NCBI GenBank assembly: GCA_002432195.1
Contig: DJGG01000132.1
Coordinates: forward strand, 34,407 to 98,406
Direction of reading: 5' to 3'
From: Desulfobacteraceae bacterium UBA5852
Lineage (GTDB): Bacteria > Desulfobacterota > Desulfobacteria > Desulfobacterales > UBA5852
Length of the DNA stretch: 64,000 nt
Notes under the pieces: model-generated
Databases searched by the model: none
Told to the model about the DNA's origin: nothing
The model's input: the letters and a program-made list of their open reading frames with translations, nothing else
Part shown: piece after piece, positions 1 through 64,000 of the stretch
Layout of the letters: each line of letters starts with the position of its first letter
Position numbering within the stretch: the first letter of the stretch is position 1
Translations under genes and position numbers: made by a program

Positions 1-198
1 TGGTTCCTAAAATCGTATACTTTTGTCCAAGTTACACACTATTAAATGCAAAAGGTGCGCAATATTGTTTTCGCAACGAGCATTTGTGATGTTTTTTCTG
101 TGTGTTAAGTAGCATTCGGAGTTACGCAAACCCCAAAATGCGGCACTCTAGATTTAAATCTATCGACCCCTCTTTTACGACACTGCACGTAATGTGGT

Positions 199-681
199 AT
201 GGGGGATTTCATGGGTGAGTCTATCATCACATTCATAGGCGGCGTGTTCACTGGGCTACTCGCTTCCTTTTTTGCCCACCGTTTCAGCACGGAACGAGAT
301 AAGCGTAAAGAGCACAATGATGCAGTCGCAAAATTCCACGCCGCTTTCTTGCCAGAGGTGAGAAAAATTCAGCATTTGATTGATTACGACCCTCAGTGTG
401 AAAAGCATGTAATAAACATCTTAAAAGAAGCATACGACAAGCACCATGAAGCAAGTATACAGTTCGAGATAAATCTAAGCCCATCTGAAAGATACGCCTT
501 CAACAAGGCTTGGGACGAATATACACAAAAAGAAGTCGGGCAAAGATGGATGACTAAAAATATTGGCGACAGTGTTCTTATAGCATACTCCAGCGAATAC
601 AACTGCACAGAAGAAAAAGAAAACCGCCGCATAGTCATTCATCGGATTCAAAACCTACTTTCCTTTGCTCGGCGCAAATAG
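199..681 (+). CDS. Hypothetical single-pass membrane protein (AT-rich cargo)
   Basis: 160-aa ORF with an N-terminal hydrophobic helix IITFIGGVFTGLLASFFA followed by a K/E/H-rich helical part. AT-rich codon usage is unlike the phage backbone. ATG 211 with GGGGGA upstream is an alternative start. No motif recognised. Confidence 0.5.
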   Translation: MGDFMGESIITFIGGVFTGLLASFFAHRFSTERDKRKEHNDAVAKFHAAFLPEVRKIQHLIDYDPQCEKHVINILKEAYDKHHEASIQFEINLSPSERYAFNKAWDEYTQKEVGQRWMTKNIGDSVLIAYSSEYNCTEEKENRRIVIHRIQNLLSFARRK

Positions 682-918
682 AAAGGCGGGTTGCTCCGCC
701 TCTCGCTACTTCCTGCCAGCGATCATTCAATTTCCATTATTTTTCGTCCAATGAGATGGGGTGCAGTGCGGCACGATTCCGTTTCCAAGACATTTAGTCT
801 GTCCATCCCACGAATACTCCCACGTTAAGAGTCGTCATCCCACCTAAAGGCACTCATTGGCTTTAAATTGGGCGAGAAACGTTCGAAGATAATAATTAAA
901 AAGATCTTGAATATCTGC

Positions 919-947
919 TTGAAACCTATGCTGTCATATAATATTAT
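919..947 (+). promoter_or_regulatory. Candidate sigma70-type promoter for the 227-aa gene
   Basis: TTGAAA (919-924), 17-nt spacer, TATTAT (942-947), about 70 nt upstream of ATG 1019. Confidence 0.35.
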
Positions 948-1018
948 AAGGAAGCTATCTAGTCCAAGACGATTCTGATTACCAGAGAGGGCGCCAGAGC
1001 TATAGGAGCACAGATATA

Positions 1019-1702
1019 ATGGAAAATAGTGTTGCTATTTCATTGGTTTCGGTGGCTGTTGGGTGGTTCCTGGCACAAGGAACTGATATTTTAAAGATTT
1101 TTTGGAATTCTCGTAAATACCGCAAAGGATTGCTTCTTGAGCTCCAAGATATTCATGACCAACTTAGGCGCGTAATCATGATTCACAGTCGCCAAATTCA
1201 AATTTTCTCCATAGATGGGTTGGAACCGACAGCAGCACTTCCCGTAGAAAACATGTTTTATAGACAGCACTTTAAAGATGCGTTTTCAAATCTCAATGCA
1301 CATCAACGTATATCTTACCAGCTTATTCATGCATCTTTAGAGAACTTAAATAAGCAGAACGAGGAACTGGCTAATTTTAGTAGAGAAGCATACAAGGAAT
1401 TATGCTTTTCGACCGACGAAAACAAAAAGAATTCAATCATAAAGCTATGGGGTGATCGTGTAATAACTTTGTACAAATCTGCTCGTGAAATTCAATGGCT
1501 TATAGGCTTTCATCTTTGCAATTCTAATTCTCCCGTTTATGATATTATGGGAGAAATGCATAAAAGTTATCTGAAGTTTGATGATAAACTTAACGATGAA
1601 ATCAGGAACATTTCCCAATCAGCAAAGGGCCTTAAAAAAGAGGACTTTAAAAGAATATACGACGAATATGCCTTCGATCACCAATCAGGGAATAACGATT
1701 AG
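1019..1702 (+). CDS. Hypothetical N-terminally anchored membrane protein (AT-rich cargo)
   Basis: 227-aa ORF with an N-terminal helix VAISLVSVAVGWFLAQG followed by a long helical soluble part. AT-rich. No motif recognised. Confidence 0.55.
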   Translation: MENSVAISLVSVAVGWFLAQGTDILKIFWNSRKYRKGLLLELQDIHDQLRRVIMIHSRQIQIFSIDGLEPTAALPVENMFYRQHFKDAFSNLNAHQRISYQLIHASLENLNKQNEELANFSREAYKELCFSTDENKKNSIIKLWGDRVITLYKSAREIQWLIGFHLCNSNSPVYDIMGEMHKSYLKFDDKLNDEIRNISQSAKGLKKEDFKRIYDEYAFDHQSGNND

Positions 1703-1727
1703 ATCATAAACTATAATAAGGGTATTA

Positions 1728-1850
1728 GTGGGCAAGGCCTTTAAAAACTATTTTGGGATCCTGTCCTGACGCATCCTTGGTCAGCACTTATCGCCATTCA
1801 CTCTCAAGGAGCGCTCATGACGTTCACAAATGCGGTCGCCTTCAAATGCA
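1728..1850 (+). repeat. Diverged copy A of the IHF/HU gene leader, RBS and first codons
   Basis: Ungapped hand alignment of 1761-1830 with 46684-46753 gives about 73 percent identity (51 of 70). Shared blocks are TYAAAAACT, ATCCTGTYCTGACGCAWCCTTG, CTCAAGGA and CATG..TTCAC. Here the ATG (1817) opens only a 13-codon stub, MTFTNAVAFKCTW. Confidence 0.6.
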
Positions 1851-1960
1851 CCTGGTAGCTGCGGAAGGCCGTGAACGGTAGGGCAGGAACCCCAGGATAC
1901 TTCAGACACTGGACAACCGTCTCCTCTTTTTCAACCTCGGCCACAACCAGGACTTCGGAT

Positions 1961-2224
1961 TCACTTGCCAAGAATAGCCGCCTCCCCTCCCCCTCGGGCC
2001 AGAAGGCTCTGCCGGGTGATCATCCGCAGGCCCATGTTCGCCACCCCCAGGATGGTGGTCGCCACGGCCACCTGAACCTCCGCGGGGACCCGGATGCCCC
2101 AACGGGATTCGACATAGCCGGCACCCAGGCTCACCAGCCAGGGCAGAATCACCATGCCGGCGGCGTTGCCCTTCATGGTGCGGCTGGCCGCGGCCCCTTC
2201 AAGATACGGTCGCAAGTTCTGCAT
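1961..2224 (-). CDS. Small two-helix membrane protein, holin candidate
   Basis: Internal start ATG 2224 of the 1961..2362 ORF, with AAGGA about 7 nt upstream. 87 aa with two hydrophobic segments (AAGMVILPWLVSLGAGYV, VQVAVATTILGVANMGL). Last gene of the lysis cluster. The upstream part of the listed ORF is R/G-rich shadow. Confidence 0.45.
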   Translation of the reverse strand: MQNLRPYLEGAAASRTMKGNAAGMVILPWLVSLGAGYVESRWGIRVPAEVQVAVATTILGVANMGLRMITRQSLLARGGGEAAILGK

Positions 2225-2657
2225 TCGTTTTTCCTTTCCATGATGCCCAGCCGAACAGCCGCACCCCCAGGTAGGCCGCCCGCCGGCGCGTCTTTGAGTA
2301 ACCCGCCTCGCGCATGAGGCGGGCGAACATCTTGTCGGCCTGCCCCCGGGTCCACCGCCCACGCGCGTCTACCCACTCGCCGTTTACGAGCACCTGGTGG
2401 ACCCCGGCCGGCAGCCGCCCTCCGTGGCGGTAAATGAAGTCGTGGACCAGGGCGGCCGCCCGAATGAGGCCGTCCGGAATTATCCCGGTCAGGGTCCAGA
2501 TGATACGCGGGGCGCTGGCCCCGTCGAACTCGAAGCCCGCGGGGATGGTGAGCCGGTTGCGGATGCCGGCGTTGTCCCATTCGTAGGAGTAGGTCTCCAC
2601 CAGGCGGTAGAGGTCCTCGGCAATCGGGACGATGAGGGGCTGGGCAAACTCCTTCAC
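2199..2657 (-). CDS. DUF1353-type phage protein
   Basis: GTG 2657 overlaps the lysozyme stop (GTGA). 152 aa with FEFDGASAPRIIW ... AALVHDFIYRHGG, the DGAS.P / HD..Y pattern of DUF1353. The N-terminal 125 codons of the listed 277-aa ORF are an out-of-frame shadow of the lysozyme gene. Confidence 0.75.
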   Translation of the reverse strand: MKEFAQPLIVPIAEDLYRLVETYSYEWDNAGIRNRLTIPAGFEFDGASAPRIIWTLTGIIPDGLIRAAALVHDFIYRHGGRLPAGVHQVLVNGEWVDARGRWTRGQADKMFARLMREAGYSKTRRRAAYLGVRLFGWASWKGKTNAELATVS

Positions 2658-3091
2658 CCGGGCACCTCCCCTGTTCGCAGGATGCTGGCCAGCCTTCGGG
2701 CCCGCTCGGGGGTGTCCTTGCGGGCCCACTTGGAATCGAGCATGTGCCCCGCGGCCACCGTCCATTCCTCGGGCCTCAGCGGTCGGAGGGTGGAAATCCG
2801 GAGCACCTGGTTGAGGTTCCTGAAGCCGATGAAGCCGTCCAGGCCAAGCTGGTAGATCATGCTGACGACCACCGCCCGGCGAACCGGATCCAAGTCGAGC
2901 CGCAGGGACTCGTAGCCCCGGACGGCCTCCCCCATGTCGAAGCGGAAGATTGCCTCCCAGATCTCGGCCGGCAGCCGGGATCCCACATGAAAGGCGTGCC
3001 CCCAGCCCCCCGTGGGCACTCCGGCGGTGCAAAGGTAAACCCGCTCACGGTAACCCTCATCGCTGCGAATCAGCTTCTCGGCCAGATCCAC
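2654..3091 (-). CDS. Endolysin, T4-type lysozyme (GH24)
   Basis: 145 aa. SDEGYRERVYLCTAGVPTGGWGH aligns by eye with T4 lysozyme [23 protein letters not shown]. The catalytic Glu and Thr are kept; the Asp20-equivalent is Cys. Confidence 0.85.
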   Translation of the reverse strand: MDLAEKLIRSDEGYRERVYLCTAGVPTGGWGHAFHVGSRLPAEIWEAIFRFDMGEAVRGYESLRLDLDPVRRAVVVSMIYQLGLDGFIGFRNLNQVLRISTLRPLRPEEWTVAAGHMLDSKWARKDTPERARRLASILRTGEVPG

Positions 3092-3094
3092 GGG

Positions 3095-3649
3095 TCAGGC
3101 CTCCGCTTTCAGCTGACCGCGCATTTCGGAAACCTCCCGGGCCAGGGCCCCCACCGCGCCCATGATTTCCCCGCGGGAGACCTCGCGGCGCTCGTCGAAC
3201 TTGAGCAGCATCCCCTTCAGCTCCTCGACGCTTTCCTTAAGGCCGGCGCGGCACTCAAGCCGGTAGGTTCGGCAATCCCCTCCGTTCACGAACCGGGGCA
3301 TGTCGTCCTGGGTGTATACCGCCCGATAAAGGCGCAGGGTCTGCTCCTCGATCCTGGCTTCCAGCCGGGTGAAGTTGCCGTTCATGTAGGTTTTCAACTC
3401 GGACTTCAGGTCGGCCAGGCGCTTCTCGGCGGCCTCGGTGGCGTCTTTCGCGTCTTGGTCCCGGGCCTCCTGGTCGGCCTTGCGCGAATTCTCCAGACTG
3501 CCCACGCGCCTTTTCAGCCCTCTCAGCGAAAGCCTCATGGCCGTCCATGCGGCCACCCCGCCCGCGATGGTGCCCAGCACCGTCCCCAAGCCCACGACCA
3601 GGGCCAAGGCGTCCTTTGCGCTCGAAATCGAGAGGGTCACAGGTTCCAT
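3095..3649 (-). CDS. Membrane-anchored coiled-coil protein (lysis-associated candidate)
   Basis: 184 aa with an N-terminal helix ALALVVGLGTVLGTIAGGVAAW followed by a charged coiled-coil. Lies directly upstream of the endolysin. Confidence 0.6.
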   Translation of the reverse strand: MEPVTLSISSAKDALALVVGLGTVLGTIAGGVAAWTAMRLSLRGLKRRVGSLENSRKADQEARDQDAKDATEAAEKRLADLKSELKTYMNGNFTRLEARIEEQTLRLYRAVYTQDDMPRFVNGGDCRTYRLECRAGLKESVEELKGMLLKFDERREVSRGEIMGAVGALAREVSEMRGQLKAEA

Positions 3650-3668
3650 TCAGCGCGCTCTCTCGCGG

Positions 3669-6600
3669 TCAGTTCGGTGGATTGCTGCCGTAGGCCATCC
3701 GATACCACTCCATGGCCCGGGCCACCGTGGCGGCGTCACCCGGGGAGAGCGACTGCCGGAAGCGGTGCCGCAGCCGCTCGGGGACCCCTGCCAGGGGGTG
3801 GGCCTTCTGGATGCTCTCCTTGATCTGCTTTGGCCGCCCCCCCAGCTGATAGTATTTCTGGAGGTACTTCTCGGCGGCCCGCATGTCGCCGTAGCGCAGG
3901 GCCTTCTTGTAGAAATAGAGGGCATTGCCCTTCTTGGTGGGCTTCGCGTCGGGCCGCTCCAGGCCCTGCTCCCGCAGGTAGTCGAACACGAGCTTGCGGG
4001 TGGTAAAGTAGGCCATTTCCCCGGGGTCGCTTTCGAAGATCAACAGGGACTTGAGGTCCCCCCACAGGTGGGCGGCCACCCCGTCGCTGCGGCGCGGCTG
4101 GCCGGTCACCTCGTCGTAGATCCTCTCCAGCTTAAAGGTCTGCAGTATGTGCCGGACCGTGTCCCGGATGGGGGTCGGCCGCCAGACATCGGGGAAGTAG
4201 CGCTGCCCGGCCACCGCCTCGGCCGCGGTCTTGAGGTCCGGCCGGATCCCCTGAAACATCCGGTTGGTGAGGGCCTTGGGGGCCTCGATGAGCTTTTCCA
4301 GGATGGTGGACTTCCCCTTCATCACGTCCTTGACGTCCTGGGGGAAGTCCTCCAGACCAAAAAAGGAAAGAGCGTCGGAGAGGGCTCCCTGGAAGCGGAT
4401 CGACCGGATGGTGCCGTCCTCGTTGCGCCCCAGGATCAGGTGCAGCTGGTCCCGGCCGCCGGCCGCCAGCTCCTCCTCCTCGTCCCCGAAGAAGAGCATG
4501 TTCCAGAGCATGACCGCCCCGTAGAGCATGCCAGCGCGCAGGGCGAGCTTCGCGGCCGAAAAGGCGGCCTTCTTGCCGGCCACTCCGGCCGTGCGCAGGG
4601 CCACGGCCCCCGGCTCGCGGTCCTCGTACCGGGTGTTGCACATCATGTAGGCGTAACGCGGGGCGTTGATTTCCAGCCAGGCGTAGAACGGGATCAGGCG
4701 CTTGCGCAGCCAGCCACCCGTCTTGGAGATGTTCCCGTAGTCCCCCAGCAACTCCCGGGCGAGCTTCGCGGCCTTTTCGTCCCGGTCCTCGATGGCGTCC
4801 ACCTCCTCCCGCCGGCTCGCCCCGTATAGGCGCTTGTCGTTGTTGTCGCGGAAGTAGCGGAAGGCGGCCAGGCGCAGCACGTTCTCCCGCAGGGTCGTCA
4901 CCCCCCGGGCCATGCGCCAATAGCCGTCGCCGTATGTCTTGGGGTTGAACCAGTTGGGGCGCTCGTCTAGCAGGATGTCGCCGATCAGCCGGTCGGTCTT
5001 CAGGATCTTGAAGACGTCCTGGACCTCCTGCACCGCCCAGCCGGACCCGATCACCCCCAGGCGAAGGGCAAGCTCCAGCTCCTCGGCCACGGCCGGGGGA
5101 AGCTTCGCCCGGTCCCTCCCCTGCCACTGCCGCAGATCCTTGAAGGCCCGGCCGGCGTATTTCAGGATGGCAGGGTTGTAGGCCAGGCAGACGTCCACGT
5201 CGCCGCTGGTGTTGTTGAGGTTGTACTTGATGAGGCTGTAGGGGTTGAGCAGGATGTACTGCTTCCAGGCACTCATGGCCCAATCGCCAAACCGGCCGAT
5301 GCCCACCTCGCTCTTGTCGCTGGGAGGATAGAACTCGTCCAGGGTGGCGGCCAGGCCCTCGGGGATCACCCAGATGGTGTCGCGGCCCCGGGCAAGCAGC
5401 CGGCGGGTCTCGGCCTCGTTGGGGTCCACGAAGCCGGCGGCGATCTGCTGGAGCACCTTGTCGGTGATGGTGGACGTCCAGAACCACCCCTTCCCGGGAT
5501 CCGGCTTCCACTCGACGTAGCCCTCGCGCTCGGCCAGGACCTTCTGCCAGGTCAGGAACTCGTCCCCCAGGGTGCTCTCGATGAACTGGTTGCGCTCGCG
5601 GATTGCCTTGAAAATGGTGGCCGCCCAGTTGGCCCCGGGCTTCTGCTTGTCGATGAGGTAGCTCAGGAACTGGAACCACCGGGGGTGGTCCATGTCGGGG
5701 TCCTGGGCGAGCTCGTCAACCAGATCGTCCCACTCGCTGTCGAAGTCCAGCTCCCCACGCTCAGCCATTTTGGCCAGCTTGGCCCTGGCCATGGCAATCT
5801 TTTGCTTCCAGGGGAGCAGGATGTCGATTTCCTCCCCCTCCCGCTCGTGCCCGGGCGGGTAGTGCTCCACCCAGCCCTCGCGGCGGGCCTTGGCCCACAG
5901 GTTGGCCAGGTTGCGCTGCTTCGCCTCCCCCACCAGCGCCTTGAAGATGTCGCTTTCGGCCTTCACATGGCGCAGGGTTTCCACGGTCTCCAGCTGGGCG
6001 ATCTGGCTGGCCAGGGCCATGAATTCCGCTTCGACATACTCGGTGTTGTAGTCCATCTGGCTGCCGGTGCGGGCGGCCTTCCAGGGGCGCCACTTGGTGC
6101 GGACGTCCTTGCTGCCCACCTGGATGCCCCGGTCCATGGCCCAGTATTGAATCACCTGGTGGTGGTAGTAGTCGCCATTTCCCAGGTTCTCCCGCTTAAT
6201 CTGCTTGGCCTCCACCAGGCGGCGGGTCATGTCGCGGATGGATTCCTGACGGGCCTCCAGGGCCCGGACCACCTTGGGGTGGTCGCCGGCCAGGTCCTTC
6301 AGCCGCTGGAAGGTGTCACGCAGCTCCTGGTGGTTCGCGTAGCCGAACGGCAGGGGCCTCTCGGCGCCGTCCTCCGCGGAGTAAAGCCCGCTTTCCAGGT
6401 CGCGCAGCAGGTCGGCGGTGATCACGCTCACCCGGAAAAGCTCGTACTCGCTTTGGGAGAGGCCCCGGGTCCAGGAGGAAATCATCTCCAGGGCCTGCTG
6501 CTTGGCGATCGATGGGACTTCCTGGTGCCTGCGAAGGATGTCGTTGAGCCGGGCCCGCTCAACCCGGTTTTTAACGGTCTGAAGATGCGGGAAGTGGTGG

Positions 6601-9600
6601 GCCTGGTGGACCAGCACCCGGCCCCAGTCCCTCAGATTGTCCAGCAGAGCCGCCTTCGGGATTCCGCGGGCGGCGGCCTCGCGCTGGACGACTTCGGGCG
6701 GCAGGGCCCCCTTCCAATCGGGGCCGGCCTCGGCCTGGGCAGCGACCCGCCCCCGGGCGGAAAAGGCCGGCGCCGCCCCCCACCCGCTGGCCACTGCGCC
6801 CGAGCCCTCGATCACGGCCTTGCGAGCGTCCAGCAGAGCCTGGCGGATGCGGGCGTCGTCCTCGTTGATGGAGAAGCCCAGGCGGCGCATCATACGAGCC
6901 ACGGCAGCCGCGGCGCGCTTGAGCCACAGCTTGTAGCCCTCCAGCTCCTGGGCCTGGCGGGCGAACCACTCGTCGGCGGCCAGGCGCTGGCCCTTCGGGG
7001 TGGCGGTGTCGAAGCCGTAGTCCTTTCCGATCCGGCCAACCGCTTCCCTATTCCCCCGGTAGATGGCATCCAGCAGGGATATGATCTCAGGGGCCGGCAG
7101 GGCGATCCGCAGGCCGTGGTGGCCAAAAGCCTCGTGGAGGACGGCCGTTGCCAGATGGGCCGGGTTTTCGACGTTCTCGGCCACGACGTAGACCTTCCCC
7201 CGCCAGTACGCCGCGTCCACGATGTCGCCCTTCGACTTGGCCAGTATCCCCTCGGGAAGCTCGCTCTGCTGGGCCACTACCACCAGCCCGGGGGCGGCCC
7301 TCCAGCCGTCCATGACCTTGCGGGCGGCGCTCTCAGCCTCGGCCTTGTTCAGCCGGGCGAAGCGTTTCGCCTTGGGGCGGCGACCCAGGAGGAAGAGAGG
7401 GCGCTCGTCGTTGGCCCGCTGCGCGGCGATGTCCACATGGGCGATCTTATCGTCAAACCTGTCCAGGCCCGTCGTGGACGCGGCCGACACGCCGCGCTCG
7501 TAAACATCGAGCATTCTGGCGGTGTACTGCATCATCGACCGGATGCTTCGAACCGCGTCGAGCTCGGGGGTCCCCGCCTTGATTTCCGACCGGCTGGAGT
7601 AGACCATGCCGCTCGCGTTGGTCGCCTCCAGGCCGGCGACCACCTCGGCCGCAAATTCACGAATAGGCATGCCCTTGGCCTTCGGCACCACGCCGACGGG
7701 CCGGTTCAAGTTGTCCAACAGGATGAACCCCTCGGGGTCCCCGGCCGCTCGGATCCATGCGCCCATTTCATCCGGGCCAGTAATTCCTGGACCCCTGTCG
7801 GCGGTGGATTTAAGCACCCGGCGCACAATCGGGACCCTCGCCCTGCGCACGGTGGGCCTAATCGATCGCGAGTTCGAAGTCACGATGCCGTCTGAGAAAG
7901 ACTCGTAATTGGTCCCGGCGATCACGAACGTTTCGAAGTCTATGCCCCGTAAGGCAAGAATGGCGCGGACGTGATTCGCCATGGCAATATCGTGGCTTGA
8001 CGGGCCCGTCGTACCCCCCGGGTGGTTGTGGGCGATGTATGCCTTGGCCGCCCCGGGGATATTCAGCACCCGCCCGGTAAGCTCGGCCAGGTTGAACTGC
8101 GAGCTTCCGTGAGTCCCGACGGTGTACCGCTGGACCTCCAGAACGAGGCCCTGTGAATCCACCACCACCACCATCATGTGTTCCTGGGCCTCTTTGCGGA
8201 TGTGGGCCAAAAGAGACGCCGCGTCGTCTACGGAAAAAATCACGTTACCGGCGGCGGCAATGTCTCCGCTGGTGGCCATCCGCACCAAGGGCGTCGGGCG
8301 CTTGAATGTGGGTGCCTTAGGCTCCCCATCCTTGGCCTTTCCCGAGAAGTCGAGAGACGCCTGCACCATGGGGCGCATGCCGATGGACTTCGGCTCGGCC
8401 AGGTAGGTTGCCTCGGGCTCGCGGAGGGTGGTGTCGGCGGCATGGCTGGAAAGGACCTTGAAATCGGCCTGGCTCACCTTGAAGACCTCACCCAGGGCGA
8501 TGATCCGCTCCACCACCCGGCGGGTGTTTTTCGCGGGGAAAGCCGCGCTCATGTAGTTGGCGCTGCTCTGGAACTCGCCCCCCTCGGCCAGGGCCAGCAG
8601 GTCCTGGTCCTGGTAGAACCGTGCCCCCAGGCTCTTGCTCTTGGGGACGGTCACCAGCAAATCGTCGGCGTCCCGCATCACCTCCACCGACCCGGAGGAA
8701 ATACGCATGCCCAGGAGGGCGGCCCTGACCGCCATTTCGGGGTCAAGGGCCACCCGGGTGTCCACCTTGTCGGCCTTGAAGTTGCGGGGCGCGAGGACGC
8801 CCATGTCCCAGCTCCCGTCCTCCCGGGTGAAGCGCACCAGGCGGGCCTGGCTGCGAACGTGGGAATAAGCGTCCAGGAGGTTGCCAGTCAGGATGTGGCG
8901 GCGCTCGGTGGCATGGAGAGCCGCGGCGCTGTCCCAGCTGCGAAGCACGGCTTCGCTGGTATCCAGCACGAAGAGATTGGCCGCGTCGATCTTGGAAATG
9001 GGCAGGGAAAGGGTGCGCATGGGGCTGTTGACGGCGAAGACCAGCCGGACTCGGCCCGGGGCCACCGGGGAGCCCGCGGCCTTGGCCAAGCGCACCTTGA
9101 CCAGCACCGCGTGCATGTCGGGCGCGCCCTCAACCCCGCTCACGATGTAGGGCTTCCCCAGGAAGCGGCGGGAGAGCATCCGCTCGATCTTCTGGAACTG
9201 CTCGTCGGTGCGGCCGCGCAGCCGGGCAATCTGAGAGGCGGCCGGCGAAACCCCGTCCTCCCCCGGCTCCTGGCTGAACTCGGAATTTATCCTGGCGATC
9301 TCGGTCCCCAGGTACTCGGCCAGCTCCTTGCGAAGCCTGTCAATCAGGCCGCGGCTGTATTCCTGGGGGCTCTTGCCGGCCAGCTCCTCGTCCACCATTT
9401 CCTGGATGCGGGCGATTTTATAGGGCTTGGTGGGGCTCACCACCTCCACCTGTTCCAGGGTGGTCGGAAGGGTGAAGACGTTGTTCGGGCCCCGCGCGCG
9501 GCCGGCGTTCAGGGTGGTGCGGCTGAGGGTCTTCGCCTTGAAGTCGTACTCCCCAACCTCGAGGTCGAAGGTGCCGATCTCCTTCATCCACTCGATGGTG

Positions 9601-12600
9601 TCCTTGTAGGCGCCCTCCACCCACTCCCAGAACTGTTCCTGCATGGCGATGGACTGCACCCCCACCCGCCCGGAAATCTGCACGATGCCGCCGTCGGGGT
9701 TCAGCCGGATCCCCTTCATCCCGGGAACCTGCCACTCGCCGCTGGGCAGCTGGATCCCGTGTTGCCGCACCCACTCGGCGGCCGCCAGGTCGCCGTAGCG
9801 GTTGAGCATATCCGGCAGCTCCTTTTGGGAGACAGGGCTGTCGGCGTTCGCGCTGGTGTTGGCCGAAAGGCTTTTCAGCTTGCGGGAGAGCACCGCCGCC
9901 GGCCGGATCTCGGTGGGAAGGTCCAGGAACAGGAGCCGGTATGAGGGAAGCGCGGTCTGCCCCTTCCGGTTAATGCGGCCCATCTTCTGCACTTCGGTGT
10001 CCACGTTGAGCTCAGCCTGCACCCCGATGTAGACTCGGGGCCGCTGGTCGGTGAACTTCGGGGAAGCGTGCATGCTGATCCCGGTGGAGCCCGCCGAATT
10101 GATGATCACCACGTCGAGCGCGCCGGAATTGAACCGGTGGATGATGCCCTTCCGGTCGCTGCGCTCCTTCCCGGTTCGCAGCCGCAGGGTGGGCACCGGG
10201 TTTTCGATGTCGGCCACGTAGCCCCGGCCAGTGATTTCCTCCGACGAGTAGCCGGCCTCCTTCAGCTTTCGCCGGATGTGGTCGATGGGGCTGCCCGGAA
10301 CGTCGAGTCTTGAGTTCCGAATCATTTCCAGGGCCGTGTCGAAGGCCTCTTCGAGCTTCTCCCCCAACTCCGCGGGGTCCAGGTCAACCTGAATCTCCTC
10401 CCCCTGGGGCGTGGTGATGCTTACCCGCAGGGTGCGCCGCAGGGCGCGCTCCAGGATGTTGCCGAAGTTCAGGTCGAAGCGGTCCCCCACCCTCATCATC
10501 CCCTGGTTCACCAGATCGGTGACGAAGGACTCCATGGTGTTGGCCACGGCGATGATGGGCTTGCGGCCGGCCTTCAACTCCTCGATGGCCGCCTCCACCG
10601 CGGCGTCGGCCTTCATGGCGAGCAGCAGCTGCCGGATCTTGTTATGAACGGTGCTGGCGAAGTTGGCCGTGTTGACCGATGCCCGCACCGGCCGCTTGGA
10701 GCCCGGCCGAATCCCGATGGGGTCAAACTCCACCCCGCCGATAACGACCTTTTTGGCCTTCCGGAGGTCCTTGGGCTTGGCGTTCTTGATGGTCCGGATC
10801 GCGTCTGCAAGGGAGTCGGCCACCAGGCGGTCCACTTCAAGGATCTCGCGCAGGATGGCGGTCGCCTCGTCGGCCCGGCGGGCGTCCCGCTCCCGGTTCG
10901 CGGTGTCGAAGTGGCTCCGAATCTCGATGCCCTTGAAGCTCTTCTCCCGCCGGATGTACTGCCCCATCTTGGCCAAGGCCGCGCTCACCCACTCCTGTAG
11001 CGGGGTCCCGCCGGCGCTGATGGCGTCGATCAGCTGCTCCATCTGCATGTTGCTCGTGCCGATGGCGGTGCGGAAGTAGACCGGCATGGTGTCGGGGCGC
11101 TTGGCGAAGGTGGCCGAGAGGTAGGCCACCCCGCGCACTTCGGCCAGGGCGCCGCGGACGAACTCCCCCGTGGCCGATTCCCCCGAAGCGTTGTGGGACT
11201 CGTCCAGGATCATGATGTTGTCCCGGGCGAGCAGGATCAGCACGGTCTGGGCGTCGTTGGGCTGCCGCACCTGGGAGTAAGTGGAGAGGATCCCGTCATG
11301 GGGGCTCATGGCCCGGGCGACGGCCGCGTCGTCGCCGGCCTTGAGCAGCCCGGCGCGCTCCCGGAGGCCCGGGGTGGGGATGACCACCTCGCCGTCCTCG
11401 TCCACGATGTTGGCCAGGTCGCGGTTGGAGGCCATGAGGAAGGGCTTGAAGACCTTCTGCCCGATGTCGCGGATGTCCCGGTAGAAGTCCGAAAAGAGGT
11501 TCGGCTTTTCCGTGAAGAAGATGGGCTTGAGCCCCTGCAGGCGGGCGTAGCGGTAGAGGCTCGCGGCCACCCGGCCCTTGCCTACCCCGGTCTGGTCCCC
11601 GATGATCATGCCGTAGCCGCGCTCGATGTTGTCGATGGCGAGTGCCACGGCGTCCACCTGGTCGGCCGACAGAGCGTCCCAAAGCGCCTTGGTGCTCTTG
11701 TAGTCGAGGCGGCTGGCGACGTACCGATCGATGTCCCCCACCCGTGCCTCCAGGGCTTCCAGGGCTGCCTGGGTGTCCTGGGCCATCTTGCGTGGCACCA
11801 GTGTTTCGTCCACCACCGGGCCCTTGCTGCGCGGAACGTAGGGGGCCTGGTAGGCGTCGGCCCCCCCGGGGACCTCGTCCTTGCGCTCCTGCTGCTGCTT
11901 CTCGGCCTCGAGGGCGGCGGCGATGTCGGCCTGGGCGAACTTCAGAAGGTAGGGCTCGGCGGCGGCCTTCAGTTTGGCGTAGGTCTGGGTGATGAAGAGG
12001 CTCGCCCGCTCGGCCACGGTGGCGGCGAGCTTGGCGGTGGCCTCCCACATTTGCCGCAGGATCTCGCGGACCTTCAACCAGCGGGGGTCGTCGTCGGCAA
12101 TGGCCTCTGCGGGCCGGCGGGAAAAATTGGGGTCGTCCAGAAGATCGTTGAGGTTGTTGGCCAGCCGGTCGAAATCGGCCTGGGCCTTTGCGGCGTCGGC
12201 GGCGGCCTTCTCCGCGGCCTCCTTCTCGCGCTGCCGGGCGCCCTCGCGGCGGATCTGATCGAGGATGCCGCCTAAAGCATCCGGCCCTCGCTCTCCAGCA
12301 GGAACTCCTCCAGGCTCACGGCCTCCATTTCCTTTTTCATCTGCTCGGGTGTCGGCGCTTCGAGGTCCGGCTCCCTCGCCTGCAGGTTGTCCAGGACGTT
12401 CTCCAGCGTCGTCTCCCCGCGGAGGTAGTGTGTCAGGGCCTGGCCCGGGTGCATCCACCGGGCGCTGGTCTGAAGCTCTGCCAGCAGCTCCTCGGGCGTC
12501 TCCCCTTCCACCGGCCTGTCCAGGAACTGCTCCACCACCGCGCGGGCCCTGGGCACCCCCAGGTCCTCGATCATCCGGCGCACCCTGGTTCGGAGGGCCA

Positions 12601-15600
12601 TCGGGTAGGTTGCCCCGGTCGGCGGTTTCTCCCCCACCCACACCGCCAGCAGGCGCCTCGCCGCGGGATAGGGCTTCAACTCCTCGGGAAGCCACGGTTG
12701 CATCGGCCAGCCCTCCAAAGAGGTTCAACAGTTCATCGGGGGTCGAAGCCGACAGGAAACCGCTGTCCGGTGCTGCGCCCCCGGGTTCGGCCTTGCGGCC
12801 GTCAATCACGATGATGCGGAAATCGTACTTGGTCCCCTGGCGGCTGTAAAGCTGGCCGTCCACCTCCACGTTGTGGGTGACGTTGTAGAAGTGGTGGAGC
12901 CAGTTGAAGAACGGGGCGTGCCTGATCTGCCCGTTGCTGCCCAGGTTGTGGCCGCCAATGATGAAGGCCGCGCGTCCATCGTCCTTCATGGCTCGCAGGG
13001 CGTCGGCCATAATCCGGTGGTCGATCTGGGAGACATTGTATCCATCGACCTTTACGGTGGGAATGGCGCCGAAAGGCGGGTTGGCCACCACGGCGTCGGC
13101 GTCCCGCTCGTTGGGGTCGTGGCGGCCGGCGTTTAAGGTGGCGCCGTCCTCCTGGGAGGCAGTGAAACCCATGGCCCGCAGGATCTCGGAGCGCAGGAGG
13201 TTGATCTCGTTCGCGTGGGCCTTGTGCTGGGAGGCCGCCGTGAGCAGCATCCCGGTGCCCGCGGCGGGCTCGTACACCGTCGCGTCTCGGGTGACGCCCG
13301 CCAGCTCCTGGAGCAGGTAGCCGAGGTGGACGGGCGTGGAATAGGCCTGGTTGATGGTGCTGGTGGAGGTCCGGGTGGCGAGGTTCGGCTGCCACTCGTA
13401 GAGCCGCTGGAGCTCCGCGAAGGTTTCGGCCACGGTGAACCCCTCGGCCCGGGCGGCGTCGATCACGCGCCGGGCCTCAGCGGCAATGGCCCCCTCGAAG
13501 ACCTCCTCCACGAATTTCTGGTTGTACCGGGAATCGGCCAGCAGGGGGCCCCGCTCGACTCCCAGGGCGCGCGCCACCACCTGCTGCAGGCCCACTTTGT
13601 TGAGCCGCTCGCCCCGGCTGCGCACCACGTCGCCGAAGAGCTTCAGCAGCGCCCGAATCCGCTGTTTCGGACTCAGGCCGAAGAAGGCGGCGGGATCCCC
13701 CAGTCCGCCCTTGATCTCCACCGGCGCGGGGGCTGGCAGGTGCCGCGGCTTCTTGGGCTCGGCGGCCGCCCGGTCGATCACGTCTTGCTCCCAGGAAGCG
13801 CCGGTTTTCAACTGGTACTGCCCCGTCACTGAGTCGATGTGGACGAGCTTGGTCTCCTTGAAGCGCGCCAGCACCCGCTCGGCTTCCTCCCGGGTCTTTC
13901 CGAACTGTTCCATCACGCTTTCGATGAAACGTTCCTCCCCGGCGAGCATGCGTTGGGCCACCGCTTTGGTTCCAGGGATCTTCTCCGGAGTGGCCTCGGG
14001 TTTCCGCTCCCCGCCGGCAAACAGGTCCGGCTGCCGGGGGTTCTGGAACCCCAGGCCGGGCTGGGCCTCGTCGCGGCTGCTGGGCGTCGAAAAGTAATCG
14101 TCGGGGCCCAGCTTCCCACCTCTGTGGCCGGACTTGATGGGCCTCGAATCGTGTAGGGGCTTCGGCCGCTGCTGGCCGTGAGTTTCCTGCTTCAGGTCGA
14201 GAGTGGGCTTGCCGGGCTCGGGGGCGGCCGCCGGCTCTGGCGCTTCGGGCGCTTCCGGCGCGGGGGCTTCCGCGTTGGTTTCTGCCGGGGCCTCCCCGGG
14301 CCCATTTTCCATCTTGGGTTTGGTTTCCCCCTCAAGGTCGGATTTCAGCACGTCCACCCGGTCGAAGGGGGCGAGCTCAACAGTGGTCCCGTCCTGAAGG
14401 GTGACGCCGAAGGGGTCCTTGTCGATGATCTTGTAGATGTCCCAACCATCCGGCCCGTGGCCGGCGATGATGGTCAGGGGGCGGCCCTCGGGGAGGTCTT
14501 CGGCATTGACCTGGACGTACTCGCCCGGGGGAGGATCCTCGGGCTCGTATTCCATTTGCGATAGGAGTTGCTTCTCCTTGTGGGTTAGGTCGTCGCCACT
14601 ACGCGCAGTAATGTCGGTGTTCCGGCGCTTCAGGACCTCCTTGGCCCGTTCGTGATCGCCAATCAGAAGGTCAAGCAGATTTTCACCTTCGAGGAGATAA
14701 CCTTCTGATTTTAAGGCTGTTTCAATCTTATCGTATGGGGTGCCGTTTTTCCGAAGCAGCATCTTGACTGCCACGGCCGCCTCCTTGAACTCGGCGGCCA
14801 TGTTCACGGGGTTGATTCCGCCCATCTTCTTGATCCAGCCACGGACGGTGATGGGGGCCTGCTTCGCTCGCTGACGCTTCGGCTTGGGGATCTTCTCAGG
14901 TGTCGAATCAGTGCTGGGCGTCGGGGCGCCCGATTGCGCTTCAGGCTCGGCACCGGTGCGGGCCTCGGCTTCCTCCTTGGCTCGTTGCTCGGCGCCCTTC
15001 TTCCGGATCTCGTCCAGGATCGATTCCAGTCCGTCCGGGGCCTGGGGAACAGCCAGCGCTTCCGGCGCCGGCGCGGGAACCCCCTTCTTGGCCCGCAGCT
15101 CGGCCAAGCGCTTGTGAGCGTCCCCCAGCTTGGAAACGGCGAAGGTGTCGCCCGTAACAGGGTCGGTGAACAGGTACTGCGCGGCCGGGTCCACCCCGTT
15201 GAACTCGATCCCCAAGCCGGCGGCCACCTTCCGGGCCGTCTCCCCGTTGCTGTTGGCCTTGGCCAGGGCGTCGGCCTTCTTGGCGGCCTCAAGCGCCGCG
15301 GCCTCCTTGTCCGTGAAGGCCATCCCGCCGACCGTCGCCGCCGACTTGACGGCCTTTACCGGAACCGAGGGATCGAGCGGGGTCCTCTTGCGGGTGCCGT
15401 CCCCCAGCCAGGCCTTCAGCTGCGCTGGCTCCATTTCGGTCATGCCGCCGAAGCCGTTCCACCCCTCCTCATAGTTGCGCTGGTAGATCTCCCGGGCCTG
15501 TTGGGCGTTGGCGGCCCCCAGGATGACCTTGTGCTCGTCAAACTCCCCGGTGTTGGGATCCATCTGGTCGATGACGAAGGCCTTCGGAGTGTTGACCGCC

Positions 15601-17459
15601 GGGCCCAGGAAGACGTCCACCTGATCGCCGTCCTTTCCCAGAGACCGGCGGAAGTAGCCGTAGTGGTCCTGCATTTCGACTTCCCATTCGGTCCCGTCCG
15701 GCGCCTTCCCGCTGCGGGTGGAGCCGGCCGGGTTCTCGACGGTGATGTCGAACCCCAGAACGTTGATGTGCCCCTTTTTGTAGTTGCCGGCCTTCTTCTG
15801 CCCTTCGGTGGGCTCTGGCCGGTCGTTCTGCAGGCTGGTGGCGGCGTCGTTGGCCTGGATGGCAACCTCGGCCTGCTTCTCCTGCTCGGCCTGGGCGGCC
15901 AGGCGGTCCACCTCCCGGGGATCGGCGCCGGCCAGGGCATCGTCCTCGTCCAGGGCCACGTCCGCAGGGGTCCTCGGAGGCGCTGGAACGGCGAGGCGAG
16001 ACAAGGCCCCCGCGGACACGGGGGCTGCTGGCGGGGCTCCGGGGCCAGGGGGTGCCGCAGGGATCGGTGACACGGCTGGGGGTGCCGCGGCTTCCGGCAT
16101 GAAGGAGTCGGCCGCCGGGGCCTCGGAGGCCATGCGCATGGGGGCACGGCGAGTGCCGCCGTCGGGGCCGACAGGGGGCGCTGAAGGCGGTGCGCTGCCG
16201 GCGGGGCGCCCCAGGATAATGTCCTCGGGGGTGGACGCCTCCTCGCCGGGGTTCTTCAGGGAGTGCTGCACGTCGTGGCCGACGGAGACGGCAGCACCGG
16301 GCGCTCCGATGACGACGAAGGCCTTGGCGCTCTCGACGGCGGTCTCCTTCAGGCGCTCGATGATGGCCGCCCGCTGAAGCTCGGGGATGCCGGCCGCGTT
16401 CATCTCGGCGTCCATCTCAGCCGCGACGAAGGCGCCGACGATGTTGGCCGACTCCTGGGTGACCTCCTGGGCCACCTCGCCGGCCAGGAACTCCCCAAAC
16501 TTGATGGCGTTGCGGCCCGCGATGCTGCCGGCCACTTTCGAAGCGCGTGCGGCCGCAGCCTTCAGGGCTCCGCTCTGGCCCAGCTTGGCCAGGCCCCGGG
16601 CGATGGCCCGGGTGGCGACCGACTGCGCCCCGGGGAAGGCCTTGGCCAGCCACCCGATCTGCGCCACCTCGATCAGGCCGTTGACCGCGCCCACGCCGCC
16701 TGCCACCAGACGGGCGACCTTCGGGTCTATGGCGTTGCCTCGGTCGTCCCGGAGCTCCAGCAGCTCATCGTAGGCGAGGCCCGCCTCGATGCGGCCCATT
16801 TCCATGGCCGCGCTCAGCTGGAATCCCCTGGCGAAGGCCGGGGCCGGGGCCTCGGGATGCTGCAGAAGCTCCTTCGCGCCCGCTTTGGCGCCGGTCCACA
16901 TGGTGGCACCCATGGTGGGCAACATGCGGAAGGCCGAACCCAGGAAGCTTTCCACGGTGCCGACATTCTCAGCCGGCGGCCTTATCTGGGCCTTGATGTT
17001 GGCGATCCCGTTGCGGACCTCGGGAGTGTCGTCGCCGTCGTAGACCTGGCGGGAGCGCAGGCGCCCCAGGTTCACCTGGAGCATCCCCTGTTCCAGGTCG
17101 CCGGCCAGTCGCGCCGCCGGCCCCTGGGAGAGTTCCCGCATACGCCGGTTCTCGGGCAACTCGGGATCGGTGGCCAGCTCCCGGGTCTGAACCGGCCGGG
17201 CGCTGGCACCCACCCCCGCGCCGGGGCGCTGGGTGGGAAGCCGCTGTGCCATCCTGGGCGGGGGCGGCGCGGGGGGCTTCAGGCCGGATTGCGCGAGGAA
17301 ATACTCCCGCACCCGGGCCTGCTCGTCGGCTGCCAGGGCCCTGAACTCATCGTCGGCATAGTCGGTGTCGAAGTGGTGGCCAACGATGGACCGCTGTTGC
17401 TCCGCGCCCAGGCGCCGGAACTCAGGGTCCTGCAGCCAGCCCTTGACGATCTCGTCCAT
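3669..17459 (-). CDS. Giant polyvalent virion/ejection-type protein (methylase, helicase, JAB and metallopeptidase fusion), 4,596 aa
   Basis: Single uninterrupted ORF. ATG 17459 directly abuts the upstream stop. The GC3-rich frame is maintained except over 12272-12727. Module motifs are listed as separate features. Hydrophobic stretches occur near the N-terminus and about 500 aa before the C-terminus. Confidence 0.85.
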   Translation of the reverse strand: MDEIVKGWLQDPEFRRLGAEQQRSIVGHHFDTDYADDEFRALAADEQARVREYFLAQSGLKPPAPPPPRMAQRLPTQRPGAGVGASARPVQTRELATDPELPENRRMRELSQGPAARLAGDLEQGMLQVNLGRLRSRQVYDGDDTPEVRNGIANIKAQIRPPAENVGTVESFLGSAFRMLPTMGATMWTGAKAGAKELLQHPEAPAPAFARGFQLSAAMEMGRIEAGLAYDELLELRDDRGNAIDPKVARLVAGGVGAVNGLIEVAQIGWLAKAFPGAQSVATRAIARGLAKLGQSGALKAAAARASKVAGSIAGRNAIKFGEFLAGEVAQEVTQESANIVGAFVAAEMDAEMNAAGIPELQRAAIIERLKETAVESAKAFVVIGAPGAAVSVGHDVQHSLKNPGEEASTPEDIILGRPAGSAPPSAPPVGPDGGTRRAPMRMASEAPAADSFMPEAAAPPAVSPIPAAPPGPGAPPAAPVSAGALSRLAVPAPPRTPADVALDEDDALAGADPREVDRLAAQAEQEKQAEVAIQANDAATSLQNDRPEPTEGQKKAGNYKKGHINVLGFDITVENPAGSTRSGKAPDGTEWEVEMQDHYGYFRRSLGKDGDQVDVFLGPAVNTPKAFVIDQMDPNTGEFDEHKVILGAANAQQAREIYQRNYEEGWNGFGGMTEMEPAQLKAWLGDGTRKRTPLDPSVPVKAVKSAATVGGMAFTDKEAAALEAAKKADALAKANSNGETARKVAAGLGIEFNGVDPAAQYLFTDPVTGDTFAVSKLGDAHKRLAELRAKKGVPAPAPEALAVPQAPDGLESILDEIRKKGAEQRAKEEAEARTGAEPEAQSGAPTPSTDSTPEKIPKPKRQRAKQAPITVRGWIKKMGGINPVNMAAEFKEAAVAVKMLLRKNGTPYDKIETALKSEGYLLEGENLLDLLIGDHERAKEVLKRRNTDITARSGDDLTHKEKQLLSQMEYEPEDPPPGEYVQVNAEDLPEGRPLTIIAGHGPDGWDIYKIIDKDPFGVTLQDGTTVELAPFDRVDVLKSDLEGETKPKMENGPGEAPAETNAEAPAPEAPEAPEPAAAPEPGKPTLDLKQETHGQQRPKPLHDSRPIKSGHRGGKLGPDDYFSTPSSRDEAQPGLGFQNPRQPDLFAGGERKPEATPEKIPGTKAVAQRMLAGEERFIESVMEQFGKTREEAERVLARFKETKLVHIDSVTGQYQLKTGASWEQDVIDRAAAEPKKPRHLPAPAPVEIKGGLGDPAAFFGLSPKQRIRALLKLFGDVVRSRGERLNKVGLQQVVARALGVERGPLLADSRYNQKFVEEVFEGAIAAEARRVIDAARAEGFTVAETFAELQRLYEWQPNLATRTSTSTINQAYSTPVHLGYLLQELAGVTRDATVYEPAAGTGMLLTAASQHKAHANEINLLRSEILRAMGFTASQEDGATLNAGRHDPNERDADAVVANPPFGAIPTVKVDGYNVSQIDHRIMADALRAMKDDGRAAFIIGGHNLGSNGQIRHAPFFNWLHHFYNVTHNVEVDGQLYSRQGTKYDFRIIVIDGRKAEPGGAAPDSGFLSASTPDELLNLFGGLADATVASRGVEALSRGEAPAGGVGGGETADRGNLPDGPPNQGAPDDRGPGGAQGPRGGGAVPGQAGGRGDARGAAGRASDQRPVDAPGPGPDTLPPRGDDAGERPGQPAGEGAGPRSADTRADEKGNGGREPGGVPAGERGPDALGGILDQIRREGARQREKEAAEKAAADAAKAQADFDRLANNLNDLLDDPNFSRRPAEAIADDDPRWLKVREILRQMWEATAKLAATVAERASLFITQTYAKLKAAAEPYLLKFAQADIAAALEAEKQQQERKDEVPGGADAYQAPYVPRSKGPVVDETLVPRKMAQDTQAALEALEARVGDIDRYVASRLDYKSTKALWDALSADQVDAVALAIDNIERGYGMIIGDQTGVGKGRVAASLYRYARLQGLKPIFFTEKPNLFSDFYRDIRDIGQKVFKPFLMASNRDLANIVDEDGEVVIPTPGLRERAGLLKAGDDAAVARAMSPHDGILSTYSQVRQPNDAQTVLILLARDNIMILDESHNASGESATGEFVRGALAEVRGVAYLSATFAKRPDTMPVYFRTAIGTSNMQMEQLIDAISAGGTPLQEWVSAALAKMGQYIRREKSFKGIEIRSHFDTANRERDARRADEATAILREILEVDRLVADSLADAIRTIKNAKPKDLRKAKKVVIGGVEFDPIGIRPGSKRPVRASVNTANFASTVHNKIRQLLLAMKADAAVEAAIEELKAGRKPIIAVANTMESFVTDLVNQGMMRVGDRFDLNFGNILERALRRTLRVSITTPQGEEIQVDLDPAELGEKLEEAFDTALEMIRNSRLDVPGSPIDHIRRKLKEAGYSSEEITGRGYVADIENPVPTLRLRTGKERSDRKGIIHRFNSGALDVVIINSAGSTGISMHASPKFTDQRPRVYIGVQAELNVDTEVQKMGRINRKGQTALPSYRLLFLDLPTEIRPAAVLSRKLKSLSANTSANADSPVSQKELPDMLNRYGDLAAAEWVRQHGIQLPSGEWQVPGMKGIRLNPDGGIVQISGRVGVQSIAMQEQFWEWVEGAYKDTIEWMKEIGTFDLEVGEYDFKAKTLSRTTLNAGRARGPNNVFTLPTTLEQVEVVSPTKPYKIARIQEMVDEELAGKSPQEYSRGLIDRLRKELAEYLGTEIARINSEFSQEPGEDGVSPAASQIARLRGRTDEQFQKIERMLSRRFLGKPYIVSGVEGAPDMHAVLVKVRLAKAAGSPVAPGRVRLVFAVNSPMRTLSLPISKIDAANLFVLDTSEAVLRSWDSAAALHATERRHILTGNLLDAYSHVRSQARLVRFTREDGSWDMGVLAPRNFKADKVDTRVALDPEMAVRAALLGMRISSGSVEVMRDADDLLVTVPKSKSLGARFYQDQDLLALAEGGEFQSSANYMSAAFPAKNTRRVVERIIALGEVFKVSQADFKVLSSHAADTTLREPEATYLAEPKSIGMRPMVQASLDFSGKAKDGEPKAPTFKRPTPLVRMATSGDIAAAGNVIFSVDDAASLLAHIRKEAQEHMMVVVVDSQGLVLEVQRYTVGTHGSSQFNLAELTGRVLNIPGAAKAYIAHNHPGGTTGPSSHDIAMANHVRAILALRGIDFETFVIAGTNYESFSDGIVTSNSRSIRPTVRRARVPIVRRVLKSTADRGPGITGPDEMGAWIRAAGDPEGFILLDNLNRPVGVVPKAKGMPIREFAAEVVAGLEATNASGMVYSSRSEIKAGTPELDAVRSIRSMMQYTARMLDVYERGVSAASTTGLDRFDDKIAHVDIAAQRANDERPLFLLGRRPKAKRFARLNKAEAESAARKVMDGWRAAPGLVVVAQQSELPEGILAKSKGDIVDAAYWRGKVYVVAENVENPAHLATAVLHEAFGHHGLRIALPAPEIISLLDAIYRGNREAVGRIGKDYGFDTATPKGQRLAADEWFARQAQELEGYKLWLKRAAAAVARMMRRLGFSINEDDARIRQALLDARKAVIEGSGAVASGWGAAPAFSARGRVAAQAEAGPDWKGALPPEVVQREAAARGIPKAALLDNLRDWGRVLVHQAHHFPHLQTVKNRVERARLNDILRRHQEVPSIAKQQALEMISSWTRGLSQSEYELFRVSVITADLLRDLESGLYSAEDGAERPLPFGYANHQELRDTFQRLKDLAGDHPKVVRALEARQESIRDMTRRLVEAKQIKRENLGNGDYYHHQVIQYWAMDRGIQVGSKDVRTKWRPWKAARTGSQMDYNTEYVEAEFMALASQIAQLETVETLRHVKAESDIFKALVGEAKQRNLANLWAKARREGWVEHYPPGHEREGEEIDILLPWKQKIAMARAKLAKMAERGELDFDSEWDDLVDELAQDPDMDHPRWFQFLSYLIDKQKPGANWAATIFKAIRERNQFIESTLGDEFLTWQKVLAEREGYVEWKPDPGKGWFWTSTITDKVLQQIAAGFVDPNEAETRRLLARGRDTIWVIPEGLAATLDEFYPPSDKSEVGIGRFGDWAMSAWKQYILLNPYSLIKYNLNNTSGDVDVCLAYNPAILKYAGRAFKDLRQWQGRDRAKLPPAVAEELELALRLGVIGSGWAVQEVQDVFKILKTDRLIGDILLDERPNWFNPKTYGDGYWRMARGVTTLRENVLRLAAFRYFRDNNDKRLYGASRREEVDAIEDRDEKAAKLARELLGDYGNISKTGGWLRKRLIPFYAWLEINAPRYAYMMCNTRYEDREPGAVALRTAGVAGKKAAFSAAKLALRAGMLYGAVMLWNMLFFGDEEEELAAGGRDQLHLILGRNEDGTIRSIRFQGALSDALSFFGLEDFPQDVKDVMKGKSTILEKLIEAPKALTNRMFQGIRPDLKTAAEAVAGQRYFPDVWRPTPIRDTVRHILQTFKLERIYDEVTGQPRRSDGVAAHLWGDLKSLLIFESDPGEMAYFTTRKLVFDYLREQGLERPDAKPTKKGNALYFYKKALRYGDMRAAEKYLQKYYQLGGRPKQIKESIQKAHPLAGVPERLRHRFRQSLSPGDAATVARAMEWYRMAYGSNPPN
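6950..7260 (-). other. Domain of giant ORF: zincin-like HExxH metallopeptidase
   Basis: AVLHEAFGHHGL (HEAFGH encoded at 7118-7135). Resembles the metallopeptidase module recurrent in polyvalent proteins. Confidence 0.65.
7896..8235 (-). other. Domain of giant ORF: RadC/JAB (JAMM) metalloprotease-like
   Basis: AYIAHNHPGGTTGPSSHDIAMANHV matches the HNHPSG...PS..D signature of RadC-type JAB domains. Confidence 0.75.
9850..11620 (-). other. Domain of giant ORF: strawberry-notch-like P-loop helicase (two lobes)
   Basis: Walker A IIGDQTGVGKGR (about 11570-11600). DExH box ILDESHNASG (about 11190-11215). C-lobe SAGSTGISMH ... QKMGRINRKGQ (about 9958-9990). Confidence 0.8.
12272..12703 (-). CDS. 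Nested +1-frame ORF inside the giant gene, 143 aa acidic protein of unknown function
   Basis: ATG 12703 with GGAGGG 7 nt upstream (TTG 12718 is also possible). Ends at TAG 12272-12274. Protein runs MQPWLPEELKPYPAARRLLAVWVGEKPP...EEFLLESEGRML. About 9 of 10 codons end in G/C in this frame, versus under half in the host frame over the same bases. Confidence 0.45.
   Translation of the reverse strand: MQPWLPEELKPYPAARRLLAVWVGEKPPTGATYPMALRTRVRRMIEDLGVPRARAVVEQFLDRPVEGETPEELLAELQTSARWMHPGQALTHYLRGETTLENVLDNLQAREPDLEAPTPEQMKKEMEAVSLEEFLLESEGRML
12790..13360 (-). other. Domain of giant ORF: N6-adenine DNA methyltransferase
   Basis: Motif I VYEPAAGTGML (about 13246-13275) and motif IV VVANPPFG (NPPF at about 13073-13084). 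Confidence 0.85.
15395..15830 (-). other. Domain of giant ORF: conserved GNYKKGH module
   Basis: QKKAGNYKKGHINVLGFDITVENPAGSTRSG...DHYGYFRRSLGKDGDQVDVFLGP. I recall this AGNY.KGH block from large phage/plasmid polyvalent proteins. The exact family name is not recalled. Confidence 0.45.
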
Positions 17460-18710
17460 CTATTCGCCCCCGCCCGGCTGGGTGGATTGCTGCATCTGGT
17501 TGTAGACGTCCTTCCAGCTTTTCTGCTTGGGCGGGGGTGCTGTCGGCTGGTCCATGCCCGGCAGCTTGGAGAGAAACAGGCTGCGGGCCTGCTCCTGGAT
17601 GGCGGCGGCCTCCTCCACGGTCTGGCCCGGGGCCCACTTGGATTCGATGTAATCGTTGTAGGCCTTGACGGCCTCCCCGAAATTCTTCTGGGCGGTGATG
17701 GTTTCCCACGCCTTGTCGGCGGGGATCCCCTTCTTCTGGGCGTACCACTCGGCCAGCTTGACCTCGGCCGGCATGGTTTCCTTCGATTGGTTCCGGGCGC
17801 GAATGCGCTCGATGCTCTTTTCCCCGGACAGCCTCATGGCCAAAAGCTCTTTATCCTGGCCGTGTTTCCGGTCGGCCAGGGTCTTGTCGGCCGCGATCTG
17901 TTTGTCGGTGAGCTTCTCCCGGTGCTCGAACTCCGCACCCTGCTCCTGCTGGCGCTCCAGGGCCTTGCGGCGCTCGTCGATAGACTTGTCCACCCGGGCG
18001 ATGGCCTTCTCGAACTCATTGCCGGAAAACTGTGAGAGGTAGGCCTTCTTCTGCTCCAGCAGCTCGATCTGCCGGGCGGGGTCGTTCTGTAGCTCGCGCA
18101 GTTCGGCCCGGGCGGCCCGCAGCCCCTCCAGCTCGTTTGCGGCGTCCTGGGAACTCATCTGGCCGGCCACCACGGCCTTACCGATGGCAATGTGCCGCTC
18201 GTCCATCTTGCGGGCCATGGTCTCCATGGTGCGGTTCAGGCCCATGTTGGCCACGAAGAGGGCTTCGACCTCGCCGGCCCGCCGGTTGACCTCGGCATGG
18301 GTCAGGGCCTTCCGAGTCTTCTTGTTCACGAAGGCGCCATAGGTTCCGCTCTGGGGGTCCACGTCCACCTCGGCGTCGAACATGTCGCCAAACTTCCGCA
18401 GGAGTGAAGGCTCCCCCTTCTCCACCTTGCCGGTGTCCTTGTCGCCGCCGATGCCGGGCTTCCAGGTCGCCAACTCCATGGCCTCGTCGGTTCCGAAGAT
18501 GTGGGAGACGCGAACGGGGGCCTCGCGCTTGGCCAGCTCGTCGGCGGCCTCGGCCGATTGCAGCTTCAGGCCCGGAGCGGCGAGCGCGTCCTGGTCAGCC
18601 TGCCGGCGCATCTGGTAGGCCATGAGGGCGCGCTTGCCCTCTGCCTCCTGGCCTTCGCGCAGCGTGTCCCCCAGACGGTTCACCTGGCTGATGATCGGAT
18701 CGTAGGTCAT
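17460..18710 (-). CDS. Coiled-coil internal virion/ejection-type protein
   Basis: Start chosen at ATG 18710 (MTYDPIISQ) with GGGAAGGG about 9 nt upstream. The earlier part of the listed ORF overlaps the preceding gene. 416 aa, long charged helical regions. Its stop abuts the giant ORF start. Confidence 0.6.
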   Translation of the reverse strand: MTYDPIISQVNRLGDTLREGQEAEGKRALMAYQMRRQADQDALAAPGLKLQSAEAADELAKREAPVRVSHIFGTDEAMELATWKPGIGGDKDTGKVEKGEPSLLRKFGDMFDAEVDVDPQSGTYGAFVNKKTRKALTHAEVNRRAGEVEALFVANMGLNRTMETMARKMDERHIAIGKAVVAGQMSSQDAANELEGLRAARAELRELQNDPARQIELLEQKKAYLSQFSGNEFEKAIARVDKSIDERRKALERQQEQGAEFEHREKLTDKQIAADKTLADRKHGQDKELLAMRLSGEKSIERIRARNQSKETMPAEVKLAEWYAQKKGIPADKAWETITAQKNFGEAVKAYNDYIESKWAPGQTVEEAAAIQEQARSLFLSKLPGMDQPTAPPPKQKSWKDVYNQMQQSTQPGGGE

Positions 18711-18762
18711 ATGGTGTGCCCTTCCCTGGGGTTCATGTTGCCGGCCCTTGAATTCGGCCTTG

Positions 18763-19842
18763 TCAATATACTGAATGACCTCCAAATCCTTCGTTTCCAC
18801 TGGGATCGCCATAACCACCGCCAAAACCTCCACCGGAGCTGCCGCTGGCGCTTCCCGTGCTTGAGCCGCCGCCCACATCTGAACCTCCCGGGCCGAACCC
18901 GCGGCCGCCCAAGCCTCCAGCAAGGCCTGCAGCGTGGTCGCCTATGTCGACCCCTGGACTTCGATCAAACCCCATTCCGCTCAGGCCACTGACCTCCCCA
19001 ACACCGTAGTTGCCGATACCCGGCCCCATTCCCATGGACGGGTCCCCCACCTTGTCAGGCCCCTGGTTTATGCCCTTGTCTGCATTCACGGACCCGCTGA
19101 ACAGGTCGGCAACCGCTTTCCCCCACCGTCCCAGCATGCCCGTCATGCTGGTATCAAGCTCGCTGGTGTGCTTGGTGATCGCTTGCCGGGCCTTTTCGGC
19201 TTTCGGGTCAGCCATGACGGCCTCGGGATCCTGCAAGGCGTGAGCGGCCTGGGCCGGCGTGTCCAAGTCCTTGATGGTGGATTCCATAAGGGACCTCTTT
19301 TCGGCCTCGCTGTATCCGAGGGCATCCAAGTCGGCACCAATCTTGTCCTTCGTGGCCGCCACCCCGGTGGCGTGGGCCAAACTTTCCGCGGTGATTCCGG
19401 CAATTCCCATGGGACCAGGGATGGCGCCGGATACCATAGCGGCGGGCACGTCAGCCCCCAAGAGGCCCGCCGTCAATCCGGCCAAGGTTGCGGACTTCGC
19501 CCGATCCATTCCGAAGCCCCCCATCTTGCTCCGGGCCCCGCCGATCTCGCCCAGGCGGTCAGTGGCGTAGCCGCTGAAGCTGGAGGTGTCCATCTGCGGA
19601 CCTTCTGGGGCTGGGTCCGCGTTGGGATCGCCCACCGCTCCCGGGACGGCTGCCGCGGGCACAGCGGGAGCAACAGGCTGGGGGGCGGGATCTGCCTCGG
19701 CGGCCTGCACTCGTGGAGCAACCGGGGCGTCAACGCCATATGTCCGCGTCATTGGAACGGTGGAGAACCGCCCCACGTTTCCGGACATCTGCCGGGAGTA
19801 GTTCATCATGGTGGACATGGGGGTGCGTTCGGGTGCGATCAT
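18763..19842 (-). CDS. Gly/Ala-rich virion-associated protein
   Basis: 359 aa. ATGA overlap with the upstream gene. Hydrophobic G/A-rich segment LAGLTAGLLGADVPAAMVSGAIPGPMGIAGI and a C-terminal GGxG tract. Confidence 0.6.
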   Translation of the reverse strand: MIAPERTPMSTMMNYSRQMSGNVGRFSTVPMTRTYGVDAPVAPRVQAAEADPAPQPVAPAVPAAAVPGAVGDPNADPAPEGPQMDTSSFSGYATDRLGEIGGARSKMGGFGMDRAKSATLAGLTAGLLGADVPAAMVSGAIPGPMGIAGITAESLAHATGVAATKDKIGADLDALGYSEAEKRSLMESTIKDLDTPAQAAHALQDPEAVMADPKAEKARQAITKHTSELDTSMTGMLGRWGKAVADLFSGSVNADKGINQGPDKVGDPSMGMGPGIGNYGVGEVSGLSGMGFDRSPGVDIGDHAAGLAGGLGGRGFGPGGSDVGGGSSTGSASGSSGGGFGGGYGDPSGNEGFGGHSVY

Positions 19843-20540
19843 GAGAAGAGACCTCCCAGCCCGCCCACAAGAGCGGACGCGGCAGAGGCAAGGATGCTGC
19901 CACCCCCGCCCTCGCCGGAAATAAGTTTCCTCGCCCCGCCAGACGCCAACCAGCCCGTGAGGGCGCCCGTGCCAGCGCCAATGGCCGCCTTCTCCAGGGG
20001 CTTCTTGCCCAGCATCGAGGCCGCCAGACCCGCGCCGCCCCCGATCAGAATTGAGCCGGCGTTGTCCTTCAAGCCGGTAAGGAAGCTCGAACCGCCGGAC
20101 CCGGCGCCCCCGGACTCGGGCCGGAAGATCCCGCCGCCTGCCGGCTGGCCGCCGCCGTGCGGTTGGGACGGCATGCTGGATCCGCTGCGGTCAATGTCCT
20201 GGGTGTTCCGGGAGATCTCGTCGGCCAGGGCTTTGGTTTCGTTGGCGCCCTTGGTGGAGAAGTAGGTTTGCGCCGCCAGGCCCCCCAGGCTGACACCTGC
20301 TCCTATCAGCCCCCGCCGACGGGCGTCCTTGAGGGCTTCCTCCTGAAGCTCAAGCTGTTCGCGTGTGGATGCCCTTTCGAATGCGTCGGATTTCTTCTGG
20401 AGCTTTTCCATGCGGGACTGGTGCGCCCGCTCGTCGGCCGCTGCCTGCTGCTGATAGACCATCGGCGACCGGGCATTCAGGGCCGCGATGTAGTTGGGCT
20501 GAATCTTGCGGCCGATGACCATTGACATTTGACGCGACAT
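19839..20540 (-). CDS. Gly-rich membrane-active protein candidate
   Basis: 233 aa. N-terminal coiled region followed by repeated G/A/L hydrophobic stretches (GLIGAGVSLGGLAAQ, ILIGGGAGLAASMLG, ALTGWLASGG, ALVGGLGGLFS). Confidence 0.6.
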   Translation of the reverse strand: MSRQMSMVIGRKIQPNYIAALNARSPMVYQQQAAADERAHQSRMEKLQKKSDAFERASTREQLELQEEALKDARRRGLIGAGVSLGGLAAQTYFSTKGANETKALADEISRNTQDIDRSGSSMPSQPHGGGQPAGGGIFRPESGGAGSGGSSFLTGLKDNAGSILIGGGAGLAASMLGKKPLEKAAIGAGTGALTGWLASGGARKLISGEGGGGSILASAASALVGGLGGLFS

Positions 20541-20555
20541 GGTGGACCTCCCGCC

Positions 20556-20969
20556 TTACGCTCCGAAAATGGCCTTGCGGCGTTCCTCCTGGGCCCGGGC
20601 TAGCGATAGGTCAGCCTGCTTGCTCTGGTGCCCCAGGTAGGCGCTACCCACGGCCCCCAGGGCCGCAACGCCAGTGCCGATGTTCAGGGCCAGGTTGTCA
20701 TCTGCCCTCTGCTGCTTGGCCATCTTGGTCCGCCTGGTGGCGACCTCCTTGCTGAAGGCCAGGTTCTCCTTCGTCCGTCTGAAGGTCGCGTCCTGGGCCA
20801 ACTTGGCGCCAGCCAGGCGCATGAGGGCCAGCCGGCGGCGCATATCCTGGTCCGCGAAGGCCTGATCGGCGATTACGGTATCCACGGCTGCCTGCTCGTA
20901 GGGATCGGAACGGGCCAACCGCAGTACCTGCTGGTGGTAGCGGGGATCCTGGGTGAAGCTCATATCCAT
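20556..20969 (-). CDS. Hypothetical protein with C-terminal hydrophobic helix
   Basis: 137 aa with NIGTGVAALGAVGSAYLG near the C-terminus. GC3-rich frame. Confidence 0.55.
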   Translation of the reverse strand: MDMSFTQDPRYHQQVLRLARSDPYEQAAVDTVIADQAFADQDMRRRLALMRLAGAKLAQDATFRRTKENLAFSKEVATRRTKMAKQQRADDNLALNIGTGVAALGAVGSAYLGHQSKQADLSLARAQEERRKAIFGA

Positions 20970-20973
20970 TGGA

Positions 20974-21537
20974 TTACCCTCCCCTCCTCATCTCCTGGAA
21001 AAGGTTCACGTCGTCCGCGATCTCCAACTTGGGCAGCTTTGCCTCCGGGTCGTAGGCCACCAGGGCCTCGTAGTCGGTGATGGCGTTGACCTCCGCTTCC
21101 ACGGTGTCGAGGAATTGCCGGATGGCCTGCATCCCGCGGCGTAACCGGCCGGCGATAGGCCCGGCTGGGTTGTCCACGGCGGCCAGGGTAAAGCGGTTCA
21201 GGCGATCCCCCAGCTGCTGGGCGAGGGCGTTCGCCGTGTCGATCTTGATGGCCCGCAGGGTTGGAACCTCGTAGCGGGGGGAAACCGCGTGGGTGACGCG
21301 GACCTCTTCCAGCGTCTCCACTTCGGTCTGGCTCTGGCTAACGTAGTGGGCCTGATCGAAGGGAGTGGTGACGATGGGCTTGATCCCCCAACCGGCGAGA
21401 ACCGCCGGGGGCCGCTGGAAGACCTCGGGGCCGAAGACCACCCCGTCGATGGCTACCTTCTCGGGACCCGGGATGTCGGCCACATGGACCCAGCGGCCAC
21501 CGCGCTCCACGAGGACGTTTTGCTTCAGTCGGAACAT
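20974..21537 (-). CDS. Hypothetical tail-module protein
   Basis: Start chosen at ATG 21537 (MFRLKQNV) with GGGAGG 8 nt upstream. 187 aa. No motif recognised. Confidence 0.55.
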   Translation of the reverse strand: MFRLKQNVLVERGGRWVHVADIPGPEKVAIDGVVFGPEVFQRPPAVLAGWGIKPIVTTPFDQAHYVSQSQTEVETLEEVRVTHAVSPRYEVPTLRAIKIDTANALAQQLGDRLNRFTLAAVDNPAGPIAGRLRRGMQAIRQFLDTVEAEVNAITDYEALVAYDPEAKLPKLEIADDVNLFQEMRRGG

Positions 21538-21624
21538 GGCCTGTGCCTCCCTGCCGCGCCAATCCACCCGTAGTGGGCTGTTTCGTCTTTGCAAGGTAAA
21601 TTTTCAGCGCACGGAAATTCTTCA

Positions 21625-23967
21625 TTAGCGGGCGTTGGCGTACTTCAGGGGTTGTTCGGCAATGGCGAGATAGATGAAACGATTTCCGGCCGTCTGTGCC
21701 CAACGGATTTTGAACCCGTTGGAAACGAAGTCTATGAAGTAGGTTCCGGAAGCTTCAGCCGCCGAATCATCTGCCATGAGAGTACGAGTTGTCGGGTTTT
21801 CGGAATTGCGCTTGCTGTCGACCATGTACCAACGCCCCGTGGCACTGGCCGCCTTGTAGAGGAGAAATGCGGGTCGAAAACCGCAGTAGTTGAAAGGCCC
21901 GTCGGCGTTGGCGATGCTATCCCAGTAGCCGACTTTAACGAGGTTGGGGGTTGACCTAAATAGGTAGGACATAAACACATCTCCTGCAGCCCCACGTGCG
22001 TTTGTAAACACTGAGGCGGTAGGTGGCGTGTTGTTCCACCCGGCGGTAGCAATCTTCGCATCGTTCGTGTTGAGTTTGAGGTGGTAGTCCCAGGGCAAGG
22101 CGGCCGCGATAAATTCGCATCCGACAAACCAATCTTGGGTTCCACCAGCAATCCGCTTGAGGATGATTAACTCCGGGGCCGCACCGAGGTTATGGTTTAC
22201 GGTTTCCACCCCTGCGGTGGCCCTGGTGAATTTGATGGCCTGCGCCCCATGCTGCGGTAGCATGGAAAATAGCCAGTCGATGTAGGTCGAGCCATTAACG
22301 CCCAACTCTAGGCCAGCTCCGTTAACGATGGAGACGCCATCCGGATTGAATGAAGTGACACCCTCGCTCGGATACCCCGTACCGTCTTCATTGACACTCG
22401 TGGTCATCAGGTAGCGGCCCACACCACGCTCTGCGTCAAAGATGAAAGGGTGACCTGCCAGGTCCCGGCGCTTCAGCCACGCCATCCGTGGGGCCATCAG
22501 TAGGTTGGAATGGGAGAAGGAGCCCCCGTTACCGGTTCTGGGAATCGCGATGAATGCCCTTTCGCAATCCTGTATGGCAGGCTCAGGCATTAGGGAGGTA
22601 CATAGAGGCTGGGCGTCGGAAACCGGGTAGCTGAACGCCACCGACCCATTGTTGATGGTCAAGTTGTCCCGCTTGCTGTCCGCGACCATACCAAAGGCGA
22701 ACCAATAAGGTACGCCGGTCGGGAGTGTGGCGGCCACCCCTTGAGATACCCCGTTCTTGAAGAATTCAAGCTGTCCGGTGTCCGCGTCGAATACCACGCC
22801 GATGATGTTGTTCTGCCCCCAGGTGGCCCCGTAGGTCTCACTGGTGCCGTTGTTGAAGAACGTACCTAAGCGGCTATAGTAGGCCCACGCCCCGGCAGTG
22901 GTGAGCGAAGACAGGCAGCGGTGGCTATCGTTAATCACTCCAACGAGGTCGTAAGGCGGCGTATAGAGATCGAGGAGGGGCTTGATTTCGATTTGCCATT
23001 TCCCGGTGGTGGGGATGGGCAAGTCTAACGCTCTGGTGCCGTGGTCGGTGTTGGTGCCGGCAAACCTTGTTCCAGCATCGGCTACGGAGCTCGTTGCGGG
23101 GCGAAGAGAGTCAAGAATGGCGAATCGGTTGGTTGGCGTGTCCTTTGTCTGAACCGGAGAATTGCCCGGGGCGAAGTTCCCGATCCCGGCGCTGTCGTGA
23201 CCCAGGGTTCCGGCCTGATCGTACTTCAGATGAAATCCCCCTACCCCGTATGGCCCGGCGTAGCTCTTGGGAACCCATAGGTTGCCTTTGAATTCTCCGA
23301 ATGAGCTTGGCTCTATCGCCGCCCCGGTGACGAGGATAGTATCCGCAAGGTATCCGTCGAAATAGTGAGTGGAGGCGTCGAAGCTTCCGACATAAGGTAC
23401 TGAACCCGCGTAGGAAACCGTGCTCCCGTAACTCAGGCTCGGATAGGTGGGGGTTCCGTTGAGGGATTGCCGCACCCCGTTGATGTAGAAGCGCAGGCGA
23501 TCAGCCTGGGTGGCATTCGGAGAGTCGTAGATGACCTCCACGTCGTACCAACCAGAGTCCCGCAGCAGATGGACCGTATCAGCCAGGGCTGCCGTGGTGC
23601 CGCCGTTGTTGAAGTAGAGGCTTAGGCGGTCCTGATAAATGCGGATGTTCAGGTAAATGTTGCTTGCCAGATAGGCATTGAACAGGGTGTAGGAGGCAGT
23701 GCCGCTATCCGGTTTCCCGCGGCGCAGCATGGTGCGGAAAGTGAACTGGGTGTTACCGCTGGTGGACCCCCAGGCCGCTCGGTTTAGATATTGGTTAGTG
23801 TGCAGCCGGATGGAATAGGGAATCTCGTAGCGGTAGAGCTTACCACCACGGAAGGACAGGGATTTTCCCAGCAGGACGGGCTGAAAGGCCTGGGCTGCAG
23901 CTGCCGCCAGGATAGCGACGGTCAAGGCCAGAAGGACGATAGCATGCGGCTTGCGCATGGAGGCCAC
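21625..23967 (-). CDS. Tail fibre/receptor-binding candidate with LamG-like and SPRY-like jelly-roll regions and N-terminal signal-like peptide
   Basis: 780 aa. N-terminus MRKPHAIVLLALTVAILAAAAAQA. LamG-like stretch YDVEVIYDSPNATQADRLRFYINGVRQ. SPRY-like stretch GKWQIEIK...IIGVVFDADTGQLEFFKNGVSQGVA...PYWFAFG. Confidence 0.7.
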   Translation of the reverse strand: MASMRKPHAIVLLALTVAILAAAAAQAFQPVLLGKSLSFRGGKLYRYEIPYSIRLHTNQYLNRAAWGSTSGNTQFTFRTMLRRGKPDSGTASYTLFNAYLASNIYLNIRIYQDRLSLYFNNGGTTAALADTVHLLRDSGWYDVEVIYDSPNATQADRLRFYINGVRQSLNGTPTYPSLSYGSTVSYAGSVPYVGSFDASTHYFDGYLADTILVTGAAIEPSSFGEFKGNLWVPKSYAGPYGVGGFHLKYDQAGTLGHDSAGIGNFAPGNSPVQTKDTPTNRFAILDSLRPATSSVADAGTRFAGTNTDHGTRALDLPIPTTGKWQIEIKPLLDLYTPPYDLVGVINDSHRCLSSLTTAGAWAYYSRLGTFFNNGTSETYGATWGQNNIIGVVFDADTGQLEFFKNGVSQGVAATLPTGVPYWFAFGMVADSKRDNLTINNGSVAFSYPVSDAQPLCTSLMPEPAIQDCERAFIAIPRTGNGGSFSHSNLLMAPRMAWLKRRDLAGHPFIFDAERGVGRYLMTTSVNEDGTGYPSEGVTSFNPDGVSIVNGAGLELGVNGSTYIDWLFSMLPQHGAQAIKFTRATAGVETVNHNLGAAPELIILKRIAGGTQDWFVGCEFIAAALPWDYHLKLNTNDAKIATAGWNNTPPTASVFTNARGAAGDVFMSYLFRSTPNLVKVGYWDSIANADGPFNYCGFRPAFLLYKAASATGRWYMVDSKRNSENPTTRTLMADDSAAEASGTYFIDFVSNGFKIRWAQTAGNRFIYLAIAEQPLKYANAR

Positions 23968-23970
23968 TCC

Positions 23971-24954
23971 TTACCAGGCGGTGAAATTCGCCTTGCCGTT
24001 GAATGGGTACTGAACGAGAACGCCGAACAGCAGTGCGTCGCCGGCGGTGTAGGTGTCGGCGGTGCCGCCAACGTTTCGCGAAACCTGCAGATGCACCAGG
24101 GCCTCGTTGGTGGCGCTGGTGTAGGTGCCCGCGAAGGTCACCGCCGGGGTGGCGTCGGTGTAGTGCAGGACGGTATTCTCCCCGGCAAGCAGGGTGTCGG
24201 CCACCACCTGGGAAGTCCCCGGGGCAACGTCCACGGCGCCGTTATCCGAAATGGCCGCGCCAGCCACCTCCCACTCCACCCCGTCGGACGTGCTCCCGTT
24301 GTCGTTGAAGGGCCTCCAGAGGAACTTGAACTTGATCGCCCCCCCGACCCGGGAGTCGTAGCCGGCGAGCACCACGTTGGCGAAGGCGTACTCCTCCACC
24401 GTCCCGTCGAAGGCCAGGTAGTCGAACATGCCCTTGTTCGTGGTGGTCTCCACGCTTCCCGTGGCCGGCCCTGCTGTGGTCTGCGGGGTGAAGGCGCTGG
24501 CCGGGATGAACAGGGCGCGGTAAAGCTCGTCGCTGTATTTCTTCGCCGCCCGCTCAGTGATGAGCGCGGTTGGTGAGGCGCCAGCCAGGGTTTCATCGTC
24601 GGAAATATCGTTGACCTCGGCGCCGGTCTTCAGCTTCAGGGAATCGAATTGGATCTTCACCAGCAACCACCGGCCATTGCCCCCGTTCACGTCGGGAGCG
24701 ATGACGTACGGCACCGCCTCGACGCCGCCAATCGTGGAATTGTAGATGTAGAGGTAGGACCTCCCCTCAGCGAGAACCGAAACCCAACAGCGGTCCCCGT
24801 CGCTCAGGTTGGCCCCGTTGATGGCGTCCATGGCCCCGGCGGCCCCGCCATAGATGGCGTTGGCCCCGTAAGTGCGCGTGGCGCGGGCCGGCGCCGGCAA
24901 AAGGAAGGCCGCCGCCAGCAGGATCAACAAGAGGGTTGCGGAGAGCTTTTTCAT
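23971..24954 (-). CDS. Tail-module protein with signal-like N-terminus
   Basis: Only the last 327 codons of the listed 944-aa ORF look real. ATG 24954 overlaps the upstream stop (ATGA). N-terminus MKKLSATLLLILLAAAFLLPAPARA. The upstream 617 codons are R/G/P shadow of the 910-aa gene. Confidence 0.65.
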   Translation of the reverse strand: MKKLSATLLLILLAAAFLLPAPARATRTYGANAIYGGAAGAMDAINGANLSDGDRCWVSVLAEGRSYLYIYNSTIGGVEAVPYVIAPDVNGGNGRWLLVKIQFDSLKLKTGAEVNDISDDETLAGASPTALITERAAKKYSDELYRALFIPASAFTPQTTAGPATGSVETTTNKGMFDYLAFDGTVEEYAFANVVLAGYDSRVGGAIKFKFLWRPFNDNGSTSDGVEWEVAGAAISDNGAVDVAPGTSQVVADTLLAGENTVLHYTDATPAVTFAGTYTSATNEALVHLQVSRNVGGTADTYTAGDALLFGVLVQYPFNGKANFTAW

Positions 24955-27683
24955 TTCGTTGTTCCTTGGTCGTCGCGCACGCGGTTGAACTTGATGGACC
25001 AGCCGATGGGCTGGAAGCCCCGCTCGGTGGTGGTCGTGGAAACCTGGAAGCCGAACCCGTGACTCCAGGCCACGAGGTTCAGGGGAGAGGTGGTGCGCAC
25101 CAGCCGGGTCAGGCTGCTGCCGGCGCTTAAGTCCACGGTGGCGAGTTGCTCGGTCACCCACTGGTGGTCGGGCGTGTCCCACCACTGGTGAGCGGCGTCG
25201 CTGATCCACTGGTGATCGACGCCGGACCCGGCGGCCGTGTCCTTGAAGTAGGTCATGGCCAGGGTGTGGGCTTCGGGGATACGGCGGGAGACGATCTTGA
25301 TTTCGCGGATGATGGTCTGGTCGGCGATGCTGCCGGTGGGGAAGATATCGCCGGTCACCACCACCTGGTCCATGGGGGTGCCGTTCCAGCTGGTGCCGTC
25401 CTCCAGCTGGGCGATGTGCCCGGTTTCGAGACCGGCATAAACCCGGTGGGCCCCGGACGGCTCCTTGACCAGCCACCCGACCTGCGGCATGGGAGCGGCC
25501 CCGGTGGACCGCTCGTACCACTTCTGGAGCTCGACGTTGAAGGCCAGCCAGGTGTTGTTCCTGACGGCCGCGCTGCCGGAAGGGAAGACGATGTTCCACT
25601 CCCGGTAAACCGGGTCGTACCAGCCGGCCGCCAGGTGGATCAGGTCGGCGTTGATGGCCTCGCTGTTGGCCGGGTCGAAGTAGTTCTCGATGCCCGGTAT
25701 CCGGGTCAGTGTGGCCCCGTCGTAGCGGTAGGGCCCGGACGAGTCGAGGAACATCACCACCTTGCGCTCGACATCCTGGCCCACCATGAAGCCGTCCAGC
25801 ACCACCATGGTTTTCGGCGCGGGGCAGCCCACGGAATCCGAAACCGTGTCTATGGAGAAGACCTCGGACAGGTCGTTGGTGGATCCCCGGGGCGCCGAGC
25901 CCTTCAGCTGGAAGCAGCGGGAACGGGAGGTTGCGAAAAAGATCTCGAAGACGTTGGAGCCATATCGATTGTAGAGGGTGACGCCGTTGGTCAGCGGCTC
26001 GTTCTCGCTGCCGAAGTAGAGGGGGCCCGTGGTGGGGCCGCGGGAGGACTCGCTGCCGTTCCAAACATCCGGGGCGTTGGTGGCCGTGAAGTCCACCCGA
26101 TTGCCGGCGTTTTCGCTCGGGACCCCGCAACCCAGGACCCGGCCCTTGTAGGACCGGAGGAACTTGAAGGCCGGCACCCGCTCCTGGGCGGGTCGGCCCC
26201 GCACCAGGTCGATGACCAGCTCCTTGGCGCCGCCGGCCGTCCCGGACAGGTTGCCGCCCGTCCAGAAGACCTTGTACGCGAAGCCTGGCGTGCCGAAGAT
26301 GGCCCCGTACTCGACGTGCTGGGCCTCCTCGGTCACCGCCGGGGGCGTCCAGCTCACCAGACCTGAGCGGTTGAGGGCGATGTTGCCCGACTTGGTGCCG
26401 TCCACCGGGTTGGAGACGTTCACCCAGGCCCCGGACCTCGACCAATACTGAACGGTGACCGTGGTGTTGCCCGTGGTGTTGACCAGGTTGCCGACCATCG
26501 TGAGCCGAAGCGCGCTCAGGCGTTCCTGGCTCATCACCACCATGAACTCGGTCGTGGCCACCAGGCCGTCCAGCACCGCGCCGATGGGGTAATCGACGCC
26601 GGACGGTTCGTTGGCGTTGAGGGTGTAGTCCTCCCACTTGCCTGATCGGGACACCTGCACCTGGGTCAACTGGCGGTCGGCGCCGTCCCAGGCGTTCTGC
26701 AGAGGCTGGGGCGGCGCCCGGCTGGTGACCTGGCCCAGGATTGCGGTGGTCCCGGCGGTCCACTCCAGCAGGTAGGCGGCGCTGTAAAAATCTTCGAAGT
26801 GGCACGGGGCCACCAGGCCGACGGTGGAGTCGAAGGAGATGGTGCCGCTCTGGGCCAGGGCCTTGCCGTCCAGGCTGGTCCTGTCGGATAGCCCCGTCAC
26901 GGCGGCCCAGGCGGTGCCGGTCCAGTATTTGACGGCCACCGTGGAGGCCGTGGAATTGGCCGACGTTACCGTGAAGTGCAGCGCGTCCAGCGCCCGGGGC
27001 ACGAAGACCAGGGCGAACCGCTTGGTTCCGATGGGGATGGTCTCGCTGGGCGTGGAGAGGGTGGATTGAGCCTGGTCACCGAACCACACTGCGCCCGCGA
27101 GGGTTGCGTCGTTGACCAGGTAGAACCCGCCCACGGGCATGATCTCGCCCGAGTAGATGATCGACTCGTCGCCGTTGGCGTAGCCTATGGCTCCCCGGGG
27201 AAGCTCCGCGAGGGATCCGGTCAGCCCCGGGACGCTGTCGGTATGGATGGGGGTAGCTTCGAAGGGTCCGTCGTCGGGCACCTCGGTCTTGTTGAGGAAG
27301 ACGCGGCCCTGGCCCGTGGCGGGGTCCACGGCCCACACCAGGATGTGGCTCTGGCCGTCCTTGCGGAGCTGGATCCCGTCGCGGATGTCGGTGTAGGTGG
27401 CGAGCGGCGCGGTGGTCGCCAGGGTGTAGCCGTTGGTGCCCTCGATGGTTTCGCGGATGGGCCGCAGGTTGCGCAGGGTGCGGAAGTTCTCCGCGCCGAG
27501 CCGGCTCGGGTCGATGGAGGGCATCCACTTCCCCGAAAACGTAAAATCCTTCCGCTGAGGCTCCTGGTCGGGGACTTCCATCACCCGGATTGGCTGTGGC
27601 ACGGCATAGAGCCCGGCAGACCCCGCCAGGACCAGCAGGGCGATCAGCGCAACCAGCCAGCGGCACCGAACGGTGGCCATCAC
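24951..27683 (-). CDS. Large tail (nozzle/tubular-B-like by size and position) protein with hydrophobic N-terminus
   Basis: 910 aa, beta-rich. N-terminus RCRWLVALIALLVLAGSAGLYA. Follows a 239-aa protein, as T7 gp12 follows gp11. Function is assigned by synteny only. Confidence 0.7.
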   Translation of the reverse strand: MMATVRCRWLVALIALLVLAGSAGLYAVPQPIRVMEVPDQEPQRKDFTFSGKWMPSIDPSRLGAENFRTLRNLRPIRETIEGTNGYTLATTAPLATYTDIRDGIQLRKDGQSHILVWAVDPATGQGRVFLNKTEVPDDGPFEATPIHTDSVPGLTGSLAELPRGAIGYANGDESIIYSGEIMPVGGFYLVNDATLAGAVWFGDQAQSTLSTPSETIPIGTKRFALVFVPRALDALHFTVTSANSTASTVAVKYWTGTAWAAVTGLSDRTSLDGKALAQSGTISFDSTVGLVAPCHFEDFYSAAYLLEWTAGTTAILGQVTSRAPPQPLQNAWDGADRQLTQVQVSRSGKWEDYTLNANEPSGVDYPIGAVLDGLVATTEFMVVMSQERLSALRLTMVGNLVNTTGNTTVTVQYWSRSGAWVNVSNPVDGTKSGNIALNRSGLVSWTPPAVTEEAQHVEYGAIFGTPGFAYKVFWTGGNLSGTAGGAKELVIDLVRGRPAQERVPAFKFLRSYKGRVLGCGVPSENAGNRVDFTATNAPDVWNGSESSRGPTTGPLYFGSENEPLTNGVTLYNRYGSNVFEIFFATSRSRCFQLKGSAPRGSTNDLSEVFSIDTVSDSVGCPAPKTMVVLDGFMVGQDVERKVVMFLDSSGPYRYDGATLTRIPGIENYFDPANSEAINADLIHLAAGWYDPVYREWNIVFPSGSAAVRNNTWLAFNVELQKWYERSTGAAPMPQVGWLVKEPSGAHRVYAGLETGHIAQLEDGTSWNGTPMDQVVVTGDIFPTGSIADQTIIREIKIVSRRIPEAHTLAMTYFKDTAAGSGVDHQWISDAAHQWWDTPDHQWVTEQLATVDLSAGSSLTRLVRTTSPLNLVAWSHGFGFQVSTTTTERGFQPIGWSIKFNRVRDDQGTTK

Positions 27684-28399
27684 TTGACCTCCCGGTTGCC
27701 GGAAAGCGGCTCCACCAGCTCGGCCCGCATGTTGGTTGCCACCTGGTAGAACAGGGTCAGAAAGGAGGCCGCCCGGGCGCTCTGCTTATCTTTGTAGAGG
27801 GCCTGGGACAGGACGTAGTAGCGGAGGGCCTGCTCGTAGATCGCGGGAACGGGCAAGGTGGCGTTGGTGTCGGCCGCCGCGGTGGCGGGCAGGGCCAGCA
27901 TGACGGTGAGCTTCTCAGTGGTGCCGGCGGCCGGCAGGGGGTAGACGCCCAGCTGGTGCTTGAAGGTGAACCACCCCACCACGCGCTTGCCCTTCAGCAG
28001 GTCCTCCTGGCTCGCGCCGATGGACGCCGGACTGCCCTTCAAGAGCCCCCGGGGGTTCCCGCCGGTCGCATCCATGAGCACCACGGCCACCACCGCCAGG
28101 TAGTTTGCCGGCAGGGCATAGAAAATCTGGCCGGCGGCCAGGTTGATCGTCACAAGGTCCTCGAAGCAGTGGGCCACGGTGGCGAGTTCGGCAGCCCCGG
28201 CGTTGGTCCAGCGCAGGAGCTCGTCGTCGCCGAAGAAATAGTTTTCGGAGTCCTTGTCGTTCAGGAGGTCGCGCAGCTCCGTGATAAAGTTGGCGACCGT
28301 CTTGGTGCTCATGGTCTGGCTGGATGCGGCCGCATTGCCGGCGCACAGCACCAGCAATGCAACCAGCAGCCAGGCGTATCTGGAACGGCAATGCTTCAT
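27680..28399 (-). CDS. Tail-module protein (adaptor/tubular-A-like by position) with signal-like N-terminus
   Basis: 239 aa. N-terminus MKHCRSRYAWLLVALLVLCAGNAAASS. ATGA overlap with the next gene. Confidence 0.65.
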   Translation of the reverse strand: MKHCRSRYAWLLVALLVLCAGNAAASSQTMSTKTVANFITELRDLLNDKDSENYFFGDDELLRWTNAGAAELATVAHCFEDLVTINLAAGQIFYALPANYLAVVAVVLMDATGGNPRGLLKGSPASIGASQEDLLKGKRVVGWFTFKHQLGVYPLPAAGTTEKLTVMLALPATAAADTNATLPVPAIYEQALRYYVLSQALYKDKQSARAASFLTLFYQVATNMRAELVEPLSGNREVK

Positions 28400-28414
28400 G
28401 GCGCGGCCTCCCGG

Positions 28415-29272
28415 TCAGAAATCCCGAACGGGGGTGTGGGTGAAGGTGTCCATGTGTGGGCGGCCCAGGCTTTCCAGGTTCTGGATCAGGGTTTCCCACG
28501 CGGAGGCATAGAAGGCCTGGTTCTTCCGGTAGGGCTCCACCAGGCGGGCGTGGGTTTCGGGGTCGGGCGGCTGGCCCATTTGCATCACACAGAAGGCCAC
28601 CAGGCCGAAGTGGTGGTCTTCGTCCACGTCGGCCAGCGCGGAGAGCTTGCGCACGAAGTCGGCGGCCACGTCCCCCTCCAGGTTGGCGGGGTTGGTGAGC
28701 CGCAGGGCATTGCCCATCCATATGTAGTTCTGGCGGCTGTAACCCTTCAGGGCCTCCTCCTGCCGGGGATAGATGGGGTGGATCTCCACCATCTTGCTGT
28801 CGTCGTAGACGTGGCCCCCCGCGATGTAGCCGGCCTGGGGGGCGGTCAGCTCGAGCAGCCCGAACAGATTGCCGGGGTCTGGACCGTAGAGGGTCGCGGT
28901 GTAGCGGTTGCCGTCCGGAGCTCCCGTTACCGAGAGGCCGGAAGTGGTCACCAGGGCTCCCTCCCCCAGCCCGTGGTTCGCGGCACGCAGCCAGGCCTCC
29001 CCTTCCAGGATGGTCACGCTCTCGATGGGGATGGCGGCGGACCGAAGGTCGTAGGCGGCGAGGATCCGGCGGCTGTCAACCGGCGCCCCGAACACGCCCG
29101 CCCCGACCTTCGGCAGCAATGCCCGGCGCCGCAGCCGGTCGGGGCAATGCGTTTCGTAGAGCTTCCGCAGCTCCAACAGGGCCACCTTCAGCCCTTCGTC
29201 GATCTGCTCCGTGGGGTAGCTGGCATCCAGCACCCCCAGGCGCACCGCGTGATAGAAGTCGGCCATGTCCAT
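28415..29272 (-). CDS. Hypothetical head/tail-joining module protein
   Basis: 285 aa, GC3-rich frame, no motif recognised. Confidence 0.65.
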   Translation of the reverse strand: MDMADFYHAVRLGVLDASYPTEQIDEGLKVALLELRKLYETHCPDRLRRRALLPKVGAGVFGAPVDSRRILAAYDLRSAAIPIESVTILEGEAWLRAANHGLGEGALVTTSGLSVTGAPDGNRYTATLYGPDPGNLFGLLELTAPQAGYIAGGHVYDDSKMVEIHPIYPRQEEALKGYSRQNYIWMGNALRLTNPANLEGDVAADFVRKLSALADVDEDHHFGLVAFCVMQMGQPPDPETHARLVEPYRKNQAFYASAWETLIQNLESLGRPHMDTFTHTPVRDF

Positions 29273-29276
29273 GGGA

Positions 29277-30623
29277 TCACTCCCCCGGGTAGAGGCTCAT
29301 GCGGTCCTTGCGGGCCTTCATCACCAGGTTCCACTTCTCCCGGGCGGCCTCGCGGACCTCGGCCGGCGCCGAATTGATGATCTCCAGATTTTGATGCAGG
29401 AAGCCGGGCCTGAAGACGTTCCTTCGCGGGGGCTCGGAGTTGGCCGACCCCGGCGGTCGGCTGGCGGCCCGATCGATGACGCTCACGGTCACCCCGGCGA
29501 AGGCGTCGCCGTCCATGGCGCGGATCTGCTCGATCATGCCTTGCCAGAAGACGGCAACCGACTCGGTGCCGGCGAAAGCGAGGTGGTAGGCCTTGCGCTC
29601 GGCCTCGGTGGCCACTGTTCCCTTCGGGCAGTAGATCCGGAAGCTGCCCGGCTGGGAAAGCAGGTAGTTCCGCATGCCACGGTCGGCCACCTGGCAGACG
29701 TAGTGCCCGCGTAAGTTCCTCGTGAAGGTGAAGGGCCGGTTCTTGATGTGGATGGTCGTGGGCCCGTCCCGCTCGATGGTGCATTCCAGAACGGTCGGGT
29801 CGAAGCGGTATACCTCCAGCTCGGGCGGCGGGGGCTGGTCGAAGCGCCGGGGGCGCTGCCGGTTGGGGTCTTTCGGAGCGCCGTGGTCCACCTCGGGCGG
29901 CGGCGGGTCGGCGGCGGCCCGCAGGGCTTCCCGTGCAGCGACGGCCCGGGCGGCCTCCTCGGCCTCGGCCTTCCGCTTCGCTTCCTCCAGATCCTCTCGC
30001 ACCATCCGACACATGCCCTGCAGCCCGTCGGCCAGGTCCATGGTGGTGGGGTAGATCGGAATCTCGTCGGCCTCCAGCATGGAGAGGATCGGGCCGAAGG
30101 TGGCCACGTCGTCGTCGTGGAACCGCCCGGTCGAATCGTCCTCCAGCATGACGAAGGCGAACCTGTCGTCGCGCGCCTTGGCCAGACGGGCGGCCACGGC
30201 GGCCACGGTGAGAGCCTGGGCGGCGATGGCCGGGGAGAAGACCAGGATGGCCATGTCGCCCTCGCGCTCCAGGCTGCCGTCCGTCATGGAAACGGGCCGG
30301 ATGTCCAGCCGGATGGCCTCGGGGTGCTCGTCGGGCTTCAGAGCCTGGCGGATGCTGGCCAGGATTTCGGGGCTGTTCGATCCCCCGACCACAAGAATCA
30401 GCTGACCTTCGGGGGGTGGCGCGGGCTCGGCGGCAGGCTGCGGAGGGACTGCCTCCTGGGCCGGCGCCGGCGGCGTTTCAGCGGGAGGCGCGGGCTCGCC
30501 GATGTGGGCGACGGTCTCTCCGGTTTCGACGTTCACCAGGAAAGCCTCACTCGCAGTGGGAACGGTCGGGGCGTCGGTGGCAGGTGGGGTCGTCTCCATC
30601 TTCTTCCGTCTGCGCGGTGGCAT
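29277..30623 (-). CDS. Hypothetical structural-module protein
   Basis: 448 aa. Pro-rich N-terminus, an alternating beta-alpha stretch (QLILVVGGSNSPEILASIRQAL...MAILVFSPAIAAQAL), then a charged helix and a C-terminal globular part. Confidence 0.65.
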   Translation of the reverse strand: MPPRRRKKMETTPPATDAPTVPTASEAFLVNVETGETVAHIGEPAPPAETPPAPAQEAVPPQPAAEPAPPPEGQLILVVGGSNSPEILASIRQALKPDEHPEAIRLDIRPVSMTDGSLEREGDMAILVFSPAIAAQALTVAAVAARLAKARDDRFAFVMLEDDSTGRFHDDDVATFGPILSMLEADEIPIYPTTMDLADGLQGMCRMVREDLEEAKRKAEAEEAARAVAAREALRAAADPPPPEVDHGAPKDPNRQRPRRFDQPPPPELEVYRFDPTVLECTIERDGPTTIHIKNRPFTFTRNLRGHYVCQVADRGMRNYLLSQPGSFRIYCPKGTVATEAERKAYHLAFAGTESVAVFWQGMIEQIRAMDGDAFAGVTVSVIDRAASRPPGSANSEPPRRNVFRPGFLHQNLEIINSAPAEVREAAREKWNLVMKARKDRMSLYPGE

Positions 30624-30699
30624 GGTCTGCTCCTTGATCTGAAGGGGCCCCCATTCGGAGGCCCCCCGGGCAAAGGGTTGGTCTACCGGCCACCAGGGC

Positions 30700-31197
30700 T
30701 CACAGGCCGAAGGCGGTCGGGCGGTACTGGCAGGTGATGAAGACGGCTCCGGAGGCTGCCACGTTGGCCGCGACTGTCACCTTGGCCGCGATGACGATGG
30801 GCTGGTGAATCTGCGGGGCGTTGGCCTGCTGGCGCCAGGTGGCCGCCTTGAAAAACATGTCGGGGACGTCGGCCCGCTGCATCCCGGGAACGCCGATCAC
30901 CTTGCCGGTGAAGCAATTCGACCCGGCGATGAGGTCGGTTTCCAGGGTGTTGAGCACGCCGACGCTGACGGCGAGGACGCTCGTGCCGGAATCCAGTTCC
31001 TCGTTGTAGAAGTGGAGGTCCACCGGCAGGGTTTCGGGGGGCAGAACGATCAGCCCCCACAGCTGGCCGGCGGCCACGTTCGCGGTGCCCACCGCCAGGG
31101 TGGCCTGAGCGACCATGTGCTCCCCGCCGGAGTAGGGGCTGGCGGGCGGGCGGGTTTTGCGGTTGGCAACTTGGTCGGACATGATGTTCATGGGCAT
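30700..31197 (-). CDS. Hypothetical capsid-associated protein (decoration candidate)
   Basis: 165 aa immediately downstream of the major capsid gene. Beta-rich composition. Function by position only. Confidence 0.6.
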   Translation of the reverse strand: MPMNIMSDQVANRKTRPPASPYSGGEHMVAQATLAVGTANVAAGQLWGLIVLPPETLPVDLHFYNEELDSGTSVLAVSVGVLNTLETDLIAGSNCFTGKVIGVPGMQRADVPDMFFKAATWRQQANAPQIHQPIVIAAKVTVAANVAASGAVFITCQYRPTAFGL

Positions 31198-31291
31198 GGG
31201 AGTGTCCTTTCTCTAAGCGGTTTCCCGGGCCCGGCTCACGGGCCCGGGGATTTCGGTCGATCAGGGTTTCAGCGGCGCGCCCGTCACCCCG

Positions 31292-32434
31292 TTACGGGGC
31301 GGTGGTCACGGGCCGCTTGCAGGCGCAGTCGATGGCGTAGGTCGCCAGGTCCTTGCCGTTGTAGCTGACCTTCTTCATGCCCACGATGGTGTGGGTGGAG
31401 ATGACCAGCTGGTTGTCGTTGTCTCGGCCTTCCTCGTGCCAGCCGAACCGGAGGCCGGTCCCGGGGGAGCCGAAGGCGATCACGGTGGCCTGCTCGCCCA
31501 GAAGCAGGGAGCGGGCCGCGGCCACGTTGCCGCCCGCGCCGTAGTCGTTGAAGCGGATCACGTTGCGGTGCTCGTGGATGAGGACGTTGTTGTGCATCCC
31601 CTTGGCGCCCGTGAAGATCGGGCTCTTGCGGCCCAGGGCCTGGATGGCGGCCTTCTGGATGTCCATCCAGCCGTTCGTCCCTGTGGCAGTGCGCATGTCG
31701 TAGGTGGAGTAGGGATGCACCACCACAACGTAGTGCTCCTCGCCGTCCACCATAATCGGGAGCATGCCCGGGGTCTGGAGGTTTCCGTCCGTGCCGGCAT
31801 ACCCGCTGCCAGCATCCCCGCCCATGTCGGAAATGACGGCCACGGCCTTGTCGATCTCCCCGACCTCGAACTTGTTGGTATCGGCCAGGGTGGCCTTCTT
31901 GGTGCCGCCGGCGAACTGGATGTGCTCCGCATCGGGGGCCGTGAAGGCGTTGCCGGCAAAGCCCGTGTAGGTGAGCGGAAACAGGAAGCCGGTGTTGATG
32001 CCGCGGGCACCGGAGGCGTACATGAACCACAGCTCATCGAAAACCCGCGCCCAGTAGTCGCGCTGGAGCCGGCGGGCCCGGGCGCGCAGGGCATGGATCG
32101 TCCGCTTGCGGGTCATGCGGCCGCCGGTGTTGACGCCGGCCCGAAGCTGGTCGATGTAGAGACCGTCGGTGTAGAACTTCATGTCCTCCTCGAAGTTCTC
32201 CAACACCTGGTCGCCCTCGCGGGGCTGCATCGTCATCTGCATGAGCAGATCGAAGCTGATGTACTCGCCCGCGTCGCTTTCCAGCTCCTTCAGCATCTGG
32301 CAGGGCATGCTGGAATCCTGCCCCACGCCCATTAACCGGCTGGTGATGTAGGATTTCTTGGCCATGTCCACGGCCAGGAAGGCGGACTGCTTCTTGATGG
32401 CCTTGGGGTCGTTCACGCCGATGAGGGTGCGCAT
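31292..32434 (-). CDS. Major capsid protein, N4-gp56-like family
   Basis: 380 aa. N-terminal region AIKKQSAFLAVDMAKKSYITSRLMG...GEYISFDLLMQMTMQPREGDQVLENFEEDMKFYTDGLYIDQLRAGV resembles the N4-gp56 capsid family as I recall it. Follows the scaffold gene. Confidence 0.8.
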   Translation of the reverse strand: MRTLIGVNDPKAIKKQSAFLAVDMAKKSYITSRLMGVGQDSSMPCQMLKELESDAGEYISFDLLMQMTMQPREGDQVLENFEEDMKFYTDGLYIDQLRAGVNTGGRMTRKRTIHALRARARRLQRDYWARVFDELWFMYASGARGINTGFLFPLTYTGFAGNAFTAPDAEHIQFAGGTKKATLADTNKFEVGEIDKAVAVISDMGGDAGSGYAGTDGNLQTPGMLPIMVDGEEHYVVVVHPYSTYDMRTATGTNGWMDIQKAAIQALGRKSPIFTGAKGMHNNVLIHEHRNVIRFNDYGAGGNVAAARSLLLGEQATVIAFGSPGTGLRFGWHEEGRDNDNQLVISTHTIVGMKKVSYNGKDLATYAIDCACKRPVTTAP

Positions 32435-32607
32435 GGATGTGTTCCTTTCGTCGGATCAGTTGGAGTCGAGTGTCAGGCTCGTCAGGTCGCATCTGCTCCA
32501 TCCGTTCCAGCGTTGGCCCTTGCGCGGCTTCTTCGGCTATGGCGAACCGTCGGGTATGAGGACCCGGCCGTGTGGTGGGTGCTGGTGTGCTTCTTACTGC
32601 CGCCTCA

Positions 32608-33567
32608 CTATGAGGCGAGGTATCGCTCGACTGCTTCCGCGGGCATGCGGGCCAGGGCGGCCTCCAGGGCGTCGCCGTCCAGCTTGTCCAGGGAAGCGAA
32701 CAGGCCGGCGCTGTCGTCGTTGGTGCCGGCCGCGGGTAGATCTCCGATGTTCATGGCTGCCCGGCGGGCGTCTCCCTCGGCCCGCTGCTGCTTGGCCTGG
32801 CGGGCGAGCTCCTCCGCGCTGGGCTTGGGGGGCGTCGGCGTGCCGAAGGCCCCGCGAAGCTCCAGGACCACCTTGTAGGCCTCCTCCAGGAGCTGCCGGT
32901 CGGTGACCTTCGCGGCGTCGGGGTGCTCGATCAATTGGTTCACCCGGGTCACGAACAGGTCGTGAACCGCCGGGTTGGAAAGTTCCTTGTGGGCCCCCAG
33001 GAAAGCGCGCTGCTCGGCCTCCCACATGGCCGTTCGGTTGGCCTGGTTGGTCATCGACGCCATGCGGTTCTGCATTTCGGCGCCGTCCAGGGCCCGGACC
33101 TTGGCCATGTAGTCGTCGAAGGTGACTTCCCCGTCCTCGTACCGCTTGCGCTCCGCGGCGGCCTCGGTCTTCAGCTGCTCGATCTGCTGCGCCGGGATGA
33201 GGGGCAGCGGCTTGAAAACTGGGATCAGCGTCACGGGCGGCGGCTGGGGCGGCTCCACCGGAGGCGTATCTGCTGCCGGGGGCTGCTGGGCGGCCGCGGG
33301 AGGCGGCTGAGTAGCCGGCGGGTCGGCCGGGGGCTGCTGCGGGGGTGTTGCCGGCGGCTGGGCGGATGGCCCCGGGGCTGCCGGGGGCGGGTCCTCGGCC
33401 ACGGCGGCCGGGTCGTCCGGCTCGGCCATGGCGGCGGCCTCTTCCTCCCCCAGGAGGTCGTCCAGCTTCGGCGCGCTGCCCAGGCCTGCCAGCTGCCGCT
33501 CCAGGTCCTTCGGGTCGGGCGGCGGGTCGGCCGGGGGCGTCGTCTGGGTCTTGGCGGGCTCGGTCAT
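32608..33567 (-). CDS. Scaffolding protein candidate
   Basis: 319 aa. Pro/Ala-rich N-terminus followed by long helices, between portal and capsid genes. Function by position and composition. Confidence 0.6.
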   Translation of the reverse strand: MTEPAKTQTTPPADPPPDPKDLERQLAGLGSAPKLDDLLGEEEAAAMAEPDDPAAVAEDPPPAAPGPSAQPPATPPQQPPADPPATQPPPAAAQQPPAADTPPVEPPQPPPVTLIPVFKPLPLIPAQQIEQLKTEAAAERKRYEDGEVTFDDYMAKVRALDGAEMQNRMASMTNQANRTAMWEAEQRAFLGAHKELSNPAVHDLFVTRVNQLIEHPDAAKVTDRQLLEEAYKVVLELRGAFGTPTPPKPSAEELARQAKQQRAEGDARRAAMNIGDLPAAGTNDDSAGLFASLDKLDGDALEAALARMPAEAVERYLAS

Positions 33568-34193
33568 TTCTGCTCGCCCTCCTTCTCTTCGGGTTGCGGA
33601 GCCTCGGGCCGGGGCGAATCGGGCAGGGCCTGGACTTCCTCGCGCGTGCCGCCGTCCATCTTCAGGTCAAAGGTGATGGCCTCGCCCTGGTGGCTCTGGA
33701 TGTCGCCCAGCTTGTCGAGCAAGTTCTTGGCCTGCATGGCCTGAGCGGGCGTCATCCTGGGCTCGCTCTCGTCTTCCAGCATGCCGCCGGTGTCCTCGGC
33801 CTGCGGCGCCCCGGTGCAAGAGCCGATCACCTGGCCCACAGTGAGGCGGTCCAGTTCTTCCCCGAAATACGCCTTCAAGGATTCCTTAGCCGTGGCCATA
33901 TTGGCGGCCTTTGCTTCGCGGTACCTCTGAATTGGCTCCCGGGCGTACTCGATGGGCTTGGCCGAAACCAGGCGCCACTGGTTTCCGTAGTCGAAGGACT
34001 CCAGGGCCATGTCCGGCAGCACCACCAGGGCCTCGGACACGGCGGGCATGGCCCTCCGGTCGGTGTCCAGCTTCGTGCGGGACCGGCACAGGATCACGGC
34101 CGGCCCGGGGACCTCCATGGCCATCGTGTGGATGGTATCGCCGGCGCAAACCTCCATCCGATCGATCAGCTTCCAGCCTTGCGGCAGCTTCAT
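33564..34193 (-). CDS. Hypothetical head-module protein
   Basis: 209 aa. ATGA overlaps at both ends. No motif recognised. Confidence 0.6.
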   Translation of the reverse strand: MKLPQGWKLIDRMEVCAGDTIHTMAMEVPGPAVILCRSRTKLDTDRRAMPAVSEALVVLPDMALESFDYGNQWRLVSAKPIEYAREPIQRYREAKAANMATAKESLKAYFGEELDRLTVGQVIGSCTGAPQAEDTGGMLEDESEPRMTPAQAMQAKNLLDKLGDIQSHQGEAITFDLKMDGGTREEVQALPDSPRPEAPQPEEKEGEQK

Positions 34194-34372
34194 TGCTCTC
34201 TCCTTTCAACCCAGGTTAAAGTTGCGGGGGGCTTGCCACCCTTGCCTAAGCCGACCGACCACCGGCGGCGCCGTTGGCGGGCCTCGCCGGATTTCTGCCC
34301 CATGTCGAGGGCGGCTTTGAGTCGCGGACGATGGCCCCCCGGCACCGCCCGAAGGAGTGGGGCAGAAGTCAT
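34190..34372 (-). CDS. Small basic protein (translationally coupled)
   Basis: 60 aa. Its ATG overlaps the portal stop and its TGA overlaps the next ATG (ATGA at both ends). R/K/G-rich. Coding status is uncertain. Confidence 0.4.
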   Translation of the reverse strand: MTSAPLLRAVPGGHRPRLKAALDMGQKSGEARQRRRRWSVGLGKGGKPPATLTWVERREQ

Positions 34373-36654
34373 GCGGGCGCCTTGCCCCTGGCAGCCTTCA
34401 GAACCTCCTGCCGGCGCCGGTGAATCTCGTTGTCACGGTCCATGGCCTGCTTGTTCACGTTCAAACCGTGGGAGGCCGCTGCCTGGCCGGCGGCCAGGGT
34501 CGCCTGGCGGTTGTCGCGCTGCACCTGGTGCAGGGCCTGGCCGCGGGCGATGCGAACCTTCTCTTCGTTCTGGCCGATGTCGGCCAGGGCCTTCTGGGCG
34601 CGCGCCAGGATCTCCTCGATCTTGGCGCGCTTCTCGTCGTTGGCAAGCAGCGCCGCCTCGGCGGCCGCCTCCTGGATGATCCGCTCCATCTCGGCCTGCC
34701 AGGTCTCCTGCTCTTCCTGCTGCTTGCGCCTGGCCTGAACCTCGGGGTCGTTCATGTCCTCGTCGGGGTCCGGCTGGCCGTTGATCTGCCGGATGCGTTT
34801 CACCATCTCGTCCTTGCCGGGCATGTCGATGAGGTCGATCCAGAGGTCCATCAGCTGGAGCACGATGGTGGGATCCATGCGGGAGAACATTTCCCCCATG
34901 GTTTCAAACATGTGCTGCCGGATGGTGGCGTTCCAATCCTGGGTGTCGACCACGTAGTCGGCCTGGCTGGCCGTGATGTCGTTCAGGATCTCGCCGGTTT
35001 CCGGGACGGGCTTGTTGATCTCTTCGAACTCGAGCTTCCCCTTGTCCCCCACGAGCCGGATGATCTTCGGGCCGGTGTAGAACTGCTCGATGTTCGCAAG
35101 CTGGATCTCCCCGGCCAGCTGCTCGGAAAACTTCAGGTTGTCGAACAGCTCGAAGGTGACGGTGTGCCCCTGGTCCTGGCGGGCGCGGATGGCCCGGCCG
35201 CTGGTGGCGTTGGTCTCCCGGCCCATGTTTTCGTCGGTGACGCCCCCGGTCGCCTCAATGTACTGGGCGTCCTGGTTCATCAGCATGATGTGCTCTTCGG
35301 CCAGGGTTGTGTCGCTTTCGATGCGGACCTCTTTCCCGGGCACCTTCACCAGAAGGCAGTCGGGCCGCTGGGCCTCGGTGTGAAACCGCTGCCAATCGTT
35401 GTTGGGGGCGGCCCCCTCGTCGGCAATCACCCGGTTGGTGGAAAGGATGAACAGGGCCTTACTGCGGCGCTTGTTCAGGTCGTCCTGGGGGTCGCGGAGG
35501 TTGCGAATCACGCCGTAGGGCATGCCGTCGCGGTGGCGGCGGTAGCCCCAGATGGGCACGAAAGGAAAGCGGTTGTGCGCGTAAGGGCTGCGCTGGTCCA
35601 CCAGGATGGTGTTCTCGCAGTAGATCATGTGGCGGACCACCATCTTCACGGCGTCGTGCAGGGTGGCGTAGCCCTCGGCTACCATGGCCCGCATGTAGGG
35701 GTTAGCGGGGTCGTAGGTGGCGTTCTGCAGGGTGCCCATGCGGAAGCCGCGGGCGCCCCGGATCATCTGAATCCGCTCGGGGTGGCGATACCAGCACTCC
35801 ACCAGGCGCACGCGGTTCCTCACCCGGGGGTCGATGCCGGCAATCCCGGCCATGCCGGTCCCCACGTTCTCGTAGAGGGAGGCCTCCAGGTCGGGAACGT
35901 CGTCCTCGTCGGTGAAGTACTCGGACCAGTCGGAGTTGTTGGCCGCCTCCACCAGGTCGTGCTTCGCGCGGGGGAACATCGCCACGGCAATGTCCAGGTC
36001 CACCCACTTCTGCCGGAACAGGTACCGGGCGTCTGAAAGGTCTGCCATGACGGCCATGGAGTCGTGCCAGATGTTGCGCCAGTCCTCGTAGCGGTAGAAC
36101 AGCGGCTCGTCCTCGGGGTCGGATTTCACCCCGATTTCGATCCACCCCAAGCCGCTCTTCGCCGCGTCGGCGAAGGCCCGGCTGCGGTGGTGGCCCGTCT
36201 TGTTCACGTCGGAGACGTACTTGATCAGCTTCGTCTTGTGCTCCGCGCCCTTGGTGTCATCCTTGGTGCGGGGCAGAACCCGGTAGTCGATGCGGGTCCG
36301 GCGCTCGGTGCCGGTGATCCAGAGGATGGTGGGCTTGATCCGGTTGTAGACCCGGGCGCTCTGCCCTCGGGCCTCCACCACGGCGGCGTCCTCGGGGTCC
36401 CACTGGTCGCCGTCGTAGTAGTCGTGATCGAGCAGCCGATCGATCCGGTTTTCGTGCTGGAGTTCCTTCTCGGCCAGGAGCCAGGCGCGAACCCGGCGCA
36501 GCCGCAAGCGGTATTCCTCGGTGTCGTAGGGATCCTTGGGCCGGGCTGCGTTCGCGTCCTCCCCCAGCATCGCCAGCTCGTCGGCAATGGTAATCCCCAC
36601 GTCCTGCTTGCCGCGGCCGTGGACCGTGTAGTTGTCAAAGGCGCTCTGGCTCAT
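34369..36654 (-). CDS. Portal protein
   Basis: 761 aa, positioned between terminase and scaffold/capsid genes. N-region DHDYYDGDQWDPEDAAVVEARGQ and a long C-terminal charged helix, as in podovirus portals. Confidence 0.8.
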   Translation of the reverse strand: MSQSAFDNYTVHGRGKQDVGITIADELAMLGEDANAARPKDPYDTEEYRLRLRRVRAWLLAEKELQHENRIDRLLDHDYYDGDQWDPEDAAVVEARGQSARVYNRIKPTILWITGTERRTRIDYRVLPRTKDDTKGAEHKTKLIKYVSDVNKTGHHRSRAFADAAKSGLGWIEIGVKSDPEDEPLFYRYEDWRNIWHDSMAVMADLSDARYLFRQKWVDLDIAVAMFPRAKHDLVEAANNSDWSEYFTDEDDVPDLEASLYENVGTGMAGIAGIDPRVRNRVRLVECWYRHPERIQMIRGARGFRMGTLQNATYDPANPYMRAMVAEGYATLHDAVKMVVRHMIYCENTILVDQRSPYAHNRFPFVPIWGYRRHRDGMPYGVIRNLRDPQDDLNKRRSKALFILSTNRVIADEGAAPNNDWQRFHTEAQRPDCLLVKVPGKEVRIESDTTLAEEHIMLMNQDAQYIEATGGVTDENMGRETNATSGRAIRARQDQGHTVTFELFDNLKFSEQLAGEIQLANIEQFYTGPKIIRLVGDKGKLEFEEINKPVPETGEILNDITASQADYVVDTQDWNATIRQHMFETMGEMFSRMDPTIVLQLMDLWIDLIDMPGKDEMVKRIRQINGQPDPDEDMNDPEVQARRKQQEEQETWQAEMERIIQEAAAEAALLANDEKRAKIEEILARAQKALADIGQNEEKVRIARGQALHQVQRDNRQATLAAGQAAASHGLNVNKQAMDRDNEIHRRRQEVLKAARGKAPA

Positions 36655-36675
36655 GGGGCTTCCGCTCTCCGCTTC

Positions 36676-37143
36676 TCAGGTCAGGCCTCCCCGCCCGTCG
36701 TCCACCACATGCACGATGCCGGTAACGTCCACGTCCTCGGCCGGCACTTCGTGGTCGTAGAGCGGCCGGACGTGGCGCTTGCCGCTGGCGTCGGTGAAGC
36801 CCAGCTCTCCGATCTGCAGGCTCACCGGGTCCGCCTTGGGCCGCATGAGCATGGCGTCCTGGATGCCGTTCTCGATCTCCATGGCGATGGCCACCATCTT
36901 CTCCTTGGTCACCACCCCGCCGATGTTGAAGAGCTGGTAGACCACCTCGGCAATGCGGGCGATGTTCAGGCCGTGGAGGGGGTTGTGCTCCCGGGAGTAG
37001 AGCCAGAAATGCCGCTCGGGGATGGACACCTTCCGGCACTTGAGCATCCGCTGGACGTTGGGCACGAGCACAACCTCCAGCTCGTCGCCGTTCCATTGGG
37101 GCACGGCCTTGATGGGCTTTTCGCGGAAAGCCAGGGCGGTCAT
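36676..37143 (-). CDS. Hypothetical protein
   Basis: 155 aa, GC3-rich frame, between terminase and portal. Confidence 0.6.
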   Translation of the reverse strand: MTALAFREKPIKAVPQWNGDELEVVLVPNVQRMLKCRKVSIPERHFWLYSREHNPLHGLNIARIAEVVYQLFNIGGVVTKEKMVAIAMEIENGIQDAMLMRPKADPVSLQIGELGFTDASGKRHVRPLYDHEVPAEDVDVTGIVHVVDDGRGGLT

Positions 37144-37430
37144 GGGTTCGCTTGCTCCTTGGTCGGCTTGGGTTTGCAGAAGACCCCCGCCCGCAGCAGG
37201 ACGGCCTCGGCCAGCTGGTGCAGGCGCATGGCTATGGCAATGGCGTTTTCGTCGTCCCCGAAGGCGGCCCGGACGGTGAACTTCGGCGGGCTGCCCAGGA
37301 GGTCGATGAAGACGGTCACGGCGAGCTCAGTCCGCCGGGCCTCATCGTCGCGGCGAAGCGCCAAGCGGGTGATGAAGACCGGGGTTTCGGTCGTGTTCTG
37401 CTTCGGGATGATCTGGGCGGTCGACTTCAT
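37140..37430 (-). CDS. Hypothetical protein
   Basis: Internal ATG 37430 (MKSTAQIIPK) overlaps the TerL stop (ATGA). 96 aa. The upstream part of the listed 170-aa ORF is R/P-rich shadow. Confidence 0.55.
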   Translation of the reverse strand: MKSTAQIIPKQNTTETPVFITRLALRRDDEARRTELAVTVFIDLLGSPPKFTVRAAFGDDENAIAIAMRLHQLAEAVLLRAGVFCKPKPTKEQANP

Positions 37431-39028
37431 GAGGCTTGCGCTCCCCTTCTCCCCCGGCGCAGCCAGTCGCGGCCGGCGGGGTTGCGGCCGGGGTCCGGCA
37501 CGCCTTCGATGAAGTGGAAGCCGGTGGCGAGGGTCCGCAGGGCGTCGGCCGGGTGGGATGCCCAGTTGTGAACCGGTCGGTCGTGGTAGTCGCCGGTCAC
37601 CTCGTTCCAGGCCTTGCAGTAGTGGTCCAAGGCGTCGATCAGGTAGGCGCACTTCGTTTTGCAGATGCGGAGGGTGGGCATCATCATTCGCACGGAGTTG
37701 ATGCCCTCATTGATGCCGATATTGGCGGCCACGGCATGGACCCGCTGGCCGGGCAGGAGTTCCCGCAGGCGGTCCACCGCGCTCTGGCCGGTGATGATCT
37801 TGTGCGCGGAGTCGCCCTCCCAGGGCAGGATGTGCTCCCCGTAAACGTACCCCTTGTCCTGCATGACCTTGGCGTAGTGGGAGAGGTCCTCGCCGCTGTT
37901 GTAATAGAAGTCCACCAGGCGGTTCTCCCCGTGGAGGCGCTGGTGGAAGATGATGCAGTTGGTGTCCGAGTGGCCGATGTCCCAGGCGGTGTTGACCGGC
38001 AGCGTAGGGATGTGTGGCAACAGGTCCACAACCTGGCCCATCTGCCGCATGCGGGCCATCTGAAGCGCGTAGTAGGAGCCCTTTACGGTCGCGTTGAAGG
38101 CCTCTTCCGGAGTGCCCGGGTACTCTCGGAACATCGTGTCCCAGCCCAGGAGAAGCACTTTCTTGGTGTACCAGGCGATTTGGCCGTCAGTGAGCTTGAC
38201 GCCGGTAGCGGCCTGGAACTTGTCCAGGTGGGCCCGGACCTCGGTGGGCACCACCACCCCGTGGGGATGAATGGAGTAAGTCGGGTTCTCGTGCCAGGGG
38301 AAGAAGTGGAACTTGAAGTCGAGGGGGCTCAAGACCGCGCCCTCCTTGGCCAGACCTTCGGCCTTCCGGCACCAGTCGTGGAAATCCCCCTGGCGGCCCT
38401 CGGCGGTGGACTCCACCACCACAATCTGGCCGACGTGGATGGCGTTGAGGGTGCCAGCTTTGACCTCCTCGGCTTTCCCCGGGTACTTCTTGCAGATCTT
38501 GGCGTGCTCGCTGATGTGCAGCCGCTGGACCGTGCCTGACCGGAGCGACGTGGCCACATAGATCGTGGAGTTGTTGCTGAAGACGAGCTCGGCCTTGCTG
38601 TTGGTGAGCAGGGGCCGCTGGCGGCGCAGCCAGGCAGGCAGGTTGTCGTAGGGGTACTTGACCTTGCGCCGGAAGATCTTGGCGGCGTCGTCCCGGTGGT
38701 GGGCCACGATGCCGGCCTCAATGTCGGGGATGAACAGACAGTCGTCGAGGAAGTACAGGTCAACGAACGTGGTGATGCCGTGCTGGCGGGCCTTGAGCAC
38801 GATGTTGAGATGCCACAGGGCGTCATAGAGTTTTTCCTGGTCCCCGTTCGGCCGGAACTTCACCCGCCGGCCCTGCTCGTCGATGATCCAGTACAGGTTG
38901 TTGAGGCGCCACCACTTGTTGCTGAAGCACTCCACCAGGCGAAGCGGCACCAAAACGACGCTTTCGCCAGCAATCACCAGCTCGGTGGCCTCTTCCGCGG
39001 ACCGCTGCTCAGTCCTGGTCGCCAGCAT
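37427..39028 (-). CDS. terL: Terminase large subunit
   Basis: 533 aa. ATPase region NIVLKARQHGITTF (Walker A-like). C-terminal nuclease-size domain. Directly follows the small subunit. Confidence 0.85.
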   Translation of the reverse strand: MLATRTEQRSAEEATELVIAGESVVLVPLRLVECFSNKWWRLNNLYWIIDEQGRRVKFRPNGDQEKLYDALWHLNIVLKARQHGITTFVDLYFLDDCLFIPDIEAGIVAHHRDDAAKIFRRKVKYPYDNLPAWLRRQRPLLTNSKAELVFSNNSTIYVATSLRSGTVQRLHISEHAKICKKYPGKAEEVKAGTLNAIHVGQIVVVESTAEGRQGDFHDWCRKAEGLAKEGAVLSPLDFKFHFFPWHENPTYSIHPHGVVVPTEVRAHLDKFQAATGVKLTDGQIAWYTKKVLLLGWDTMFREYPGTPEEAFNATVKGSYYALQMARMRQMGQVVDLLPHIPTLPVNTAWDIGHSDTNCIIFHQRLHGENRLVDFYYNSGEDLSHYAKVMQDKGYVYGEHILPWEGDSAHKIITGQSAVDRLRELLPGQRVHAVAANIGINEGINSVRMMMPTLRICKTKCAYLIDALDHYCKAWNEVTGDYHDRPVHNWASHPADALRTLATGFHFIEGVPDPGRNPAGRDWLRRGRRGAQAS

Positions 39029-39596
39029 CGACGGCTTCCAGCAGCTCCCGGCCCGCGTCCGGATCCAGCTTCGTCTGGGTCAGGTTCGGCAGCCCGGGCT
39101 TGTGGTTGGCGAACACCTCGGCCATGAGGGCCGCGGCCAACTTGTCCACCCCGACCTGGATGTTGATGGGCCCGCCCCCGGGGCCTGAAAGCTCTTTGCG
39201 GTCCACCAGGGCGCCCTTGAGCTTGAGCCCCAACTCGGCAAAGCCTTTGCGCACGCGGTGGTCGGGGTAGCTCTTTACGTCGGTGATCAGGCCGTTGCTG
39301 GTCGCGTGGTAATGGAACTCGGCGTCGAGGCCTTCGACCAGCTTCCGCTTGAGGCGCGCCTCGGAGAGCCCCACCTCGTCCATCCACTCGTTAATGAGCG
39401 GCTCCAGCTTCTTCAGGTTTTCATGGCCCATCTGCTGGAGCGCATGCTCGGGGTCCTTGGCGCCCTTCCTCGCCGCATAGCCCGCCGCCCGCGCCGCGCC
39501 GGTGGCGTTCATGAAGGTGGCCGGGTTGCTCTCGTCCAGGTAGGCCCGCAGCCATGCGGCCTGCTTGCCCACCAGGCGTCGGCGCTTGGTGGCCAT
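39009..39596 (-). CDS. terS: Terminase small subunit
   Basis: 195 aa. N-terminal HTH-like NATGAARAAGYAARKGAKDPEHALQQMGHENLKK, typical of phage small terminase subunits. Immediately upstream of terL. Confidence 0.7.
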   Translation of the reverse strand: MATKRRRLVGKQAAWLRAYLDESNPATFMNATGAARAAGYAARKGAKDPEHALQQMGHENLKKLEPLINEWMDEVGLSEARLKRKLVEGLDAEFHYHATSNGLITDVKSYPDHRVRKGFAELGLKLKGALVDRKELSGPGGGPINIQVGVDKLAAALMAEVFANHKPGLPNLTQTKLDPDAGRELLEAVDAGDQD

Positions 39597-39814
39597 CAGT
39601 CGTTGATCTCCGTGGTCTTGCCGTGGTGGGGCTTGTCCCAGGGATCCTCGGCGGCCTGGCGCAGCTGCGCGTTGCGATTGCCGACGCTGTGAAGCGGGGA
39701 GCCAGGGGTGGTCTGGCGGCCGGCCTCCCCCTGGGGGATGTTCGGATTGCGAGAGACGGGTTTCGGCTTGTCGTTCGGGTCGCGGGGCTCCAGTTCGGGC
39801 ATTTTCCCCCTCAT
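39596..39814 (-). CDS. Small disordered protein, first ORF of late operon
   Basis: ATG 39814 with AGGAG 10 nt upstream. Its stop overlaps the terS ATG (ATGA). 72 aa, P/N/K-rich. Confidence 0.4.
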   Translation of the reverse strand: MRGKMPELEPRDPNDKPKPVSRNPNIPQGEAGRQTTPGSPLHSVGNRNAQLRQAAEDPWDKPHHGKTTEIND

Positions 39815-39825
39815 AGTGCGGAATC

Positions 39826-39875
39826 TCCTTTCCGGAAAAGGAAAGCGGGGCCGGGGCATGTGCCCAAGCCCCGCT
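39826..39875 (-). terminator. Hairpin plus T-rich tract upstream of the late operon (antitermination target candidate)
   Basis: On the minus strand AGCGGGGC-TTGGGCACATGCCCCG-GCCCCGCT (39875 to 39844), with inner GGGCA/TGCCC pairing, followed by TTCCTTTTCC. Located just 5' of the first late ORF. Confidence 0.4.
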
Positions 39876-40043
39876 TAACCAGGGAGCGGTTTGCCGTCAG
39901 AGAGCCGTGGCGGTGGCGGAAGCAGTTGGCAAACCATGACGAGTTGATGGCAAGCCAACAGTTGAATTTGGCCTTGTCAAGCACATTTTTTGATCTAAAT
40001 CACCAAGGCCTTTTGGCACTTAACACAAGGCAGGAGAAACATC

Positions 40044-40072
40044 TTGACAGCAGATGGCCGGAATGAGAGATT
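40044..40072 (+). promoter_or_regulatory. Candidate promoter of the R-M island
   Basis: TTGACA (40044-40049), 17-nt spacer, GAGATT (40067-40072, weak -10), about 65 nt upstream of the RHH gene. Confidence 0.3.
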
Positions 40073-40138
40073 CATTGTGGTGAAGTGTGATGCAGATTAA
40101 TGCAAATCGATGAAGCATAATGACGAGGGCAATTCGCC

Positions 40139-40315
40139 ATGGGCAAGCGTCGTATTACCATCAGCTTGGACCCCGAAGCCTACAGCGCCCTCTCCACCGT
40201 GGCCGAGGTAACCGACCGTTCCCTGAGCTGGCTTGCCTCCCAGGCAATCAAGGAATTCCTTGAGCGGCAGGACGCGCTCAAGCAGAAGCCGATTGAATTT
40301 AGCTGGCGGCAATAG
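40139..40315 (+). CDS. Ribbon-helix-helix (CopG-like) regulator
   Basis: 58-aa ORF below the track cutoff: MGKRRITISLDPEAYSALSTVAEVTDRSLSWLASQAIKEFLERQ. This is the classic RHH beta-strand plus two-helix pattern. The listed antisense ORFs here are rejected. Confidence 0.65.
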   Translation: MGKRRITISLDPEAYSALSTVAEVTDRSLSWLASQAIKEFLERQDALKQKPIEFSWRQ

Positions 40316-40528
40316 ATATTCGGCGACCCGACCCACCTCAAACGACAAAATCGACAAATCGAGTCAAGAGTTCGGTGATAGGCCATGATGCGTGCTATGG
40401 ACTGGACGTTGTCCAATCCAAGTGAATTTCGGCCTTTACATGCGGAACACGATTTCTCATTCGCTGACCAAAGAGGTAGGAAACCATACCCGTATACAAT
40501 TCAATCGATGACATCCCGGGATCCAGCA

Positions 40529-40969
40529 ATGGTGGATGTGTACTCCTCGGAAAAACGAAGCCAAGTCATGAGCCGCGTCATTGGGCGAGATACCAAGCCT
40601 GAGAAGCGTGTACGATCAGCCCTCCATCGGGCCGGATACAGATTTAGACTGCACAGGGGGGATTTGCCGGGGAAACCTGATATTGTGCTCGCCCGATATT
40701 GCACGGTCATTTTCGTCAACGGATGTTTCTGGCATCAACATCCCGGTTGCTCAAAGGCGACAATTCCGCAAAACAATAGACAGTTTTGGGAAAGAAAACT
40801 GAGTCGCACAGTGGAAAGGGATGAGCAAAACAGATCGGACTTGAGGCGTCTGGGATGGAACGTAATGACTATCTGGGAATGCGAAATGCGTAAGTCATTC
40901 GATATGACCATAAAACGTGTCGTGGAAAATTTAATATATATTGATCAAAAGAGCGTCAAAAGAGGATAA
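40529..40969 (+). CDS. vsr: Very-short-patch repair endonuclease
   Basis: SRVIGRDTKPEKRVRSALHRAGYRFRLHRGDLPGKPDIVLARYCTVIFVNGCFWHQH...NRQFWERKL...GWNVMTIWECE matches Vsr end to end. The start is uncertain (ATG 40529 chosen; the ORF is open from 40385). Confidence 0.85.
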   Translation: MVDVYSSEKRSQVMSRVIGRDTKPEKRVRSALHRAGYRFRLHRGDLPGKPDIVLARYCTVIFVNGCFWHQHPGCSKATIPQNNRQFWERKLSRTVERDEQNRSDLRRLGWNVMTIWECEMRKSFDMTIKRVVENLIYIDQKSVKRG

Positions 40970-40971
40970 GT

Positions 40972-42300
40972 GTGATTATAGAATCTCAGATCTATGAGCC
41001 TCTGCTTAAAGCCTCCACGAACGGCAAGCTCTCTAATGAAAATTTCAGAGCCATCACTAAGTTGCTTGAGGGAGAGGTTCAAAGTGAAGTTCGCAACTGG
41101 AGACCTGAAACCAATCCGGATATGCGGAAACCTAATCCCGCCTTTCAGGTTTTGGACTTTTTCTGTGGCTGCGGCGGCATGTCCTTGGGATTCTCCGCGC
41201 TTTCGAGGATTGTTCCGTTGATTGAGGTGATCGGCGGTTGCGATATAAACAGCGATGCCCTCTCGACTTTTGAACGGAATTTCGCAGTTCCGGGAATTAA
41301 GATGGATGTCAGAGATTTGGTGGATGACGACAACGCCTTATCGCGATTCCTTGAATTGATGCCCCGTTACAACAAGAACAGACGATCAATTATAATTGGC
41401 TGCGCACCCTGCCAAGGTTTCACCTCTCATCGCAAGCGGCACTGGCACAAGGAAGATCACAGGAACACTTTAATCGGCGCATTTGCATCTATAGCAGTCA
41501 GATTAAATCCAGAATGCATAGTGATGGAGAACGTCCCCGAGATGCTCTCCAAGAAGTATTGGAATCATTTTACAGACGCGAACGCCATCTTTAACGAAGC
41601 TGGTTACGTTGTATCCCAAGCAATCTATAATGTCGCCTCGTTTGGTGTTCCGCAGGATCGGTACAGGGCTTTGGTCATTGCGATGAAAAAGCCTTTTATT
41701 TTGCCGCATCCGAGGATCGAAGACCCTGCCGAGTTCAATACCGTACGCGATGCAATCGGCGCCCTACCCCCGGTCTTACCTGGGCAAGCGCACCCGCAGG
41801 ATTCAATGCACAGGTCGGCCGGCCATAGAGAGTCAACGTTAGCGACAATTCGCGCTGTGCCAAAAAACGGGGGAAGCCGTCCAACCGGCGTCGGGCCGAA
41901 ATGTTTAGACCGTGTTCGTGGATTTTATGATGTGTATGGACGGTTAGGATGGGATCGCCCGGCGATTACAGTCACTCACTATGCGCGAAATCCCGCATCA
42001 GGCAGGTATGTGCATCCGGAACAGGACCGTGGTCTGACGATGAGAGAAGCTTCGCTCCTTCAAAGTTTTCCTGTGGGATTTGAATTCAGAGGCACATTTG
42101 ATTCCATCTTCAAGCAGATCGGCGAGGCCGTCCCGCCTTTGTTTGCGGCAGCCGTTGCGGCGCATTGCGTGATAGAACTGCTTTCGAAAAGCCCTGATTC
42201 TGCTGAGAAGGCACGAGCGGTCCCTCCGATTACTGAGCCTGTGAGCAGTTCCTTCTCCAGCGTGATCGCTGGAATAAAAATGGCGAGAAATAACAGATGA
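40972..42300 (+). CDS. DNA (cytosine-5) methyltransferase A
   Basis: 442 aa. Motif I DFFCGCGGMSLGF, motif IV GCAPCQGFT, motif VI MENVPEM, motif VIII QDRYRALV, motif X IGEAVPPLFA. GTG start 3 nt after the vsr stop, with AGAGGA upstream. Confidence 0.9.
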   Translation: MIIESQIYEPLLKASTNGKLSNENFRAITKLLEGEVQSEVRNWRPETNPDMRKPNPAFQVLDFFCGCGGMSLGFSALSRIVPLIEVIGGCDINSDALSTFERNFAVPGIKMDVRDLVDDDNALSRFLELMPRYNKNRRSIIIGCAPCQGFTSHRKRHWHKEDHRNTLIGAFASIAVRLNPECIVMENVPEMLSKKYWNHFTDANAIFNEAGYVVSQAIYNVASFGVPQDRYRALVIAMKKPFILPHPRIEDPAEFNTVRDAIGALPPVLPGQAHPQDSMHRSAGHRESTLATIRAVPKNGGSRPTGVGPKCLDRVRGFYDVYGRLGWDRPAITVTHYARNPASGRYVHPEQDRGLTMREASLLQSFPVGFEFRGTFDSIFKQIGEAVPPLFAAAVAAHCVIELLSKSPDSAEKARAVPPITEPVSSSFSSVIAGIKMARNNR

Positions 42301-43367
42301 AATTGACTTGCGTGGATGGTTTTTCGGGCGCAGGAGGACTGAGCCTGGGGCTTGCACGAGCCGGGTTCGATATTGTCCTTTCCTTTGATAATGACCCATT
42401 ATGCATTGAAACACAACGGCTCAATCCAAAATACTTTGGACATCAAGTGTTGTGTTCAGGGATTGAGGAAATGTTGGGCGGTCAGCTTTTGAGAATCGCA
42501 AGGCTACAACCGGGTGAGCTCGACCTCCTTGCGGGAGGCCCCCCATGCCAAGGATTTTCCGTACAACGGATCGGCCCGGATGAAGACAACAGGAACAATC
42601 TGGTTCTAAAGTATGTGCAACTTGTTGAAGAGGTCCGGCCCAAATACTTTTTGATGGAGAATGTAAAGGGCCTCGCGGGAAAGCGAGGTGGAGAATACCT
42701 CTTTCGCGTTATGCGACGAGCAGAAAAATGCGGGTATCACGTCCATTTCAGGGTTTTGGATGCTCAAGACTTTGCGGTGCCGCAGCGCAGGCAGCGCGTT
42801 ATGGTTGTTGGAGAGCGTTTGATAAACGGCGGATCTCCCAAGTTCGTCTTCCCCAAAGCTATGACCCCTCAAGGGAAGCGGGTTACAGTCCGAATGGCTA
42901 TTGGTAAACTTCCAGTACCGCCACAGAGTGGTGCCGAACATCCGGATTACACCCACCATAGAAGGGATCGCCTCTCAGACCTCAACAAGAAAAGACTGGC
43001 GGCGCTGAAGGCAGGCCAGGGGCGCGAACACCTTCCCCCCGAATTGCTGGCTGAATGCCATCACGTAAGCCCAGAAATCATCGGCCACCGTAATGTATAT
43101 GGGCGAATGCGCTGGGATGACGTCGCTCCAACAATTACCGCAAGATTCGACAGTTTTACCCGAGGCCTGTTTGGGCACCCGTCCCAGCTTCGCTCTATTT
43201 CCTTGCGTGAGGGGGCTGAATTGCAAACATTTCCCTCAGACATGGTCTTCGCTGGAAACAAGGTGGATATTGCCCGGCAGATTGGAAATGCCGTTCCGGT
43301 CCGTCTCGCGGAGGCAATCGGAAAGTCTATAGCGGCTTGCCTCGATGATAGAGGGGAAAGGAGCTAA
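42297..43367 (+). CDS. DNA (cytosine-5) methyltransferase B
   Basis: 356 aa. Motif I DGFSGAGGLSLGL, motif IV GGPPCQGFS, motif VI MENVKGL, motif VIII QRRQRVMVVG, motif X IGNAVPVRLA. ATGA overlap with methyltransferase A. Confidence 0.9.
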   Translation: MKLTCVDGFSGAGGLSLGLARAGFDIVLSFDNDPLCIETQRLNPKYFGHQVLCSGIEEMLGGQLLRIARLQPGELDLLAGGPPCQGFSVQRIGPDEDNRNNLVLKYVQLVEEVRPKYFLMENVKGLAGKRGGEYLFRVMRRAEKCGYHVHFRVLDAQDFAVPQRRQRVMVVGERLINGGSPKFVFPKAMTPQGKRVTVRMAIGKLPVPPQSGAEHPDYTHHRRDRLSDLNKKRLAALKAGQGREHLPPELLAECHHVSPEIIGHRNVYGRMRWDDVAPTITARFDSFTRGLFGHPSQLRSISLREGAELQTFPSDMVFAGNKVDIARQIGNAVPVRLAEAIGKSIAACLDDRGERS

Positions 43368-46300
43368 ATGAGTTTTGAAAGTTTGGTCCGCGATTACTTG
43401 ACATCAATGCATGAATATATTGATGCGGCGGCCGCTACCAGAGAAGTGACGCCCGAACTTTCCTACCGCCCTGTTCTTGACACGTTTCTGCGCAAAATAT
43501 CACGGCTCTATTGTCCCGATGCGGACATCATTTTCGAACCCAAGCTGCAAGGCCATGCCGGGCGACCCGATTGGCGAATATACAACAATGCCGATTTTGG
43601 CCTGTATGGATTCGTGGAGGCCAAAGGGCTTGACCCTCGGAATCCGATTAATATAGAGCCGCATAGAGAGCAGATATCTAGGTATCTTGGAACTGGCCAG
43701 CGGGTAATTCTGACGGACGGAATAGAGTTCATTTTCTTCGAACCTGGGCGAATTGATACTGCACAGCGTCACTGCATAGTCCCAAAACCAATTCGACATC
43801 GTTTATCCAGAACAATTCCAATAGATTTTCTAATAGACAACCTTCTTAGAGATTTTTTTCGCGAGACCGGCTTTCGGCAATGCTCAGAGGAGCAATTAAT
43901 TAGAGAAATTGCGAAACGAGCTTCCGCGCTCGCGGAATGTGTTCTTATCCTCTCACAGGCCCCACCTGATTCGGGGGTATCGGAGGATGAGAACCGGACT
44001 ATTCGCATCCTGCATGATTTGCATGGAGCGTTGCGTTTGCAGCATGACCCTGTCCTCCGGCAGCCCAAAATTTTCGCCGATTTTGTGGCGCAGGTTCTAT
44101 GTTTTGGTTTGTTGTACGCCCACCGTGTCGTTGCAGGAGAAGCCGGGGAACCACCATCACGCTATGAGGCAATACGTCGGTTTTGGACAGACGCGGTTTT
44201 CGCCAGTTACGCTGATCGCCTTGTACCGTTTAAAGCGTTGGTCGGGATGCTTGAATCTGAGTTATCGCCCGAAGGGGAATCCGCAAGCCAACTCCGATGC
44301 TGGTATGACGATGCTCGTAGGTTGCTGGCTCATATTCAGTTGCGTTTAGCTCAGCGTAGCGCCCCCGACTATCATACGCTTTACGAACAATTTCTTGCCG
44401 AGTTTGATCCAAAGACAAGGTTTGATTTTGGGGCTTTCTACACGCCACCCGAGTTGGCAGGCTTTACCGTGGGGGCAGCAAAATCGGTAGCTGAGTCAAC
44501 CTTCGGAGGACGATGTCTTTTTGAGGAAGGAAATAAAATTATCGACCCATGTTGCGGAACGGGCACATTTTTGGAGCAGTTGGTCCGGCATTCGTCAGGC
44601 GGAAATGCGGCGCACTTGGTTGGTTTCGAGATTCTGCCCGCCCCATACGCATTAGCCCACTATAGGATTGCAATGCTCCGAATTGAGAGCGTACCGGAGC
44701 ATGATATCGATATATTTCTGACAAATTCCTTGAGTGACGAATTGATCGATGGCGATGACGATCATCCTGCAAGCGTTCTAAGGGAGGAGTTGCGCCGTGC
44801 TAAAAATTGCGCTCAGCCGCCGATCGTACTCGTTATTGGGAATCCTCCGTCGTCCGATAGTTTCGGTCCGCACAGCACAGGCGAGAACTTCACCGTGATC
44901 GAGCGGTTGCTTGAGGATTTTCGGCCGCCGGAGGGAGAGCGCCGTTCAAGACAAAACATACAGAAGCAGATTGGCAATGATTTCATGAAATTTCTGCGTT
45001 GGGCGGCCGACAAGGTACTTGAGAGTGATATGGGCATTTTGGCGCTTATACTCCCATCCACCTTTGCAGCTCACCCCACTTATCGCTACGCTCGAGAGTG
45101 GTTGATAGGGCACTTCTCGCATTTTTGGGCGATGGATATAGACCGGGATCTGCGGACAGGTGTCCGTTCCTCAAGCCTTTTTAACTCTCGGCAGGGGCGC
45201 ATGCTTCTAATCGCTACACACACGGGGTCGGTTCCCGACACGCTCGCCGAACGACTTCATTACATTGCCATAACCGACAAGACTCGCACACAGAAGAAAT
45301 CTTTCCTGGATGAATCACGGTCCTCCGGCGACTATATTGCTCTATTCTCACAGTACGATCTAAATCGGGAAACAAAAGCTTTTCGGTTTGGAGAGCAGAG
45401 CTATGACAGGGATCTGTATTCTCGGTTCTGGGCGATTCACTCGACAGGTCCCGGAGTCCCTGCAGAAGGCGAGCGATGCATATTCGAACGACATTGCTCC
45501 GGGATAAAACTTGCTCCGGTTGCGCTATTCGTGCATCCAAGCAGACCGCTCCTTCAACGAAGGAGCCAGGAGGTCGGCAATCTCGCCACGCCATATGCCA
45601 ATCTGATAGAGCGCTGGTTTTCCGGCCAAAAGAAACCGCCCGGGGAAAACAAACTAACCCAAGAGGTGAGACAACGTTTAGGGGCCGCATCTATTGCCGA
45701 GACCTCCTATCGGAAGTATTCTTTTCGACCTTTTGTTCCAATGCATCTTCTTTTTGAAGACTCACTCCTGCGCGTTCTTAGCGGGCTTGGAGGCGGAGGT
45801 ACTCGCCTCCGGCCGGAAGTGGTTTCCGCATATTCGAGCCTCGGGACGGTAGGCATTGCCATCGCGCCATCTCCTATCGACATAGGTGATGACATTCACC
45901 GCTTTGCGACGTTCTGCTGGGACATGCCAGACAATGATCTTTGCGCTAGAGGCAATGCGCATGTGTTCTGTAATCAGTTCCCCGAAAACAAGCCTCCAGG
46001 TGGAAGAGCATGGGATCCGACTCCGAAAACAAATATCTCTGAGTGCCTGCTCGCGGCGGTGAGGGCAGTTCGTCCCGAAACCACGGCTCGTGACATTGTT
46101 TTTTATAGCTATGCAGTTCTTTGCTCAGGAACACTTCTGGAAGCATTTGCTGAGGCCTACTACACGGCTTCCGATAGGGAGAATATTCCGAGGATTCCAA
46201 TTGTTAGTGATCCGGATATTATTGCGGCGCTGATAGGTAAGGGGCAGAGAATAGCTGAGTTGGAAAACCCTGAAACAGAGGTTCAACTACAGGCTTGGGC

Positions 46301-46643
46301 AGTTCGGCTTGAAAGTGCGTATTCTAGAGAATTCAAGCTGGTCAAGTTCTCTGTAGACGATGAGAGGCACGAGATCCGGCTTTTCTCGGATATACAACGT
46401 GAACCTGAAATCACACTCGAGGGAATTCCTGAAGAACTTTTGCAAATTACCATATCGGGGTATGAAGTCATAAATTGTTGGCTTAAATTTCATACCTACG
46501 CCTATACAAGGACTGCTTTCACGAGTGCGGAATTTTGCGAATTGTTGAGGCTCCTGTCCGTTCTGATGTCACAAATTGACGTAATTAGCGATGTCGATGC
46601 CGTGATTGAAAAAGTAATCTCAAGAGAGGTGGAGCTCTTATAA
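43368..46643 (+). CDS. Type IIG/ISP-lineage fusion: PD-ExK nuclease, gamma-class N6-methylase-like domain (motif IV = NPPS) and C-terminal specificity region
   Basis: 1,091 aa. N-terminal IIFEPK...GRPDWRIY...GFVEAKGL (PD...ExK). AFYTPPELAGF, motif I IIDPCCGTGTFL, motif IV VIGNPPSSD (44841-44852). C-region YRKYSFRPFVP resembles the YRPF motif of type ISP specificity domains. ATG abuts the upstream TAA. Confidence 0.8.
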   Translation: MSFESLVRDYLTSMHEYIDAAAATREVTPELSYRPVLDTFLRKISRLYCPDADIIFEPKLQGHAGRPDWRIYNNADFGLYGFVEAKGLDPRNPINIEPHREQISRYLGTGQRVILTDGIEFIFFEPGRIDTAQRHCIVPKPIRHRLSRTIPIDFLIDNLLRDFFRETGFRQCSEEQLIREIAKRASALAECVLILSQAPPDSGVSEDENRTIRILHDLHGALRLQHDPVLRQPKIFADFVAQVLCFGLLYAHRVVAGEAGEPPSRYEAIRRFWTDAVFASYADRLVPFKALVGMLESELSPEGESASQLRCWYDDARRLLAHIQLRLAQRSAPDYHTLYEQFLAEFDPKTRFDFGAFYTPPELAGFTVGAAKSVAESTFGGRCLFEEGNKIIDPCCGTGTFLEQLVRHSSGGNAAHLVGFEILPAPYALAHYRIAMLRIESVPEHDIDIFLTNSLSDELIDGDDDHPASVLREELRRAKNCAQPPIVLVIGNPPSSDSFGPHSTGENFTVIERLLEDFRPPEGERRSRQNIQKQIGNDFMKFLRWAADKVLESDMGILALILPSTFAAHPTYRYAREWLIGHFSHFWAMDIDRDLRTGVRSSSLFNSRQGRMLLIATHTGSVPDTLAERLHYIAITDKTRTQKKSFLDESRSSGDYIALFSQYDLNRETKAFRFGEQSYDRDLYSRFWAIHSTGPGVPAEGERCIFERHCSGIKLAPVALFVHPSRPLLQRRSQEVGNLATPYANLIERWFSGQKKPPGENKLTQEVRQRLGAASIAETSYRKYSFRPFVPMHLLFEDSLLRVLSGLGGGGTRLRPEVVSAYSSLGTVGIAIAPSPIDIGDDIHRFATFCWDMPDNDLCARGNAHVFCNQFPENKPPGGRAWDPTPKTNISECLLAAVRAVRPETTARDIVFYSYAVLCSGTLLEAFAEAYYTASDRENIPRIPIVSDPDIIAALIGKGQRIAELENPETEVQLQAWAVRLESAYSREFKLVKFSVDDERHEIRLFSDIQREPEITLEGIPEELLQITISGYEVINCWLKFHTYAYTRTAFTSAEFCELLRLLSVLMSQIDVISDVDAVIEKVISREVELL

Positions 46644-46644
46644 G

Positions 46645-46765
46645 GGGCCAAGGGGGACCTTCAAAAACTCAATAACTATTTGCATCCTGTTCTGACGCAA
46701 CCTTGACCGGTCCTTTTTGCCACGCAACCTCAAGGAATCCCCATGGCCTTCACGAAATCAAGCCT
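46645..46765 (+). repeat. Copy B of the duplicated leader (functional IHF/HU gene leader and first codons)
   Basis: Partner of 1728-1850. Same order of conserved blocks, ending in the RBS CTCAAGGA and ATG 46743, which here opens the intact 98-aa IHF/HU gene. Confidence 0.6.
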
Positions 46766-47039
46766 CATCGAAGCTGTAATGGCCCCAACCGGGCTCACCA
46801 AGAAGAGGTCCACTGAGATAGTTGAAACCCTCCTGGAGCTGATGAAGCGCTCCCTGGAAGCCGGGGATGTCATCCTGGTCAGCGGCTTCGGAAGGTTCAG
46901 CGTGCGGGCCAAGCATGAGCGCCGCGGCCGCAACCCGGCAACCGGCCAGGACTTGATGCTGCCGCCCCGGAAGGTGGTCTCCTTCAAGTGTTCGGGCAAG
47001 CTCCGGATGCTCCTCAACGGAAGGCAATCGGCGCAATGA
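46743..47039 (+). CDS. IHF/HU-family DNA-bending protein
   Basis: 98 aa. LVSGFGRFSVRAKHERRGRNPATGQDLMLPPRKVVSFKCSGKL is the canonical HU/IHF beta-arm signature. Confidence 0.9.
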   Translation: MAFTKSSLIEAVMAPTGLTKKRSTEIVETLLELMKRSLEAGDVILVSGFGRFSVRAKHERRGRNPATGQDLMLPPRKVVSFKCSGKLRMLLNGRQSAQ

Positions 47040-47333
47040 TCCTCAAAATCCTCGACAACCGCATCCTCTACTTCAATCCAGGCCGGAGCCTCGATTTCGG
47101 GAGGCTCAACCGCGCTCACTGTCTGGTTCAACCCACTATGGAAATCCCTGATAGATGGCTTCGGCAACCACGGGCCAGGCAGCAGGCGTCATGCAGGGCT
47201 CAGCCTCCGATGTGATGCCCTGCTCCCGGGACTGCCATGGGCGGAGCGATGCCAAGCCCTTGAGGAGGCGGCAGAGCAAATCATCTGGGATGACTTGGAT
47301 TATCTTCCCAACAATCCTCCTCCAGGCGATGGT

Positions 47334-47954
47334 TTAATGATAGGTTGAGGGGGATTTTCCACCACCATCTAAGTAGTCTTGCACATAAGTCGGGAATCTA
47401 CTTTTTAACATTTCTCTTACTGTTGTGCGGGGCAACCCCGTCTTCTCCGTGATGGCACTGAAGGTCATGGTTTCCGCCAGCCGCTTGACCTCATCGGCCT
47501 TCCGCAGCCACTCCCGAGCGTCCCGTGGCCTTTTCGACTTGGGGGCGTCCTCGATTTCCAGGGCCTCCCCTCGTACGTACCGCAGCAGCAGGCGCTTCGC
47601 CTGATCCGCCCCCCAGCAGCAGACCGCCAAATAGCCCTGGTCCCCCAGGCATCGGAGGAAACAGCGTTGGTCCTTGGTGGGACCGTTGCCCCCCTCCCGC
47701 TTCATCTCGATGTAAAGCCCATGGTAGCCCAGCCGTGGCACCGGAAGGCATAAGTCAGGCACCCCGGCGCGCAGGCCTTCGGCTTTCATCCAGCTGGCCA
47801 GGGCAGGCCCCCGGCGGGCCGCATTCGGAATGGCGTAGAGCAGCCCCAGCTCGGGGTACTGCCGGGCCATGAGACCCGCGAAGTTGACGACCGCAACTTG
47901 TTCCCGGTGTTCGAGGTGGGCCCGGGGTGCCCTGGCAATGCTGTTATTGTTCAC
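47334..47954 (-). CDS. VRR-NUC nuclease with C-terminal HTH-like tail
   Basis: 206 aa. EQVAVVNF...GVPDLCLPVP...GLYIEMKREGGNGPTKDQRCFL is the PD-(D/E)xK pattern of VRR-NUC. C-terminal ITEKTGLPRTTVREMLK. Confidence 0.8.
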   Translation of the reverse strand: MNNNSIARAPRAHLEHREQVAVVNFAGLMARQYPELGLLYAIPNAARRGPALASWMKAEGLRAGVPDLCLPVPRLGYHGLYIEMKREGGNGPTKDQRCFLRCLGDQGYLAVCCWGADQAKRLLLRYVRGEALEIEDAPKSKRPRDAREWLRKADEVKRLAETMTFSAITEKTGLPRTTVREMLKSRFPTYVQDYLDGGGKSPSTYH

Positions 47955-47972
47955 TGCGAAGCCCTCCCCTGC

Positions 47973-48443
47973 TCAGAATGGGATATCATCCTCCATGCTT
48001 TCATAGACTGGGGGCACCGGCCCAACAGCACCACGACCCTGCCCGTGCGCCTCGTAGGGGTCCTCGTAATCCCCCCCGGCCTCCCGCTGCCGCCGGCCAC
48101 CCCCGCCGCTGCCGCCGTTCCCGCCGCCCAGCATGACCATGTTTTGGCCGATGATGTCGGTGGTGTAGACGGTCTGGCCGTCTTTCTCGTAGCTGCCGTA
48201 CTGGATCCGTCCTTCGAGGTAGATCTGCTTGCCCTTGGTCAGGTACTCCCCGCAGATCTCGGCGAGCTTCCCGAAGAAGGTCACCCGATGCCACTGAACG
48301 TCGTCAACCCAATCGTCCCCCTTCTTGCGCTTCTCGTTCGTGGCCAGGCTGAACTTCGCCACGGCCAGCCCCGCCTGGGTGTAGCGAACCTCTGGGTCCT
48401 TCCCCAGGTTGCCAATCAGAATCACCAAATTTTTGCCCGCCAT
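47973..48443 (-). CDS. ssb: Single-stranded DNA-binding protein
   Basis: 156 aa. OB-fold N-terminus NLVILIGNLGKDPEVRYTQAG, a Gly-rich linker and the acidic tip MEDDIPF. Confidence 0.95.
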   Translation of the reverse strand: MAGKNLVILIGNLGKDPEVRYTQAGLAVAKFSLATNEKRKKGDDWVDDVQWHRVTFFGKLAEICGEYLTKGKQIYLEGRIQYGSYEKDGQTVYTTDIIGQNMVMLGGGNGGSGGGGRRQREAGGDYEDPYEAHGQGRGAVGPVPPVYESMEDDIPF

Positions 48444-48449
48444 GGTTCC

Positions 48450-48605
48450 CTACTCCCTTCCCCGCTTGCGTTGCCTGGCCTGGAAGATGGCGTCCACGAC
48501 GGCGCCCCCCAGGAACAGCCCCATGACCACCACAAGGACCCAAAGCAGCAGGAAGAGCTCGACGCTGCAGTCCGACGCAACCAGGGTCCTGGTGATCTCG
48601 TCCAT
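48450..48605 (-). CDS. Small membrane protein
   Basis: Internal ATG 48605 (MDEITR) overlaps the upstream stop by one base. 51 aa with helix VELFLLLWVLVVVMGLFLGGAVV. Confidence 0.4.
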   Translation of the reverse strand: MDEITRTLVASDCSVELFLLLWVLVVVMGLFLGGAVVDAIFQARQRKRGRE

Positions 48606-48832
48606 CAAATCAGCCCCTTCTCCTTCGCCAACCACACGGGCACGAAAACCTGGAAGTCCCGGCCCTTGATGTTCTTGGCCTCGATTTGGCTCTTCGGCAG
48701 CCAAAATCGGTTCTCACCGTCGGTGAACCAAACAGCCAACGGGGATTCCCCGATGGCCTCCAGGTAGAACTCCATCACGTCGGCCCGCATGGCCCGCGCG
48801 TGCCGAGCGCGTTGCTCACTACGGTTGCTCAC
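48605..48832 (-). CDS. Hypothetical protein
   Basis: 75 aa, normal composition (FYLEAIGESPLAVWFTDGENRFWLPKSQIE). No motif recognised. Confidence 0.5.
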   Translation of the reverse strand: MSNRSEQRARHARAMRADVMEFYLEAIGESPLAVWFTDGENRFWLPKSQIEAKNIKGRDFQVFVPVWLAKEKGLI

Positions 48833-49179
48833 TTCGTCACCGCCTTTCGCTTGGCCAGGGCGTTCCGCACCCTCCGGATGCCTTCCAGGTTGGCCCGCCG
48901 CTGATCCTCGGGAATTTCCGTCGGCGCCGGCAACCGCCGGATTCGAGCCCGCCGGCGGGCGGCGATGTCTTTCGCCCTGGCCAGGATCTCGCTCGGCCGC
49001 GGCATGAAGGGGGATTCACGGCGGTGGACCCTGAAAGCCTCAGCCACGTCCTCGGCCCGCTGGCCGTTAAGGGCCTCCAGAAAAATCGCCACCAGGGCCA
49101 CAAGCTCCGCTGCCGGGTGTCTGGCGCCGCTCGATAGCGAGGTTTTGGCAATCTCCGTCTCCAGAACCGATTTCAGCAT
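48829..49179 (-). CDS. Hypothetical replication-module protein
   Basis: 116 aa. Overlaps the 3' end of the replication gene ORF in another frame. No motif recognised. Confidence 0.5.
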   Translation of the reverse strand: MLKSVLETEIAKTSLSSGARHPAAELVALVAIFLEALNGQRAEDVAEAFRVHRRESPFMPRPSEILARAKDIAARRRARIRRLPAPTEIPEDQRRANLEGIRRVRNALAKRKAVTK

Positions 49180-50203
49180 GGCCGGTGGCCTCCTTTTCGA
49201 AGCTCTTCAGAATGCTGTCAGCGATGGCGCGACGCTCCGCGTCCTGACATTCCCGGTAGGTGCGCGGCTGGATGGGCGGCGGATGCCTCCCATTGCCCCC
49301 TGCAGCCCTCCCCCTCCGGGCCGCCTGCAGGTAGGCCTCGAATTTCCCGCTGAACAGCGTTTGCGGCCGCAGGTACTCCTCCATCTTCGAGTCCCCAAGC
49401 CAGATGCCGGCCCGGTGGTCTATGACGGCCTTGAAGTCCTCCAGGCGGTGCCCCTCCCGCCACCTGGCCTTTATGAGGCTCTTGGTGGCCTTGGCGGTCG
49501 CCAGGAACTTGGTCCCTGCCTTCGCGTTCAGGTGGTCGACGATTTCCCCGCAGGGGATAGCCTCGGGGTTATCTCTGCCAGAATGGGTTGCTGGTGGTGT
49601 GGGGTCAGCTGGGGGGGAGGTGTCATCCCCCAAGGGGGGGGGACTACAGGGGGGAGGATACTCTTTGTCTGTTACTGATACTGATACTGGCTTCGGAGGG
49701 GCTTCGGAGGGGCTCCGAAGGGGCTTGGCGCCATCGCGCCGGGCCTTGAGCCCGAGGGCCTCGCCGTACCGGTCGAAGAACGCCCCAAGAAATTGATTTT
49801 TCGGTAAATCCTCATAGCGGGCGTTGATCCACTTCACCCGATTATCCTTCGGGTCCAGCCGTGCTTTGTCCTGCAGGATCTGGAACCGGGCCATTTCGTG
49901 GACCCACACGACCTCGGCCTCCCAGTCGAAGGAGCAAAAACCCACTTCGATGAGGCTTCGAAGGGCTTCCAGCCCCCCTTTGAAGCCCCTCGAGAGCCCC
50001 TCCGAAGCCCCTTCGGAGGGGCTTTGGAGTCCTGTTTCGTGAGGGATCAAGACGCTGGGAAGGTAGTAGATTCCAAGGGGGTTCCGATGCCTGCACGTCA
50101 TGAGGTACAGGGCAACCACTTGGGCCTCGGGCCCCTTTGCTCGGATCGCCCTTCCGGTTTCACCCGTCCAGAATCCGGGCCCCACCATTCCGTAGTCGGC
50201 CAT
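49067..50203 (-). CDS. Replication initiation/organiser protein (phage conserved C-terminal DnaD-like region)
   Basis: Start ATG 50203 (MADYGMVGPGFW) with GGGAGGGG upstream. C-half IVDHLNAKAGTKFLATAKATKSLIKARWREGHRLEDFKAVIDHRAGIWLGD...YLRPQTLFSGKFEAYL matches the conserved phage replication-protein C-terminal domain. The last roughly 35 codons may be read-through into the next gene. Confidence 0.65.
   Translation of the reverse strand: MADYGMVGPGFWTGETGRAIRAKGPEAQVVALYLMTCRHRNPLGIYYLPSVLIPHETGLQSPSEGASEGLSRGFKGGLEALRSLIEVGFCSFDWEAEVVWVHEMARFQILQDKARLDPKDNRVKWINARYEDLPKNQFLGAFFDRYGEALGLKARRDGAKPLRSPSEAPPKPVSVSVTDKEYPPPCSPPPLGDDTSPPADPTPPATHSGRDNPEAIPCGEIVDHLNAKAGTKFLATAKATKSLIKARWREGHRLEDFKAVIDHRAGIWLGDSKMEEYLRPQTLFSGKFEAYLQAARRGRAAGGNGRHPPPIQPRTYRECQDAERRAIADSILKSFEKEATGHAEIGSGDGDCQNLAIERRQTPGSGACGPGGDFSGGP
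49671..50030. repeat. Iteron-like 11-bp repeats inside the replication gene (origin candidate)
   Basis: Three tandem units: GGCTTCGGAGG at 49689-49699 and 49700-49710, then GGCTCCGAAGG at 49711-49721. An inverted copy CCTCCGAAGCC at 49999-50009. Related GAAGCCCCT / AGGGGCTT copies at 49952-50029. TGATAC tandem at 49671-49690. Confidence 0.5.
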
Positions 50204-50222
50204 CGGCTTCCCCTCCCCTGCC

Positions 50223-50438
50223 CTACCGCTTGAATATCTGCCACCACCTCTTGGCCCGGGGCGCCAGCGGCGCTTCCGCCCGGTTACCGGCGCTGTAGGC
50301 TCGGACCGCATGCCCGAATGCCACCAGCATGTTCCTGATTCGTCCCAACTGCCCCCTGCGGTTCTCGGTCTTGAAGGCTTCCTGGGTCACTTCATCGAGG
50401 AGCTTCTCCACCAGACTGACAGGCACCATCTCGGTCAT
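50223..50438 (-). CDS. Hypothetical small protein
   Basis: Internal ATG 50438 (MTEMVPVSLVEKLLDEV). 71 aa, helical. The upstream part of the listed ORF looks non-coding. Confidence 0.4.
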   Translation of the reverse strand: MTEMVPVSLVEKLLDEVTQEAFKTENRRGQLGRIRNMLVAFGHAVRAYSAGNRAEAPLAPRAKRWWQIFKR

Positions 50439-50524
50439 GCTCACCCCCTTGTGTCTACCTATTGTGGTTGTTGACCCCTGCCGACCACCGCCTATTGCGG
50501 TTGGTTCCTGGCAAGAAATAATTT

Positions 50525-50746
50525 TTATCCACAAGCATCCTCGCGGCAAGCTGCTAAAATGCGCGGGAAAATGACGCGATCCTCGGCAAGGATCGCCATC
50601 GCGTGAGCGCGAATGGCTTCATCGGCAAGTTGGGACTTGGTTCGGTTGGTGATGCTGGCGGCGAGTTCCAAAAGCTCGGCTGTGGAGGAACGGATGGAAT
50701 ACGAGCAGCTTTCAGCGGGATCGGCATTCCGGCGCGGCGGCATCAT
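50525..50746 (-). CDS. Ribbon-helix-helix-like regulator candidate
   Basis: Start chosen at ATG 50746 (MMPPRR). YSIRSSTAELLELAASITNRTKSQLADEAIRAHA has the RHH strand-helix-helix pattern. Confidence 0.45.
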   Translation of the reverse strand: MMPPRRNADPAESCSYSIRSSTAELLELAASITNRTKSQLADEAIRAHAMAILAEDRVIFPRILAACREDACG

Positions 50747-50798
50747 TGCCTCCAATAAGGCTTGCGGAATTATTTGCTTTTGGTTTAAGAGTGTTCCT

Positions 50799-51086
50799 TT
50801 AAAGAACACGCCCCCGGCCCGATTGCCTGGTGGTCTTGCCCGTTCCCTTCTTGATCTCGTTCAGGGCATTTGTCAGGAAATCGGTTTCGGCCTTCTGGAC
50901 TCGCAGCAGGACGGCGGCCGGCGGCATGGCTTTCCCGGTTTCGTATTTCGCCAGGGCATTGCGAGCCCTGCGCCGGGCGAGCTGGCTCCCTCCTTTTGGC
51001 ATTTTGAGGTGAACGGCGAACTGCTCCTGGGTCATGCCCAGGAGCCCCCGGACCTTTTTGAAGTAGGCCGCAAGATCGGTTTTCAT
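50799..51086 (-). CDS. XRE-family HTH regulator (leftward arm of the switch)
   Basis: FKKVRGLLGMTQEQFAVHLKMPKGGSQLARRRARNALAKYETG is the XRE HTH pattern. ATG 51086 chosen; GTG 51110 is possible. Confidence 0.75.
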   Translation of the reverse strand: MKTDLAAYFKKVRGLLGMTQEQFAVHLKMPKGGSQLARRRARNALAKYETGKAMPPAAVLLRVQKAETDFLTNALNEIKKGTGKTTRQSGRGRVL

Positions 51087-51111
51087 GCTTTGCCCGATAC
51101 CATGAATCACA

Positions 51112-51136
51112 ATTGACTGTCAATCACATTTGATTG
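51112..51136. promoter_or_regulatory. Overlapping palindromes in the divergent XRE intergenic region (operator candidates)
   Basis: ATTGACTGTCAAT (51112-51124) and CAATCACATTTGATTG (51121-51136). TTGACT could double as a -35 element. Confidence 0.4.
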
Positions 51137-51183
51137 GCATTTCGGGATATCTACAGGCACATACGATACGGGAGGCGGGCGGC

Positions 51184-51624
51184 ATGCAATACGACACGGA
51201 TGCCATGCGCAGGCTGAGAACGGCGAGGGGGTTACGCCAAGATGCCCTCGCGGAAGCCCTCGGAATTACCCGCAGCGGGTACTCGAAAAAGGAAACCGGC
51301 GTCGTGCCGGTGACCATTGCGGAGCTGGCGCTCCTGGCGAAGTTCTACAAAGTGAGCCTGTCCGAGTTTTTCACCAATTCGCCCTTCACCGACAAGCCGT
51401 TCATTGAGCAGGCCGCTGTTGACCAGGACCGGCTTTCTTGGCTGCAGGAGCAGAACGAATGGCTGAAAAGCCAGCTTGAGGCCGAGCGCAAGGAAGTCCA
51501 AGATCTCCGGGGCGAACTTTCCAACTACAGGAAGGAAGCCCTCGAACTAAAAAAAGCCCTGGCAGAGTACAAAACTCGACTGGAAGCCGCTCTTGCTGCT
51601 CTGCCGGAAAGCAAGGCCTGTTAA
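51184..51624 (+). CDS. XRE-family HTH regulator with C-terminal coiled coil (rightward arm)
   Basis: ATG 51184 with GGGAGG upstream. LRTARGLRQDALAEALGITRSGYSKKETGVVPVTIAELALLAKFYKVSLSEFF, then the leucine-zipper-like LQEQNEWLKSQLEAERKEVQDLRGEL. Confidence 0.75.
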   Translation: MQYDTDAMRRLRTARGLRQDALAEALGITRSGYSKKETGVVPVTIAELALLAKFYKVSLSEFFTNSPFTDKPFIEQAAVDQDRLSWLQEQNEWLKSQLEAERKEVQDLRGELSNYRKEALELKKALAEYKTRLEAALAALPESKAC

Positions 51625-51668
51625 TAAACCCTGCTCTGGGTTCGGTTTCCGGTCGAGCGCCATCCGAC

Positions 51669-52073
51669 GTGGCGGCCTTTGTTGACGCCTTCGTGCGGAA
51701 GCACAGGGCCTCTGCCTTCTGGGTCAGCCGGGATGGCGACCTGGTGCGTTGGACCATCAACCCCGAAACGCCCGCCATTTTCGTCCCCAAGGACGCCTCC
51801 ACCGGCCCCATTTCGCGGTATTTTTCAAACGCTGCATCCGTGGCCACCATCAGCCACGTTGATCGCGTTTGCGCCACCGGCAAGCCGGAATGGGTCCGTC
51901 GGCGCTATGTCGGGCCGGAAGAAACCATTCACCGCCTGGTGGGCTACATCCCACTGAACCGAGGCCTTGCCGTCGTCATCCAGCGCCGCTGCGAGGCCTG
52001 CTCGAGAAACCCTCAAGCCAATCCCGATTGCGAGGAAATCCTCCTTAAACAGCTCGCCCAAAAAATTTCTTGA
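51669..52073 (+). CDS. Hypothetical protein
   Basis: 134 aa, normal composition, Cys cluster near the C-terminus (CEACSRNPQANPDC). No motif recognised. Confidence 0.5.
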   Translation: MAAFVDAFVRKHRASAFWVSRDGDLVRWTINPETPAIFVPKDASTGPISRYFSNAASVATISHVDRVCATGKPEWVRRRYVGPEETIHRLVGYIPLNRGLAVVIQRRCEACSRNPQANPDCEEILLKQLAQKIS

Positions 52074-52092
52074 TACAACTCCATTTCTGTTC

Positions 52093-52122
52093 TTGACAAT
52101 CACCTTTTGTGCCTGATATTAA
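52093..52122 (+). promoter_or_regulatory. Near-consensus sigma70-type promoter
   Basis: TTGACA (52093-52098), 16-18-nt spacer, GATATTAA (52115-52122). Confidence 0.35.
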
Positions 52123-52160
52123 CCGCAGCATCGGGGCTAACCCCATGCTGCGGTTTCTCG
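52123..52160 (+). terminator. Intrinsic terminator-like hairpin
   Basis: CCGCAGCATCGGGG-CTAA-CCCCATGCTGCGG (13 bp, one bulged C) followed by TTTCT. 50 nt after the stop of the 134-aa gene and immediately after the candidate promoter. Confidence 0.5.
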
Positions 52161-52314
52161 CTCTATGTGCGGTTACCGCGGCGCCTCCGGGTAAGGCCAT
52201 TGGCGAGTCCTCACTTTGCTGATGCGACTTCGCCGGCACCGGACCGCGGGGTGCGCTCTAACGGCAAAGGCGCGTTCAACCAACCGCAACATCTTCAGGG
52301 AAGGAAGGGCGTTC

Positions 52315-52665
52315 GTGGAACAGCCGCAAGAGGAAAAGGTCAGCTTGGTGAACATCAACGGCGGGGCCGCAGTCGAAATGTTCGACCATGAGCTGGAGAA
52401 GGTCATGGCCAACATTTCCGACATCAACACCGGGATGGGCGCTCGCTCCGTGACCCTCAAGGTCACCATCAAGCCCAGCGACGAGGGCCGCACCGTAGTC
52501 GGCTACGCCATCGAGGCCAAGAGCACCACCTGCGGCGTGGCACCCGTCAAGGGCGTGGCCCATGTCCGGCTCGACTCCCGGGGCAAGTCCTACGCCCAGG
52601 AGAGAAACCCAAACCAGCCTTCGCTTCCCGGTTTGGGCACCGTGAAGGCCTTCAGAAAGGAATAG
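52315..52665 (+). CDS. Hypothetical early protein
   Basis: GTG 52315 with GGAAGGAAGGG upstream. 116 aa (VEQPQEEKVSLVNINGGAAVEMFDHELEKVMANI...). The earlier part of the listed ORF is R-rich and looks non-coding. Confidence 0.55.
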   Translation: MEQPQEEKVSLVNINGGAAVEMFDHELEKVMANISDINTGMGARSVTLKVTIKPSDEGRTVVGYAIEAKSTTCGVAPVKGVAHVRLDSRGKSYAQERNPNQPSLPGLGTVKAFRKE

Positions 52666-52671
52666 GCGCAC

Positions 52672-53406
52672 ATGATCAAAGATGCTTTGCAGCACCTGGA
52701 GGACAGATTTCGAGAGGCCAACCGGCCCCAGACCGTCGAAATCGATGACCGACGCTACTTCCGGGCCAAGGATGGCAGTCTGGCTGTGGTGAAACGGCCT
52801 GAGGAACACCGGCCGGATGTGCTGAACTTCTCCACCCTCACTGCTCTTGTGGCCTTCATGGAAGGCGAAGCCAAGGGCTTCAACGACCTTGCACTCCTGG
52901 TCCGGGAGCACTCCAAGGTGCTGGTCCTGGGTCCCTTGGATCCCAAAAACTTCAACATCCGCTTTATCTACGCCATGGCCGAGGGCCCGGATTGCGGCTT
53001 TCCCTTCGGCCGCTACCTCGACCTGGAATCCTTCATCATCGGGATCCAGGCCCAATTCATTCGCACCGAGCGGGTGGACGCGATCCTGGGGCTTCTCGCC
53101 TCCGTGGTGGACGAGAATGTCAAGGAGAACGCCGACGACGGCTTCTCGCAGTCGATCCGCATTCGCACCGGAATCACCCTGAAGGCCGAGGTGAAGGTCG
53201 AAAACCCGATTTCTCTGGCCCCCTACCGGACCTTCCGCGAGGTCCAGCAGCCGGAATCCAATTTCATCATCCGCTTCCGCAAGTCGGGCGACGGGCTCTG
53301 CGTCGGGCTTTTTGAAGCTGATGGGGGCGCCTGGAAGAACGAGGCCGCGGCCAGGGTGCGACAGTTCCTGGTCGACAAGCTCCCGGGTCAGGTGATCTAC
53401 GCCTGA
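52672..53406 (+). CDS. Hypothetical early protein
   Basis: 244 aa, normal composition. The antisense 379-aa ORF is rejected. Confidence 0.6.
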   Translation: MIKDALQHLEDRFREANRPQTVEIDDRRYFRAKDGSLAVVKRPEEHRPDVLNFSTLTALVAFMEGEAKGFNDLALLVREHSKVLVLGPLDPKNFNIRFIYAMAEGPDCGFPFGRYLDLESFIIGIQAQFIRTERVDAILGLLASVVDENVKENADDGFSQSIRIRTGITLKAEVKVENPISLAPYRTFREVQQPESNFIIRFRKSGDGLCVGLFEADGGAWKNEAAARVRQFLVDKLPGQVIYA

Positions 53407-53466
53407 CCCGGACACGGCGGCCCGAGCCGGCGAGGGGCCGGGCCGCCTTTACCAGGGAGTCGAGTC

Positions 53467-54000
53467 ATGGAGCAGATCACCTTTATCGAGATCCCGAGCA
53501 AGCGGAGCGCCGGCCGCTGTTCCGTCTGCGGGCGGCCTCTGACGGACCCGGAAAGCCTTTCGCGGGGTATGGGCCCCATCTGCGGGGGGAAGTCATCGAC
53601 CCCTGAAAACGTGACCCGTAACTACACCGACGACTTCATTGACGACGTACGCCTGACGGAAGCCCTTGTCCTGAGACGATCCAGCGACGGCCGCCCCCAG
53701 ACCAACGTGCCTCATCTGGCAGTCGCCCATTCCCCCACAGGGTTCGAATTTGGCTACGGCGGGAGCGGGCCCGCGGACCTGGCCCTGAATGCAGTGGAAG
53801 CCCTACTCATCGAAATTGGCTTCCAGGGCCCGCGCATGAACGTGAACGACGGTTCGTGCTTCTGCATCGCCCTGACGCTCCACCAGGATTTCAAATGGCA
53901 GTTCATCGCCAAGGCGCCGCGCGAAGGCGCCCGGTTCAACTTCTCCGAGATCAAAGCTTGGGTGGAGTCGCACATCGGTCAACAGGGGGGTGCCCCATGA
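53467..54000 (+). CDS. Zinc-ribbon (DUF6011-like) phage protein
   Basis: N-terminal CSVCGRPLTDPESLSRGMGPICGGK. Later HSPTGFEFGYGGSGPADLALNAVEALL, a block I recall from phage proteins of unknown function. Confidence 0.55.
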   Translation: MEQITFIEIPSKRSAGRCSVCGRPLTDPESLSRGMGPICGGKSSTPENVTRNYTDDFIDDVRLTEALVLRRSSDGRPQTNVPHLAVAHSPTGFEFGYGGSGPADLALNAVEALLIEIGFQGPRMNVNDGSCFCIALTLHQDFKWQFIAKAPREGARFNFSEIKAWVESHIGQQGGAP

Positions 54001-54266
54001 ACATGCCCATGTCGATCCCGACCGACGAGGAGCTGAGGTCCGACCTGATTAACGAAAACGCGGAGAAGATCATCGACCACATCGAGGGGATACTGGTCGC
54101 CACGATGGACAACGGCGTCACGCAGGCCCTTTACAACCTCATGCATGAAACCCGCAACCGCTCAGGCAAAGGGTGGCTGTTCGTGGACATCCTGAATGCG
54201 CTGCGAGACATCAAGATCGTGAACAGGCGCCTGGAGCGCAGCCTGGATGAGCTGAAGGAATTATGA
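53997..54266 (+). CDS. Hypothetical small protein
   Basis: ATG 53997 overlaps the upstream TGA (ATGA). 89 aa, helical. Confidence 0.5.
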   Translation: MNMPMSIPTDEELRSDLINENAEKIIDHIEGILVATMDNGVTQALYNLMHETRNRSGKGWLFVDILNALRDIKIVNRRLERSLDELKEL

Positions 54267-54817
54267 CCTACACCAACGACACAGGCTTTCCCTCCGTGAC
54301 CGAGATCCTCTCTCCCTGGATCGACAAGAGCTGGTTCACGGAGGAGCATGCCGAGCGCGGAAGCATGGCCCACGCTGCTGTCGCCGCAGAGATCCTGGGG
54401 CTCTATTACCCACCCATCCGGCAGGATTGGAAGGGCTACGTCACGAGTGCCCTGCGGTGGATCGACGACATGGTCCAGGATGCTCTGCTCGTGGAGGAGC
54501 GCCTGGTGGATCCCCATCGGCGCTTCTGCGGGAAGCCGGACCTGTTGGCCCGACTGAAGGACAACACCCTGTGTCTGGTCGACTTCAAGACCAGCAAGGT
54601 CGCCTACAACTGGTGGCCGATCCAGGTGGCTGCCTACCGGGCCTTGGCCTCCATCCACGGCCATCACACCACCCGAGGCCTCTGCCTGCGGCTGCGAGAG
54701 GACGGAGGCCCCGCCCTAGTGACCGAGTACACCAGCTCCCATAACCGAAATCTGAACGTTTTCCATTCGGCCCTGAACACCCACCACTATTTCCATGGAG
54801 AAAGGAAGGCCGCATGA
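54263..54817 (+). CDS. PD-(D/E)xK (RecB/Cas4-like) nuclease
   Basis: 184 aa. SVTEIL...GSMAHAAV...GKPDLLARLKDNTLCLVDFKTSK...QVAAY is the D...D/E-x-K core with flanking conserved residues. Confidence 0.65.
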   Translation: MTYTNDTGFPSVTEILSPWIDKSWFTEEHAERGSMAHAAVAAEILGLYYPPIRQDWKGYVTSALRWIDDMVQDALLVEERLVDPHRRFCGKPDLLARLKDNTLCLVDFKTSKVAYNWWPIQVAAYRALASIHGHHTTRGLCLRLREDGGPALVTEYTSSHNRNLNVFHSALNTHHYFHGERKAA

Positions 54818-55635
54818 ACCCCTTCAGCTACGATGCCTTACTTGAGGACGAACCCGCCGTCGAACCTGCGGTGGAGAGGCCCGTTGTGCTACCTGCTGAT
54901 AACCCGCCGGCTGCCGGCCGCCCCTGGGCCATGCTGGACCCCGAGGCCGCCCGCCTGAAGTTTTCCGAGTTCCAGGCGCAAATCGCCACGATGAAAGCTC
55001 AAGCCGGGGCGCACCAAATCACCGACCAGGCCAGCCTGAACCTTGGCATTGAAATGGTCGCCCAGGGAAAGAAGATGCTGAAAGCTGTGGACGTGCGCCG
55101 CAAGGCCATCATCGAAGTGCCCGACGGCTTTGTCTCCAGCGTCAACACATTCTGCCGGAAGATTTCCAACGACATCAAGGCCATCATCACCCCCCTGGAT
55201 GCCCGGGTGAACGCCTTCATGGTCGAGCAGGACCGCCTGCGCCGGGAAGCCGAGCGCAAGGCCCGGGAGGAAGCCGAGGCCGAGCGCCGCCGGCTGGAGG
55301 ACGAGGCCGCCGCCGAGCGCGCCCGCATCGAGGCCGAGGCAATGGCCAATGGCGCCAGCAAGGAGGAGGCCGCCGCCGAGGCCCAGGCCGCCGTCGATCC
55401 CATCATCCCCGTGGTTCCCGTGACAGCCCCAGCCTCCACCGTCACCCGCACCGCCGAGGGCACCGCCCACCTCCGGAAGGATTGGGCCTGGGAGGAAGTG
55501 GACTTCAACCTCGTGCCCCGGGAATACCTCATGCTGGACACCAAGAAGCTCAACCAGGCCGTGAAGGCGGGCGTCCGAGAGATTCCAGGCATCCGCATCT
55601 TCGAAAAGCCCAAGACCAACTACCGGACCAAGTAA
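54814..55635 (+). CDS. Hypothetical coiled-coil protein of the recombination module
   Basis: 273 aa. Central EAERKAREEAEAERRRLEDEAAAERARIEAEA. No enzymatic motif. Confidence 0.55.
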   Translation: MNPFSYDALLEDEPAVEPAVERPVVLPADNPPAAGRPWAMLDPEAARLKFSEFQAQIATMKAQAGAHQITDQASLNLGIEMVAQGKKMLKAVDVRRKAIIEVPDGFVSSVNTFCRKISNDIKAIITPLDARVNAFMVEQDRLRREAERKAREEAEAERRRLEDEAAAERARIEAEAMANGASKEEAAAEAQAAVDPIIPVVPVTAPASTVTRTAEGTAHLRKDWAWEEVDFNLVPREYLMLDTKKLNQAVKAGVREIPGIRIFEKPKTNYRTK

Positions 55636-55648
55636 CCAGGAGGCAGAT

Positions 55649-56896
55649 ATGACCGCGCTGGCACTACAGCAAACTACTACGGCCCTGACCGCCCGCGACC
55701 CCGCGGCGGTGGCCGCGGCCGAGTCTTCCAAGGCCAGAATTCAGGCCGCCTACATCATGGCGCTGCAGAAGCGCCGGGACGAGGACCAGGCCCGCGACCG
55801 AATCCTTGCCGCCTGCCGGCGGCCGGCCTTTGCCGAGCGGGTGGAGTTCAACAAGCCGGTCGGCAACACCACCATCAAAGGCCCCTCCATCCGCTTCGCG
55901 GAGCTTGCCCTGCGTGAGTGGGGCAACGTCTTCACGTCCACCCAGGTCCTCTACGAAGACGACCTGATGAAGCGCATCCGGGTGGAGACCCTGGACCTGG
56001 AGACGAACGCCAACTTCGCCAAGGAGATTCAGTACCGCAAAACGGTGGAGCGCGCCTCCAAGCATGGGCGGGAGGATGACGTTCTGGGAGAGCGGACCAA
56101 CACCAAGGGCAAGCCGGTCTTCATCCTGCGGGCCACGGAGGAAGAAGCGCAGATCAAGGAGAACGCCCTCATCAGCAAGACGATCCGCAACGAGGGGCTG
56201 CGGCTGATCCCCTCCGACATCATCGACGAGGCCATCGACACCGCCCGGGCCACCCTCAAGCAGCGCGACGCAGCCGACCCGGCGGCCGCCAAAAAGGCGA
56301 TCCTCGACAACTTCAGCGCCATCGGAGTCAAGCCGGCAGCCCTGAAGTCCTACCTGGGCCACGACATCGAGGCCTGCTCCCCCGCCGAGCTCCAGGACCT
56401 GCGGGGCATGTTCCGGGCCATCCGCGACGGGGAAGCCACCTGGTCCGACTACATCACCCGGGCCACCGCCGGGGAGGGCGATGAGCCCCCTCCTCCGCCC
56501 GACACCAAGGCCTTCGACGAGGCCATGAAAGACCTGCCGGCCGAACCCCTGGCCGCCTTCGTAAACCTGGCCGCCAGGAATTTCGGCAAGCCGGTGGACG
56601 AGTTCAGGGCCTTTGTGGGCACCACCGAAGGGGAGGTCGCCCGGTTCCGCAACGCCTTCGCCGCCTGGCAAAAAAAGCATGCCAAGGCCAAGCCGCCGAA
56701 GGCTCAACCGGCTCCCGCCCCCGACGGTGGGGAATCCCTTGCCGAATCCATCGATGAGCGCCTGGCCCAGGGAGATGAATCCATGATCGCCGCCATGGAG
56801 GCCCTGGGGGTCACCAACTGCCCGGCCAAGCCAGAAGATCAGCGCAAGCTCTGGAGCAAGTATCAGGAGCTTCTGGAGGCCACCGGTGGGGCTTGA
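55649..56896 (+). CDS. Hypothetical protein, possible single-strand annealing/recombination partner (context only)
   Basis: 415 aa. The conserved-looking N-half (ARIQAAYIMALQKRRDEDQARDRILAACRRPAFAERVEFNKPVG...GPSIRFAELALREWGNV) sits next to the PD-ExK nuclease. Family not recognised with confidence. Confidence 0.5.
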   Translation: MTALALQQTTTALTARDPAAVAAAESSKARIQAAYIMALQKRRDEDQARDRILAACRRPAFAERVEFNKPVGNTTIKGPSIRFAELALREWGNVFTSTQVLYEDDLMKRIRVETLDLETNANFAKEIQYRKTVERASKHGREDDVLGERTNTKGKPVFILRATEEEAQIKENALISKTIRNEGLRLIPSDIIDEAIDTARATLKQRDAADPAAAKKAILDNFSAIGVKPAALKSYLGHDIEACSPAELQDLRGMFRAIRDGEATWSDYITRATAGEGDEPPPPPDTKAFDEAMKDLPAEPLAAFVNLAARNFGKPVDEFRAFVGTTEGEVARFRNAFAAWQKKHAKAKPPKAQPAPAPDGGESLAESIDERLAQGDESMIAAMEALGVTNCPAKPEDQRKLWSKYQELLEATGGA

Positions 56897-57341
56897 TGTG
56901 CGCCTGATCGTGGGGAGCGACTTCGCGTTGCGGCCGGCGTCGGTGGAGGACCTGGAAGCCATCCGGCGCCTTCCGCAACGATTCCCTGTCGCGGCCGAGA
57001 TCACCCGGCCGGGACCCAAGAAGCTTCGCAGCTACCGGCAGCTTTGTAAGTACTTCGTCATGTGCGGGCTAGTGGCCGAGAACGCGAGCGACAACTCCAA
57101 CATGAATACGAAGGCCAAGGTGGACCACTTGACCAGGATCCGGTGCGACTTCGTCGAGGACGTCATCTGGCACCAGGACAAGGGCACCTTGCTCTGGATC
57201 CCCAAGCGCCTCAACTACGCCAGTTGCGACCAAGACGATGCCAACCGGTTCATGAACGATGCCCTGCCCCACCTGGCCGATGCCATCGGCACGGACCCTT
57301 CCGCCCTGGACCGCGAAGCCGAAAGGCGGGTCGGATGGTAG
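56886..57341 (+). CDS. Hypothetical protein
   Basis: 151 aa. GTG start is uncertain (56886 or 56898). No motif recognised. Confidence 0.45.
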   Translation: MGLDVRLIVGSDFALRPASVEDLEAIRRLPQRFPVAAEITRPGPKKLRSYRQLCKYFVMCGLVAENASDNSNMNTKAKVDHLTRIRCDFVEDVIWHQDKGTLLWIPKRLNYASCDQDDANRFMNDALPHLADAIGTDPSALDREAERRVGW

Positions 57342-57685
57342 AGAAACGGAAGCGCCCCCCGGTGGACTGGTTCGGCTTCGCAGCCCCGAAGGTGGGTCGC
57401 GTGATTCTGGTGGGGGGCGCATACGATGCTCTGCGGAAACAGGTCTTTGGACGCGACGACTGGCGCTGCGTGATCTGCGGCAGCAGGGAGAACCTCGAAC
57501 TCGGGCACATCATCGGCCGCTGGAACGTCCGGCGGGACACCCCCGGGAACACGGCCTGCATGTGTCGCGTCTGCAACCGGGGGCTGGAAGATGGCACCCT
57601 TTGGGTTGAGAGGTGGGACGGCACCCGGCCGGCCGTGGTGTGGGCCCGCAGCAACCCTGAACACCAGTGGGTGCGGGTGAAATAG
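57335..57685 (+). CDS. HNH endonuclease
   Basis: ATG 57335 (MVEKRKRPP), 116 aa. CVICGSRENLELGHIIGR...NTACMCRVCN is the Cys-box plus H-N-(N/H) pattern. The upstream part of the listed 207-aa ORF is shadow. Confidence 0.75.
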   Translation: MVEKRKRPPVDWFGFAAPKVGRVILVGGAYDALRKQVFGRDDWRCVICGSRENLELGHIIGRWNVRRDTPGNTACMCRVCNRGLEDGTLWVERWDGTRPAVVWARSNPEHQWVRVK

Positions 57686-57731
57686 GACAGGGCCATCAGC
57701 CCGTTTCAGGTCGTGGATAAAGGAGTGCGTC

Positions 57732-58202
57732 ATGCGGTGTGTGAGCATGTGGGAGCCTTGGGCCTGGTGCATCTTCCGGGCCGGGAAGCTGGTGGAGAAC
57801 AGGCCATGGAAGCTGCCCCTGGGGGCGATCGTCATTCAGGCAGCCAAGCGCTATGACGAGAGCGGAGCGCGCTACCTGCGGCAGGTGATGGGGATCGCCG
57901 TGCCGGAGGCCCGCGAGCTCGTCATGGGGGCCCTGGTGGGAGTGGTGCGGGTGGTGGGGCACACCCGGGAGAGCGGATCCCCATGGGCCCAACCGGACTG
58001 CTGGCACAACCTGCTGGCCGACCCTCAGGAGTTCCCGCGGCGAATCCCCTGGCGTGGGCGGCAGGGGGTGTTTTGGGTGCCGATCTGCGAAACGTGCGGG
58101 GCCGTGCCGGAGACGATGCTATTAACCATGCCGGAAGCGGAGAGGGCGGGCTGGGTGTATGCCGCAAGGCAATGGCGCTGCCAGGCGTGCGGGGCGGTAT
58201 AA
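57732..58202 (+). CDS. ASCH (PUA-like) domain protein
   Basis: 156 aa. SMWEPWAWCIFRAGKLVENRPWKLPLGAIVIQAAKR is the typical ASCH N-terminus. Confidence 0.6.
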   Translation: MRCVSMWEPWAWCIFRAGKLVENRPWKLPLGAIVIQAAKRYDESGARYLRQVMGIAVPEARELVMGALVGVVRVVGHTRESGSPWAQPDCWHNLLADPQEFPRRIPWRGRQGVFWVPICETCGAVPETMLLTMPEAERAGWVYAARQWRCQACGAV

Positions 58203-58235
58203 GAGCCGCGGGCAGGCAACGGGGGAGAACAAGAA

Positions 58236-58475
58236 ATGTCGTATTTCAATGCGGACCAACAAGATCACATAAGAAGCCTGGCCAAAATTCCGCCCGAAAA
58301 AAGGTGCTGGTGCGGGTGGTATCCAGCGGGAAAGTGCGAGGCCGGGACCAAATGCCCGCCAAACAAAACGTGCGCCGACAAGATGGCCGCATGGTGCCCG
58401 GAGTGCCACAGCGCCCCAATGAATTTCGGGGCAGGCGAACTCGTGCATCGTGTCGGGTGCTCGCGTAAACCATAG
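58236..58475 (+). CDS. Cys-rich small protein
   Basis: 79 aa containing nine Cys (CWCGWYPAGKCEAGTKCPPNKTCADKMAAWCPEC...C). Confidence 0.45.
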   Translation: MSYFNADQQDHIRSLAKIPPEKRCWCGWYPAGKCEAGTKCPPNKTCADKMAAWCPECHSAPMNFGAGELVHRVGCSRKP

Positions 58476-58502
58476 CCGCCCAGAGCGGCGGGGAGGGACA
58501 CC

Positions 58503-58814
58503 ATGTACGTCGGACAAACGACCAAAGCGCAGCTTCAGGACCGGCTTCCCCCCTGGCGGTGGGTGGCCGTCGAAATGACCCCCCAGGACATGACTTCGGC
58601 CATCCTGCGAGCCGGGACGATTGATCCCCATGCCGGCATGCGGCGCCTGCATACCGAGTTGGCCAACATCGCCAAGGAGCGCATCGGCTACCGGTCGGAT
58701 GTCCCCAGGGCATGCGCCGTGGCGGCGGGCCGCCCGCGGGGCGCCGTGGAGACCCCTGGCACAACCGTCTACCTCGACCGCCGGCCGAAGAGTCTGCTCC
58801 TGAAACAGTTCTGA
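58503..58814 (+). CDS. Hypothetical protein
   Basis: 103 aa, normal composition. Confidence 0.45.
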   Translation: MYVGQTTKAQLQDRLPPWRWVAVEMTPQDMTSAILRAGTIDPHAGMRRLHTELANIAKERIGYRSDVPRACAVAAGRPRGAVETPGTTVYLDRRPKSLLLKQF

Positions 58815-58826
58815 AGGAGGGGGGCC

Positions 58827-58976
58827 ATGCCGGTTTTCACCTACACCTGCAAGAACTGCAATCGCCGCCTGGGCACCGACCGCCCGGATCTGCAAATCTG
58901 CATCCGGTGCGGCGGCATCTATGAGAAGCGCGACGATACGCCGAGGGTCAAGGTTTCGGAAGCGCGGCCGTCGTAG
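58827..58976 (+). CDS. Zinc-ribbon miniprotein
   Basis: 49-aa ORF below the track cutoff: MPVFTYTCKNCNRRLGTDRPDLQICIRCGGIYEKR (CxxC...CxxC), with AAGGAGG upstream. Confidence 0.45.
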   Translation: MPVFTYTCKNCNRRLGTDRPDLQICIRCGGIYEKRDDTPRVKVSEARPS

Positions 58977-59115
58977 GCACCTGCGTACGCCTCCAGGGGT
59001 CGCCGGCCGCCGATAACCCAGCCAACAAAGGGCGCTCCGGGTGCGCGGGTGGAGCAACCATTACGGAAAGCGACCCACGCGGCCAAACCAATTGCCGAGA
59101 AAGGGCGGGAAACTG

Positions 59116-59220
59116 ATGGACTTCAAGGCGGCCTGGGTGATCATCCTACTTGCGGGAACAGTCTGCGCTGTGGTCCTATTAGTTACGCTGACCATTGTGG
59201 CGGTAGCCAAGCACTTCTAA
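59116..59220 (+). CDS. Possible 34-aa single-helix membrane peptide
   Basis: MDFKAAWVIILLAGTVCAVVLLVTLTIVAVAKHF, with GGGCGGGA upstream. Speculative. Confidence 0.3.
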   Translation: MDFKAAWVIILLAGTVCAVVLLVTLTIVAVAKHF

Positions 59221-59242
59221 CCAGGGAGAAAGGAGGCAGATC

Positions 59243-59608
59243 ATGACCGAGGAACCCATGCCCTATGAAGCCGCAGCACAGGAAAAGGTGCTCGTTCTCG
59301 AAGACATCGGCCTGCGCGTGCGCCACAGGGTGGTCAACGGAGTACAATTGACCACTGTCGAGGATGAAGACTGCGAAGAACTGTTTTCCATCCGCGGACG
59401 TCACCTTACCAGAGTCGAAGCCAGGGCCTGCTATTCGGCTTACGGGAATGGTTTTGCCCGAGGGAAAGCCCAGGGGTTGGATGAGGCAACGGAAAAATTC
59501 CTGGCCCCCATTCGGCTAATCGGCCGGGCCCTGGGGGACGGCTTGGGAGAAAGCAAGGTCTCCGATGCTCTCTGGAATGCTTTGGACAACTTAAGGGCGG
59601 TGCGGTAA
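59243..59608 (+). CDS. Hypothetical protein
   Basis: 121 aa, with GGAGG upstream. Confidence 0.5.
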   Translation: MTEEPMPYEAAAQEKVLVLEDIGLRVRHRVVNGVQLTTVEDEDCEELFSIRGRHLTRVEARACYSAYGNGFARGKAQGLDEATEKFLAPIRLIGRALGDGLGESKVSDALWNALDNLRAVR

Positions 59609-59728
59609 CGATGAGTCCCATCATCAGGCCCACCTATCGGGCACGGGTAGGCCCTAAAAGAAGAGTTGTGCTATTATTGCAGGGTCATGAAGGCGGCTTC
59701 TGAACTTCAACCCAAGGAGAAAAAGACC

Positions 59729-60169
59729 ATGAGAAAGTTGTCCTGCGCCGTCGTCGTCTTGGCCCTGTTGCTGATCGGGTGCGCATCAAGCCTCGTCGGA
59801 CAAATAGTGGCGCCCTATAAGCCTGATTGGTGCCTGGTGAACTACACCTTTCCGACATCCTGCGCGGTGAATTTGCAGCACTTCGAAATCCCCTTTCGGG
59901 TCGACCGGGTCGCCGGCGAGCCGGATACCTATATGGTCGAGGGAGCCCTCGATGCGACCAAGGGCGAATTGCGGAGCTGGACCAGGGTATTGATGTGGCA
60001 GAGCAGCTTCAGGATGCTGGTGGTCTCCCATGGGAGAGTCGTGGAGGACATCAGCTTTATGCCGCGAAGAGAGGAGCTTTCCCAACCGCTGCCCTTTATG
60101 GTGAAATTCCGGACTGACAAGGAAATCGAGGCCATCGGATTCAAGTACGATATCAAGATGCAACAGTAG
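59729..60169 (+). CDS. Lipoprotein
   Basis: ATG 59729 with AAGGAGA upstream. MRKLSCAVVVLALLLIGCASS is a signal peptide with an L-I-G-C lipobox. 146 aa. Confidence 0.6.
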   Translation: MRKLSCAVVVLALLLIGCASSLVGQIVAPYKPDWCLVNYTFPTSCAVNLQHFEIPFRVDRVAGEPDTYMVEGALDATKGELRSWTRVLMWQSSFRMLVVSHGRVVEDISFMPRREELSQPLPFMVKFRTDKEIEAIGFKYDIKMQQ

Positions 60170-60226
60170 TCGGGGCACCCTGCCCCGGGTCGTCGGGGGC
60201 CCGGGGCAGGCCCTGGAGTTTGCAGC

Positions 60227-60430
60227 ATGGCGAATCCCTCCTTCTTGGAAAAGATCGACCTCTACAACCGAATTTCGGACGCTCTGGAGGGCATTCCGGG
60301 CGTGGAGATTCGTCTGGAGCTGGAAGGCCCTGGGTCCGGCATCAAAATCATGTGCCACGATCTTCGGCAGCGCACCCGGATATTCACCGCTATCCAGGCG
60401 GTGATGACGGGGGGAGGAATACATGGGTAA
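60227..60430 (+). CDS. Hypothetical small protein
   Basis: 67 aa, normal composition. Confidence 0.4.
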   Translation: MANPSFLEKIDLYNRISDALEGIPGVEIRLELEGPGSGIKIMCHDLRQRTRIFTAIQAVMTGGGIHG

Positions 60431-60620
60431 GAGCGAATTTAAGTGGCGCTGCCCGATCTGTTCCGGAGGGGAAGACGACTGCGTGTGCCCCGATTGCCCC
60501 GAGTGCGGGGAACGCGGGAATCCTATCTGCTACCGGGAGCACGGCATGATGGTGAGCGACTTCCAGCGGGCGCACAAGGAAGCCGTCGAGGCGTCACATG
60601 CCGAGGGAGGCGAGGATTGA
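60423..60620 (+). CDS. Cys-rich zinc-binding miniprotein
   Basis: 65 aa. WRCPICSGGEDDCVCPDCPECGERGNPIC. Confidence 0.45.
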   Translation: MGKSEFKWRCPICSGGEDDCVCPDCPECGERGNPICYREHGMMVSDFQRAHKEAVEASHAEGGED

Positions 60621-60763
60621 TCCCCGGTGCAACCAAGGGCCGGGGGGCTCCTGGGCGGGAGAAGACCGTGTTTTGCGCGGCCCCTCTTCGGCGCCCTGGC
60701 GGACGCCTGGGCAGGCTGCTTACCCGGAAGGGCTTTTTACTACAAGGCGAAGGGGGCGGACAA

Positions 60764-60949
60764 GTGCCAGCCGCAAAAACCCGGTGGACCCATGTGTTTG
60801 CGTGGAGCAACAACCCGAAACGGGCGCAGCTGCAAGGGCGGCGCTGCCGGATCGTGGCGGCTGGCAAGATGGGTTCGTGCCTCGTTGAGTTCGAGGGCGG
60901 CGGCCGGGAGATCATTTCCTTCCGGGCGCTAAAGAAGATCCACGCATAG
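60764..60949 (+). CDS. Possible small protein
   Basis: GTG 60764 with GAAGGGGG upstream. 61 aa (…RRCRIVAAGKMGSCLVEFEGGGREIISFRALKKI). The upstream part of the listed 168-aa ORF is R/G-rich shadow. Confidence 0.35.
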   Translation: MPAAKTRWTHVFAWSNNPKRAQLQGRRCRIVAAGKMGSCLVEFEGGGREIISFRALKKIHA

Positions 60950-60963
60950 GCAAGGGGGCAACC

Positions 60964-61158
60964 ATGGCGATCTGCAAGGGCTGCGGAGCGCGGATTGAGT
61001 GGCTGACCATGGAGGAATCCGGGAAGGCCATGCCCGTCGATGCCAATCCGGCCAAGGTGGTGGTCGATGTTGGGCCCGGCAAGGGCTATCGGTTGGTCAA
61101 CGCCTGGACGCCCCATTGGGCCACCTGCCCCAAAGCCAAGGAGTTCAAAAAGCCCTGA
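60964..61158 (+). CDS. Zinc-ribbon-like small protein
   Basis: 64 aa. CKGCGARIEW...HWATCP. Confidence 0.5.
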   Translation: MAICKGCGARIEWLTMEESGKAMPVDANPAKVVVDVGPGKGYRLVNAWTPHWATCPKAKEFKKP

Positions 61159-61409
61159 TGTTGCAGTATGCCGACATCACAGCCTTGGCTGATCAGGTGG
61201 CCCGGATGGTGGCCGACCGTTTGGCCGCTGGCTGCGCCCCGGGCCGCTGGCTTACCCTCAAGGAAGCCATGGCCTACGCCAAAGTTCGCTCCAGAGACAC
61301 CATGATGCGCTGGATCGACCAAGGATTCATCTATGCTTTCAGACGCTCCGGCGAGTGGATCGTGGACCGTGAGTCCATCGACGCCTGGTTCCTCAGCGAG
61401 CGGGATTGA
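61158..61409 (+). CDS. xis: Excisionase-type HTH DNA-binding protein
   Basis: ATG 61158 overlaps the upstream TGA. RWLTLKEAMAYAKVRSRDTMMRWIDQGFIYAFRRSGEWIVDRESIDAW is the excisionase-family winged-helix pattern. Immediately upstream of int. Confidence 0.7.
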   Translation: MLQYADITALADQVARMVADRLAAGCAPGRWLTLKEAMAYAKVRSRDTMMRWIDQGFIYAFRRSGEWIVDRESIDAWFLSERD

Positions 61410-61415
61410 CACCGA

Positions 61416-62489
61416 TTGCCGAGATCTGGCATGGAGGCATTCATGGGCATCGGTGACCCCCGCATCTGGACTGACCCCAACAGCGGCATCCACTATGCCT
61501 TGTGGCAGGAGGATGGTCAAACCCGCCGCAAAACGCTGCGCACCCGCGACCAAAGGATCGCGCAGCGTCGCCTGAACAACTTCCGCAGGGACATGCTTGC
61601 CGGCCGCGTCCGGACCATTGCCACAGGCCCGACAGTGCTCCTGGACAAGTTCGTCAAGGAATTCCTGGAGCATATCGAGGCCCGGGTTTCGGACGGCGCC
61701 TACACGGTCTACGCGAACGCCTTAGCTAAAGCTCAGTCCTGCTGGGGCAACCCCCCCATGCGTCAACTCACGGGTCGCCACGTCGAGCGCCTGCAAACCG
61801 ATCTGCTCAAAGCTGGCCTGGTGCCAGCCACCGTCAACAAGGTGATTCGTCACCTCAAGGTGGCCTTGCGGGCGGCCATCCGTTGGAAATACATGCCCCC
61901 CGTGGTTGAATGGCCGCCCATGCTCAAGATCCCCAAGCGAATCCGCTACCTTACCGCCGAGCAGATTCGAGCGTTGCTCTCAGCCATCGACGACCCGGAG
62001 TTTTATGACGTGGTCCTGCTGGCGCTCTACACCGGGCTGCGTTCGGGGGAGATCCTGCGCCTTAAGTTTTCCGATGTGGACAACCCACAAGGGTTTCTGC
62101 GCATCTCAGCCAAGCAGAAAAACCGGATCGAGTCCCGTATCCCCATCAACACCACAACTCGAACGGTTTTGGAGCGCTGCGCGGCCAGGCGACCAGGCAT
62201 GAGCACCATCACCCGCTTCTCCTGCCTCACCTGGGTGAGCCAAAAATTTAAAAAGTACGCCAGGGAGGCGGGCCTTGGCAGTTTCCGCTTCCACGACCTT
62301 CGGCATACCTTCGCCAGCCACCTGACCATTGCCGGGGAGGGAATCCGTCAGATCCAGGAGCTCATGCGCCACGAGTCCCTGGCCTCGACCATGGTCTATT
62401 CTGACCTGGCCCCGGAATCCCTTCGAGCCCCGTCCGAACGCCTTTCCTATGGCCCCCTGCCGGCCCCAAAAGCGAAGGGGCGGCGATAG
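61416..62489 (+). CDS. int: Tyrosine recombinase (phage integrase)
   Basis: 357 aa. Catalytic residues in LYTGLRSGEILRL (R), FHDLRHTFASHL (HxxR) and LMRHESLASTMVYSDL (H...Y). The true start may be ATG 61431. Confidence 0.9.
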   Translation: MPRSGMEAFMGIGDPRIWTDPNSGIHYALWQEDGQTRRKTLRTRDQRIAQRRLNNFRRDMLAGRVRTIATGPTVLLDKFVKEFLEHIEARVSDGAYTVYANALAKAQSCWGNPPMRQLTGRHVERLQTDLLKAGLVPATVNKVIRHLKVALRAAIRWKYMPPVVEWPPMLKIPKRIRYLTAEQIRALLSAIDDPEFYDVVLLALYTGLRSGEILRLKFSDVDNPQGFLRISAKQKNRIESRIPINTTTRTVLERCAARRPGMSTITRFSCLTWVSQKFKKYAREAGLGSFRFHDLRHTFASHLTIAGEGIRQIQELMRHESLASTMVYSDLAPESLRAPSERLSYGPLPAPKAKGRR

Positions 62490-62546
62490 TGCCACCCCCT
62501 GCAAATTTCATTAGAGCGAGTTTTAAATGCAATGATTACAGTACTA

Positions 62547-63329
62547 TTATCCGGATTTTAAGTCCCTTGCGTCTACCTGTTCCGCCACCCGGGCCCGTCG
62601 GTCTGTGGAGGACTGCTGGCTTTTAGCGGCCGGCCGCCCATCTGTCAAGGTGCCCGCCGACGGCTCCGGATCGGCGTGCGGGCGGATGGTCAGGGCATGC
62701 AGGACGCCATGGCAACGGCAGGCCGTGGCCACCAGGCAAGGGCCGCCGCCCGCCGATTGCGCGACCGCCTCCCGGAGATCCTGGGGGGGGTAGCCGCCGA
62801 CTCCGGGGGCGAGTTGGCGGCTGCGGATCACTACCAGCGTCCACCCCGGATGGTGCTGCCGCTCCAAGAAGGGACCAATCTCCACGGGTCGGGGGCGACC
62901 GGTGACGGTGCAATGGGTCTGGGGCTCAGGGCAGTCGTCGGGGCAGCGGTGGCGCGCAACGCTCACGTAAACCGCGCCCTCCTGTCCGTGGATCACCACG
63001 GGGATCCCGGCCAGCAACGCCTCAGGCACCTCCGCCGGCCCGGGGATCACGCGGGTTCCCAGTTTTCGCCGAAGCCATTCGTAGGCCAGATGACGTGGCA
63101 GGGCGGGAACGATCCAGGCAGGTCCGCCGGAAGGCGGCAGATTGCGGATCAAAAAGTCCACGCCGTCGCATGGCGCGACGCGGTAACCCTCGGCCGCCAA
63201 GCCTTGGAGGGCCATTTCGTCCCGGTCCACGATCAGCAGCTTTTCCCGGCCCCAAAGCGCCCCCAGGCGATGGGCCGCCAGGCGTCCAAAGCGGCCGGCG
63301 CCGATGATCCAGATGCGTTCCGGGTGCAT
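62547..63329 (-). CDS. Rossmann-fold NAD(P)-binding protein (host gene)
   Basis: 260 aa. N-terminal RIWIIGAGRFGRLAAHRL (GxGxxG). The last roughly 16 codons run through the tRNA-Leu fragment and the stop lies in phage-side DNA. Confidence 0.6.
   Translation of the reverse strand: MHPERIWIIGAGRFGRLAAHRLGALWGREKLLIVDRDEMALQGLAAEGYRVAPCDGVDFLIRNLPPSGGPAWIVPALPRHLAYEWLRRKLGTRVIPGPAEVPEALLAGIPVVIHGQEGAVYVSVARHRCPDDCPEPQTHCTVTGRPRPVEIGPFLERQHHPGWTLVVIRSRQLAPGVGGYPPQDLREAVAQSAGGGPCLVATACRCHGVLHALTIRPHADPEPSAGTLTDGRPAAKSQQSSTDRRARVAEQVDARDLKSG
62553..62594 (-). tRNA. tRNA-Leu(UAA), 5' portion only (truncated after the anticodon loop)
   Basis: The minus strand reads GCCCGGG-TG-GCGGAACAGGTAGACGC-A-AGGGA-CTTAAAA-TCC. 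This matches the acceptor, D-arm, anticodon stem and loop of bacterial tRNA-Leu(UAA). After TCC the sequence (GGATAATAGTAC...) no longer pairs, and no variable arm, T-arm or 3' acceptor follows. Confidence 0.6.
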
Positions 63330-63509
63330 GTCCTAAGCTTGTGTCCCGTTCCCGGCAGCCACGCCCCGCCGGCGATGCGGGCTGCCGGCATGCGCTTGGC
63401 GCTCGGCGGGCCCATGCCGCCGGGGCCTGCTGGGCGGCGGGTGGCGCGCTGGAGCGCGGCCCGGTGGGCCCAACTTGTCAAACCGACGGGCATTTGTTAA
63501 GGAGGCGCC

Positions 63510-64000
63510 ATGCCGCTCCACGTCACCAACGCGCCTCTGATCCTGGCCTCCCAGTCCCCCCGCCGGCGGTACCTGCTGCAAAAAGCCGGCCTGCGGTTTC
63601 TGGTCCGCCCCAGCGATGTGGACGAAAGCGGCTTCATGGTCTCCGATCCGGCCGGCGAGGTCCAACGCCTGGCCGAAACCAAGGCCCTCCAGGTGGCGCA
63701 CAACCACCCCGGCCACTGGGTCATCGGGGCGGACACCGTGGTGGTGGTGGAGGGCCGGGTGATGGGCAAGCCGGCCTCCGTTGCCGAGGCCCGGGATATG
63801 CTGCGGCGCCTGAGCGGCGCGACCCATCAGGTCTACACCGGTTTCTGCATCTGCCGCAAGGCCGCCGCGGCGCGCTTCCAGGATACGGTCTGCACCGATG
63901 TGACCTTCAAGGATCTCACGGCGCGCGAAATCGAGTGGTATATTCACTCCGGCGAACCCTTCGACAAGGCCGGCGCCTATGCCATTCAGGGAATCGGAAC
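63510..64000 (+). CDS. maf: Maf-like nucleoside-triphosphate pyrophosphatase (partial, runs off window)
   Basis: ATG 63510 with GGAGG upstream. LILASQSPRRRYLLQKAGL...VIGADTVVVVEGRVMGKP...EPFDKAGAYAIQG matches Maf. Not in the ORF track because no stop occurs within the window. Confidence 0.9.
   Translation, partial: MPLHVTNAPLILASQSPRRRYLLQKAGLRFLVRPSDVDESGFMVSDPAGEVQRLAETKALQVAHNHPGHWVIGADTVVVVEGRVMGKPASVAEARDMLRRLSGATHQVYTGFCICRKAAAARFQDTVCTDVTFKDLTAREIEWYIHSGEPFDKAGAYAIQGIG

Follow-up and report, generated by a model that had tools for sequence, protein, structure and literature searches.

Restriction enzymes of the MmeI family occur alone and modify a single adenine on one strand for host protection, using an adenine box, NPP(F/Y)/His/Trp, that is absolutely conserved (DrdV preprint). 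The aromatic residue of motif IV, which stacks on the target adenine, is present without exception in 341 enzymes of this family. Another arrangement occurs in RM.BpuSI, BsmFI, and BspLU11III (R~gammaM~TRD & M1 & M2) and in BseRI, where a monomeric chain of nuclease, methyltransferase (MTase), and target recognition domain (TRD) works alongside two further MTases, separate or fused to each other, that cover both strands of an asymmetric site. BpuSI has separate M1 and M2 enzymes, of which M2 is an m5C enzyme, BseRI has a fused M1~M2, and Eco57I also has separate MTases for both strands (PMC3874165, PMC3817140). BpuSI itself methylates adenine with an active NPPY motif and is paired with an m6A enzyme as M1; the TRD of BpuSI is similar to a Type I S subunit. 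Type ISP enzymes such as LlaGI and LlaBIII are ~1,570 aa long with an NPPY motif, carry an SF2 helicase-like ATPase between the nuclease and the MTase, and translocate and collide before cleaving. Among Type IIG enzymes, those of the Thermus family (TaqII/TspGWI-like) have GNPPY and are encoded by solitary genes with no C5-MTase neighbors; the p61 gene of T. aquaticus, at our locus L082, is presumably TaqII, judging from its 1,105-aa size. In Type IIS systems such as HgaI and BbvI, each strand of an asymmetric site has its own C5-MTase, as is proposed here for the cassette, but the nuclease is a small classical Type IIS enzyme with no MTase-like domain.

We analyzed a 64,000-nucleotide window from Desulfobacteraceae bacterium UBA5852, in which an earlier note had described five genes of lower GC encoding a ribbon-helix-helix (RHH) protein, Vsr, two C5-MTases, and a large fusion protein, here called RM*. 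All five open reading frames were found on the plus strand, and HMM searches, together with an AF2 model and Foldseek, confirmed each assignment (Table 1). GC content was 0.45 to 0.55 within the island versus 0.63 to 0.68 in the flanks. Similarly, GC3 was 0.49 to 0.53 for Vsr, M1, M2, and the large gene and 0.73 to 0.89 for flanking phage genes (RHH, 0.76; IHF, 0.80; SSB, 0.82; TerL, 0.89). The low-GC import thus comprises only the four genes from Vsr to RM* (40385-46643), whose GC3 contrast with the flanking phage genes marks them as foreign, and the description of lower GC did not hold for RHH. Considering the phage context provided by nearby terminase, SSB, and VRR-NUC genes, this cassette is probably horizontally acquired cargo of a temperate phage or prophage. 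The spacerless packing that had been described was borne out, with the vsr TAA followed by GT and the GTG start of M1 (a 2-nt gap), an ATGA overlap between M1 and M2, and the TAA of M2 abutting the ATG at 43368.

Table 1. Features of the cassette and its borders, in window positions or RM* residues
Feature	Position	Strand	Evidence or detail
Arc-like RHH protein, 58 aa	40139..40315	+	Pfam RHH_1 E=2.8e-4; PHROG 3180 'Arc-like repressor' E=1.9e-8, full length
Vsr very-short-patch repair endonuclease, 194-aa ORF	40385..40969	+	TIGR00632 135 bits (cut-off 97.85); PF03852 E=1.3e-28; PADLOC Vsr E=2.4e-31
M1, C5-cytosine DNA MTase, 442 aa, GTG start	40972..42300	+	PF00145 E=3.6e-47; TIGR00675 130 bits
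M2, second distinct C5-cytosine DNA MTase, 356 aa	42297..43367	+	PF00145 E=4.5e-60; TIGR00675 174 bits
RM*, large single-chain restriction enzyme, 1,091 aa	43368..46643	+	PADLOC REase_MTase_IIG E=1.6e-43; PF02384 N6_Mtase 338-500; PF18135 Type_ISP_C 706-1042
RM* PD-(D/E)xK nuclease	residues ~1-140		D68, E84, K86
Nuclease catalytic motif codons, residues 66-86	43563..43625	+	RPDW...VEAK
RM* helical connector	residues ~150-335		~185 residues
RM* gamma-class MTase-like SAM-binding domain	residues ~336-660		motif IV GNPPSSDS at 491-498
Non-canonical MTase motif IV codons, residues 491-498	44838..44861	+	G-N-P-P-S-S-D-S, aligned to GNPPY of DrdV, LlaBIII
RM* Type_ISP_C-type TRD	residues ~706-1042		then C-terminal helix
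IHF/HU-family DNA-binding protein, 98 aa	46743..47039	+	PF00216 E=7.6e-26; NF001401 (IHF alpha) E=2.6e-28, under that model's cut-off

At the borders of the island, the IHF-like gene was located to the right, as had been claimed; it belongs to the phage backbone and marks the right edge of the island outside the R-M system. RHH had been suggested as a possible controller; a dedicated role of this kind was not supported, given its phage-like codon composition, its match to a phage Arc-like repressor family, and the absence of any RHH homolog adjoining the system in the 79 other loci examined. RHH is a phage backbone gene just 5' of the island and no conserved R-M component, although it could influence local transcription.

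M1 and M2 are separate enzymes, as previously proposed, sharing only 28% identity. M1 has complete motifs I (FCGCGG), IV (PCQ), VI (ENV), VIII (QDRYR), IX (TMRE), and X (GEAVP), M2 has the full set of catalytic motifs, and the TRD segments of both are conserved to the same degree as the catalytic cores. Orthologs of both lay immediately 5' of the large gene in all 62 testable ingroup loci, as separate genes in 57 and as an M1~M2 fusion in 5, with M1 orthologs (E values of 1e-110 to 1e-224) preceding M2. The loci with this triad span Planctomycetota, Patescibacteria, Bacteroidota, Bacillota, Actinomycetota, Pseudomonadota, and Chloroflexota, with CPR bacteria among them. The divergent GDHK subclade and three of four IMG/VR viral contigs are likewise included, and outside the 62 loci counted, M1 and M2 were also present at an archaeal locus (L065) with a split large gene. 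None of five NPPY outgroup loci had a C5-MTase neighbor, and the only relatives without M1 and M2 were such outgroups or shortened remnants (L063 and L073).

Most RM enzymes of this lineage stand alone, and elsewhere Vsr with C5-MTase pairs exist without nucleases, as in Dcm-Vsr, which would favor a self-contained Type IIG/ISP-like RM enzyme beside an m5C module (Vsr, M1, and M2) that is either an orphan or Type IIP-style. However, M1, M2, and the large gene form a strict triad in all 62 loci, which come from many phyla, in a fixed order and with an occasional M1~M2 fusion, and relatives lacking M1/M2 are confined to NPPY outgroups and remnants. This effectively rules out two independent systems that are merely adjacent, a reading to which we give almost no credence. 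These findings support a single R-M system, in which the M1-M2 pair is consistent with an asymmetric site whose strands are each served by one enzyme, by analogy with known Type IIS/IIG double-MTase systems (PMC3874165), with M1 presumably acting on one strand of the recognition site and M2 on the other. K-mer depletion analysis gave no site-specific signal. Two C5-MTases combined with a nuclease that resembles the self-methylating MmeI/DrdV enzymes are widespread across bacteria; we found no published description of this arrangement with an NPP(S/C) nuclease in a search outside REBASE, which might hold a characterized member.

RM* shares with the Type IIL/MmeI family (DrdV, PDB 7LO5/7LVV; MmeI, PDB 5HR4) a single chain of ~1,000 to 1,100 aa and the same domain order through the C-terminal helices. 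DrdV is its best PDB match by sequence and structure, at an identity of only ~16%, and LlaBIII and LlaGI are also PDB sequence matches. The AF2 model of RM* (pLDDT of 84.5) matched DrdV over its full length as the top Foldseek hit (E=4e-32), followed by LlaBIII and LlaGI and then by BrxX/PglX, BpuSI, and MmeI. Like LlaGI and LlaBIII, RM* has a gamma-MTase and PF18135 TRD unit, but in contrast to Type ISP enzymes it contains no helicase domain and only the helical connector. NCBI names many members of the RM* family 'type ISP restriction/modification enzyme'. Thermus-family Type IIG enzymes are of similar length and ~25% identical over the N-terminal ~640 residues (nuclease, connector, and MTase), but differ from RM* in their motif IV and solitary genes. 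BpuSI does not count as a relative of RM* by sequence, as it was absent from the phmmer PDB matches and gave Foldseek TM scores of 0.26 to 0.31. Unlike BpuSI, the RM* family has m5C enzymes as both partners and a Type_ISP_C TRD. Nevertheless, BpuSI, BseRI, and Eco57I are organizational precedents; the description of this pairing as not the textbook arrangement therefore holds for the MmeI/Type IIL and ISP lineages but not for monomeric Type IIG enzymes with MTases for both strands.

The nuclease residues of RM* are strongly conserved, with P67, D68, W69, E84, and K86 invariant across 28 diverse members and xPDW...(D/E)xK present in all 74 ingroup cluster representatives. The previously quoted motifs GRPDW (residue 65), VEAK, and YRKYSFRPF (residue 781) were all present and conserved family-wide. 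The invariant D68, E84, and K86 and the DrdV/MmeI-like fold with a Type ISP-like MTase-TRD unit support the large fusion as the nuclease of the system. Foldseek matches to BrxX/PglX (E about 1e-10) and the motif IV change, which shows one or more ancestral activities to have been altered, might instead suggest a decayed pseudo-enzyme or a non-cleaving DNA-binding or methylation-sensing part of another defense or epigenetic system (BREX PglX-like). We consider this very improbable, as the PD-(D/E)xK residues are invariant clade-wide, no conserved BREX, DISARM, or helicase genes occur nearby, strong purifying selection acts along the full length of the protein in more than 70 clusters, and an obligate link to two protective MTases is a requirement of a toxic nuclease.

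The earlier note had overlooked motif IV, where NPPS instead of NPPY is the most informative feature and clade-wide. The RM* NPPS aligns with the NPPY of DrdV, LlaBIII, and LlaGI. The aromatic was missing from the 120 closest RM* homologs (120 of 120) and from all ingroup genome and viral loci, and motif IV read NPP(S/C/A/V) in 74 of 74 ingroup representatives (clusters at 50% identity, at least 326 bits), with mostly Ser or Cys followed by a conserved (S/T)-D. GNPPY, in contrast, was found in all 19 full-length representatives of the next group (at most 153 bits) and in all five outgroup loci. Motif VIII also differed, with LPxSF in the ingroup versus TN[N/H]SYL in the outgroup. SAM-binding motifs were kept in the family (DPCCGTG, E421, AFYTP, G491, N492, and P494), and the other two adenine-box aromatics, F/Y of A[F/Y]YTP and F566, appear to be retained. 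Judged from this one residue position, RM* has probably lost adenine methylation. The Asn of NPPY in BpuSI is required for SAM binding and cleavage (PMC3817140), which may be why RM* keeps N-P-P without methylation.

Two other interpretations of motif IV were weighed. In the first, RM* may retain both Type IIG activities in full and methylate adenine even with NPPS, with Ser/Cys as a tolerated or compensated site and M1 and M2 adding protection of both strands as in BpuSI, Eco57I, and BseRI. Known Type IIG systems do pair an active RM enzyme with MTases covering both strands (PMC3874165, PMC3817140), and conservation of N492, P493, P494, motif I, motif X, F566, and the S/C-(S/T)-D pattern suggests a functional site. 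This explanation is unlikely in our judgment, however, because the stacking aromatic that is absolute in the MmeI family and in the 19 nearest outgroup representatives is missing from every ingroup representative, and the loci without it are exactly those with obligate C5 partners; moreover, protective adenine methylation would let some lineages drop M1 or M2, and none did in 62 loci.

The restriction of the substitutions to small polar residues before a conserved (S/T)-D, unlike random decay, could reflect an altered but functional active site instead of a dead one, and base flipping, possibly with weak methyl transfer, could persist through the retained aromatics. The second interpretation is a repurposed pocket, which with NPP(S/C)(S/T)D either flips a cytosine in place of adenine and reads the unmethylated or m5C state, or catalyzes a different reaction; flipping itself would then license the nuclease. 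The systematic shift in motif VIII and the kept SAM-binding motifs are consistent with such a pocket, but the proposal is purely inferential, and a TRD sterically blocked by major-groove m5C is a simpler explanation. No gamma-MTase fold is known to us to act as an m5C reader, and we regard this interpretation as quite improbable.

Instead, we think it probable that RM* is a Type IIG/IIL-derived SAM-binding nuclease whose host is protected not by its own adenine methylation but by two strand-specific m5C MTases at a fixed asymmetric site. RM* would descend from the Type IIG/IIL lineage (MmeI/DrdV-like), combining a PD-(D/E)xK nuclease, a helical spacer, and a gamma-MTase fold with the TRD common to Type ISP. 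Ser or Cys takes the place of the NPP[Y/F] aromatic that stacks on the flipped adenine, and the strong constraint on SAM-binding motifs X, I, and II and on N-P-P of motif IV suggests that RM* still binds SAM. In this model, the MTase-TRD unit reads the site and licenses cleavage, protective adenine methylation is gone, and protection has been handed to the two MTases encoded directly 5' of the nuclease gene, whose m5C in the major groove would block TRD recognition. The ATGA overlap and abutting stop and start codons may ensure that the modification genes are expressed before or with the nuclease. With its NPP(S/C) motif and two obligate C5-MTase partners, RM* differs from the MmeI family, and the TRDs of its clade look frozen and not diversifying as in that family. 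Since one site has to suit all three proteins, specificity would be frozen across the clade. Carried in a lysogen, the system would restrict unmethylated DNA entering the cell and may stabilize the prophage as well.

Vsr is optional to the cassette: 32 of the 62 loci carry this accessory gene within 4.5 kb (5 upstream and 27 downstream). As in Dcm-Vsr style pairings, where Vsr is linked to C5-MTases against deamination, it would mend T:G mismatches left by m5C deamination. Vsr genes across loci vary in similarity and in side, which implies their repeated recruitment and hence real m5C activity in vivo. Finally, homologs show no conservation over the initial ~48 residues of the Vsr ORF (identity of 0.02 in the N-terminal bin), and a close relative has a Vsr of only 125 aa; translation therefore probably begins further inside the ORF.

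The large single-chain protein RM*, which joins nuclease, gamma-class methyltransferase (MTase)-like, and TRD regions, matched the PADLOC model REase_MTase_IIG (E=1.6e-43), with PF02384 (N6_Mtase) covering residues 338-500 and PF18135 (Type_ISP_C) covering residues 706-1042 (E=7.5e-20; 71.7 bits versus a cut-off of 25.9). A PDB sequence search with RM* retrieved DrdV (7LO5/7LVV; E=2e-18) and the Type ISP enzymes LlaBIII and LlaGI. We then modeled RM* with AlphaFold2 from a 28-sequence family alignment (mean pLDDT of 84.5). Foldseek ranked full-length DrdV first (E=4e-32, TM 0.51-0.55, about 1,160 aligned columns), followed by LlaBIII (E=2.6e-27) and LlaGI and then by BrxX/PglX, BpuSI, and MmeI (E=3e-8). 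The model predicts an N-terminal PD-(D/E)xK nuclease, a helical connector of about 185 residues (approximately 150-335), a gamma-MTase fold, a TRD, and a C-terminal helix. Across 28 diverse family members, P67, D68, W69, E84, and K86 of the nuclease were unchanged. RM* thus combines in one polypeptide the PD-(D/E)xK nuclease, gamma-class MTase domain, and TRD that define a Type IIG enzyme.

In its predicted overall fold and domain order, RM* resembles Type IIL enzymes (MmeI/DrdV), and it has in common with the Type ISP enzymes LlaGI and LlaBIII a gamma-MTase and the C-terminal PF18135 specificity domain. However, Type ISP enzymes carry an SF2 helicase-like ATPase motor between the nuclease and the MTase, whereas RM* gave no helicase or ATPase Pfam match and is shorter, at 1,091 aa, than the LlaGI and LlaBIII PDB chains (1,406-1,578 aa). 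Because it lacks the helicase motor, RM* is not a true Type ISP enzyme, despite the name that NCBI gives its homologs. These comparisons place the fold and lineage of RM* closest to Type IIL, with the TRD of Type ISP.

RM* differs from all of these enzymes in motif IV. GNPPSSDS (residues 491-498) aligned with the GNPPY of DrdV and LlaBIII in the PDB alignments, and RM* therefore lacks the aromatic residue of the catalytic motif (N/D/S)PP(Y/F/W) expected of a Type IIG chain that itself methylates adenine. All of the 120 closest homologs contained GN(P/L)PSSD or a similar sequence, and every genome and viral locus of the RM* clade (the ingroup) contained (G/S)(N/S)PP(S/C). In an exhaustive HMMER search covering 1.84 billion cluster representatives, S, C, A, or V replaced the aromatic residue in 74/74 full-length representatives scoring at least 326 bits, and GNPPY was present in 19/19 full-length representatives at 153 bits or below, beyond a sharp score gap. 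In the MmeI family, the aromatic box that encloses the flipped adenine is absolutely conserved (motif IV Phe/Tyr, His314, and Trp570; PMC4833311); the motif IV member of this box is absent throughout the RM* clade. The SAM-binding elements DPCCGTG, E421, A[F/Y]YTP (AFYTP in RM*), and G491-N492-P494 are kept in the family. Since mutation of the NPPY Asn in BpuSI (N406A) abolishes SAM binding and also cleavage (PMC3817140), N-P-P would be worth keeping even without methyl transfer. Literature searches on the NPPS motif, on inactive MTase domains in Type IIG enzymes, and on Type IIL enzymes with m5C returned nothing relevant.

We examined gene neighborhoods at 75 loci from one-genome-per-species contigs and four IMG/VR viral contigs, searching their ORFs with the proteins of the window. 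In all 62 ingroup loci that offered an RM* gene of full length and 2.6 kb or more of sequence upstream of it, orthologs of the two C5-cytosine MTases M1 and M2 (E values of 1e-110 to 1e-224) lay immediately upstream in the order M1-M2-RM*, as separate genes in 57 loci and as an M1~M2 fusion in 5. The hosts of this triad belong to Planctomycetota, Patescibacteria/CPR, Bacteroidota, Bacillota, Actinomycetota, Pseudomonadota, and Chloroflexota. Among the carriers are the cultured organisms Sellimonas intestinalis BR72, Paenibacillus mellifer, P. lutrae, Shewanella chilikensis JC5, Lacibacter luteus, Hyunsoonleella aestuarii, Rubneribacter badeniensis, and Mycolicibacterium sp. GF69. M1 and M2 were also present in a Nitrosopumilaceae genome bin (L065) that falls outside the 62 loci due to a split RM* gene. 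The only RM* relatives without M1 and M2 were two truncated remnants (L063 and L073) and the NPPY outgroups, consisting of L075 and four plasmid genes from P. aeruginosa, T. aquaticus, Sphingomonas, and Oceanithermus that are annotated as solitary. A tblastn search of plasmids with RM* found only outgroups, at 22-27% identity, which we took as comparators.

Loss of the motif IV aromatic residue and the obligate partnership with two C5-MTases therefore coincide perfectly. The earlier note had considered that the C5-MTases and RM* might be independent systems that are merely adjacent; this coincidence removes that possibility, and M1 and M2 upstream of RM* in 62/62 loci indicate one system rather than two neighbors. 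We conclude with high confidence that M1, M2, and RM* form a single conserved three-gene restriction-modification (R-M) system with RM* as its nuclease.

Several loci depart from the standard form. At L015, L032, L041, L052, and L076, fusion of M1 to M2 yields one double C5-MTase of approximately 790-860 aa, encoded directly upstream of RM*, much like the M1~M2 fusion in BseRI. In a divergent subclade (L040, L050, L066, and L072; cluster representatives P0138-P0181), the nuclease motif is xRPDW...GDHK instead of GRPDW...VEAK, motif IV is often NPPS(T/S)I, and M1 and M2 are present wherever context is available; this subclade may differ in specificity or cleavage geometry. The remnants L063 (Butyricicoccus pullicaecorum) and L073 retain only C-terminal RM* fragments, and the RM* gene at L065 and L077 (from IMG/VR) is broken into two ORFs beside intact M1 and M2. 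This decay pattern, nuclease first and MTases later, is the order of loss expected of a toxic nuclease.

Among known systems, Type IIL enzymes are encoded by a solitary RM gene and methylate one adenine on one strand to protect the host, in contrast to RM* with its two MTase partners in every locus of the 62. The gene layout instead matches the BpuSI/BseRI organization, tabulated as 'R~gammaM~TRD & M1 & M2' or '& M1~M2' (PMC3874165, Table 4). Despite this likeness, RM* does not belong to the BpuSI/BsmFI/BspLU11III family, as BpuSI was not among the phmmer PDB matches and reached a Foldseek TM of only 0.26-0.31. In the BpuSI system, M1 is an m6A MTase and M2 an m5C MTase (PMC3817140). The main rival to our interpretation of RM* is that it still methylates adenine as BpuSI does. 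The retained SAM-binding elements would fit such an activity, and the missing motif IV aromatic residue argues against it; we consider it unlikely. We found no paper on the NPP(S/C) clade or on an MmeI-like enzyme with two m5C partners, and REBASE may list members, putative or even characterized.

Both M1 and M2 are C5-MTases by PF00145 (161.8 and 204.2 bits, respectively) and TIGR00675 (130 and 174 bits versus a cut-off of 100.65) and contain motifs I, IV (PCQ), VI (ENV), VIII (QxRxR), IX, and X. The two proteins are only 28% identical to each other. Across the family, the TRD segments of M1 and M2 are conserved to the same degree as the catalytic cores, and the C-terminal specificity region of RM* is likewise well conserved. 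This is the pattern that one fixed recognition site would give, in line with the view that specificity drift is held in check by separate partners (PMC3874165, PMC4833311). By analogy, M1 and M2, which are sometimes fused, appear to match the double-MTase solution known for asymmetric sites (PMC3874165).

Our attempts to identify the site gave no candidate. PDB searches with M1 and M2 returned only generic C5-MTases (DNMT1, HaeIII, and HhaI), which are uninformative on this point. A k-mer depletion analysis of 0.93 Mb of pooled flanks from carrier loci L002-L080, with phage loci as the control, found depletion of generic palindromes (GGCC, CTAG, GATC, GGWCC, CAGCTG, and others) and no carrier-specific asymmetric word from which a site could be inferred. 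GCAGC/GCTGC and CTCAG were mildly low in carrier flanks, which the palindromes GCWGC and CTNAG explain. GGACC/GGTCC (GGWCC) was markedly depleted (O/E of 0.62, z=-11.9) compared to the control phage loci (O/E of 0.84), and depletion of GATC and ACGT was confined to the carrier set; these depletions probably reflect other host R-M systems and not the M1-M2-RM* cassette. We also rejected DISARM and Druantia, since the PADLOC matches to DrmMII and DruM reflect a generic C5-MTase and the other genes of these systems are absent.

These findings suggest a model in which RM* would bind an asymmetric site through its MTase-TRD unit, with SAM as a cofactor or allosteric effector, and would cut at a fixed distance with its single PD-(D/E)xK site. 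As for other Type IIG/IIL enzymes, cleavage would probably need a second enzyme molecule. RM* would no longer methylate adenine protectively; instead, M1 and M2 would each methylate a cytosine on one strand, and the resulting major-groove methyls would block recognition. With the MTase genes first and codons that overlap or abut, modification would be able to precede or accompany restriction, and the very-short-patch repair endonuclease Vsr would limit C-to-T mutation at methylated sites. We hold this set of proposals, taken as a whole, to be moderately probable. A different role for the gamma-MTase-like domain would have the altered, clade-specific pocket, NPP(S/C)(S/T)D, flip the target cytosine and read its C5-methyl state. 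The absence of the M1/M2 m5C mark might then be directly coupled to activation of the nuclease, and the MTase domain would be no dead relic. In favor of a repurposed pocket, the motif IV substitutions are restricted and nonrandom, with a systematic difference between ingroup and outgroup in motif VIII as well. We nonetheless regard a reader pocket as quite improbable. If true, an amino-methyltransferase fold would have turned into an epigenetic reader inside a restriction enzyme, a natural uncoupling of sensing from catalysis in the MTase domain.

Vsr was identified by TIGR00632 (135 bits versus 97.85) and PF03852 (99.1 bits versus 27). A vsr gene was located within 4.5 kb in 32 of the 62 loci, upstream in 5 and downstream in 27, at very different levels of similarity, making Vsr an accessory of the cassette. 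This variation in position and similarity suggests repeated recruitment of Vsr, which in turn implies that M1 and M2 likely do make m5C in vivo. Within the vsr ORF of the window, the opening ~48 codons (40385-40530) show no conservation in any homolog (identity of 0.02), and the Vsr of a close relative is only 125 aa long; translation probably begins at an internal Met, residue 42 or 49. With such a start, the left edge of the island would lie somewhere in 40316-40530.

The RM* clade is widespread, with about 74 clusters at 50% identity in many bacterial phyla, one archaeal bin, and a few viruses. A single-chain MmeI/DrdV-like clade appears to have given up adenine self-protection and become a classical three-protein R-M system, which marks an evolutionary route between 'combined' and 'separate' R-M architectures. 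The clade also bears, as a natural experiment, on a question raised by BpuSI-type systems, namely what purpose the MTase domain serves when accompanying MTases already protect both strands. Retention of the SAM-binding scaffold without the adenine-stacking residue predicts that the domain serves solely in regulation or recognition. We predict that specificity is frozen in the RM* clade, whereas the MmeI family diversifies rapidly. The clade probably also provides an uncharacterized Type IIS/IIG cleavage specificity that is sensitive to m5C and might be useful in practice. A phage-borne R-M system is by itself ordinary; what makes the clade interesting is its size and coherence and its separation of the sensing and SAM-binding functions of a Type IIG MTase domain from the catalytic one.

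Genes of the R-M region and the adjoining IHF/HU-family gene in the window
Gene	Position	Strand	Description
RHH	40139-40315	+	58 aa
Vsr	40385-40969	+	194 aa
M1	40972-42300	+	442 aa, GTG start
M2	42297-43367	+	356 aa
RM*	43368-46643	+	1,091 aa
IHF/HU-family gene	46743-47039		next after RM*

All five plus-strand ORFs proposed in the earlier note as a phage-borne R-M operon were recovered. Their tight packing was confirmed, with 2 nt between the vsr TAA and the GTG, an ATGA overlap between M1 and M2, and the M2 TAA abutting the next ATG. The GC content is 0.45-0.55 within the island versus 0.63-0.68 in the flanks. All five genes had been described as lower in GC, which holds for four of them: GC3 per gene was 0.49-0.53 for Vsr, M1, M2, and RM*, whereas the gene for the small ribbon-helix-helix protein RHH (0.76) was near IHF (0.80), SSB (0.82), and TerL (0.89). 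Because GC3 is foreign only in these four genes, we define the imported island as approximately 40385-46643. No convincing direct repeats were found bracketing the island.

Evidence from other loci separates RHH from the cassette as well. No RHH homolog was found at the 79 other loci, a 68%-identical relative with the same Vsr-M1-M2-RM* order has no RHH upstream, and the full-length RHH protein matched the PHROG family 'Arc-like repressor' (E=1.9e-8). Classical R-M C proteins are HTH proteins and not RHH proteins. The proposal that RHH is the controller thus fails, and RHH is not part of the R-M system; it may still affect transcription into the island. Promoter and terminator scans found no excess over shuffled sequence and no convincing promoter or operator signal for the island. 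The promoter scan did not call a perfect -35 TTGACA at 40044-40049, about 90 nt upstream of the RHH start, which has only a weak -10 (GAGATT) at 17-nt spacing, and we propose no promoter there. A near-perfect GC-rich hairpin (39843-39876; 16-nt arms and a 2-nt loop, AAGCGGGGCCGGGGCA TG TGCCCAAGCCCCGCTT) lies between the RHH gene and the beginning of the terminase/late operon, which is on the minus strand; it could be a terminator or regulatory structure of the divergent control region.

The left flank of the island carries the genes for the large and small terminase subunits, both on the minus strand; TerL shares 38-41% identity with terminases of phages, among them Burkholderia phage Bcep22 (~38%). 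The right flank holds IHF, a VRR-NUC-like nuclease, SSB, and further early genes of the phage. Like other cargo genes of phages, the island thus falls where the late and early modules diverge. The late/structural region contains a single 4,596-aa ORF (3669-17459, minus strand), and a giant virion protein of comparable size is known from Bcep22-like phages. Megablast of window positions 36-51 kb against GenBank phages gave no match, and tblastn of RM* against phages gave only two weak MTase-domain matches. The RM* family was found in 0/50,697 GenBank phages and on four IMG/VR contigs; since phage carriage is rare, the prophage in the window is a handy case of an R-M cargo gene set. In a TerL search of IMG/VR for an empty site, none of 47 loci had RHH, IHF, or R-M genes nearby, and the closest TerL was ~44% identical. 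Because no close phage relative in GenBank or IMG/VR shows an empty site, the argument for insertion is one from composition. Likewise, with neither an empty site nor flanking repeats, the argument for horizontal acquisition is one from composition and the wide distribution of the cassette.

The closest relative in an assigned genome is in a Phycisphaeraceae genome bin (L002; 67% identity). On the metagenome contig L085 (13527-14570), which encodes a 68%-identical relative, an 863-aa AAA_13 ATPase precedes the cassette, and a serine recombinase (resolvase) and a small RHH-like gene follow it, hinting that the cassette travels on small mobile or defense-island elements. Elsewhere in the window, GC content dips mildly to 0.58 at 22001-24000, and a second strongly low-GC patch at 1-2000 (0.42 versus ~0.66), which holds a 227-aa ORF (1019-1702, plus strand), could be another foreign insert or the prophage edge.
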